A stretch of 37,698 bases of DNA from a virus (lineage: Duplodnaviria > Heunggongvirae > Uroviricota > Caudoviricetes): IMG/VR virus record IMGVR_UViG_3300029982_000015. One strand, written 5' to 3'. Position numbers and translations under genes: made by a program. Shown one piece after another: positions 1 to 37,698 of the stretch (positions are counted from its first letter, which is position 1; every line of letters begins with the position of its first letter). The notes below the pieces were generated by a model that saw only the letters and a program-made list of their open reading frames with translations, was not told where the DNA came from and made no database searches.

Positions 1-1
1 G

Positions 2-2734
2 GCAAACAAAAAGGCGGAGTACGAAGGCTGGACTAACCAGAGCACTTGGTATGTTGCCCTGCTTATCAACAACTCTAAGCAGACGCAAGACCTTGCCGAT
101 AATCTGGCAAAGAATGCCGTCAAGCTCCGCAATCAAGGAAAATTCAACCTTGATGCCTTAGTTAAAGAGTTTGCCCGTAACTTCAGCCGATTCGAAAGAC
201 AAGCTCGTAAAGAACACGAGGAGCGTGCAGCCGAAGCTCGTGAAGAACGAGGCAGGTATGAGCGTGAACAGCTTGAGGGTAAACCTGAACTGACCGACGA
301 GCAGCTTAAAGCGTTGCCCTCGGAAGAGCGTGTCAGACACATCGTTGATAGTCTCGTTGGCCCCTACTATGAGATGGGGGGAACCACCAACCAAGAGGAG
401 CCGTTCGACCCGGTTGATTGGAAAGAAATAGCTCTTAACTTCTTTGAAGAGATGGCACGAGATTCAAACACCCCGGTCGAAGATGATGACATCGACCCCT
501 TCAGTGAGGCGGATAAGGCAGAAGCACGACGGATGGGTATTGAAGCCAGCAGCAAGAGGGGTTCCAACATGACTTTGTACCACGTAACCTACACGAAGAG
601 TGCCGCCAAAATAAGGCGAACGGGAATTCGGCTTATGCAGCCCACTAACTGGGCTCAGGGAGATGGAACTCGGTACGGTGGCGGTGAAATTTATGCCTTC
701 AATAACCCCCACGACGCAATGCGTTGGGCGGTGAAAATGCAATGGGAGTTCAAGGAACCAATCAGCATTGTTGTCTTCGACTCTGGAGATAAGACATGGG
801 AAGTAGATGACAACGACCCTCTATCACAAATGACGGCCAAGGGTCAGTGGTTAAAATGTGAACACCCTATCCCACCTGAAAATATCAAGAAGATAATCGA
901 CGTGACGCCTGAACTCATCCGTTCAGTGATGTCTGAAGGAAAGAAAGCCATGATTACCAGCGACACACAACTCGAATCAAAGCCGGTGCCTCAAGGCGAA
1001 GCTCCCAAGGATGATATAGGGGTCAACTCCCATCCGGCGGACGGCGCTGCTGGCGGGTCTCCTGTGCTTGACGGACAGGTGCTCCACACCGAACGGCCTA
1101 ACGTGAACGCCATGCGTGAGGCCATCGAGACTCAAAAGGAAATGGAAGTCGGCAAGCCTGTTGACGTAAAGCAGGAGGAAGTCAAGTCCGATAAGGCGGT
1201 TACAGTGGAGAAGGGCAGCGGTACACAAATCATCATTAACATTGCTGGCAAGGAAAAGAAGCTAACGTTCTCAAATCGGGCAACTGCCTCTGCATTCATC
1301 AAGGGTGCATCAGCTAAGTTCGGTATGAAGTTCAAGCTGGTAGCCTCCGAAGTGGTTACTTTGAAGCCCGGTGACCGAATTGGATGGAAAACACATCAAA
1401 TAGGCAACGACACTCGTCAAGGTGTAGTCACAACCGTACTGCCACCAAACGATGACAACCTCGTGATATTCGACGCTAAGCAAGAAGACCTTGGTGGAAA
1501 TCCCAAGGGCACTGTTTGGGGTTACATGGGTCTTGTCTTTGAAATCAATGGACAGCGCGTAAAGCCGGTCAATCCAGAAGCTGCTGAATTTGAAATCCTC
1601 GGGTCACAGACAGCAAGCATGGCACCTCAACAGGACTTGGATAACGATAAACCGACTACCTCAGGCATTAGTGACATAGGTGGTGGGGCTCCAAGCTTCA
1701 AAGGAGCGTCAAAACAAAATGAGATTTGTATCCATTGTGGGAAGCCAAAACGCGAACACAAAAAGAATAAACAAAATAAGTGGTTCTGTTCTGGTTGGTC
1801 TAAGGAATTTAGGTCTGAAAAAAACTCCCCCAAGTATGAATCAGATAAAAAGGATGGTTCTATGAAACAAGCTGGTGGTATGAATTTCTCTCCGAGCAAC
1901 GTGCCGTCGCAAGTTGTGCAGGAGTTCTATCCTGAACTTCAGCACGAACTTATCAGCTACCCGAACGTTACTAACGCTCCGATGGTAAACCCTGAAATCT
2001 CGGGGGACTCTCACACGCTGGGTGTGGCTCCCGCTGAAGGCATCGGTGAGGCTGTGCTGCAAGGTCTTGATGTCGATCCTGAAGGTGAAGGTGATGGTGG
2101 TGAACTCCTGCCCGGTGCTCTTGAGGATGCGTTCGACAAGTTGACCATCGTCAGCTATGTCTCCACCTCCCCGGCTGGTGGCATGGGTATTGGCCGTGAC
2201 GGTAAGTCTCAAGTGCTCGAAGGTACCCCTCTTCGCAAGGAGAACGACATTCGTGGACCGATGTTCACCGACGAGTTCTACCAGAACTATCAGGCCGTTC
2301 CGGGTGCTGCTCTTGCGGCTCTCAAGGAGAAGGTTGCTGGTGCTGACGAGAAGAACCAGTTCGCCCTATTCCTGAAGCGCGTCATGGGTGAAGTTGCCGC
2401 ATCCTTCATTGCCGCATTTAAGGTCACTAGCAAGATGCCAATGAACAAGGTGCCCGGTGTCGGTGAGATTCAGTTGGCTCAAATTGAACAGGCTACCAAT
2501 GTGTCGGCATTCAACATTGTCAACACGGGCTCTCGCGTCAAATACCTCATGGATAAGCTGACCGACTCTGAGATTCAGGACGCCATCAATGATGCGTTCG
2601 CTCAAGGTGCTGTATGGCATGATGGCAAGGAAGGTGGATTCGTGTACGAGGTGTTCGTTCGTGCCGAGACCATCGACACTGACAGCATGATCCTGAAGTA
2701 CAAATTCGTTACTGGAACCAAAGAGGCTGAATGA
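2..2734 (+). CDS. 5'-truncated modular phage protein: YxGWTN..TW...VDWxEIA domain, YHVT ART-fold domain, SH3-like segment, CxxC-H-C zinc finger, conserved-looking C-terminal domain; probably virion-associated
   Basis: The frame of the 314..2734 ORF is open back to base 2 (ANKKAEYEGWTNQSTWYVALLINN...), so the true start is upstream of the window. LYHVTY at 575-592 and IPPENI at 869-886 resemble the Tpt1/KptA-type ART fold. CIHC at 1727-1738. Confidence 0.8.
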   Translation, partial: ANKKAEYEGWTNQSTWYVALLINNSKQTQDLADNLAKNAVKLRNQGKFNLDALVKEFARNFSRFERQARKEHEERAAEAREERGRYEREQLEGKPELTDEQLKALPSEERVRHIVDSLVGPYYEMGGTTNQEEPFDPVDWKEIALNFFEEMARDSNTPVEDDDIDPFSEADKAEARRMGIEASSKRGSNMTLYHVTYTKSAAKIRRTGIRLMQPTNWAQGDGTRYGGGEIYAFNNPHDAMRWAVKMQWEFKEPISIVVFDSGDKTWEVDDNDPLSQMTAKGQWLKCEHPIPPENIKKIIDVTPELIRSVMSEGKKAMITSDTQLESKPVPQGEAPKDDIGVNSHPADGAAGGSPVLDGQVLHTERPNVNAMREAIETQKEMEVGKPVDVKQEEVKSDKAVTVEKGSGTQIIINIAGKEKKLTFSNRATASAFIKGASAKFGMKFKLVASEVVTLKPGDRIGWKTHQIGNDTRQGVVTTVLPPNDDNLVIFDAKQEDLGGNPKGTVWGYMGLVFEINGQRVKPVNPEAAEFEILGSQTASMAPQQDLDNDKPTTSGISDIGGGAPSFKGASKQNEICIHCGKPKREHKKNKQNKWFCSGWSKEFRSEKNSPKYESDKKDGSMKQAGGMNFSPSNVPSQVVQEFYPELQHELISYPNVTNAPMVNPEISGDSHTLGVAPAEGIGEAVLQGLDVDPEGEGDGGELLPGALEDAFDKLTIVSYVSTSPAGGMGIGRDGKSQVLEGTPLRKENDIRGPMFTDEFYQNYQAVPGAALAALKEKVAGADEKNQFALFLKRVMGEVAASFIAAFKVTSKMPMNKVPGVGEIQLAQIEQATNVSAFNIVNTGSRVKYLMDKLTDSEIQDAINDAFAQGAVWHDGKEGGFVYEVFVRAETIDTDSMILKYKFVTGTKEAE

Positions 2735-3021
2735 TAATCAAGTTAGCAGGAATGCACCAGCCACAAATACCGTGGCGTGAGCAAATTGACCTACTCGAAG
2801 TTGATGCCTTGACTGACGAGTACAGCTTTGACGACTTGCTGGAGTCGGTCGAAGAAGGGGGTATGGGAGTTACATCGGCACGACGGGTGGCTACCCCTAT
2901 GCCAAGGTTCCAACGTCAGGACAACACAGTTAAAACGGCAAGAGCAAGCCGCTGGGATGATGAGTTCGCGTCGGCTCAATCTCACGCCCGAGACCTACTG
3001 GCTAAACTAGGAAACGGATAG
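2731..3021 (+). CDS. hypothetical protein immediately upstream of terL
   Basis: ATGA overlap with the upstream stop codon; 96 aa; contains KLAG, RVAT and KTAR motifs like the polyprotein linkers. Confidence 0.7.
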   Translation: MIIKLAGMHQPQIPWREQIDLLEVDALTDEYSFDDLLESVEEGGMGVTSARRVATPMPRFQRQDNTVKTARASRWDDEFASAQSHARDLLAKLGNG

Positions 3022-3077
3022 CCGAACCCGTTTTCTCAATAAAATCGCCAATATCGAACCCTTAGGCAGGAGCATTT

Positions 3078-6000
3078 ATGCCGAGAGGTAGTAGATTCAA
3101 AAAATCCACCGAGGGTTCGGTCTTTGGTCGGGTTATAGAAAACAGTATCGAAGATACCAGCAAGCTTTTAAACGCTATAGACTTTATAGAATCACCGCAG
3201 GGACTTAACATCCAACTGTACCCCCTACAACGGCTGGTCGTGAAGTGTGTTTTCGCAGTTCCCCTTGATTTTAAACCAATTAAAATCCCAATGTGGGATG
3301 TGTTTAGAGAGAAGCTTCTTCGTGAAGTTACCGAAGAAGAATGTCTCCATATCCTCTATGAGGAAGGCCGCTGCAATGTCAATGACTGGCGTGATATTCC
3401 CGAGCGTGGGTTCAACGAGGCCGTCATCTTTGCAGGGCGGCGTGGGGGAAAACTTTTATCTGTTGATGAACTCATTCCCACACCAAGGGGGTTTGTGCGT
3501 AATGGCGATTTAAAGGATGGGGATGCTATTTTTGGAGAGGATGGAAAAGTATATAACGTTAAGTACGCCCACCCGATTCAAGAAGAGGTTGCATTTAAAG
3601 TAAGCTTTGATGATGGAACCTTTACGTATGCCCATGCTGGGCACCTCTGGCATACATATACTAAAGATGAACGTAAGAATCTCAACCGCCGTAAAAGAAA
3701 CACATTGGAACTTTCAACTGAGGGGGGTTGTGCTTGTGGCTGTGGTCGTGAATTAGAACCAACAAACCCTAATCATCGACTATTTAACCCCGGTAGGAAG
3801 TTCAGACGAGGACACTTTTTACGTCCGACCGTGAATGGGGGAGTTAGAACAACTGAAGAGATTCTTCAAACATTGAAGGTGGTTAGTAACCCCCAAAAGG
3901 AGCCGCAAGCTAACCACTCAATCCTCTTAACTCACCCGATTTCCCTACCTGAACAGGAGTTACCTTTAGACCCATACTGTCTCGGTGCGTGGCTTGGAGA
4001 TGGATCAACAGGTGCAGCAAGTATTACTGGACTTGACCCCGAAATACTCGCCGAATTTACTCACGCTGGGTACAATGTGCGACAAGGTAAAAATCCCAAA
4101 TCGTGGGGGGTTAGAGGGCTTCTCTCTGATTTAAGAAACATTGGCGTTTTGAAGGTTAAGCATATTCCTGATAAATACCTATGGGCATCGGTAGCGCAGC
4201 GACTGGCTTTACTTCAGGGTTTAATGGACACAGACGGCTCCTGTATGTTGGATGGGCAATGTGAGTTTTCAAATACTAACGAAGGCTTATCTAGGGGGGT
4301 ATATCTCCTTGCGGCTTCCCTTGGGTTAAAACCCTATTGGTCTGAAAAATTACCTGTGTGTACAAACTCCCCCGAAGGAAAAAAAGTATGTAAGCGTGCT
4401 TATCTAGTTAAGTGGACGGGTCGCCTTCCAGTGTTTCGCCTTAAAAGAAAGCTTGATAGGCTCTTAAGTAAAGTAAAAACCACTCAGAATTGGAGGTACA
4501 TCACCAGCATTGAACCTGCGGGTAAAATGCAGATGCGGTGCATAACCACCACCAATCCATCTGGTCTTTACCTCTTCGGAAGTAACTTCAATGTCACTCA
4601 TAATTCTCAGGTAGTGTCTGCCATCGGTGCCTACACCCTCTACAAGCTCCTCAGCATACGTTCCCCACAGGACTACTTCAGTCTTGTCCCCGGTTCCCCG
4701 GTAGACTTCACCTTTATGGCTCAGGATGACTCAGGTGCCAGCCGTCTTTATGAGAAGCTCCGCGAAGACATTAACCGGGCTCCGTTCTTCAACCCCTATC
4801 TGAAGACATCCTCCAGTGCATCACTAGGCTTCGTCTCAGATCAAGACCGCATGAAGCGTGACACGACTCCGACCATCAATGTTAGATCGTTCCCCTGTAC
4901 CACCAACGCTTCCCGTGGTCCGTCCAACATCTTTCTTGCACTGGATGAGTTTGCCCACTTCCGGTCGGCCAAGGGCTCAGCATCAGATGAGGTCTACGCG
5001 GCTGCTAAGCCTTCCACAATCAACTTCAAGCACGCCGAGCTAATCAATGGTGGGGGATGGGTAAGTGAAAAGGCCGCAAAGGAAATCCCGTATGACCAAT
5101 ACCGGATGTTCCAAGACTCCCTCGTGCTTTCCATCTCCAGCCCGTGGACAAAGGTCGGTAAGATGTACGACCTTCACAAGCAAGCTTTAGAGAGAGGTCC
5201 AAAGTCTGGCATCTTTACCCTTCGCGCATCCACCGCCGAGATGAATCCCACTATTCTCCCCATTACACTTCGTCAAGAATATGAGACAAACGCACTCACG
5301 TTCAAGGCTGAGTATGGTGGTCAGTTCCTAGAGTCATCTGAATCGTACGTTACCGAGGCTCAGATTCGTGCTTGCACAGACGTGAGATATGAAAAAACGA
5401 TCAGTGGTCTGGAAGAACCAGACCTAAGCACGGCTCGTTTCAACATCATCAAGTTCCACCCGAATGCAATCGGTCGCCAATTCTTTTGGGCAATCGACTT
5501 GGGTATGATGAACGACGCTACGGCAGTCGCTATCGGCCACTTGGAATACAAGGGTGGAGCCCAGCCCATCCATCTCGTCTATGACTACATCGACCGCATG
5601 ATGGTAGGAGAGAAGTTTGACAGTATTGGAGTGCAGTCCATCCCCGGTATCGACAAGTATGTTGGATTCAAAACTCTGCCTCTCGAAGACATCTTGTCAT
5701 GGCTCAAGGCGTTAAACTCTTTGATGCCTTGCTATCGCGGAGCGACCGACCAACATGGCGGTCAACAACTTGTACAGCTACTTGACCTGAACAAGATTCA
5801 CAATATAGAACTTGTGAACCTCACTACAACCATCAACTCACAGATGGCGTATGTGCTTCAGGGTTACATCCGCGACTCACGTTGCAGATTCCCCTACGTT
5901 CCGAAGTTCCTCCAAGAGTTACGTCTTGTAGAAGCTGAATACATCAACAAGTATCAGATACGTGTGCAAGCACCAATGGAAAAAGGATCACACGACGATA

Positions 6001-6257
6001 TGGTAGACGCTGCTCAACTTTGTGCTTATGTGGCACAGAAGTGGCTCGTGGAAGAAGGTGGGTTGAAGATAGACCCAACTGGACAGAGCATCCTCATGTC
6101 AGAGCAGTTAAACCAACCAGCGGGAATTATCGCAAGTTTAGATGGGATTATGATGCGTGACTTACAAGTGTTCGAACGCATCAAGAAAATCCAATCAAAC
6201 ATGGCAAGTTTTGGCACTGAGATAGTACGTAATCCATTTCATCGCAGAGGCCGTTGA
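3078..6257 (+). CDS. terL: terminase large subunit, intein-containing
   Basis: Walker A GRRGGK|S (rejoined after removing the intein), Walker B FLALDEFAH, RNase H-like nuclease motifs WAIDLG...NDATA and HDDMVDA; GGAG upstream of ATG. Confidence 0.93.
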   Translation: MPRGSRFKKSTEGSVFGRVIENSIEDTSKLLNAIDFIESPQGLNIQLYPLQRLVVKCVFAVPLDFKPIKIPMWDVFREKLLREVTEEECLHILYEEGRCNVNDWRDIPERGFNEAVIFAGRRGGKLLSVDELIPTPRGFVRNGDLKDGDAIFGEDGKVYNVKYAHPIQEEVAFKVSFDDGTFTYAHAGHLWHTYTKDERKNLNRRKRNTLELSTEGGCACGCGRELEPTNPNHRLFNPGRKFRRGHFLRPTVNGGVRTTEEILQTLKVVSNPQKEPQANHSILLTHPISLPEQELPLDPYCLGAWLGDGSTGAASITGLDPEILAEFTHAGYNVRQGKNPKSWGVRGLLSDLRNIGVLKVKHIPDKYLWASVAQRLALLQGLMDTDGSCMLDGQCEFSNTNEGLSRGVYLLAASLGLKPYWSEKLPVCTNSPEGKKVCKRAYLVKWTGRLPVFRLKRKLDRLLSKVKTTQNWRYITSIEPAGKMQMRCITTTNPSGLYLFGSNFNVTHNSQVVSAIGAYTLYKLLSIRSPQDYFSLVPGSPVDFTFMAQDDSGASRLYEKLREDINRAPFFNPYLKTSSSASLGFVSDQDRMKRDTTPTINVRSFPCTTNASRGPSNIFLALDEFAHFRSAKGSASDEVYAAAKPSTINFKHAELINGGGWVSEKAAKEIPYDQYRMFQDSLVLSISSPWTKVGKMYDLHKQALERGPKSGIFTLRASTAEMNPTILPITLRQEYETNALTFKAEYGGQFLESSESYVTEAQIRACTDVRYEKTISGLEEPDLSTARFNIIKFHPNAIGRQFFWAIDLGMMNDATAVAIGHLEYKGGAQPIHLVYDYIDRMMVGEKFDSIGVQSIPGIDKYVGFKTLPLEDILSWLKALNSLMPCYRGATDQHGGQQLVQLLDLNKIHNIELVNLTTTINSQMAYVLQGYIRDSRCRFPYVPKFLQELRLVEAEYINKYQIRVQAPMEKGSHDDMVDAAQLCAYVAQKWLVEEGGLKIDPTGQSILMSEQLNQPAGIIASLDGIMMRDLQVFERIKKIQSNMASFGTEIVRNPFHRRGR
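3453..4604 (+). mobile_element. class 3 intein (384 aa) with LAGLIDADG homing endonuclease, inserted in the TerL P-loop
   Basis: Begins LLSVDELIPTPRGF...GDAIFGEDG (block A without Cys/Ser). HLW in block B, MRCI in block F, VTHN/S at the C-terminal junction. LAGLIDADG motifs LGAWLGDG and LQGLMDTDG. Confidence 0.9.
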
Positions 6258-6319
6258 GAGAATTACCACTACGGGTTCTTTTTAGTAGGGAAGTAACTCA
6301 CCGAAAGGACTCAACGCAC

Positions 6320-6712
6320 ATGTTTATCCTCCAAGCTAATCCTTTGCTCCCCATCTGGCAATACGGGGCCGCTACAGGTTCAGCCTTCATTTGTGTGGGG
6401 TTGTTCATTTGGTCGCAGGTACAACTTGCAACTTTCAAATCGACGGTCGAAGCTAACACCAAAGCTATCACCGAGAGTAATGACGAGCTTAAGAAGCTTA
6501 TTGAAGCACAGTCTAAAGCTCAAGACAAACTCGCGGAATCCGTTCATCAGTTGGCAGAAGGAGTTAAGGTTCAAGCCGGGGTTCAGCATGAGCAGTTCCA
6601 GTTACTACGGGACATGGCAACTGAACAACGAGTCCTATCGGCCAATCAACTGACCATCATGAACGGGTTTCAACGGGTAGTGGAGCAGCTTATCGACGCA
6701 GTACGAGAATAA
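6320..6712 (+). CDS. membrane-anchored coiled-coil protein
   Basis: AAGGA before ATG 6320; hydrophobic stretch GAATGSAFICVGLFIW followed by a heptad-like Q/E/K-rich segment. Confidence 0.7.
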   Translation: MFILQANPLLPIWQYGAATGSAFICVGLFIWSQVQLATFKSTVEANTKAITESNDELKKLIEAQSKAQDKLAESVHQLAEGVKVQAGVQHEQFQLLRDMATEQRVLSANQLTIMNGFQRVVEQLIDAVRE

Positions 6713-6725
6713 GGACGACGTTTTT

Positions 6726-6923
6726 ATGGCAGTAGACAAGTTCTCTGGAACCGCAGCGTTTCCCAACTTCTTGGCGATTCTCAGCAGTAGAAAATCGCTT
6801 GAAAACACGCTTGCTCAATTTGAAGAGCAGGTAGCTATTCACCCACCAGATGTCATCCGCAAGCGGCTCAGGAAGCGGCTGTCCGACATACGAATAAACA
6901 TCAACGGTGATGATGAAGTGTAG
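6726..6923 (+). CDS. hypothetical protein
   Basis: AAGGA upstream, ATG start, 65 aa, co-oriented with its neighbours. Confidence 0.6.
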   Translation: MAVDKFSGTAAFPNFLAILSSRKSLENTLAQFEEQVAIHPPDVIRKRLRKRLSDIRININGDDEV

Positions 6924-6970
6924 TTGAAACGACGGCAAATCCTACCAAATTTTTTCACTTCTACCTCTGT

Positions 6971-6999
6971 TTGACTTCCTCCTCGTCATAGCTTAACGT
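6971..6999 (+). promoter_or_regulatory. sigma70-type promoter candidate upstream of the sigma-like gene
   Basis: TTGACT (6971-6976), 17-nt spacer, TAACGT (6994-6999), in the 235-nt intergenic region. Confidence 0.45.
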
Positions 7000-7158
7000 T
7001 TGAATACCAAGTAAACCCTACCCCAGTAACCTCCTTTGGCTACTGAGGTTTACACACTTTAGCGGAGAAATTATTTAGTGCTCCGCATCGGGTGGAATCC
7101 GAGTATTAACATCTTATCCCCACTACTATAAGTGGGACTTGTTTGCCGTGGAGGCGTA

Positions 7159-8580
7159 ATGCTTCAGACTACACCATTTGTAGGTGCCCCCGAAACCGTG
7201 GTTAAACCCCCCTCTATCAGTCATGATGAAATCCTTCAATTCATTAAAAATGAAGGTATTGGGGTGGTCATTCAGACCATGGTTACTCACTTTACCAACA
7301 CGATCAAAGACACAGTTGCAGTCGCTGTTAACGAGCACCTTGCTCGTCTCGGTACTACAGTTGTGACTATGGTTGAACCTGCCGTCGCCGAACCAGTCGC
7401 TGTAACCTCCAGCCCGATCTTCGTTGCAGTCGAACTCGCTGTAACCAAAAGCGAAATTGAAACTGAAGCACCAGTATCGCCCTCACTATCTCCTCGGAAG
7501 AGACAACTTAGCGATGAAGCACGCAAGCGTATCTCCGAGTCACAAAAAGCAAAATGGGCAACAAGAGACCGCAAGCTAACTCCTGAAGCTAGGGCCAAAA
7601 TCTCCGAGTCACAACGCAAGCGTTGGGCTGTCAAGAATGGCACAACCTATGTTCCGGCTACGCCACGTGAGGCCGAAGATGCACCTACGGAGGCAGACAG
7701 GCAAACGCAACCTTGTGACCCAGTAACAGTAACTGCTGCGATTACACCCACCTTAACAATTCCGGTTGGTGCAGTTCTTGCAGTTAAAGAGGGCTACAAA
7801 GGTGATCCTTTCTACATTAGTGAGGATGGGCACTTCATCGGTCACGACGGGTTTGTTGTACCCAAGGATTTTGAGGAGTTCATCGAACGTCAGCCTAAGT
7901 ACATCGAAACTTGGGTTCGCCGTCGCTTGAATGGGTATGGCATCGAGGAGGACATTGAAGACTGGTGTCAGGATTTGATGATCCACATGAAGTACCTGCC
8001 ACCCACATCCAAGCACCGTAAGAACGGCAAAACAGATGTGTTCCAAACCTTTGATCCTTTCTCCCAGTATGGGGCGTCAGAGCGTCGGTGGCGTTACTAC
8101 ATCAACTACTGCCTCACCAACAAGTACAACACCATTCACGGCAAACGGACAAAGAACCCAGTCTGTCGTGCTGGTAACTTGTCCTTAGCCTCAGAGACAA
8201 ATCCCGAAGTTCACGGGGAAGTTACGGATGAGTATGTGTACTCTAAGTCGGAGTACCTCATGGCTGCGACGAACCGCGAGGAGAAAAAACTGGAAGATCA
8301 ATTCTTTGCCCATGCCTTTATCAAGTACGTTGAGGAACACGACCCTGATGTATTCCCCGTCCTTGTAGCTGTGTACGAGGCTGGCACCAGCGCCGAGACC
8401 ATCAAAGAGTTTTGTCGGACGTGCCAACGGCTGGCAACTACGGTGGAGATGGAGCACGAGGAGCATAAGGGGCATGAAATCGGGCTGACTCCACAGGAAT
8501 ACAACCGTGCCCGGATTCGTCTCAAGCAGTTGGCCGGTGCCTTCACGAAGCAGCGTGGTCGTAAATCTGTGAAAGGCTGA
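7159..8580 (+). CDS. sigma-70/ECF-like transcription factor with N-terminal NUMOD3-like basic repeats
   Basis: GGAGG before ATG 7159. Region-2-like EDIEDWCQDL...FDP...WRYYINYCLTNKYNTIHGKR. Region-4-like C-terminus LTPQEYNRARIRLKQL with a CRTC/HEEH insert. Confidence 0.55.
   Translation: MLQTTPFVGAPETVVKPPSISHDEILQFIKNEGIGVVIQTMVTHFTNTIKDTVAVAVNEHLARLGTTVVTMVEPAVAEPVAVTSSPIFVAVELAVTKSEIETEAPVSPSLSPRKRQLSDEARKRISESQKAKWATRDRKLTPEARAKISESQRKRWAVKNGTTYVPATPREAEDAPTEADRQTQPCDPVTVTAAITPTLTIPVGAVLAVKEGYKGDPFYISEDGHFIGHDGFVVPKDFEEFIERQPKYIETWVRRRLNGYGIEEDIEDWCQDLMIHMKYLPPTSKHRKNGKTDVFQTFDPFSQYGASERRWRYYINYCLTNKYNTIHGKRTKNPVCRAGNLSLASETNPEVHGEVTDEYVYSKSEYLMAATNREEKKLEDQFFAHAFIKYVEEHDPDVFPVLVAVYEAGTSAETIKEFCRTCQRLATTVEMEHEEHKGHEIGLTPQEYNRARIRLKQLAGAFTKQRGRKSVKG
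7507..7629 (+). repeat. two tandem NUMOD3-like repeats (LSDEARKRISESQKAKWA / LTPEARAKISESQRKRWA)
   Basis: Direct protein repeat; both copies share the DNA segment ATCTCCGAGTCACAA. Confidence 0.8.
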
Positions 8581-8585
8581 TATGG

Positions 8586-8618
8586 AACGCATTAGTGAGG
8601 CTTGCTAATGCGTTTCTT
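8586..8618 (+). terminator. hairpin after the sigma-like gene (terminator-like; overlaps the start of the next gene)
   Basis: Perfect 10-bp stem AACGCATTAG (8586-8595) / CTAATGCGTT (8605-8614), followed by TCTT. Confidence 0.45.
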
Positions 8619-10914
8619 ATCCCATTTCCTATTGGTCGCTCGACCGACACAGCAGAAAATTGATTTTCTGTGCAGTCAGATGAAGCTCACTCCAGAGCAA
8701 GTGGAGATGTGTATTCAGGTTGACCCTTCTCCCAACCAGACAGATTTTATCACTTGGATAGCACGTATGCTTGCCAAGGGACACATCCGTCTCCCTGAAG
8801 ATGGGGAGCGGATTAAGGAACAACTTATTACTTTCAACCGGCTTAAGAAAGCCCCCGGCTTCACTGGGAACAAAGACATTAACTCATACACACCGGGCAC
8901 CCTGTTCACTGTCATCGAAGATAACCAAGGCAACTTCTCCAAAAAAGAACAGAACCGGGAAAAGATTCGTGAAGGTGCCAGCGTCATCATCCGGGATGGG
9001 GACATCCTCGTCTACAAAGTGACGAAGGCTCCGGCTCTAGCTGAGCTATCGGCTGGTACCAACTGGTGTACCGCTCATGAAAACATGGGCAATACGTATC
9101 TCAGTTCAGGGCCAACCTACGTTATCTTCGATGAAGGTTCTGCCTACGCTCAGTTCCACCCTGCTACCAATCAACTGAAAGACCGTACCGACACTGAAAT
9201 TCCAGACGGCATTGTTTCCACAAGCGGTAATTATCGTAAGACAAAGAAGACTGTCGCCCGGTTTATATCTGACCCTATCTGCCTGAAAGTAATCAGCCAG
9301 CTTGCCAAGATGGGTGAGCCGGGGGTGTATAAGTACCTCACTGGGGCAAATGATCCTAAGGAAAAAGTTGAAAAGGCTTTCGCTAAGCATGGCGATGAAG
9401 TTGACAACCAGTTACGTAAGGCCGTCTATGATAACCAACCTTTGCCTCAGGCCGAGCTTGATGAAATGTTCAGGAAGAGTTACTATGGATACAATACATC
9501 TGAGCCCCCTTCTGCCAAAGTGTACTTCCGTTATTGCATGAAGTTCATGCCCGGAAAATCAAATGAACGGTTGGAAAAGCTTCTTCTCGAAGGACGACCT
9601 TCTCTCGACCTGTTGTCCTATTGTCGCAAATTTCTCAAAGGAGAACGTTGGCCGGACGCTGAGAAGAAGATTCTGACGTATGCAACAACCTCGACCAACT
9701 CTATGTACCTCTGTCTTGAATATGCCCGAGGCATCATCAAGGGACGTTGGCCTGAGTTTGAAAAGAAGCTGGGCAAAGCCAAGCTTAACCCCATCCCTGC
9801 TAAAGCCATCAAACTATATGCGGAAACCATCTTGAATCAGAGGTGGGCTGACCTCCCCGGTGCTCAGCTTACATTCAGTGGCATGGATAAGATGGAGTAC
9901 CGAATGACACTAGGTGATCCTGAGCAAGCTATCGAGTATGCTGATAAATTCATCAAGGGTCGCTGGAAACCCCTTGAAGTAGTATTGCGCCAGATTGGAG
10001 ATACGACTCATCTGTTGAATTACTCTCGCAAATTCCTTGGTGGAAGTCGCGATTTGGAGATGGAACCTGACACATTAAGGAATGCCAAACCGGAGCAGTT
10101 GTATGACTATGCACGCAGTGTCATCAAGGGACGTGACCCGGAGATTGAGGAACGTCTTTTACAGACCACCGATGTCATGCCAGCTATTAACTATGCTTCC
10201 CATATCATGAAGGCACGTTGGCCTGAATTGGAACAGAAGCTGTTGAAGTTCGCTGAGGATTACGATTTCAGTGAAAGCTACTCAAGTGGTAGTAGTAGTG
10301 GTTTTGTACCTCAAAGTAAAAAGGATTATTGGAATAATGCCCGTAAACTCCCTGAAACAATAAGGGACTACGTTACGAGTGTGGTCCGTGGCCGTTGGCC
10401 TGAATTTGAAAAGCTACTCCTTGATAGGTACTCCAAGCATCCAGACGAGTGGACAAAAAACCAACAATGGGTTGACGGTTATATATCTCTCCTTAGCGAA
10501 ATAACTGAGGACGGGGAAGAAGTGACCGATGAAGATACAGGAGATAAATACCACAAACAAGTTCGCATAGCTACACCGCCAACATGGCCGGAAGGTGAAA
10601 AACGGTTGGCTACTCGTGATCCCAACTATGAGGCTATCATCGTTAAAGAGATACAAGAAGCTATGGCGAGTGATGAAGCTGTCGATCCCCGCTCTTCCAA
10701 CGTGGAGTATAACCTATATCACGCAGTTGAGATTTTATATCAATATCTCAAGGCGTTGAAGTATTTTAATACTGAATGGCCTGAGGGGGTTAAGTTCCTT
10801 AATGAGGTAGAGGACATGCGAACCAAGCGAGAAGGGTTCTGGAACACATTCAACAAATTCCACTTGTCGTCTCTTTTGAGAAGAAAGAGTTATGCGCTTA
10901 GAGACTGTCTATGA
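8608..10914 (+). CDS. GTxWC-motif (PcfJ-like) N-terminal domain plus Y..IKGRWPE.E helical repeats
   Basis: DPSP...ITWI, KDINSY and AGTNWCTA (9055-9069), then about 9 repeats; GAGG upstream of ATG 8608. Confidence 0.75.
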   Translation: MRFLSHFLLVARPTQQKIDFLCSQMKLTPEQVEMCIQVDPSPNQTDFITWIARMLAKGHIRLPEDGERIKEQLITFNRLKKAPGFTGNKDINSYTPGTLFTVIEDNQGNFSKKEQNREKIREGASVIIRDGDILVYKVTKAPALAELSAGTNWCTAHENMGNTYLSSGPTYVIFDEGSAYAQFHPATNQLKDRTDTEIPDGIVSTSGNYRKTKKTVARFISDPICLKVISQLAKMGEPGVYKYLTGANDPKEKVEKAFAKHGDEVDNQLRKAVYDNQPLPQAELDEMFRKSYYGYNTSEPPSAKVYFRYCMKFMPGKSNERLEKLLLEGRPSLDLLSYCRKFLKGERWPDAEKKILTYATTSTNSMYLCLEYARGIIKGRWPEFEKKLGKAKLNPIPAKAIKLYAETILNQRWADLPGAQLTFSGMDKMEYRMTLGDPEQAIEYADKFIKGRWKPLEVVLRQIGDTTHLLNYSRKFLGGSRDLEMEPDTLRNAKPEQLYDYARSVIKGRDPEIEERLLQTTDVMPAINYASHIMKARWPELEQKLLKFAEDYDFSESYSSGSSSGFVPQSKKDYWNNARKLPETIRDYVTSVVRGRWPEFEKLLLDRYSKHPDEWTKNQQWVDGYISLLSEITEDGEEVTDEDTGDKYHKQVRIATPPTWPEGEKRLATRDPNYEAIIVKEIQEAMASDEAVDPRSSNVEYNLYHAVEILYQYLKALKYFNTEWPEGVKFLNEVEDMRTKREGFWNTFNKFHLSSLLRRKSYALRDCL
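9526..10419 (+). repeat. about 9 degenerate protein repeats, consensus Y(A)xx(I/V)(I/L)KGRWPExExxL
   Basis: Examples: EYARGIIKGRWPEFEKKL, EYADKFIKGRWKPLE, DYARSVIKGRDPEIEERL, NYASHIMKARWPELEQKL, DYVTSVVRGRWPEFEKLL. Confidence 0.85.
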
Positions 10915-11617
10915 CACTCTTGTAATCTCCGATGTCCATCTCGGTTCACCTCTAGCTATGGCTAGGGAACTCACAAACCTGCTCAATCAGATTTACCTTG
11001 GTGTAATAAAAGTCAAGCGTATCATTCTCCTCGGAGACATTTTCTCCGACCTAAACTTCAGTCGCCTGACCAGTGAACACTGGCAAGTCATCTCTCTTAT
11101 TCGAGAACTGTCCAACCCTAAGCGAGAGATTGAAGTCGTGTGGGTAGAAGGCAACCACGATGCCGGGGTAACTGAAGTCATGGAGCACCTCCTTGGTGTC
11201 CCTGTATATCAACAATACACGTGGGGCTGGAACGGCAATACGTGTGTCGCCATGCATGGTCATCAGTTCGACGCCTTATTCGCTAATGGCAATCCTTGGT
11301 TCAACGACTTTGTAACGGGGCTGCATATCTGGCTTCAGAAAAGAAACCTCCTGAAACGCTGGCTACCAACAATTCTGGATAAACTTCACACAAAATATCA
11401 ACGACTGACTTTCAAAGTCGCGGATGGAGCTATTAGTGTCGCCAAGGGACTCAAAGCTGACTATGTGTTTTGCGGCCATACTCACAGCCCCTACCACGAG
11501 TATCGTGACGGTGTGGAGTATTGGAACGCTGGGTGCTGGGTTGGCGATGTCGCATCTTATCTAATTCTTGATGAAAATGTAAAACTGGTCAACATCGTCA
11601 GAGCCACAGAAACTTAG
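10892..11617 (+). CDS. calcineurin-like metallophosphoesterase (resembles the LpxH-like family, but has GNHD)
   Basis: All five motifs present: SDVHLG, LLGDIF, EGNHD, HGHQFD, CGHTH. Confidence 0.88.
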   Translation: MRLETVYDTLVISDVHLGSPLAMARELTNLLNQIYLGVIKVKRIILLGDIFSDLNFSRLTSEHWQVISLIRELSNPKREIEVVWVEGNHDAGVTEVMEHLLGVPVYQQYTWGWNGNTCVAMHGHQFDALFANGNPWFNDFVTGLHIWLQKRNLLKRWLPTILDKLHTKYQRLTFKVADGAISVAKGLKADYVFCGHTHSPYHEYRDGVEYWNAGCWVGDVASYLILDENVKLVNIVRATET

Positions 11618-11650
11618 ATACCCATCCCTTGTTAGGGGGTATTTATAGGT

Positions 11651-12082
11651 ATGGAGCCTCAAGAGGAACCGTTCGCCGAATACATACGAAAAATCTCCCG
11701 GCTATACGAAGACTTCTCACTTGATCTGATAAGCCGAGAAGAGGCTATGGCTCGTCTCAGTGTTCTGAAAACTGAGCACAAACAGCTAGTCGAATCGGGC
11801 ATGTTCCCCCTCAACAAGCGATTTGAAATCCCTACGGAAAGAGGAGACGATATGATACGTAAGTTCAGCCGAACCCGCCGAGTACGAGATGTTAGGACTC
11901 AAACACATCCTCTTAACTTCAAATGCAATTGTCGTAGGTGTGTAGGTTTGTATACCATTACAATGCAAGATAGAGACTTACTTAAAGAGATGGGCATTGT
12001 ATGGCGTTCAAAGACCGAACAAGACAAAGAGTCGGAAGACTCACTATTGTTAATGGACGGCCAAACAGAGGAAGAAAAGTAG
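11651..12082 (+). CDS. hypothetical protein with a CxCxxC motif
   Basis: ATG with upstream AGGT/GGGG, 143 aa; its C-terminus overlaps an endonuclease remnant. Confidence 0.65.
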   Translation: MEPQEEPFAEYIRKISRLYEDFSLDLISREEAMARLSVLKTEHKQLVESGMFPLNKRFEIPTERGDDMIRKFSRTRRVRDVRTQTHPLNFKCNCRRCVGLYTITMQDRDLLKEMGIVWRSKTEQDKESEDSLLLMDGQTEEEK

Positions 12083-12201
12083 TTTGGAAATGCCTTTGTG
12101 ACTGTGGAAAACGTTACAGTCCTTGCAGATGGGCTGGGGCGGGGTCGGAAGGTAGTGGCACTGGCGGATCGAATAGTGGTACTATAGAAGTATTCTTTTA
12201 G
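12001..12201 (+). pseudogene. decayed N-terminus of an HNH/AP2-type homing endonuclease
   Basis: MAFKDRTRQRVGRLTIV...VVWKCLCDCG matches the KDLTGQRFGRLTV...WxCxCDCG leader. Removing one A from the run at 12108-12111 continues CGNVTVLADGLGRG. No nuclease domain follows. Confidence 0.65.
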
Positions 12202-12289
12202 GAGGCATGATGGCGTACGTTCATTGTCATAGCTGCCCGTGGTCTTGCGGATGAAGCATGGGAACAGATTCAGATAGCGCGGAAGAACA

Positions 12290-12508
12290 ATGATATATAA
12301 GGTATGTCCTGTCTGTGACTATGACCGCCTGAAACTTGATCCTGCTGAAGGGTTGCATGAAATCTGCCCTCAGTGTGGGATTCAGTTCGGCTACAATGAT
12401 GTAGGGCCGGAACCAGCCGTTGTATACCATGCTCAATTGCGGGAGCGTTGGATTGCTGCCGGTCGCCCGTGGCGTAGCACTGTAGTGAGCCCTGATGACC
12501 GCTGCTGA
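12290..12508 (+). CDS. small cysteine-rich zinc-finger protein
   Basis: CPVCDY...EICPQCGIQFGYND...LRERWIAAGRPW pattern. Confidence 0.7.
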   Translation: MIYKVCPVCDYDRLKLDPAEGLHEICPQCGIQFGYNDVGPEPAVVYHAQLRERWIAAGRPWRSTVVSPDDRC

Positions 12509-12869
12509 CATCTGCACCACCCTTTACAATACCAAGTATTGCTACCATAGTGAGAAGGAACTGCAACACGGCGTTGGTCAGGTGCTGACCGACCTGAACC
12601 TTACCTTCAAGCCAGAGTATTCTCTCGCCCCCCGCGACCGAATAGACTTCCTGATTACAGACCTTGGAATTGGCATCGAGTGCAAGTCGGATGACTCTGG
12701 GGGCGGCACCAGCCTCGCCTCCGTCACTCGCCAGCTAATGAGGTATGCCCAACACACAGAAGTTGTAGAGCTAATTCTCCTCACTACCATGAGCAAACAC
12801 AAGAACTTACCAGACAGTTTGAACGGTAAGCCCCTTTACATCGTGCATCTTCTCCTCAGTTTCTTATAA
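12495..12869 (+). CDS. standalone PD-(D/E)xK (restriction-endonuclease-fold) nuclease
   Basis: EKELQ...RIDFL...GIECK...QLMRYA catalytic pattern. Confidence 0.8.
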   Translation: MTAADICTTLYNTKYCYHSEKELQHGVGQVLTDLNLTFKPEYSLAPRDRIDFLITDLGIGIECKSDDSGGGTSLASVTRQLMRYAQHTEVVELILLTTMSKHKNLPDSLNGKPLYIVHLLLSFL

Positions 12870-12896
12870 TATGGGATACGTTAGTACGGAGTGTGT

Positions 12897-13094
12897 ATGG
12901 TACTAAAAGTTGCCATAACTATAGGGTTCTTTGCAATCGCCTTCTTCTTTTCGATGGTGATGAATCAGGTAGTCCATGCCTTCTTTACACCCGGTACGGC
13001 GGAGTATGTCATCGACGCCGTATCCGCAGGTCAAATACTTCTTATCCTTTATGCTACTGGATTTATGGACACCATCCGCAAAGTCAAGTATTAA
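12897..13094 (+). CDS. small two-helix membrane protein
   Basis: GGAG upstream; two hydrophobic segments; basic C-terminus RKVKY. Confidence 0.65.
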   Translation: MVLKVAITIGFFAIAFFFSMVMNQVVHAFFTPGTAEYVIDAVSAGQILLILYATGFMDTIRKVKY

Positions 13095-13099
13095 GGTAC

Positions 13100-13393
13100 A
13101 TGACCCGAGTTGTGCATGTTCGTAAGGAATCCTTCGACCTCTATATTGGTCGTGCCTTTCAAGAGTTTTCCGAGTCAATTTGGCACAACCCCTTCCATGT
13201 TGGCTCGGATGGCAACCGAAAGGAAGTCCTAGCCAAATACCGTGCTTATCTTCTTTCCAACCCAGACCTGCTCGATCATCTTCATGAACTTCGTGGCAAA
13301 ACCCTTGGCTGCTGGTGCAAACCCAAGTTAACTTGTCACGGAGATATTCTGGCGGAGATTGTAAATACCACCGATCCTTGCAGTATTCAGTAA
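13100..13393 (+). CDS. DUF4326 domain protein
   Basis: VVHVRK...DLYIGR...WHNPF...LRGKTLGCWCKP..CHGDIL signature; true start is ATG 13100 inside the longer track ORF. Confidence 0.88.
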   Translation: MTRVVHVRKESFDLYIGRAFQEFSESIWHNPFHVGSDGNRKEVLAKYRAYLLSNPDLLDHLHELRGKTLGCWCKPKLTCHGDILAEIVNTTDPCSIQ

Positions 13394-13395
13394 GT

Positions 13396-13968
13396 ATGAA
13401 CACTGGAGACTTGGCAGTATACATTCCCGAGAACCTCTTGTGTACTATTGTAGAGACCGACTACAAGGTAGAAGGGCGTCACAAAGTACACCCGACCAAT
13501 AGCAAAGACAAAAAAGAGTTTCGGATACTACCCGCCGACAAACTCCGCCTCGCTACCGATGACGACTTGGATCACATCGAGTATCTCTACACCGATGAGG
13601 AAACAGGTCAGGTTGTCAGTATGAAGCTCAGGAAGGCATACGTCGAAGCCATCCCCCGGTACCTCTCCATCGGAAAGTCTTTGGTGGTCACTACCAAGGA
13701 CATTCTCACACAGATAAATGAACCAGACTCCGATGGCACTCGTCGCCAATTTCGTGCCGCTGTGGCATGGTGGATTGAAAAGGGGATCATCATCTGCTCC
13801 ACAAATAGTGGGTACTTTGTCGCGGATAACTCAAAAGAAGTACAGGATTGCGTCACGAACAAAGAACGTCAGGCCGAGGGCAACCTAAGACGGGCTCGAT
13901 TGCTTAAGAGCATGGATGTAGACGCCTCAAAGTTAGCTTTTCTAGCCCTGACAAATCAAGAAGGATGA
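13396..13968 (+). CDS. winged-helix DNA-binding protein with an N-terminal SH3-like segment
   Basis: C-terminal RRQFRAAVAWWIEKGIIICSTNSGYFVA resembles a phage wHTH with wing. Confidence 0.6.
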   Translation: MNTGDLAVYIPENLLCTIVETDYKVEGRHKVHPTNSKDKKEFRILPADKLRLATDDDLDHIEYLYTDEETGQVVSMKLRKAYVEAIPRYLSIGKSLVVTTKDILTQINEPDSDGTRRQFRAAVAWWIEKGIIICSTNSGYFVADNSKEVQDCVTNKERQAEGNLRRARLLKSMDVDASKLAFLALTNQEG

Positions 13969-14339
13969 GCATGAATCTTCTCAAAGAAACCCTAAACTAC
14001 CTTGAATACAAAGGGAAATCCCCCAATACCATTAGATGGGTTGGGAGTTATGACGGTGAGTACCAAATCACATGGGAAGAGTTTACTGCCATCGCTGACA
14101 TTGAGTACGACGCAGGTTATGGCGGTCAGGAGATTGCTAACGATTTAGTTATTGTTGGAGATGATTGGTGGCTCGACCGGAGTGAGTACGATGGCTCTGA
14201 GGGATGGGCATATCATACCAGACCAGCCCCCCTTATTGGAGCTAAATCCTTTACTCGTGTCACTGACCCAAAGAATTCGTGCTGGGCATCCATCGAAGAG
14301 ATGAATCGTCCCGGCGGTAAGTATGGAGACAACGAATGA
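13965..14339 (+). CDS. conserved phage hypothetical protein (YDxGYGxQE...EYDGSE.W)
   Basis: NLLKET...YDAGYGGQEIANDLVIVGDDWWLDRSEYDGSEGW; overlapping start and stop codons with its neighbours. Confidence 0.8.
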   Translation: MSMNLLKETLNYLEYKGKSPNTIRWVGSYDGEYQITWEEFTAIADIEYDAGYGGQEIANDLVIVGDDWWLDRSEYDGSEGWAYHTRPAPLIGAKSFTRVTDPKNSCWASIEEMNRPGGKYGDNE

Positions 14340-14521
14340 AGGAAGCCAAAGAAATAAGAAGGAGGGCTTTGTTGGACGCTATTCACGCCCAGTGTGGAAA
14401 GAAGTGTCCCGGACCGAGAGAAGACCATGGCATCGGTGACTACTTCTCCCACTGTGAAGCTTCCGGCGTGTGGAAACTCTACGAAAAGGAGTTTGGAAAA
14501 CAAGAGGGTGATGAATCGTAA
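14336..14521 (+). CDS. hypothetical protein
   Basis: ATGA coupling with the upstream gene, GGAG upstream, 61 aa. Confidence 0.65.
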   Translation: MKEAKEIRRRALLDAIHAQCGKKCPGPREDHGIGDYFSHCEASGVWKLYEKEFGKQEGDES

Positions 14522-14549
14522 GATTGACACCGACCCAAAGGAGAAAGTA

Positions 14550-14732
14550 ATGAGCGACGACCGTATCTTGACTTCCATGCGAGGGATACTGTGGGAAGAG
14601 GCTAAAGGTAAACTTCGGGCTCTCCTGAACACCTATTACCCTGACCAAAACGGGACTGATTACTTTGAACCGATGGACAAGGCTGTGAACAAGTTCATCA
14701 AGAACGTCGAAGACAATGGATGGGCTATATGA
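14550..14732 (+). CDS. hypothetical protein
   Basis: AAGGAG before ATG 14550 (alternative ATG at 14511). Confidence 0.65.
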   Translation: MSDDRILTSMRGILWEEAKGKLRALLNTYYPDQNGTDYFEPMDKAVNKFIKNVEDNGWAI

Positions 14733-14908
14733 ACGACGCCAAAATAAGACAGAAGTGCGAAGACTGCGGTAGGACAATGCGTTTTCGCAAGAAGACGCAA
14801 GACTGGACACATAAGAGTATGCAGGATTGGATGAGATGCCCCGGCCCAAAGGGTTTTCAACAATTCTATCAACAGAACCACACGACACTACTGCGAGGGG
14901 CAAAATGA
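14729..14908 (+). CDS. small CxxC protein
   Basis: ATGA coupling at both ends; CEDC motif. Confidence 0.55.
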   Translation: MNDAKIRQKCEDCGRTMRFRKKTQDWTHKSMQDWMRCPGPKGFQQFYQQNHTTLLRGAK

Positions 14909-15399
14909 ACCACAAGCTTGACACCGACACTCAGGTGTTCTTCTACGAGCAGGACTTCTATGTTCTGTCCAACTTCTCTGCATTCACCTTGAAGTGGGAG
15001 AATATCCGTTTCGATACCTCTGAGGCGGTCTACCATTGGGAGAAGTTTAACTACACAGCCGATACCCCGTTTAAACAACTCCAACTAGTCGGTATTCAGC
15101 TTGCTCTCGTACAAGCCCCCTCCGCTCATGAAGCGTTCAAAATAGCCGAGAAAAACAAGGAACACAGGAAGCCGGACTGGGATATGGTTAAACTCCCCAT
15201 CATGGCTAACATCCTCCGTGCCAAGGCAGCACAGCATGAGTACGTACGCCGCAAGCTGCTGGCGACCGGCAACCGCGAATTGATTGAAGACTCGTGGCGG
15301 GATAGCTACTGGGGTTGGGGTGAGGACGGTAAGGGTCGGAACTGGTTGGGCAAGTTGTGGATGGCGATTCGCGAGGAGCTAAGATGTCAATCGACTTGA
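14905..15399 (+). CDS. NADAR (YbiA-like) family ADP-ribose-related hydrolase
   Basis: LSNFS...TSEAVYHWEKF...W..VK..IM...LRAK..QH...LLATGNRELIEDS..DSYWG.G.DG.G.N.LGKLWM.IREEL. Confidence 0.92.
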   Translation: MNHKLDTDTQVFFYEQDFYVLSNFSAFTLKWENIRFDTSEAVYHWEKFNYTADTPFKQLQLVGIQLALVQAPSAHEAFKIAEKNKEHRKPDWDMVKLPIMANILRAKAAQHEYVRRKLLATGNRELIEDSWRDSYWGWGEDGKGRNWLGKLWMAIREELRCQST

Positions 15400-15554
15400 A
15401 AGCGTATCTTGAAGGACTAAAAAACCAGCCCAATGGAGACGATGTGTATGAGTTCCCCTGCGACTATCAAGATACCTACGACTTGGGTATTAAACATGGG
15501 AAGGTACAGATGGCACAAGAACTGTGGAAGCTTCTCGGGTTTGACATTCAATAG
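15384..15554 (+). CDS. hypothetical protein
   Basis: GAGGAG before ATG 15384; 56 aa. Confidence 0.6.
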   Translation: MSIDLKAYLEGLKNQPNGDDVYEFPCDYQDTYDLGIKHGKVQMAQELWKLLGFDIQ

Positions 15555-15557
15555 TAG

Positions 15558-15830
15558 ATGAATAGAACAACCACACCTGAAGACCGAGCTATCTGCACAA
15601 GATGCAGACAGGACAAGCTACGCAAATTTTTCCACAAAGACCGAAAGAGGCCGAATGGGCTTTGCAAAACACACATCTCCAAGCTGCGAAAACGACTTGC
15701 CGTGGACCATGACCACGTGACCGGAGAAGTTCGAGGGCTGCTCTGCAATGTATGCAACCCGTCCTTAGGTGGGTTTAATGATGACATTACCCTCCTTGAA
15801 GCAGCTATAGCTTATTTGAGAGGACACTGA
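15558..15830 (+). pseudogene. endonuclease VII-type homing endonuclease with an in-frame internal deletion
   Basis: Retains LAVDHDH.TG.VRGLLC..CN but lacks the YG.....Q...CAIC segment seen in the paralog at 17556. Confidence 0.65.
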
Positions 15831-17542
15831 TGCGTACCTATGGTTCGTGTACCTACAATAAACGTAATCAGTGTTGGGACTTAGTGGTCGAGCCGCACGT
15901 TGCTATCAGGCTTAAACGTGTGTTCGCGAAGATTGATACGTGGCAGTACGGCAAGCAGTCTATCTCTGCTACGCCTGAGAATTGCCGCGACCTTCAGTGG
16001 TTCCTCGACCGCTATCCATTAGAAGTCTACCCTTTTGAGCTTCTCGCTGAACGGGCTCAGGAGCATCGTGAGCGTCAGTCTCTTATTGAACAACTCCTCA
16101 ATGGACACATGGAGCGGGAAGCTTTCAAGTTGAAGATTCCTCCACGGGAATATCAGGCGTTGGCCGCTCACATGTGGTTGACGGCTGGTGGTTTGTTGTT
16201 GGCTGACGACGTTGGGCTGGGTAAAACCTGCACAGCCATCGCGGGACTCAGCGAACCGAAGACGCTCCCGGCGCTTGTCGTCACCCTCACTCACTTGCCT
16301 TTTCAGTGGCGTGACGAAGTGAACAAGTTCACTGACCTCACCACGCACATTCTGAAGAAGGGTACTCCTTACGACATCCTGAAGTACACTAAGGGTAGAT
16401 TACCCGATGTGTTCATCACTAACTACGCCAAACTTGGCGGGTGGGCAGAGACCCTCGCCCCCCTGCTGAAGTCGGTTGTATTTGATGAGATTCAGGAACT
16501 CCGCCACAACGGCACGCAGAAATACAACGCGGCCAAACACATCGCCGATGCGTGTACCTTCCGCCTCGGTACGTCGGCCACGCCCATCTACAACTACGGC
16601 GGAGAAATCTTCAACATCATTGACGTGCTGCTCCCGGATTCACTGGGCACCAAGGATGAGTTCATTCGCGAGTGGTGCATTTACCAGTTCGGCGACAAGC
16701 TGAAAATCAAAGACCCCGCAGCGTTCGGTCTGTTCGCACGCGAGAACGGTCTCATGCTCCGCCGCACCCGCATCGAGGTCAAGCGTGAACTCCCGCCTGT
16801 CACTGTGGTGCCTCACCACATTGATGTGGACGCCAAGGCACTCGACCACATGAAGGGTCAGGCTATCGAACTTGCCAAGCTGATTCTCAAACAGACGCAA
16901 GACTTCAAAGGCCAGAAGATGCAAGCGGCTGGCGAGTTTGACATCAAGATGCGGCAAGCCACCGGCATCGCCAAGGCACCGTACGTGGCCGAGTTTGTCA
17001 AGTTCCTCATCGCCGACAATACGGAGCCCGTGGTGGTCTACGCATGGCATCGGGAGGTCTACGACATCCTCATGGAGCGGTTGAAGGAATTCAACCCGGT
17101 CATGTACACCGGCTCCGAGACACCGAATCAAAAGGAAGCCTCCAAGCAAGCCCTCATCAGCGGCAAGTCGCGAGTCCTGCTTGTCTCGCTGCGTGCCGGA
17201 GCGGGTATGGATGGGTTACAGGACGTATGTCACCTTGCTGTGTTTGCTGAACTTGACTGGTCACCGGGAGTTCATGAGCAGTGTGTCGGTCGTATCCACC
17301 GCGATGGTCAGGACGAACCATGCACGATTTATTATCTGCTGTCCGAGCATGGTTCAGACCCGATTATGGGAGACATCTTGGGAATCAAGCGGCAGCAGAT
17401 TGAGGGTGTACGAGACCCAAATCAAGACCTTGTGACGAAACTGCAAGTGGAAGCCGACTACATAAAACGTATGGCTGAGCGGTTCCTTACAGACCATGGT
17501 ATCGAGTTACCAAAAGAGGAGACTATTGAACCCCTTTTATAG
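15830..17542 (+). CDS. SNF2-family (SF2) helicase/translocase
   Basis: LADDVGLGKT (motif I), FDEIQ (II), SATP (III), WSPGVHEQCVGRIHRDGQ (VI). Confidence 0.92.
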   Translation: MRTYGSCTYNKRNQCWDLVVEPHVAIRLKRVFAKIDTWQYGKQSISATPENCRDLQWFLDRYPLEVYPFELLAERAQEHRERQSLIEQLLNGHMEREAFKLKIPPREYQALAAHMWLTAGGLLLADDVGLGKTCTAIAGLSEPKTLPALVVTLTHLPFQWRDEVNKFTDLTTHILKKGTPYDILKYTKGRLPDVFITNYAKLGGWAETLAPLLKSVVFDEIQELRHNGTQKYNAAKHIADACTFRLGTSATPIYNYGGEIFNIIDVLLPDSLGTKDEFIREWCIYQFGDKLKIKDPAAFGLFARENGLMLRRTRIEVKRELPPVTVVPHHIDVDAKALDHMKGQAIELAKLILKQTQDFKGQKMQAAGEFDIKMRQATGIAKAPYVAEFVKFLIADNTEPVVVYAWHREVYDILMERLKEFNPVMYTGSETPNQKEASKQALISGKSRVLLVSLRAGAGMDGLQDVCHLAVFAELDWSPGVHEQCVGRIHRDGQDEPCTIYYLLSEHGSDPIMGDILGIKRQQIEGVRDPNQDLVTKLQVEADYIKRMAERFLTDHGIELPKEETIEPLL

Positions 17543-17555
17543 GGGGTGTTTCTTA

Positions 17556-18056
17556 ATGGAAGTCGTCAAATTGTGTACCAAGTGTGGTAAGCCCGGTAAG
17601 TTTGGTAGGAGGAAACGAAGCAAGGATGGGCTTAAGTCTGCCTGTAACAAATGCGAGAGTTTACGTCAGAAAAAGTGGTATGCAGAAAACTCAGACCGAT
17701 TCAAAGGCTATGTACGAAATTGGAATGAGCGCCACCCCGAACAGTATAAGGCAATCAGAAAATCCTCATCGCTCAAACGTCTGTATGGTCTAAGCACCGA
17801 TGATTTTTTGTTGCTACTCAAGCTGCAAGATAACAAATGCGCGATTTGCCGTTTGGAGTTCACTGAAAGCCGACTACCCTACGTTGACCATGACCATGCA
17901 GTCGCAAAGACGGACAAACGAAAGAGTGTACGTGGTCTTCTGTGCCATCGTTGCAACGTGGGTATCGGTCAATTCGAAGAAAATTTGGAGCGGTTTATGG
18001 CTGCGGTTCAGTATTTGAAGTCAAGGGTGTTCTCGCCCGTGTGGGGAGAATCTTAA
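17556..18056 (+). CDS. endonuclease VII-type homing endonuclease
   Basis: CTKC...CNKC...LYG...QDNKCAIC...VDHDH...VRGLLCHRCN. Confidence 0.88.
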   Translation: MEVVKLCTKCGKPGKFGRRKRSKDGLKSACNKCESLRQKKWYAENSDRFKGYVRNWNERHPEQYKAIRKSSSLKRLYGLSTDDFLLLLKLQDNKCAICRLEFTESRLPYVDHDHAVAKTDKRKSVRGLLCHRCNVGIGQFEENLERFMAAVQYLKSRVFSPVWGES

Positions 18057-18080
18057 GTTTAATCGAACCGGAGGAGTTTT

Positions 18081-18335
18081 ATGTTTAAGAAAACGCAAAC
18101 CAGCATTAACATCCACGAAACCATCCAGCAGTTTCCTCATTGTGACCAGAGGATTCTACACGCCCCCGGCGAGTGTGAATACTGCGACAAACACAAAGAC
18201 TGGCAAGCCCTGCGTGCTGCTTGGGGTATTGCCTTTACTGGCTGGGAGCCGGAGGGTAAGGAACTGCCATGCCCCGCCGATCATGCCCGTGGAAAGACCC
18301 ACACACTGTGGCCGGGAAATCAGGCAACAAAATGA
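18081..18335 (+). CDS. small Cys/His-rich phage protein
   Basis: GGAGGAG upstream; FPHCDQRILHAPGECEYCD...WGIAFTG. Confidence 0.8.
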   Translation: MFKKTQTSINIHETIQQFPHCDQRILHAPGECEYCDKHKDWQALRAAWGIAFTGWEPEGKELPCPADHARGKTHTLWPGNQATK

Positions 18336-18763
18336 AACTAGCCAAGATTGCACATTACAGATGCGACAGTTACGAGAATGCATCGTACGTCACAATACCA
18401 GAAGACATGACGGCTGAGCGTCTGGAAGAACTGATTGGCCTCGCATCAAATAAGGCACTTGAGGCCGAACGGATAGCCAAAAAAGCCGCTCCTTTATACC
18501 CTGACCAGAGAACTCTCATTCAGACTATGCCCAAAGACACTACTATCGCTCAGATAGAAGCCGAGTTGGAAAAAAAGAAAGCAGAATACGTCGAGTGGGA
18601 AAAGCTAAAGAACCAGTCACAACGGTCATTCTATAGCTGGTTGAAAGAAGTCAGTGAAGGGGAAGTTATTGCTATTCACGACCGTGAATTCGACGATTTT
18701 GAAGTGGAGTGTCATTGGGGACACAACCACGGATTGAGCCCCGACTACTCGGAGGAGCTATGA
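18332..18763 (+). CDS. hypothetical protein with a central coiled coil
   Basis: ATGA coupling at 18332; 143 aa. Confidence 0.7.
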   Translation: MKLAKIAHYRCDSYENASYVTIPEDMTAERLEELIGLASNKALEAERIAKKAAPLYPDQRTLIQTMPKDTTIAQIEAELEKKKAEYVEWEKLKNQSQRSFYSWLKEVSEGEVIAIHDREFDDFEVECHWGHNHGLSPDYSEEL

Positions 18764-19210
18764 GTTGGACAAGGTGTGACCACGTGACAGATGACGGCTC
18801 TGTGTGTGGGCAGCAGTGTGAAGAAGCGGCCTCGTGGCGAGTTAACAATCAGGCTGAAGATGACAGTGATTATGAGGAGTTTGTAGTTTGTAACTTCCAC
18901 CTTCACCTCGTTGCTCCTTGGATTGGTATATGCCGCTCCCAACCAACTGCCAGAGTGTAACGCAGTCATCAAAGCGTACTTCAACTCATACGACAACACC
19001 GTGTTTTATCTCCCTCCGAATCCTGACTATGCTTACCATGCTTCAGGACGTAATCAGGCGACCCGTGAAGAGTCGGATGCCTATCAGGCACGTATTGAGG
19101 CTGTGCTCCCCGAAGACGCTATCTGGCTCCCAAAATCCAGCAACTATATCATGCCAATTCTAACGCATCTTGGATTGGCCGATGATGCACACCGACTAAC
19201 GTGGTGGTAA
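18760..19210 (+). CDS. hypothetical Cys-rich protein, apparently split by a +1 frameshift (ORFs 18760-18960 and 18887-19210)
   Basis: Strong GGAGGAG before ATG 18760. The second frame is open 18887-19210 and has no convincing start or RBS. Removing one base gives 149 aa. Confidence 0.5.
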
Positions 19211-19212
19211 AT

Positions 19213-19383
19213 ATGAGCAAGCTTGAAGACTTCGGTGGCGAAGAAGCTACAGCGGCTGAGTACAGCAACCATAAATCAGAAAGCCAATCAAACTATCGCG
19301 GTGGTGTACGGTCGCCTATAAACAACAATTGGGCTCCAATCTCTGGCCCCGGAATACCAAACAAACGCAGTATTAAGGAATGA
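19213..19383 (+). CDS. hypothetical protein
   Basis: ATG just after the upstream stop; fills the gap before the next gene. Confidence 0.4.
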   Translation: MSKLEDFGGEEATAAEYSNHKSESQSNYRGGVRSPINNNWAPISGPGIPNKRSIKE

Positions 19384-19395
19384 CGGAGACCAACT

Positions 19396-20046
19396 ATGGC
19401 TACTAAGTATTCACAAATCCCGCAGAACAGTATCTTTACCGCCGCTGGTGGAACATACCGCAAGATTGATGACCTTTACTACGAGGATTTGAACACAGGG
19501 TTTCAGACTGTCTGGAGTCCAATCTTTGATAACACCATCGTTAGCAAATGGGATAAAGACGAGGAGCCAACAGGGGAGGTCAACACCAAGGACAAATTCC
19601 TCGTTGACCAACGCAGTCGCCTGATGCAACCCAACCCCAACTATCAATCACACCAATCCTGCGTGGCCGAACGTACCTTCGCTGAGATGTGGGGTACCGC
19701 TGAATACGACTGCGGCCCGGAAGAATATGAGTACATGGCGATGGTCTCCGTCCCGGCTGTTGGTGCCATGAAGGCTTTAGGTCAAGTCGTCGGAATGGAT
19801 GGTTCCGCCATTGTCTGTTTTCCGGGCATTGTGGATATTCTGACGGTGGCCTACGAAGAGTACAAGAATAACCATGCCGAACCGGAGTACGAAGAGTACA
19901 CGAAGACCGAACCGGAGGTTGACTCTTTTAAGGCAATCAAGAAAGTAAAGAAGCCCTCCGCCAAGAAGGCTGTGAAGCCCATCAAGAAAACCCCAACAAA
20001 GAAATCTCCGGCCAAGAAGGCTGCGAAGAAGAAGGCGAAACAGTAA
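19396..20046 (+). CDS. protein with a histone-H1-like Lys/Ala/Pro-rich C-terminal tail
   Basis: GGAG upstream; C-terminus KKVKKPSAKKAVKPIKKTPTKKSPAKKAAKKKAKQ. Confidence 0.8.
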   Translation: MATKYSQIPQNSIFTAAGGTYRKIDDLYYEDLNTGFQTVWSPIFDNTIVSKWDKDEEPTGEVNTKDKFLVDQRSRLMQPNPNYQSHQSCVAERTFAEMWGTAEYDCGPEEYEYMAMVSVPAVGAMKALGQVVGMDGSAIVCFPGIVDILTVAYEEYKNNHAEPEYEEYTKTEPEVDSFKAIKKVKKPSAKKAVKPIKKTPTKKSPAKKAAKKKAKQ

Positions 20047-20615
20047 TGACAAGACGCTCAACACAAAGTCTGCAAAACAAGTCGTTGAAGATGCGGTACC
20101 TCGATTCTGCTCAAAAGTTTGTTAAGCAATTACAGGACGAGAACGAACAACTGAAAACCAATCCTGACACTTTGATTGGTCAGGTTATCCCTCAATTGCG
20201 TGAGGCCATCCACCAGAACAAGAAGCTCTCTGTTCTGGCTGCATCCCTCATTCAGGCCAGTGGTGGAAGCATTACCGTGTCGAAGGCTGTGCTTGAGTCC
20301 TTTGAGTCGAAGGTGCTTAACATCAAGTGGGCCGTTCCCGATGGTGTTGAGAGTGTAGACGCTGCCACTGAACTAATCTTCCGCTATGAGGCATTGACTC
20401 CGGAAGAAGTTTCCGCTCGTCAAGCACAGGAGCAAGTTGACAACCCAATTGAAGATGAGACTTCGGATGAAGAACTCACGAGAGAGGAAAAGGCACAGAA
20501 GTTCATTGAAGAATCAGGCAAGGAAATCCATACAAATGACTGTGCTACGTCTGTGGCACCAGCAGAGGAACCCGGCCCTTGCGATTGTACGACTGACGGG
20601 GTGTTAGTACCATAA
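20046..20615 (+). CDS. coiled-coil protein with a C-terminal H..DCA....PGPCDC motif
   Basis: TAATG coupling with the upstream gene; HTNDCATSVAPAEEPGPCDC. Confidence 0.75.
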   Translation: MTRRSTQSLQNKSLKMRYLDSAQKFVKQLQDENEQLKTNPDTLIGQVIPQLREAIHQNKKLSVLAASLIQASGGSITVSKAVLESFESKVLNIKWAVPDGVESVDAATELIFRYEALTPEEVSARQAQEQVDNPIEDETSDEELTREEKAQKFIEESGKEIHTNDCATSVAPAEEPGPCDCTTDGVLVP

Positions 20616-20699
20616 GCTAAATCGAAAATTAGTGCCCTCGAAAGTGACTTCACGCGACGACTTTTCCTTTCGTTAGTGAACGTCCTGATGAGGCGCACC

Positions 20700-21797
20700 G
20701 TGAATCCGAGAGTCCTATTCGTCCTAAAATTTCGCGAATCTTCTGGAGGTAGTTATAGCAATTGCTGGAGTCCGCAAGATGAGGCTACAGTGGGGGCTAA
20801 GAAAGAGCTATCCAGTGGCTTGCTAAATTCTGCCCGATTTATTGTTGATATGTTGGAGAGCATCCATATCGACGTACATCTGGTGCAGGTAATTGATAAC
20901 AATGACATCGACCGTGAAGTGACAAACTACAACCCAACGCACGTTATTGTCGAGGCGCTTTGGGTTGTACCCAGCAAGTTCGAAGTCCTTCAACGTCTGC
21001 ATCCCGATGTCCAGTGGATCGTACGTAGTCACAGCGAACTTCCATTCCTAGCACAAGAAGGTGTGGCAATCAACTGGCTCACTAAGTACGTCCAATACAC
21101 AAACGTTAAGTTTGCAGCCAACTCGGAGAACTCAGTCCGGGACATTAGAGCCATTGTAAAGGCTGCGAATCCAACTTGGTCACAAGCCAAGGTAGTTGAG
21201 AAGGTGCCCTATCTCCCCAACTACTACCCTTATAACCTGAAGGTTCCGGCTGTTAAGAAGAAGCTTGAATCCACATTTGTTGACATAGCGTGCTTCGGTG
21301 CCATTCGGCCTTTGAAGAATCAATTGATTCAAGCTGTGGCTGCTATCAAGTACGCCGATTTGGAAGGGAAGATACTGCGGTTTCATACCAATGCAACCCG
21401 AGTTGAAACGCAGGGTGAAAGTGTGCTGAGAAATCTTGAGGCACTGTTCGAAGCCACCCCGCATGAACTCATTAAGCACCCGTGGATGCCCCACGAGGAG
21501 TTCCTGAAGCTGTTGAAGCTGATGGATGTGGCAATGCAGGTATCTTTCTCTGAGACATTTAATATCGTGGCCGCTGATTGTGTGGTAACTGGGCTACCGA
21601 TTGTGGTGTCACCCGAAATTACATGGGCGACATCATGGTGTCAGGCAGAACCGACCAGTAGTGAGGATATTCTTCTCAAACTGTTAAAGGCCAACGACTG
21701 GCGATTGAAACTCGCCATGAAAGTGCTGAACCTCCGGGGATTACGTCATTTCTGTGAGGACAGCAAACGGTTATGGGTTTCCTACCTGACCGCTTAA
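20700..21797 (+). CDS. GT-B fold glycosyltransferase (GT4-like)
   Basis: FGAIRPLKNQ and QVSFSETFNIVAAD...GLPIVVS nucleotide-sugar-binding motifs. GTG 20700 follows GAGG; alternative starts at 20676 and 20688. Confidence 0.8.
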   Translation: MNPRVLFVLKFRESSGGSYSNCWSPQDEATVGAKKELSSGLLNSARFIVDMLESIHIDVHLVQVIDNNDIDREVTNYNPTHVIVEALWVVPSKFEVLQRLHPDVQWIVRSHSELPFLAQEGVAINWLTKYVQYTNVKFAANSENSVRDIRAIVKAANPTWSQAKVVEKVPYLPNYYPYNLKVPAVKKKLESTFVDIACFGAIRPLKNQLIQAVAAIKYADLEGKILRFHTNATRVETQGESVLRNLEALFEATPHELIKHPWMPHEEFLKLLKLMDVAMQVSFSETFNIVAADCVVTGLPIVVSPEITWATSWCQAEPTSSEDILLKLLKANDWRLKLAMKVLNLRGLRHFCEDSKRLWVSYLTA

Positions 21798-21983
21798 TTT
21801 ATACCCCTTATTCATTCTCTGAGGGTGAGAAGCACTGCGGGATTGTCCCAGTTGCCTCGCCCTCAAATTTTTCTGTTGTATTTTCTTGAACTTTGGGTAT
21901 TCTATAGTAGTGCCACTGCCGCTGTACAAAGGAGAAGAGTAATGCGATTGTGTAATCACTAAGTAAGGAAGGACACAACTCGA

Positions 21984-22670
21984 ATGCTCAACTCTATCTT
22001 TCACAAGGTACTGGTGTTCCTTCGTCTTCGCAAGAAGACTGAAGAAGGATTCACCCTTGCGTCTGAATGCCGCATGTTTTGGGATTTTCAGATTTTCAAC
22101 ATCGACGATCACAATCGTCGTTCCCGCCTCGTAGACCTCTACTACGTCTTCTACCGCTTCTTCAAATACTCTCCGTGGGGTAACCCGCGTGAGGCTTATT
22201 ACGCCGTGAAGTGCTTCATTCAGCGTGGCCGTCGCGGCTGGTCTGACCGTGACATCTGGAGTCTCGACCACTATCTCAGCAGTTGGATGCCTGATGCCCT
22301 TCGCAAGCTGAAGAAGGACAAGCAGGGTGTGCCTAGCAGCGTCTTTGAGCCCGAGGACTGCATCTCTGAGGGGGATTGGCGGGGTAACCCCTCGGAAGAG
22401 GGCATGGAACGCGCCTCAGCCCGTTGGGACGCGATTATTGACAAGATGATTGCAGCCTTTGAGGCTGACCGTCACATCAACTCCGGACTCTACGAAGAGG
22501 AACTCGGTCCGTACCCCATGGACAGGCCGTCCGGGGTATCTGCTGAGGCGTGGGAGAAGGTCAAGCACGACCGTTTCAAGGCATCTCAAGCCCTTGCAGA
22601 CCGTGACCGTAAAATTTTCGAAGAGGGGATGCTGCTCTTTGTTCGCCACTATTCTTCATTGTGGGATTAG
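21984..22670 (+). CDS. conserved phage hypothetical protein (QRGRRGWSD...LWD family)
   Basis: AAGGA upstream; QRGRRGWSDRDIWSLD...GVP...WDAIIDKMIAAFE...LF...SLWD. Confidence 0.8.
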   Translation: MLNSIFHKVLVFLRLRKKTEEGFTLASECRMFWDFQIFNIDDHNRRSRLVDLYYVFYRFFKYSPWGNPREAYYAVKCFIQRGRRGWSDRDIWSLDHYLSSWMPDALRKLKKDKQGVPSSVFEPEDCISEGDWRGNPSEEGMERASARWDAIIDKMIAAFEADRHINSGLYEEELGPYPMDRPSGVSAEAWEKVKHDRFKASQALADRDRKIFEEGMLLFVRHYSSLWD

Positions 22671-22685
22671 TCCCAAAGACTGAAC

Positions 22686-22714
22686 TACGTGGTTCCTTAG
22701 TAGGGAGCCACGTA
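22686..22714. terminator. hairpin between convergent genes
   Basis: TACGTGGTTCC (22686-22696) pairs with GGAGCCACGTA (22704-22714), with one G-U pair. No strong U-tract on either side. Confidence 0.5.
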
Positions 22715-22776
22715 CTTGAAGGTCACGGTTTTGATAACGTGTCATCCTTCCGAGGCCCGAGAGTAAAATGAAGACG

Positions 22777-23235
22777 CTAAGACCGGCGCTTCAAAGGCTT
22801 AACCATCGTGATACCAGCGGTGCCGTTGGAGTAATACTTCTGTGTGACTCCGACCACTCGATACCCCAGCTTGAAATATAAAACTTGAGCGGGGTTGTCC
22901 ACTTGTACCTCAAGTCTCATTTTCCTTACACCCAGCTTTTTAAGGGAGGTCTCTGCCTCCTCCATCAACAACTTACCGAATCCCTGTTGTTGACATGATG
23001 GGTCAACGCATAATGAAACAACATGCCCGGTGGTTTCGTCTTTATCTATCTCAACAAGCACATACCCCACCACTTTGCTATCGTACACCCCGACCCAAAC
23101 ATGTGTGTTGACCGTCTCCAGAGAGGAGGTTAGGTCTTGCTTGCTCCAACGATATGGTCGGCTGAAGCAAGCGTTCTCTAGGTTATGGATACTGTCAATA
23201 TCTTCTGGCTTGTATCCTTTGGTTATGGTCAGCAT
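22777..23235 (-). CDS. RimI-like GNAT N-acetyltransferase
   Basis: GHVVSLCVDPSCQQQGFGKLLM (motif A) and LEVQVDNPAQVLYFKLGY (motif B). Confidence 0.88.
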   Translation of the reverse strand: MLTITKGYKPEDIDSIHNLENACFSRPYRWSKQDLTSSLETVNTHVWVGVYDSKVVGYVLVEIDKDETTGHVVSLCVDPSCQQQGFGKLLMEEAETSLKKLGVRKMRLEVQVDNPAQVLYFKLGYRVVGVTQKYYSNGTAGITMVKPLKRRS

Positions 23236-24848
23236 TAGTAATGCCTCGCTTTCGATTTGGTGTTAACGTTTCGTTCCTTCACCCCGAACAGCGTGTCTCC
23301 AATGACGTTGCAGTTAATCTGAAGCGTAACACCACTTGTACGACTGACCACAAAGGACTGTAACGCACGACCTGAAGTAATGTAGCCATGCTTTGAATGG
23401 TAACGATCTAACCCTGACAAACTCTTCAGTTGGTAGTGGGTCAGTCCTCCAATCTCCCGAGCAATCTCGTGGTGTAGATGCCCTGAGAAGAAGTATTGAA
23501 ACTCGCTGTGAGTGAACAAATCCTTCGCCTCTTTTACCATAGCCGACATCATGTCTTTCGGGGCCACGCAATCCCCATGGCCGAAGCCAAGAAGGGAGTT
23601 ACCGTACCCTACATACTGCCGCTTCTGTGGAGACTGAATAATTTCCACATCTTTGGCCCCCGTGTATTTGCCAAGCAAAAACATCATCATACTGATGGCG
23701 TTGTTGTAATCATGATTGCCGGGGACATTGAGGTATTTGATGGGAGCAAGCTGTCGAAGCATTTCGATGTGGTCGTAGGCCAATTGACACCCCTCCATCA
23801 AAATCTGTGAAGGTGTTCCATCAGTGTCTTGTGGTGTACCACGTGTTGTGGTATTCCATTGATTGTCAATATGAAACCAGTCTGACCCAGAAGCCACTAC
23901 GACCAATTCAGGACGACCCAGTTTGGCAACATACTTTGCCAACTCATTGGTTTTGTCCATAAGCAAATCACGTGCTTCAGAGCGGCTGTATCCTTGTCCG
24001 GTTTCATCCATCCAACCATACTTACCGAAGTGCAAGTCGAAAGGGGCTACCACAAGAGCGTAGGGCTCATCACTTTTTGGAAGAGTAAGCATTGGCGGTT
24101 TATAGTCTGACAGCGTTTGCTTAATCTGTTCGCTCAGAGGGAGTAAAACTGACTGCTCAAAATGGTTCCACTTCTTCGCATCGGTAATGGTTGCTTGCCA
24201 AACTTTTTTCTGATAGGAGTTGAATACCTTCAGACGAAGTTGTTGAACCGCGTCATCCGCCATATCATCCACATCACGAGTGATTAGCTCCTCGTTGGTG
24301 AAGGGCTCTTTATCATGGGTCCATCCATGCAGAGCCTTATACTCCATGAACCAATCGCGACGGAATTTAAACCGACGACAAATTTCATTGATGGTCTCGG
24401 ACGCTCCATCCCAGTTAGAGTAGGCTTTCAACATCGCACGATGAATCTCTCCCGCAAGGATAACGCTTTTCCCACCAAGGGTGCGAGGAAGGGGGGTGAT
24501 ATATGTGTCCGTCTCCTTGTTGTAAACATAGTCCTTATCGTAGATAAGGTCTTGCTCCTCATCCGTGATGGTTTGAGAGGGGTTCTCTTCTACTTGTTGC
24601 GTTGTCGCCTTCAAACCCGCAGCCAGAACAAGACCGCCAAACTTAGGAAAATGCCACTCTACATCCTTTTCTCTAATAAGCTGCTTGTTCCTGTGATTAC
24701 GATAGAATCCTCGGGTTAGTTCTTCTCCCTCAGGCAACAACTTAGCGACTCGCTGCGCGTCGGCTACTATGTCTTCTTTAGACGGTGGAGAAAGCGTTAA
24801 TGGGGACTTCTCCGGGGGTGTTGCTGGCTTCTTCTTTTTAACGCTCAA
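23235..24848 (-). CDS. calcineurin-like metallophosphoesterase with an N-terminal helical/DNA-binding-like region
   Basis: FDLHFGK, GSDWFH, PGNHD, GHGD, SGHLHH. TTG start at 24848 after GGAGG (alternative ATG at 24866). TAATG coupling to the GNAT gene. Confidence 0.85.
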   Translation of the reverse strand: MSVKKKKPATPPEKSPLTLSPPSKEDIVADAQRVAKLLPEGEELTRGFYRNHRNKQLIREKDVEWHFPKFGGLVLAAGLKATTQQVEENPSQTITDEEQDLIYDKDYVYNKETDTYITPLPRTLGGKSVILAGEIHRAMLKAYSNWDGASETINEICRRFKFRRDWFMEYKALHGWTHDKEPFTNEELITRDVDDMADDAVQQLRLKVFNSYQKKVWQATITDAKKWNHFEQSVLLPLSEQIKQTLSDYKPPMLTLPKSDEPYALVVAPFDLHFGKYGWMDETGQGYSRSEARDLLMDKTNELAKYVAKLGRPELVVVASGSDWFHIDNQWNTTTRGTPQDTDGTPSQILMEGCQLAYDHIEMLRQLAPIKYLNVPGNHDYNNAISMMMFLLGKYTGAKDVEIIQSPQKRQYVGYGNSLLGFGHGDCVAPKDMMSAMVKEAKDLFTHSEFQYFFSGHLHHEIAREIGGLTHYQLKSLSGLDRYHSKHGYITSGRALQSFVVSRTSGVTLQINCNVIGDTLFGVKERNVNTKSKARHY

Positions 24849-25021
24849 GCGGTCTCCTCCAACCATGCGCGTACAATGGTAATCAGTGTGCGCGGTTCTA
24901 TAAGTAAGTCCAGTAGTATCAAATGTAATGCATGGACTGAGTTAGTAATACTAGGAAATCGGAATTTTCCACATTTGAGATTCATCTATAGGATAAGAAT
25001 AGCTAAACACCAAGGGGCTAT

Positions 25022-25561
25022 ATGAATTTTGAATCCAAGTTTCTTCGCATAGCTGAAAAATTGTCTCAGCGGCACTCCACTGAGTACCGAGGCATTCCCA
25101 TTGTAATCGAATGGCCAAAAAATTCAGTACGTACAGGCAAGGATGAACAGGGCAAGCCTTGGAAGAGGACCATGCAATGCGATTATGGCTACGTCTCCGA
25201 CGTTAACGGCAGGGACGGGGAGGGTCTGGATGTTTATATTGGCGAAGATGAGGCGTCGGACAAGGTGTTTGTGATAGAGCAGTTGGATGCAAAGGGGAAG
25301 CTAGATGAGTACAAGATTATGTTGGGTTTCCCGAATTTGGATTCAGCTTTAGAAATGTACCTCGCCCATTATCCAACCGGCTGGGATGACGACCGCGTGG
25401 GTGACATCTCTGAAGTCCCCTTCGATTATGCCTTCGACACGATTGAGGCGCATCAGGAAGAGCAGGGTAGGACGCCTAAAAACAGCAGTACCACTGTAAA
25501 AACTGCTGGTCTTACTTATCTAAAAGCTCTTCAGTCGATGACTACCGTCTCCTTCAAGTAG
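25022..25561 (+). CDS. InPase (polyvalent-protein inorganic pyrophosphatase-like) domain protein
   Basis: IVIEWPKNSVRTG.D..G..W...M..DYGY....G.DG..LDVYIG...VFVIEQ...DEYKIMLGF...YL.HY..GW; ends with a VKTAG tail. Confidence 0.85.
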   Translation: MNFESKFLRIAEKLSQRHSTEYRGIPIVIEWPKNSVRTGKDEQGKPWKRTMQCDYGYVSDVNGRDGEGLDVYIGEDEASDKVFVIEQLDAKGKLDEYKIMLGFPNLDSALEMYLAHYPTGWDDDRVGDISEVPFDYAFDTIEAHQEEQGRTPKNSSTTVKTAGLTYLKALQSMTTVSFK

Positions 25562-25582
25562 AGCCTCGGGCTCCGGGAGGCT

Positions 25583-25906
25583 GTGGAAATGCTAAAATCC
25601 GACCGCCAGCTTAAGAGATACTATATCAAGTTCAACAAACTATACTTTGGTGGAGAACTACCTGACGCTGTGGTTTGGTGGGAGCCATTAGGGGGAGCCA
25701 CCTTCGGTGACTGTTTATATCTGGAAGAAGAAAAGATATGGAGAATCCGAATCAACCCTTTCGTTGGGGGGTGGAGAGCTATCTCCAAAGTCACCTTAAT
25801 CCACGAAATGATCCACATCAAGTGCGGTCACCGGCATGGTAAAGCTTTCGACATAGAACGCCAGAGGCTGTTGGGGTTCAAGGAAATACGGGATTTAGTC
25901 CTTTAG
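25583..25906 (+). CDS. SprT-like zinc metalloprotease domain protein
   Basis: FNKLYFGGELP...TLIHEMIH...HGKAF; GGGAGG before GTG. Confidence 0.85.
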   Translation: MEMLKSDRQLKRYYIKFNKLYFGGELPDAVVWWEPLGGATFGDCLYLEEEKIWRIRINPFVGGWRAISKVTLIHEMIHIKCGHRHGKAFDIERQRLLGFKEIRDLVL

Positions 25907-25938
25907 ACTACCGCTTTCTTATATAGGCAGGATTGCGG

Positions 25939-28900
25939 ATGCGGAACGAACTCCTTCAAAAAACAGATGCGGCACAAGTGACGGGCACTACTGCGTTCAA
26001 AACAGCCGCAAACCAAAACTTTGAAGTTTTAAGTAAGATAGACGCTATCATCAATGAGATGATGACCGTACTAGCTCCGGGGCTCCCTAGACCCAAGATA
26101 AAAATAAACAACAGTCAAGGCAACACCCTCGGTCTATGTCATTGGCAATATGGTCTAAAAGAAGGGAAGCCTTTCTGGTGGGATAACACTGAGATTGAAA
26201 TTCAAAAACGAGTAACGGGAGATGAACGTACACTTCGTAGGATTTTGGCTCATGAGTTGGCCCACTCAGAGGATTTCCTTGTTAATGAAGTTGCCGACCT
26301 GAAGAAGTACGGGTTTCATACATACAAAATGATGCGTGGTATTCATCGTGGTGACGGTGGTCACGGTCCTAAGTGGATGGCAATAGCTCAACGTTTTAAT
26401 GCCAAGTACGGTGCCAATTTTGTTACAAAAACATCTGACCAAGACACAGTAACTGACGATACTAACCTCCGTCCTTTTTACGTTCTCATCTCTGCCGACA
26501 GCAGTGGAAGCACTTTGGGTTGGCAAATCTCGCTTCGCTTGAGCCCTAAGCAGAAAGAATACCTCGGCCAATGTGCTGATGGAAAGATGACTTATCCCAA
26601 GCGGTTGTTCATGAGCACTGACCCCATCCTAATGAAGTATGGGGCTCCTATGATTAAGTATCATGGTTCCTCCATGCCAAGAACGGACGAGCAGAAGTCC
26701 AGACTCAAGGAACTATGGGATAGTGGTGAAGACATTTTGCAACAGTTCAAGCTTAAACCCCCGAGGATAGCGAAGCATAAAACTACGTCTAAAGTTGCCA
26801 GTCCTGACTTCAACTACACAAAGTTCAATGATCGTGAAAAAGACTTGAAAAAACTCCGCATTCAGGAGCCGGACCACGGCATTCATTTGCTTGAGGCCGA
26901 AGCAATCGACCCCATCAAAAAATCCATGGAGAAGACGCAGGGATACGTCACCGCCGAGAAATTGTTTTTGAACAGAGAGGAACTTTCCTACGCGATTACC
27001 CATTCTAATATCAAGCCGGAATGGCGTGGCACTGGTTTAGGTCAGATGCTGTACGACCGCGTTATTGCACAGGCTAAGAAACGGGGCGCAGAGTATCTGT
27101 ATTCAGACGTAACCCCCAACAACCTCAGTAAAGACGCAGTTGGGGCTTGGAAGCGCCTCAGTGAACGTTATCCCGTAGAATACGATGACACTCAAAGGCG
27201 GTATCGCATTCCTTTGAAGTCTCAGGGAAGGAAAACCGCCGCTGCAACTGACGGTCAGGATGTATGGAACAGCTTGCAGCAGGATGCTCTGTCAGGTATC
27301 GTCTATCATGGAACTACAGTAGAAATAGCCAACTTAATTCTCAAGGAGGGTTTCCGTGGGCTTGAGTTCGATGCCATTCTACAAGATGTGCTGGCAAAAT
27401 ACGACATGACCGAGGCCGACATCCCCAAGAAGATGGTCAAAACGCTGGGAATGACCAGACGGAGCTATCAAGGTGAAGCCCATTTAGTCAGCACCTCACC
27501 GGGTGGTGGGGTTGCCGGTCGTTGGGCAGGGGGCGGTGGCGAAGTCCCACGTCAAATCGAAGCCTACCTTCTCGGCAAATACAGCACTCGTGATGTAAAG
27601 AACTCCCGGTTGAATGGTGAACCGGCCATCATAAAGTGTCGCATCAAGAACTTTGAATCGACCCGCCACTACGCAACCATGAAGAAAACAGTAGATGGGT
27701 TGAACCGGCTCATCGCCGATGGTGGTGTGAACGGAAACTTCTCTCCTCGGGCTGCGGCTGTGGATACGTGGGAAACCTACACCAACTTTCTTTGCAAGCC
27801 GGAAGATTTGGAAGTAGTGCAGGTATTCGAAGGACGACCTCAGGTTGATGCGTTGATTAAGCAGCCGTTGCGGGGCTATGTGAAGACCGCCATGCCTGAT
27901 TTTGGTTACAAGAAATACAACGACCGCGAGGAAGACCTCAGCAAGATTACTTTCGAAGTGCGCCCCGGCAGGATGATAGGAGGCGACACGCTTGTCATTG
28001 AAGCATGGACACCCGACCGCCGCCCGAATCCGCACTCTCAACACACGTTGCCGGTTGGTTACATTGAACTGGATAAGGAAAACGGCAAGGACTATGTGTT
28101 CGATGTCTCTATTGAGGATGACTGGCGTGGAACTGGCCTCGGTCAGATGCTCTACGACCGTGCGATTGAAGAAGCGAAGAAGCAGGGTGCCGACCGCCTA
28201 TGGTCTAGCACCGATATGCAGCCGGATGCTCACAAGGCATGGAAGCGGTTGGCACAACGTTACCCAGTGAAGAAGTCCAAGGGCCGCTATTACATCGACT
28301 TCAAGGCGACGAAGACTGCCATCAACAAGTGGGATCATGGAATTCGAGACACTGGCAGTCCAATGAGCTTGTTCAGGGTCATGTCCAGACGGTGGGACTT
28401 TTTCACACAATCCCAGTTTGATCCAAAACCCGCATCACCCGTTGGCAAGATGGGCTCCTATCAAATAAGCAAAGCAAATTACGATGAAAAGGAACCCACC
28501 TTTGCGGTGTACGACAGTGTGAATAAAAGGAATGCCGGGTTCTGTGAAATGGATCAGCAAGAGCATTACTTCAGCATCGGTGCTATCGCTTTTGACAACT
28601 GGTATTTGGGGCTAGGATTACCCGCTAAGCTGTATGCGTGGTTGATTAAAAATGGTCACTGCCCAACCATCGTATCAGGCGATAAGCAGACCGATGGTGG
28701 CCGTGCCGTTTGGAAACAACTGGCCAAACTACCCGATATTTTTGTCTATGCGTGGAACAAGGAAACTGGAGACATGTTCTCAGTTGACCAGAATGACCTC
28801 AGCGCCGAGGAGCCGCTGTGGGATGACGACAATGATGATACCGTTGAACTCCTGCGTCAAGAGATGCGTGAAGGCGTGACTCGCGAAAGAGCGATGGAGA

Positions 28901-31887
28901 TTGCTCAAGAGTTGGTTGACATTGAAGATGACAAAATGAAGTATGCCAAGAACACCGTGCTCGTAGCTGTGAAGAGTGAAGACAAGACAGCCAGTATCCA
29001 ACATTTCGCGTCAATTAAGACCAACATCGCGTCAATTAAGACCAACATCGCGTCAATTAACACGTCAATTAAAACCAGCAGCGTTAAGGAAGCGTATGCA
29101 CGCGGAGAGGATGAAAGCACCAAATGGGAAACCATGATGGAGTCTGATAAGTATAAGGACTGGCTTCCTCAGGCATACGCACGCGAGTTATCCGAGCCGT
29201 GGGTAGAGTACGTGCCCATCTCTCAGCTACTCCCCCTGCGTGAGTATCACTGGAGCCCAAAGGACAACCGGCATGGTGAGGATGCGTTTCATGATTCTGT
29301 CGAAGACATCAAGCGCCATGGCATCCGGTCGCCTATTACCCTCCGTTATTTTAAGGATACCAACACAGCCCTTGTGATCGAAGGCAACCATCGTATCGCA
29401 CAGGCACAGATGGCTGGGCTCACCGAAGTCCCTGCCCGTGTCACCATTGCCACCTATAAGCGTGACCAATATGGCACCGACATTGGGGGACATACTGGTG
29501 GCCCTGTGCGTGGGATGCTTAACCCCAACGAACGCATCTTCTACGACTTCATCCCACCCTCTGCTATTGGTTTGAGTGGGAAGAAGGTGAAGACAGCCGC
29601 TGTAGAAAATGAACGAGATAAGAAGTTCGATGAACTAGCTTCCGACCAAAGAGGAGAGCCTGAGAAGGCCATGCTTCGTTGCCAGATGCATCCTTTAGGT
29701 GCTGGCATTGGCACTCACGCGCTGGAGCACTGTGGTGACATTACGAACCGTATGGCTCAACACTTCACCTACTTTCAGGGGCAGTACGGAATTGTAAAAG
29801 ACAAGGTAGATAAGTGCCTTTACTGGCTGACCAATGAGTATGGGTTCGAACGCGAAGTGCGTGAGAACATGCAGAACAATTACCGGGCTCAAGTGGAAGA
29901 CAACAACCCGAAGCTCAAGGGTCGCAGTTATGAGGAACTGGCGAAAGAATTTTTCAAGCTGTGGGAGGCTTACGGTAACGCTCATAGCCGATTGACTGTT
30001 TATAACCGCGCTCAGAGATACGCCAAGTTCGCGGCTGTTGCCTTGGGTCACCGCAATTTCAGTGAAGCCATCATCTATCTCAAGTCTCTCAAACGGATTC
30101 TGGATATGGGAGAAGCTGAGTACATCAAGGAAGCTGGGCTGTATGTTCCCAGTGGAGTGACAAAAGAGGCTGGAGTAAAGGATGTATTAAAGGGGCTTGG
30201 TGTCGCGTTGCTTTCAGGAGCACTCGGTACTGCCTTGGTCTCAAAACACACCACCACACCTCCTTCTAACCCTCATGACAAGGAATTGAATCAAGTAGGG
30301 CATGACATGATTAAGCGCCTACCACAAACTATTCAAAGCCGGATAGGAGACCCAAATACAATCACGTTCAAAGCTGGCGTGCCCTCCACTAGAGAAGGGG
30401 GTGGAGATGAAATCTGTCAGGTGGAACAAGGTACTCGGGTAGTTTATGTCAACCCTAAATACATAGATATGTTCCTACACACCGAAATTGCAGACCAGCT
30501 TACAGCACATGAGACCACTCACATCATGCAGTCGGAAATCGACCCACAAGGAAATCGCTTCCCAAAGACCAATGAAGCTGACCCATACGGCAAGATGAAA
30601 GACCCCAACACAATCGTTCAGACACTGAAAGACCTTCGGTTGAAGAGTGACCGCATGTGGAATCACTCACGTGAAGAACAGGCCGCAATTGTGCAGCAGT
30701 ATGAGGCGCTTGTGGATATGTTGAAGAGTGCTAAAGACCCTGCACAAAAGAAGGACATCGAGCAGAAAATTAAAGTATTTGAGCCATACATCGCCGACTA
30801 CAACCAGTTAAAGGTTGGTGCCAAGAAAACAATCGACATACCACAAATCCGGGCGATTCTAAAAACCCTACGCGAGGAGGATGGAGAAGGCCAATGTCAC
30901 ACCATGGCCGACATACTTGAGAACAAGTTCGGCTGGGAAAAAGCCAGTGGATTCTACCTGTACCCCACTCCTGATAAGGGACACAACGGCCATGGCGACC
31001 ATTCTTGGAACGTGATGAAAGATGGCACGATCATCGACGGCACCCATGACCAGTTCGGACCGCCTGACATACTCGTAGTTCCACCGGGCGCTGCTATCCA
31101 GAAAAAATATCATGCCTATTGCGGAAGTCATGAGTGCCCAATATGCACATGCCCCGAGTGCAACCCCGGCTTTGCAGAAGAGGTGAATAAAACCGCTTCA
31201 ATTCTAAAAGGAACCCACGTCTACCACGGCACTGATTCAAAGTCAGCAGAAGACATTCGCAAGCGTGGAGTGGATATAACCAAATGCAGCCCCGGCTATT
31301 TTGGTACAGCATTTTACACTGCACTCGATCCTGACCTTGCCAAATCAAACTACGCCGACTTCTCGGATGACGAAGAAGGTGGAGTTGTGCTGGAGTTTGA
31401 AATCATTGGTGGACATATCCTCGACTTGAAAGAATCGGATGACTGGGACGAGTACGCCGCACTTAAAGTACGTCCTGATGCAAATCCAAACTTCCCCAAA
31501 ATGATGGTACAAAAGGGAGTTGACGGATTGGCTGATGAATCCTTCGGAGGTGTGTGTTTCTACAACCCTCGGTGCTTAAAGCTGGTGGGTGTGATGAAAT
31601 TTGGGAGTCACAAGCAGACCCCGATGTCCGACACCACGTTCCCCAACATGGACAAGAACGACGGTGAGGGCTCTAATGCGTATGCCCTTCAGCCCGAGCG
31701 TGTAGAAGGCAACAGTTTGATGCCAAGTCTTGAGGCCATGGTGCCGGGGGCGAAGTTGGGCAAGGAAGTTTATCACGGCACTCCTTTCCATTTCGATTCA
31801 TTCGACACGGACAGAATCAACACGGGTGAAGGTAATCAGACCTACGGGTGGGGGACTGTACTTCGCGGGAAACCGAGATGTTGCTGA
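25939..31887 (+). CDS. giant polyvalent protein, part 1: SprT, GNAT, ART-like, GNAT, GNAT, ParB-like, unknown domain, zincin, papain/transglutaminase-like, ART-like, start of ART-PolyVal
   Basis: HELAH (26251), RGTGLGQMLY twice, YHGT (27304, 31222, 31771), GLGLPAKLY...QTDGGRAVW, EGNHR (29380), HETTH (30508), C...HSW...IID (30895/31000/31036). The frame breaks in a G5 run at 31850-31854. Confidence 0.88.
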   Translation: MRNELLQKTDAAQVTGTTAFKTAANQNFEVLSKIDAIINEMMTVLAPGLPRPKIKINNSQGNTLGLCHWQYGLKEGKPFWWDNTEIEIQKRVTGDERTLRRILAHELAHSEDFLVNEVADLKKYGFHTYKMMRGIHRGDGGHGPKWMAIAQRFNAKYGANFVTKTSDQDTVTDDTNLRPFYVLISADSSGSTLGWQISLRLSPKQKEYLGQCADGKMTYPKRLFMSTDPILMKYGAPMIKYHGSSMPRTDEQKSRLKELWDSGEDILQQFKLKPPRIAKHKTTSKVASPDFNYTKFNDREKDLKKLRIQEPDHGIHLLEAEAIDPIKKSMEKTQGYVTAEKLFLNREELSYAITHSNIKPEWRGTGLGQMLYDRVIAQAKKRGAEYLYSDVTPNNLSKDAVGAWKRLSERYPVEYDDTQRRYRIPLKSQGRKTAAATDGQDVWNSLQQDALSGIVYHGTTVEIANLILKEGFRGLEFDAILQDVLAKYDMTEADIPKKMVKTLGMTRRSYQGEAHLVSTSPGGGVAGRWAGGGGEVPRQIEAYLLGKYSTRDVKNSRLNGEPAIIKCRIKNFESTRHYATMKKTVDGLNRLIADGGVNGNFSPRAAAVDTWETYTNFLCKPEDLEVVQVFEGRPQVDALIKQPLRGYVKTAMPDFGYKKYNDREEDLSKITFEVRPGRMIGGDTLVIEAWTPDRRPNPHSQHTLPVGYIELDKENGKDYVFDVSIEDDWRGTGLGQMLYDRAIEEAKKQGADRLWSSTDMQPDAHKAWKRLAQRYPVKKSKGRYYIDFKATKTAINKWDHGIRDTGSPMSLFRVMSRRWDFFTQSQFDPKPASPVGKMGSYQISKANYDEKEPTFAVYDSVNKRNAGFCEMDQQEHYFSIGAIAFDNWYLGLGLPAKLYAWLIKNGHCPTIVSGDKQTDGGRAVWKQLAKLPDIFVYAWNKETGDMFSVDQNDLSAEEPLWDDDNDDTVELLRQEMREGVTRERAMEIAQELVDIEDDKMKYAKNTVLVAVKSEDKTASIQHFASIKTNIASIKTNIASINTSIKTSSVKEAYARGEDESTKWETMMESDKYKDWLPQAYARELSEPWVEYVPISQLLPLREYHWSPKDNRHGEDAFHDSVEDIKRHGIRSPITLRYFKDTNTALVIEGNHRIAQAQMAGLTEVPARVTIATYKRDQYGTDIGGHTGGPVRGMLNPNERIFYDFIPPSAIGLSGKKVKTAAVENERDKKFDELASDQRGEPEKAMLRCQMHPLGAGIGTHALEHCGDITNRMAQHFTYFQGQYGIVKDKVDKCLYWLTNEYGFEREVRENMQNNYRAQVEDNNPKLKGRSYEELAKEFFKLWEAYGNAHSRLTVYNRAQRYAKFAAVALGHRNFSEAIIYLKSLKRILDMGEAEYIKEAGLYVPSGVTKEAGVKDVLKGLGVALLSGALGTALVSKHTTTPPSNPHDKELNQVGHDMIKRLPQTIQSRIGDPNTITFKAGVPSTREGGGDEICQVEQGTRVVYVNPKYIDMFLHTEIADQLTAHETTHIMQSEIDPQGNRFPKTNEADPYGKMKDPNTIVQTLKDLRLKSDRMWNHSREEQAAIVQQYEALVDMLKSAKDPAQKKDIEQKIKVFEPYIADYNQLKVGAKKTIDIPQIRAILKTLREEDGEGQCHTMADILENKFGWEKASGFYLYPTPDKGHNGHGDHSWNVMKDGTIIDGTHDQFGPPDILVVPPGAAIQKKYHAYCGSHECPICTCPECNPGFAEEVNKTASILKGTHVYHGTDSKSAEDIRKRGVDITKCSPGYFGTAFYTALDPDLAKSNYADFSDDEEGGVVLEFEIIGGHILDLKESDDWDEYAALKVRPDANPNFPKMMVQKGVDGLADESFGGVCFYNPRCLKLVGVMKFGSHKQTPMSDTTFPNMDKNDGEGSNAYALQPERVEGNSLMPSLEAMVPGAKLGKEVYHGTPFHFDSFDTDRINTGEGNQTYGWGTVLRGKPRCC
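29007..29077 (+). repeat. in-frame 21-nt tandem repeat (CGCGTCAATTAAGACCAACAT x2 plus partial copies) encoding ASIKTNI
   Basis: Exact copies at 29007-29027 and 29028-29048; partial copies at 29049-29060 and 29063-29077. Confidence 0.9.
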
Positions 31888-33223
31888 GTATTATCGAACA
31901 TCTTTGGAGAAGAACAAGCCCGACTGGTCTTATGTGGTCAATGGCCGGAGAATCACGCGGCGTGACCCGGATTACGTTCCAGCCGAAATGGCTTGGTTGG
32001 CGCAGGAGTACGGCCCGGTGGACAAGGACTGGGCCGACCAAGAACTGGGGGCTCGTTACATGGGCGGTTTCAATGGAAACCATAGGACAACCAAGAAGAG
32101 ATTCTTGGAGTTCTGCAAAACTCCCATTGAGAAGCAGTCCGGAGGTCAGTTGTACAAGGCTGACATCCCCGAAGACAATGTGTTACTCGACTGGGACAAA
32201 CCCCTCAGTGAGCAATCACCATTAGTTCGCAAGGTGCTTGTGAATGAAATCGCAAACGCGAGAAAAGGTGCTGAAGAGTCCAGTCCGGATTGGGGTGACT
32301 TGGCCGACCACAACAAGATAGATGGCATCATCACGGGTCGCTCCGTTTACCGCGACATTTCGGTTCAACAGGGCTCTGACAAAGCGGCCAGCGAATACCT
32401 GCGCTCTCTCGGTGTCAAGGGCATTAAATACCTTGATGGAGACAGCCGAGTCAGAGGTGACGGAACTTGTAACTACGTCATTTTTGACAGTAAAGATGTT
32501 AAAAATGTTACCACGTTGAAGACCGCTGACCTTGAAGGCGACGGCCAGAGCAGCTTCTTCGAAGAAGTTGAAAACCCACACAGTGTTCAACCGCTACGTG
32601 CATCTACTGAGGAAAAGACAGCCCATGCCTCCGATTACCTTCCTGATTTCGACACTTTCCTCGCGAAACATGGAGGCATTAAGGGGCTCATTCGTGAGTA
32701 TGATTGGAATATCAGTGAGTGGTTCAATTTCAATGGGGAGAACACACCTGAAGCAGAAGAAGATGCCCTACAACAAGCGACTGACTACCTGCGAGGTGTA
32801 TACGAACATTTCTTTTATGAACATGACAGTCGAGGTGGCAAGTTTAATGTCTACCGCTGCATGACATTAGAGAGCCTTCAGCAACTTAAGAAACAGGGGT
32901 TTGGAACTTACTGGTCATGGGATGAGGATGCCGCAGAAGCCCATTGGGGGAGTTTCGGTCGCGGACAGTCCAAATATTATTTTTGGGCACGAGTATCCGA
33001 CCGCGACGTTGACTGGGATAACACAATGCTATGCAATCTAAACCCCTCGCTTGGTGAGGAGGAGAAAGAGATTCGTCTGAAAGACGGAACGCCGCTGCAA
33101 TTGCTGGGATATAAAACTGAGAACGACAGGCAATGGCGACCCGTCAATGCTGCGTGGAAGAACGTGACCGCCAGTGCTGAAATTCCAACTGTGGCTTCCA
33201 AAGTAGGGGACAACCATGCCTAA
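31856..33223 (+). CDS. giant polyvalent protein, part 2 (frameshifted continuation): rest of ART-PolyVal plus a YR...W-S-W...ExE ART-like domain
   Basis: GLYFA...VAEYY...LLDWDKPLSEQ...GVKGIKYLDG...NYVIFD completes the domain begun at 31771. The fused product would be 2427 aa. Confidence 0.82.
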   Translation: MYFAGNRDVAEYYRTSLEKNKPDWSYVVNGRRITRRDPDYVPAEMAWLAQEYGPVDKDWADQELGARYMGGFNGNHRTTKKRFLEFCKTPIEKQSGGQLYKADIPEDNVLLDWDKPLSEQSPLVRKVLVNEIANARKGAEESSPDWGDLADHNKIDGIITGRSVYRDISVQQGSDKAASEYLRSLGVKGIKYLDGDSRVRGDGTCNYVIFDSKDVKNVTTLKTADLEGDGQSSFFEEVENPHSVQPLRASTEEKTAHASDYLPDFDTFLAKHGGIKGLIREYDWNISEWFNFNGENTPEAEEDALQQATDYLRGVYEHFFYEHDSRGGKFNVYRCMTLESLQQLKKQGFGTYWSWDEDAAEAHWGSFGRGQSKYYFWARVSDRDVDWDNTMLCNLNPSLGEEEKEIRLKDGTPLQLLGYKTENDRQWRPVNAAWKNVTASAEIPTVASKVGDNHA

Positions 33224-34037
33224 GTTTCTATACCACGTAACCTACCTCGCCAATCTTGACAAAATTGCCACCTCCGGTCTCCTGCCTAATGCCAACAACG
33301 GCATTGGCGGACCGGCGTTGAAGAGCTACAAGGCCGGTAAGGTGTTCCTGACCGACGCTGGTGGTGTGGATTTCTGGCTCAACCGAGCGGAGATGTTCGC
33401 TTACAATGACTCAGATAACATCGCCGAGGATGGTCTCGTGCCGGTCGTCCTCCGTGTTGTGGAACCAAAGTATCTGACCAAGGATGAGGAAGGCACCAAC
33501 GACTCCGGCCATGAGGCGTACTACTGCTCACGTGTGAACTCCGAGATTGAAGTCTGGACGGGTAACCAGTGGCAGAGCATCTACAGTGCTAACCTCGACC
33601 CGCACACGTTTGTGGATGAGGAAGGGTACATACAGGAGTCGCCATTGACGAAGCCTAAATTTGCCGGAGCCGGAGATGCTAACATCTTCCTACCGCGTCA
33701 TCACACAGAAACCCCCGCATTGCACTCAGACCCTGTATTTGAGACTGAACAGGAAGCTTGGGACACTCTCTTGCCTGACCATAAAGTAGCCCACGACTAC
33801 GAGGCGATGTTCAAGCAGTTGATTGCCGACCAGCCACAATTTGAATCCATTGTAAAGAGGGAAGTTCAATGGGCTAAAACCCACCTGAAGAAACAGGACA
33901 GAATCTCTTGGTACCTCCGTTGGTGGAGGCTCAGTGTATATGACGCTCTCTCTAAAGACACCGGGGTTATCCGTGACAACCCAGCCATGGCGGAAAAGGT
34001 ACAAGAAGGCGGTTCAACAGGGGTTGGCGTTCATTAG
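33216..34037 (+). CDS. YHVT ART-fold domain protein, N-terminal part of a frameshifted gene
   Basis: MPKFLYHVTYLANLDKIATSGL...KVFLT; AGGGG upstream; second module WAKTHLKKQDRISWYLR is cut off. Confidence 0.75.
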   Translation: MPKFLYHVTYLANLDKIATSGLLPNANNGIGGPALKSYKAGKVFLTDAGGVDFWLNRAEMFAYNDSDNIAEDGLVPVVLRVVEPKYLTKDEEGTNDSGHEAYYCSRVNSEIEVWTGNQWQSIYSANLDPHTFVDEEGYIQESPLTKPKFAGAGDANIFLPRHHTETPALHSDPVFETEQEAWDTLLPDHKVAHDYEAMFKQLIADQPQFESIVKREVQWAKTHLKKQDRISWYLRWWRLSVYDALSKDTGVIRDNPAMAEKVQEGGSTGVGVH

Positions 34038-34575
34038 TAGCAAGAATAACAACACAGCCACGCTACCCTTGGATGGTTTCCATGCTGTTACTCGTTGGCA
34101 TGGGGCTCTCGATCACTATCTGTCACTGCCGATTCCAGCCATTCAAAACCATGTATGGGGATGGGAAGACTACCCTACCCTGACTGAAAAGTTCAGTGTC
34201 CTGCGAGTGCAGCTTCCAGAGGGGCTGGACTATGCTCCACGTTATCAGGAAGCTTTTTGGAAAACCCCAATTCCTGCGGAGAGTATTTCGCTTCAATCCA
34301 AAGATGTCTTCGTGAAGCCCGAAGCGAATGCACGGCAGATTGCGGTCTGGGCATCTTGCATCCCTGTTTACGAGGCGGTTCAGAATGGCACCCGCGATCT
34401 TCAGGGAGTAACTCACCTTGAGAAGGGCATGATTGAGTGGTGGCAGCAGCATCCCGAGGACTTTGCCAAGGCGCTACGGCTGGTGGAAGCGGCTTATGGG
34501 GAATCCCCCATCGATTGGCGCACCGGGCGAGTGGAAAGTGGTACATCCATGAAGGCTGAAGTTCACAAGATTTGA
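33998..34575 (+). CDS. frameshifted continuation of the 33216 gene (chimeric C-terminal part)
   Basis: Removing one A from 33994-33997 reads AMAERYKKAVQQG...LDHYLSLPIPAIQN; the fused product would be 452 aa. Confidence 0.5.
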
Positions 34576-34620
34576 TGCCCAAAACACCTTGACTTTCTAT
34601 GTCATAGTAGGGGCAAATTG

Positions 34621-37600
34621 ATGGAAGACCGCATTCCAACCGGGTTGGACGTAAACGAAATCCCATTTAATAAGAGACACCGCAGAAATAGCGGTTACAA
34701 TGAACTCGTCTTAATTGACGCCGGGAAGTTCAAAGCCCTGTGGGAGTCTCAACACCCCGGAGAGAAGTTTGACTGGAATCCCAGCCGGTTGAAGCGTCTG
34801 GAACTGCTGGAATCAGTTGACGATTATCCAAAAATCTATGCTTACGACACCGACCGGATAGATGTGCTCGACGGGCGGCACCGCATCACTACCGCTGCAA
34901 ATCGTGGTGTTCCCATCTGGTGTGCAACTAAGCCGGGAACCCAATGGCCTGAGGGTCTTTGCCTTCAAACCAAAAAAGGGGCTGGGCTTACCCAAGACCA
35001 AGACTGGATGGGTCAGCCGGGGGATGTTACCAAGAACCCTGCGTTTCAAGCATGGTTCAATGGGAGCAAGGTGGTTGATGACCATGGTCGGCCACTGCGT
35101 GTATATCACGGCACAAATCAAAGCTTCGATACTTTTAACACTGAGAGAGGAGGGGGTTCTACTCAAAACAACGCGGCACGTATGGGCTTTTGGTTCGCCG
35201 CCCACCCTACAGTCGCCTCAGAGTATGCTGATCTTGCAAGTAAGCAAGTCGTTCATAACGTTGAAGAGCATGAAAAAAAGTACAATCAACTATCCAAAGA
35301 AATTGAAAAAGCTGAGAGAAGGAGAGATTGGGAAACCCTAGAGCGACTCACCCTTGAATTAGAGAACCATGAATTCTCAGCTTTGCGAGAAGAACCAAAA
35401 GGCATGAATGTAATGCCCGTATTCCTACGTATCACGAACCCCAAGGTAATTGAAGCAAACGGCTCCTTCCTCAACATAAAAGATGCCGAAGGTAACTGGA
35501 TTCCGGTGGGTGACCTTATTAAAAGTGCGCGAGATAAGGGGCATGATGGGGTGGTTTTTAAGGACGTTGAGGACACTCCGGGAGATTCACACACCATTTG
35601 TGACCACTTTGTTGTATTCTCCCCTAGTCAAATCAAGAGTGCGATTGGGAACGCTGGCACGTTCAACCCTAAGGACAACCGGGTCACGGCATCATCCCCG
35701 CGTGCGGACGAGTACAAATGGACACGTATGGGCGACGAATACCTTGTCAACCTGAACCATGACAATTATAGTCCTTCCCTCATAAAACCACTTGACCAAA
35801 AAACCGCCGCAAAAGCCATATCTGCTGATTGGTATCATGGTAGCCCCCATAAGTTTGACCAATTTAAAACTGTGAGCAAAGCGGGAGTGACTAAAGAAGT
35901 TGTCGAGCAGCCTATTTTTCTCACCCCGGATTTGGGATTTGCTAAGTTACATGCCGGAGCCCACGGGTGGGTTTATAAAGTCCGTGCTAATGTTGAGAGC
36001 ACTTTTGATGGTGTGGACTTGCTTAACTATAGCGAGAGGTATTACCTTGACCCCAAAACCTTCACCCCCTTGGGTAAGAAAGTTTATGAGGATATTGCGA
36101 ACAACAAAATTTGGTTGGATGGTGATGACGACCCAGTGGGGTACATTAAGGCGCTTGCCCGTAGGAACTGGGATGCAACCCAATGCCCTGAATTTGTTCG
36201 TTGGATGAAAGCGAACGGTTACGACTCATTCCTTGAAGAGGGAGAAGGTCACACAAATTTAGGGGTGTTTGATTCAGGGAGGTTGGAAATTATCTCATCC
36301 ACCCCTGTAGACAAGGCTACTACCGCTTCGAAGACCGCAGCTTACACCGCCATCATGGATAAGACCGCCAGTGTGCAGTCTAAGCGGTTGGCTGTGCGTC
36401 GTCGCATGGATGTTCGTCATAGGGCTGGAATAAAGAAACAGGCTCTGACCATTGGACCCGTTTACCACGGTACAACGTATGACTTTGATGACTTCAAGCG
36501 AAACAAGGGTTTGCGTTCGGGTTTTCTCGGCATGACGCTTGAGGTTGACGTGTTTGCCTTCTTCTTTACCAAGAGTAAGCAACAAGCCATTGCGTACGCA
36601 AAGAATCGACAGCAACACACCAAGCAGCCCTGTCGCCTTATCACGGCGAATTTGACCATCAACAACTTACTCGACCTAACCAACCCTAACTGGGTAAATA
36701 CATCCATCACGACGCCTCCGATTCCTCTGCACAAGATTCAGAAGACAGACACTGCTGAAGATTCGCCGGGGATTTACGAAGAGCACGCCGAAGAACTGAA
36801 CAAGTCCACAGGATTGTTGGATTACCTTGTCAATTACCTGTTGGCCGACGAGATGACTAGCACCGAGTGGGGTGAACTCGCGATTGATGATGGTCGTGAC
36901 AACTATGACCGAAAAATTCGTGAGCCGCAGCTTGAGGAAGGGTTCCGGGCTTACGACCTATTTGACAACAAAAAGGTAACCGACGCTCTACACTATCTAG
37001 GCTTTGATGGAGCCAAGGTTCCTGAGGGCGATGACCAAGAGTTCGGGGGTGAGTCCTACTGTGTTCTATCGTCCAACCAAGTAAAGATTATCTCCAATGT
37101 GGATATTGACCGTAAGAAGGCAGCATCCACCAAGACTGTGCGTGCGTATCACGGAACCACGAAGCAGTTCGACACGTTTGAAGTTCCAGCCATGTTCCAT
37201 GTCCGCCGCAAGTATTGTGAAGACCTCATCGCGGGTCAACCAGACGGTCACATCATTGAGGCTATTCTGACTATCAACAATCCGGCTAACCTCGATACGC
37301 TGCACGTATCACCGAGTGACCCCAAATTCAAGGAGTTGGCGAAGAGCCTCGAAGAGCAGGGCTACGACGGAGCACAGTATAAGAACGAAGCGTGGATTGC
37401 TTTCTACCCTGACCAGATTCGGGTAGTCAATGGCAAACTGCCCACGTTCACCGTTCGTCTGCGGAGCACGATGGACAAGGACTCCCCCCAGTATTCATGG
37501 GAGGGAGAAGCCAAGAACGAAGCTGCGGCCCGTCGTGAGGCGAAGAAATACTACGAGGGTATCTACGCTGGCGACAAGGAAGTTAACGACGATGCTGTTT

Positions 37601-37698
37601 TAAACCAAGCTGTTAAAGCTGGGAAGTACCCTGAATTGGCTGGTGAGGGTTGGCCGCAAGACATCCCAAGCACCGAAGCCTTGAAGCGTCTTGGGTAT
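34621..37698 (+). CDS. 3'-truncated polyvalent protein: ParB-like domain plus four tandem ART-PolyVal-like domains
   Basis: Manual translation shows no stop from ATG 34621 to the window end (1026 codons). DGRHR motif; YHG(T/S) at about 35104, 35833, 36463 and 37147, each closed by G(Y/H/F)D(G/S)...(V/F)F..xQ-type motifs. Confidence 0.88.
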   Translation, partial: MEDRIPTGLDVNEIPFNKRHRRNSGYNELVLIDAGKFKALWESQHPGEKFDWNPSRLKRLELLESVDDYPKIYAYDTDRIDVLDGRHRITTAANRGVPIWCATKPGTQWPEGLCLQTKKGAGLTQDQDWMGQPGDVTKNPAFQAWFNGSKVVDDHGRPLRVYHGTNQSFDTFNTERGGGSTQNNAARMGFWFAAHPTVASEYADLASKQVVHNVEEHEKKYNQLSKEIEKAERRRDWETLERLTLELENHEFSALREEPKGMNVMPVFLRITNPKVIEANGSFLNIKDAEGNWIPVGDLIKSARDKGHDGVVFKDVEDTPGDSHTICDHFVVFSPSQIKSAIGNAGTFNPKDNRVTASSPRADEYKWTRMGDEYLVNLNHDNYSPSLIKPLDQKTAAKAISADWYHGSPHKFDQFKTVSKAGVTKEVVEQPIFLTPDLGFAKLHAGAHGWVYKVRANVESTFDGVDLLNYSERYYLDPKTFTPLGKKVYEDIANNKIWLDGDDDPVGYIKALARRNWDATQCPEFVRWMKANGYDSFLEEGEGHTNLGVFDSGRLEIISSTPVDKATTASKTAAYTAIMDKTASVQSKRLAVRRRMDVRHRAGIKKQALTIGPVYHGTTYDFDDFKRNKGLRSGFLGMTLEVDVFAFFFTKSKQQAIAYAKNRQQHTKQPCRLITANLTINNLLDLTNPNWVNTSITTPPIPLHKIQKTDTAEDSPGIYEEHAEELNKSTGLLDYLVNYLLADEMTSTEWGELAIDDGRDNYDRKIREPQLEEGFRAYDLFDNKKVTDALHYLGFDGAKVPEGDDQEFGGESYCVLSSNQVKIISNVDIDRKKAASTKTVRAYHGTTKQFDTFEVPAMFHVRRKYCEDLIAGQPDGHIIEAILTINNPANLDTLHVSPSDPKFKELAKSLEEQGYDGAQYKNEAWIAFYPDQIRVVNGKLPTFTVRLRSTMDKDSPQYSWEGEAKNEAAARREAKKYYEGIYAGDKEVNDDAVLNQAVKAGKYPELAGEGWPQDIPSTEALKRLGY

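Follow-up and report, generated by a model that had tools for sequence, protein, structure and literature searches.

A recurrent K-T-A junction motif in polyvalent proteins of a soil jumbo phage clade: candidate prohead-protease sites between effector modules

Introduction

What is a short peptide, K-T-A, doing at the junctions of long multidomain phage proteins, and are the chains taken apart there? The question is raised by a 37.7-kb stretch of viral DNA (37,698 nucleotides; here called the window) in which the genes at 25022-37698 encode polyvalent cargo proteins, where effector modules that fold independently are strung together. Polyvalent proteins are widespread, but for their processing, so far a hypothesis, no cut site has been known. 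In 2017, Iyer, Burroughs, Anand, de Souza, and Aravind (PMC5512222) described the same repertoire that we see here (MPTase/SprT, ART-PolyVal, GNAT, ParB, and InPase) and a phage origin for it, and proposed that a peptidase frees the chain into separate domains; they named no cleavage motif, favoured the embedded zincins, and noted assemblin-like peptidases as rare C-terminal fusions. The sequence-only reading of the window took K-T-A followed by Ala or Ser to be either a maturation-protease site or a capsid-targeting signal. In the current study, we examined the frequency, position, and conservation of the motif and its occurrence on the head proteins of related phages.

Results

The source of the window is an uncultured soil jumbo phage of the Tunturi_5 clade, to which phage G is a distant relative. 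Jumbo phage Tunturi_5 is the nearest isolate, and a megablast of positions 25000-37698 against 50,697 phage records returned no close DNA relative. Scanning viral contigs with a single InPase sequence gave no match; a helicase alignment as the query succeeded. G006, a 78.8-kb contig, is syntenic with the window (82% identity in the helicase, 85% in o20, and 82% in o23), has the same InPase-SprT-PV gene order, and carries capsid, protease, and sheath genes. A further contig, L005, is 99% identical to the window. The window itself encodes TerL, and no capsid, scaffold, or prohead-protease gene lies inside it, so any link between the motif and the head rests on the syntenic relatives. A 770-aa ORF (8602-10911) was considered as a portal gene and rejected.

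The relevant genes and motif sites are collected in Table 1. PV1 and PV2 are phage encoded, and each carries at least two unrelated conflict-type domains, as polyvalent proteins do. PV1 runs from a leader through SprT-like, GNAT, ART-like, GNAT, unknown, ParB_N, unknown, and HExxH zincin modules to the start of an ART module, and this ART-PolyVal module is broken between PV1 and PV1b at a G run near 31850. The two overlapping ORFs downstream contain an ART-like module (LYHVT) and the motif variant KFAG, and PV2 has a ParB-like N terminus followed by at least four ART-PolyVal modules. Pfam matches were obtained for SprT-like, two GNAT, and ParB_N domains in PV1, for three ART-PolyVal domains in PV2 (E 2e-45), and for InPase in the neighbouring gene. 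HExxH is intact in three zincins, namely, the standalone SprT-like protein, the N-terminal module of PV1, and a third zincin module.

Table 1. Genes and motif sites in the window
Feature	Position	Strand	Remarks
5'-open ORF, 910 aa	2..2734	+	C-terminal 280 aa 45% identical to Tunturi_5 gp350 ("DarB-like")
InPase gene, 179 aa	25022..25561	+	KTA at 25499-25507, 20 residues ahead of the stop
Standalone SprT-like zincin gene, 107 aa	25583..25906	+	HExxH intact; KTA absent
Polyvalent protein PV1, 1984 aa	25933..31887	+	
PV1 KTA sites	25999, 27232, 27883, 28312, 28984, 29590, 31189	+	
PV1 variant sites	KVAS 26791; KPAS 28426; KEAG 30127 and 30163	+	
PV1b (PV1 continued in frame 2)	31730..33223	+	
PV1b sites	KTA 32519, 32615; KAAS 32381; VTAS 33164	+	VTAS 19 residues ahead of the stop
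Two overlapping ORFs, 273 and 213 aa	33216..34575	+	Single 452-aa gene in L005
Polyvalent protein PV2, 1027 aa, 3' open	34618..37698	+	At least 1693 aa in L005
PV2 sites	KTA 35800, 36331, 36361; VTAS 35683; KGAG 34975; KKAAS 37114	+	

All 13 copies of KTA listed by the sequence-only reading (25499 to 36361) are real, in frame, and in long plus-strand ORFs; the KVAS and KEAG variants that it cited at 26791 and 30163 are likewise present. The first of the 13 copies is the one before the short tail of the standalone InPase. The excess is far above what composition predicts. In the proteins of 25022-37698, 1.41 copies would be expected (Poisson P of ~4e-9); no tripeptide there is more over-represented than KTA, and no residue shuffle in 2,000 reached 13 copies (maximum, 7). 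The remaining ORFs of the window hold a single KTA in 7407 aa.

The copies were also said to lie between recognisable domains, and this is supported by both domain spans and homology. In PV1, the Pfam domains (SprT-like, 48-159; GNAT, ~347-389; GNAT, 707-772; and ParB_N, 1114-1170) fall between the KTA copies at residues 23, 434, 651, 794, 1018, and 1220. When the chains were compared by BLAST with 28 mosaic homologues, 61 of 186 homology-block ends fell within 12 aa of a KTA, versus 15.8 +/- 7.5 at random sites (a count reached in none of 1,000 trials). Homologues have stop codons coinciding with the position of KTA651, and one module from the interior of PV1 stands at the N terminus in G006. 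The InPase tail of 17 residues (G-L-T-Y-L-K-A-L-Q...) that follows KTA is kept in the 437-aa InPase protein of G006, where two additional KTA-bounded modules have been inserted before it. Disorder at the motif, which the sequence-only reading had proposed to test, is predicted as well. When PV1 residues 270-660 were modelled with AlphaFold2 (mean pLDDT, 81), the sole low-confidence stretches were model residues 1-23 (KVAS), a block at 161-170 (mean, 57; KTA434), and 379-391 (KTA651). Thus, all three sites that were folded sit in pLDDT dips separating confident domains.

The consensus is [K/I/V]-T-A-[A/S]. A logo built from 124 non-redundant sites showed information only at the residue after KTA (A, 35%; S, 27%; ~63% together); the flanks were random, a pattern typical of a short protease site. 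Codons vary synonymously at the 13 sites (AAA/AAG, ACN, GCN), which indicates that selection acts on the peptide and not on the DNA and rules out a DNA-level repeat or recombination site.

Conservation at homologous junctions, on which the protease-site proposal partly depended, was found in related phages. The motif recurs, in lineage-specific variants, across 27 polyvalent homologues and also in Tunturi_5: S-ITA-A occurs nine times in P0022, x-TA-A is the form in G002, and K-[AEST]-A-[AG] that in Tunturi_5 gp321. KTA is the top tripeptide of several of these proteins (in P0016, 11 copies against 0.9 expected) and of the whole contig proteome of G006 (38 against 9.2 expected; P of 9e-13). Counts across relatives, here and for the head proteins below, are phylogenetically non-independent. 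GNAT modules in 20 proteins have K-x-A-[AS] on both sides regardless of their neighbours. In the more distant phage G, genome-wide enrichment is weak (47 against 30.7 expected) and KTA lies near the N termini of the protease gp19 and of gp20. The complete genome G009 showed no strong KTA signal, and mycobacteriophage Myrna has a homologue of the capsid protein that lacks any K-x-A site.

The sequence-only reading had also proposed to look for the motif at the N termini of capsid and scaffold proteins; in the relatives it is present near those of the capsid protein, the prohead protease, and scaffold-like proteins. Residues 17-22 of the major capsid protein read L-L-K-(T/S)-A-(G/A) in 80 of 80 relatives, with the motif at residue ~19; since this N terminus is conserved as a whole, KTA could be structural there and not a cut site. 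Across 33 sequences of the protease family, K5 and A7 are invariant, and conservation reaches 90% or more at K33, A35, A276, and S277, although the flanks around them vary; in the protease model these motif-bearing flanks have pLDDT values below 50, around a confident core (45-225). By its model, the clade's prohead protease, encoded in both G006 and Tunturi_5, is of the T4 gp21/herpes assemblin fold. The best three of 48,161 PDB chains compared with the model were T4 gp21 (Z 8.4; 3.2 A over 127 residues), the varicella-zoster virus (VZV) protease (Z 5.5), and the human cytomegalovirus (HCMV) protease (Z 4.1). A Foldseek search of the PDB gave no match at E <= 0.001, T4 gp21 being first at E 0.03. 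The protease also matches PHROG 18299, "head maturation protease" (E 2.7e-17). A Pfam S77 (T4 gp21) search of Tunturi_5 was negative, a result that is uninformative because the control genomes gave no match either. Among other head proteins, the scaffold-like family is 5-fold enriched in the motif, the range over scaffold-like and ejection-protein families being 3- to 5-fold; the decoration protein (gp333), gp329, and gp327 families show no excess, and the sheath family, with 2 sites in 6 sequences, is too small a sample to judge by. The most enriched proteins of Tunturi_5 are gp328 (ejection), gp348, gp350 (DarB-like), and the polyvalent gp321, all in the structural region. One short motif is therefore common, in the relatives, to capsid protein, protease, scaffold-like, and internal proteins.

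Discussion

We put the probability at about 0.6 that the KTA sites are prohead-protease cut sites that free packaged effector modules. Since the capsid protein and capsid protease of relatives bear the same peptide at likely trimming sites, cutting probably takes place in the virus head and turns the chains into separate enzymes. We infer packaging, cleavage, the bond that is cut, and delivery into the host as follows. The polyproteins would be loaded into the procapsid, for which the signal may be a conserved N-terminal leader (M-R-N-x-L-L-Q-K-x-A) and/or the short C-terminal tails. The prohead serine protease, recognizing [K/I/V]-T-A-[A/S] between modules, would then trim the capsid protein, itself, and the scaffold and would cleave the polyproteins wherever two modules meet, most likely on the C-terminal side of Ala, to leave many separate small enzymes in the head that would enter the host with the DNA. 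Of the two roles originally suggested for the motif, the maturation-protease site is partly supported: all the sequence-level checks that had been proposed (enrichment, disorder, conservation, and the head-protein N termini of relatives) favour it, as does the assemblin fold, but the window itself has no capsid or protease gene. For capsid targeting, a separate N-terminal leader looks to be a better candidate than the motif. More tentatively, and at slightly less than even odds, one may suppose that leader and/or tails load any chain, and that a herpes-like Ala-Ser assemblin protease dices it between K-T-A and A/S, at each module boundary, into dozens of effectors throughout this large clade of soil jumbo phages.

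One alternative is that the motif is never cut, serving as a preferred flexible connection between modules or as a cassette end compatible with domain shuffling, or as a docking peptide (e.g., for a scaffold or portal partner), with the chains remaining intact. Intact action has a precedent in N4 vRNAP. Modules are indeed exchanged exactly at the motif (the G006 InPase inserts, the stops at KTA651, and the PV1 module that is N-terminal in G006), and some polyvalent proteins are packaged unprocessed (PMC5512222). However, a plain linker needs no specific K-T-A-[A/S] maintained through synonymous codon change and would not recur in the disordered protease flanks and the capsid N terminus, and DNA-level microhomology, given that codons at the sites vary, is weak. 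We consider this alternative unlikely. Still further from our expectation is that composition alone produced the enrichment, or that paralogous domains each brought a KTA with them when they were duplicated. There is paralogy between the two GNAT modules and among several of the ART modules, so that some sites share descent. However, the shuffles fall well short of the observed count, module types bordering on the sites number six or more and are unrelated, the flanks of the sites are not conserved, and in the ART modules KTA stands anywhere between 9 and 36 residues from YHGT; we regard this explanation as hardly credible.

It may instead be that the motif is cut, before packaging or after injection, by the polyvalent system's own metallopeptidase, i.e., the SprT-like/MPTase zincins of PV1 or 25583-25906, or JAB in relatives. 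Processing of polyvalent proteins by MPTases is a published hypothesis (PMC5512222), the three zincins with intact HExxH could do the cutting, and the gene immediately preceding the polyprotein cluster is in every case a small peptidase gene (JAB in L004, where it takes the place of the standalone SprT gene; SprT in G006, L005, and the window). Against this, the neighbouring peptidase switches from SprT to JAB with the motif unchanged, and the motif is found on the capsid protein, the protease flanks, and scaffold-like proteins, all without a link to SprT. Autoprocessing by MPTases would also lead one to expect the motif to accompany an embedded zincin, and four KTA-rich polyproteins (P0015, P0016, P0018, and P0019) have no annotated SprT domain. 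We find this explanation quite improbable. If cleavage by the prohead protease is correct, that enzyme rather than the embedded zincins matures polyvalent proteins, and the junction peptide defined here points to a trans-acting protease, in which our account differs from that of Iyer et al.

To our knowledge, all characterised phage prohead-protease sites are cut after Glu, and the motif described here differs from every one. A motif without Glu suggests T4/phiKZ-like working in a separate specificity class. In T4 (gp21), phiKZ (gp175), and SPN3US (gp245), a single short motif marks where the prohead protease cleaves capsid, scaffold, and ejected proteins (PMC5694885), and the clade resembles these phages in having one motif common to capsid, protease, scaffold, and internal or ejected proteins, in its assemblin-fold protease, and in having several sites in linkers and propeptides (PMC5694885). 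As in the capsid-targeting sequence of T4, short N-terminal leaders end in the motif. The differences are that the three known enzymes cut after Glu (L/I-x-E, S/A/G-x-E, and A-x-E), while here the site is K-T-A-[A/S]; that they act mostly on proteins of a single domain and one propeptide, while here there are up to ~15 sites per chain between whole enzyme modules; and that cleavage in this clade is predicted from sequences and models. Herpes assemblins (MEROPS family S21) cleave at (V/L/I)-x-A-S, between Ala and Ser. Besides the fold, our candidate sites share with theirs a pair of small residues (Ala-Ser/Ala), selectivity two positions further upstream, and a short C-terminal tail to be removed; in the logo, A is fixed, A or S comes next in 63% of sites, and K/I/V stands two positions before Ala, which would fit assemblin-type specificity if the bond after Ala is the one cut. 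In contrast, identity over the structural alignment is 8-10%, P3 is here mostly Lys and P2 mostly Thr, and the herpes enzyme cuts itself and scaffold only, not effector polyproteins.

In the literature that we searched, we found no paper linking polyvalent proteins to a prohead-protease motif or describing a KTA junction motif. A four-residue junction motif common to capsid-maturation substrates makes processing testable in cultured Tunturi_5. Were the proposal borne out, phage prohead proteases would gain a non-Glu specificity similar to the Ala-Ser sites of herpesviruses; modules could be swapped, inserted, or split into genes at the motif with function kept, which would explain the free shuffling of effector modules in these phages; and annotators could split polyproteins at the motif and count the effector modules delivered, most of which have no known function.

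The antirestriction proteins of the Dar system of phage P1 (DarB and DdrB) are likewise large and multidomain, act against host defence, and are packaged in the head; DdrB is proteolytically processed (PMC5512222). P1 differs in having no known repeated junction motif, and the loading and processing enzymes are different. The 910-aa ORF at the start of the window, homologous to the DarB-like gp350, lies directly upstream of TerL, matching the arrangement in Tunturi_5. It has five K-x-A-[ASG] sites along with an ART-like module (YHVT) and is probably another cargo or polyvalent protein.

KTA at module junctions of the polyvalent proteins

The tripeptide Lys-Thr-Ala (KTA) is the most over-represented tripeptide in the proteins encoded by 25022-37698 (13 seen versus 1.41 expected; P ~4e-9). 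None of 2000 residue shuffles reached 13 (maximum, 7), and the remaining ORFs of the window, 7407 aa in total, hold a single KTA. All 13 positions listed in the sequence-only reading of this DNA proved to be correct and in frame. Because the sites vary in their codons (AAA/AAG, ACT/ACA/ACC, and GCT/GCC/GCA), it is the peptide that is conserved there and not a DNA element.

That reading had also placed KTA between domains, and Pfam domains, homology-block ends, and an AlphaFold2 model concur. Pfam domains fall between KTA sites. The polyvalent ORF PV1, its frame-2 continuation (PV1b), and the second polyvalent ORF, PV2, are mosaics with respect to 28 homologous giant proteins, and 61 of 186 BLAST homology-block ends lie at most 12 residues from a KTA, versus 15.8 ± 7.5 for random sites (0/1000 trials); when variant sites were added, the block ends near sites numbered 95 versus 28.8. 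In a model of PV1 residues 270 to 660 (24-row alignment; mean pLDDT, 81), the GNAT and ART-like domains are confident and confidence is low only in three stretches, which hold KVAS287 (a variant), KTA434, and KTA651. GNAT modules aligned from 20 different proteins start with [K/I/V]-x-A-[S/A]-P-D-F-G-Y and end with K-x-A-[A/S/G], independent of their neighbors.

A search for long homologues gave 27 polyvalent proteins, several on contigs of 270-455 kb, and in many of these KTA is the top or a near-top tripeptide (seen versus expected, 11 versus 0.9 in P0016, 6 versus 0.35 in both P0018 and P0019, and 6 versus 0.5 in P0007). The motif thus recurs in homologous proteins of related phages, partly as lineage variants: S-ITA-A, nine times in P0022; x-TA-A in the contig G002; and K-[AEST]-A-[AG] in gp321 of Tunturi_5, a cultured jumbo phage of the same clade. 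A logo of 124 nonredundant KTA sites is informative only at the next residue (A, 35%; S, 27%), with eight residues on each side almost devoid of information, and we therefore define the motif as the tetrapeptide [K/I/V]-T-A-[A/S] in a variable context. A tetrapeptide of this kind points to a short recognition site and not to a structural element. Chance and paralogy as sources of the KTA excess are ruled out by the shuffles, the homology-block ends, and the logo.

The motif fades in more distant relatives. In phage G, KTA is weakly enriched genome-wide (1.5-fold), with V-K-T-A-A at about residue 43 of the protease gp19 and K-K-T-A-L at residue 10 of the acidic gp20; the capsid protein of Myrna lacks the motif. 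One complete genome of the clade (G009) has no strong KTA signal, which implies that the motif variants are lineage specific and have been mapped in part.

Head proteins of relatives

Since the window lacks head genes, we examined relatives that carry both gene sets. G006, a 78.8-kb IMG/VR contig syntenic with the window (identity, 82% for the helicase, 85% for o20, and 82% for o23), encodes the helicase, o20, and o23, then InPase, SprT, and three giant ORFs (7820 aa in total), and then the structural module. Over its whole proteome, KTA ranks first among tripeptides (38 versus 9.2 expected; P 9e-13); 25 of the 38 lie in the InPase/polyvalent block, and the remainder includes sites in the capsid protein and the protease. 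The sequence-only reading had proposed looking for the motif at capsid and scaffold N termini, and it is indeed present near that of the capsid protein: at residues 17 to 22, 80 loci of relatives read L-L-K-T-A-G-G (71), K-T-A-A (4), or K-S-A-A (5).

The prohead proteases (n = 33) have invariant K5 and A7, and conservation is at least 90% at K33, A35, A276, and S277, in otherwise variable segments. In an AlphaFold2 model, the core (residues 45 to 225) is confident, whereas the flanks that hold the three K-x-A sites have pLDDT below 50. The best three of 48,161 PDB chains for this model were T4 gp21 (Z 8.4; 3.2 Å over 127 residues) and the proteases of VZV (Z 5.5) and HCMV (Z 4.1); Foldseek by itself gave no significant match, though gp21 ranked first. 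The protease also matches PHROG 18299, "head maturation protease" (E 2.7e-17).

By counts that are not phylogenetically independent, K-[TS]-A-[ASG] is enriched 5-fold in the acidic scaffold-like protein encoded between the protease and capsid genes and 3-fold in homologues of the ejection protein. No excess was found in the families of the decoration protein (gp333), gp329, and gp327, and the sheath family, with two sites in just six sequences, is too small for judging. The top-enriched proteins of Tunturi_5, all encoded in the structural region, are gp328 ("DNA ejection protein"; 7 sites), gp348 (three KTAS within the first 75 residues), gp350 ("DarB-like"), and the polyvalent gp321.

Proposed processing and its alternatives

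It is established for T4, phiKZ, and SPN3US that a single short motif marks the sites at which the prohead protease processes the capsid protein, the scaffold, the internal proteins that are ejected, and the protease itself; cargo is directed to the procapsid by short leaders at the N terminus, which end in the same motif (PMC5694885). The motif pattern across head proteins and cargo described here matches this. Unlike the sites of those phages, however, the present motif lacks Glu and has instead a small pair, Ala-Ala/Ser, the second position upstream of which is selective. Herpesvirus assemblins, structural relatives of the clade's protease, have sites of the form (V/L/I)-x-A|S, which the motif resembles. 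Given both the matching pattern and this resemblance, we propose that the prohead protease would cut after Ala, the position at which we infer the scissile bond, and that packaged polyproteins would be diced into single modules.

The leader M-R-N-x-L-L-Q-K-(Q/T)-A recurs in at least nine polyvalent proteins, whose first modules are of three or more kinds, and is a candidate capsid-targeting sequence. The module that follows KTA1220, internal in PV1, is N-terminal behind the leader in G006, and the 17-residue tail behind the InPase KTA is kept there despite two extra KTA-bounded modules inserted before it. These leader and tail observations fit a scheme of loading and then cutting. The computational predictions of the protease-site reading were all borne out, and we put the probability that KTA-type sites are cut by the prohead protease at roughly 0.6.

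Iyer et al. proposed processing of polyvalent proteins by their embedded zincins (PMC5512222). Although the HExxH motifs are intact in the window and a small peptidase gene always lies ahead of the polyprotein cluster, the identity of that gene varies among relatives (SprT in some, JAB in another), KTA-rich chains exist without any SprT match, and head proteins unrelated to zincins also bear the motif; we consider zincin processing at the motif improbable. That the motif is an uncut linker or docking peptide seems somewhat less improbable, albeit still unlikely. Our literature search turned up no publication naming this motif or tying polyvalent proteins to a prohead-protease site. What may be new with the prohead-protease reading, and is partly supported, is head cargo processed at a new motif, extended to whole effector polyproteins.

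Gene content of the window

The window, a jumbo-phage fragment, also encodes an SNF2 helicase, endonuclease VII, and further replication genes. Megablast of 25000-37698 against 50,697 phage records found no close DNA relative among sequenced phages. The closest isolate is Tunturi_5, a 309-kb acidobacterial myovirus (TerL identity, 44%), whose gp321 is matched by PV1.

Features and their locations
Feature	Location	Strand	Remarks
5'-open ORF	2-2734		DUF7249 at start; ART-like YHVT module; five K-x-A-[ASG] sites
Large terminase (TerL)	3078-6254		PHROG terminase families
InPase, small SprT-like zincin, PV1, frame-2 continuation, split 452-aa gene, PV2	from 25022	+	PV1, 1984-aa multidomain; PV2, 1027 aa, 3'-open
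Leader M-R-N-x-L-L-Q-K-(Q/T)-A	25939-25965		Also P0002, P0005, P0007, P0008, P0013; G006 ORFs at 11148, 16144
Tandem peptide repeat A-S-I-K-T-N-I	28984-29080		~3 copies, right after KTA at PV1 residue 1018
PV1 frame switch	31840-31870		Within ART-PolyVal module, at G run (…GGGTGGGGGACTG…)
Split gene	33216-34575		Indel near 33990
Prok-JAB gene	L004 9549-10004		303-kb relative
Phage G gp19 and gp20	L162 552-1965		

The window TerL has 1059 aa versus 638 aa in Tunturi_5, and the match falls in two pieces, with a weak match to LAGLIDADG_3 at residues 374 to 424; the extra length is probably an intein or a homing-endonuclease insertion. The C terminus of the 5'-open ORF is 45% identical to Tunturi_5 gp350, and the ORF lies directly upstream of TerL, as gp350 does on the circular Tunturi_5 map. 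In L004, InPase and the polyvalent gene are separated by the Prok-JAB gene, where the window has its standalone SprT-like gene.

At the frame switch, PV1 passes into frame 2, and one G fewer would give in-frame Y-G-W-G-L-Y-F-A-G-N. An independent contig (L005; 99% identical) has the identical sequence there, and the +1 shift is therefore real (recoding or decay) and not an error of the window only. Near 33990, the window has one G more than L005 (GGCGGAAAAGGTAC versus GGCGGAAAAGTAC), which yields two overlapping ORFs where L005 has one 452-aa gene.
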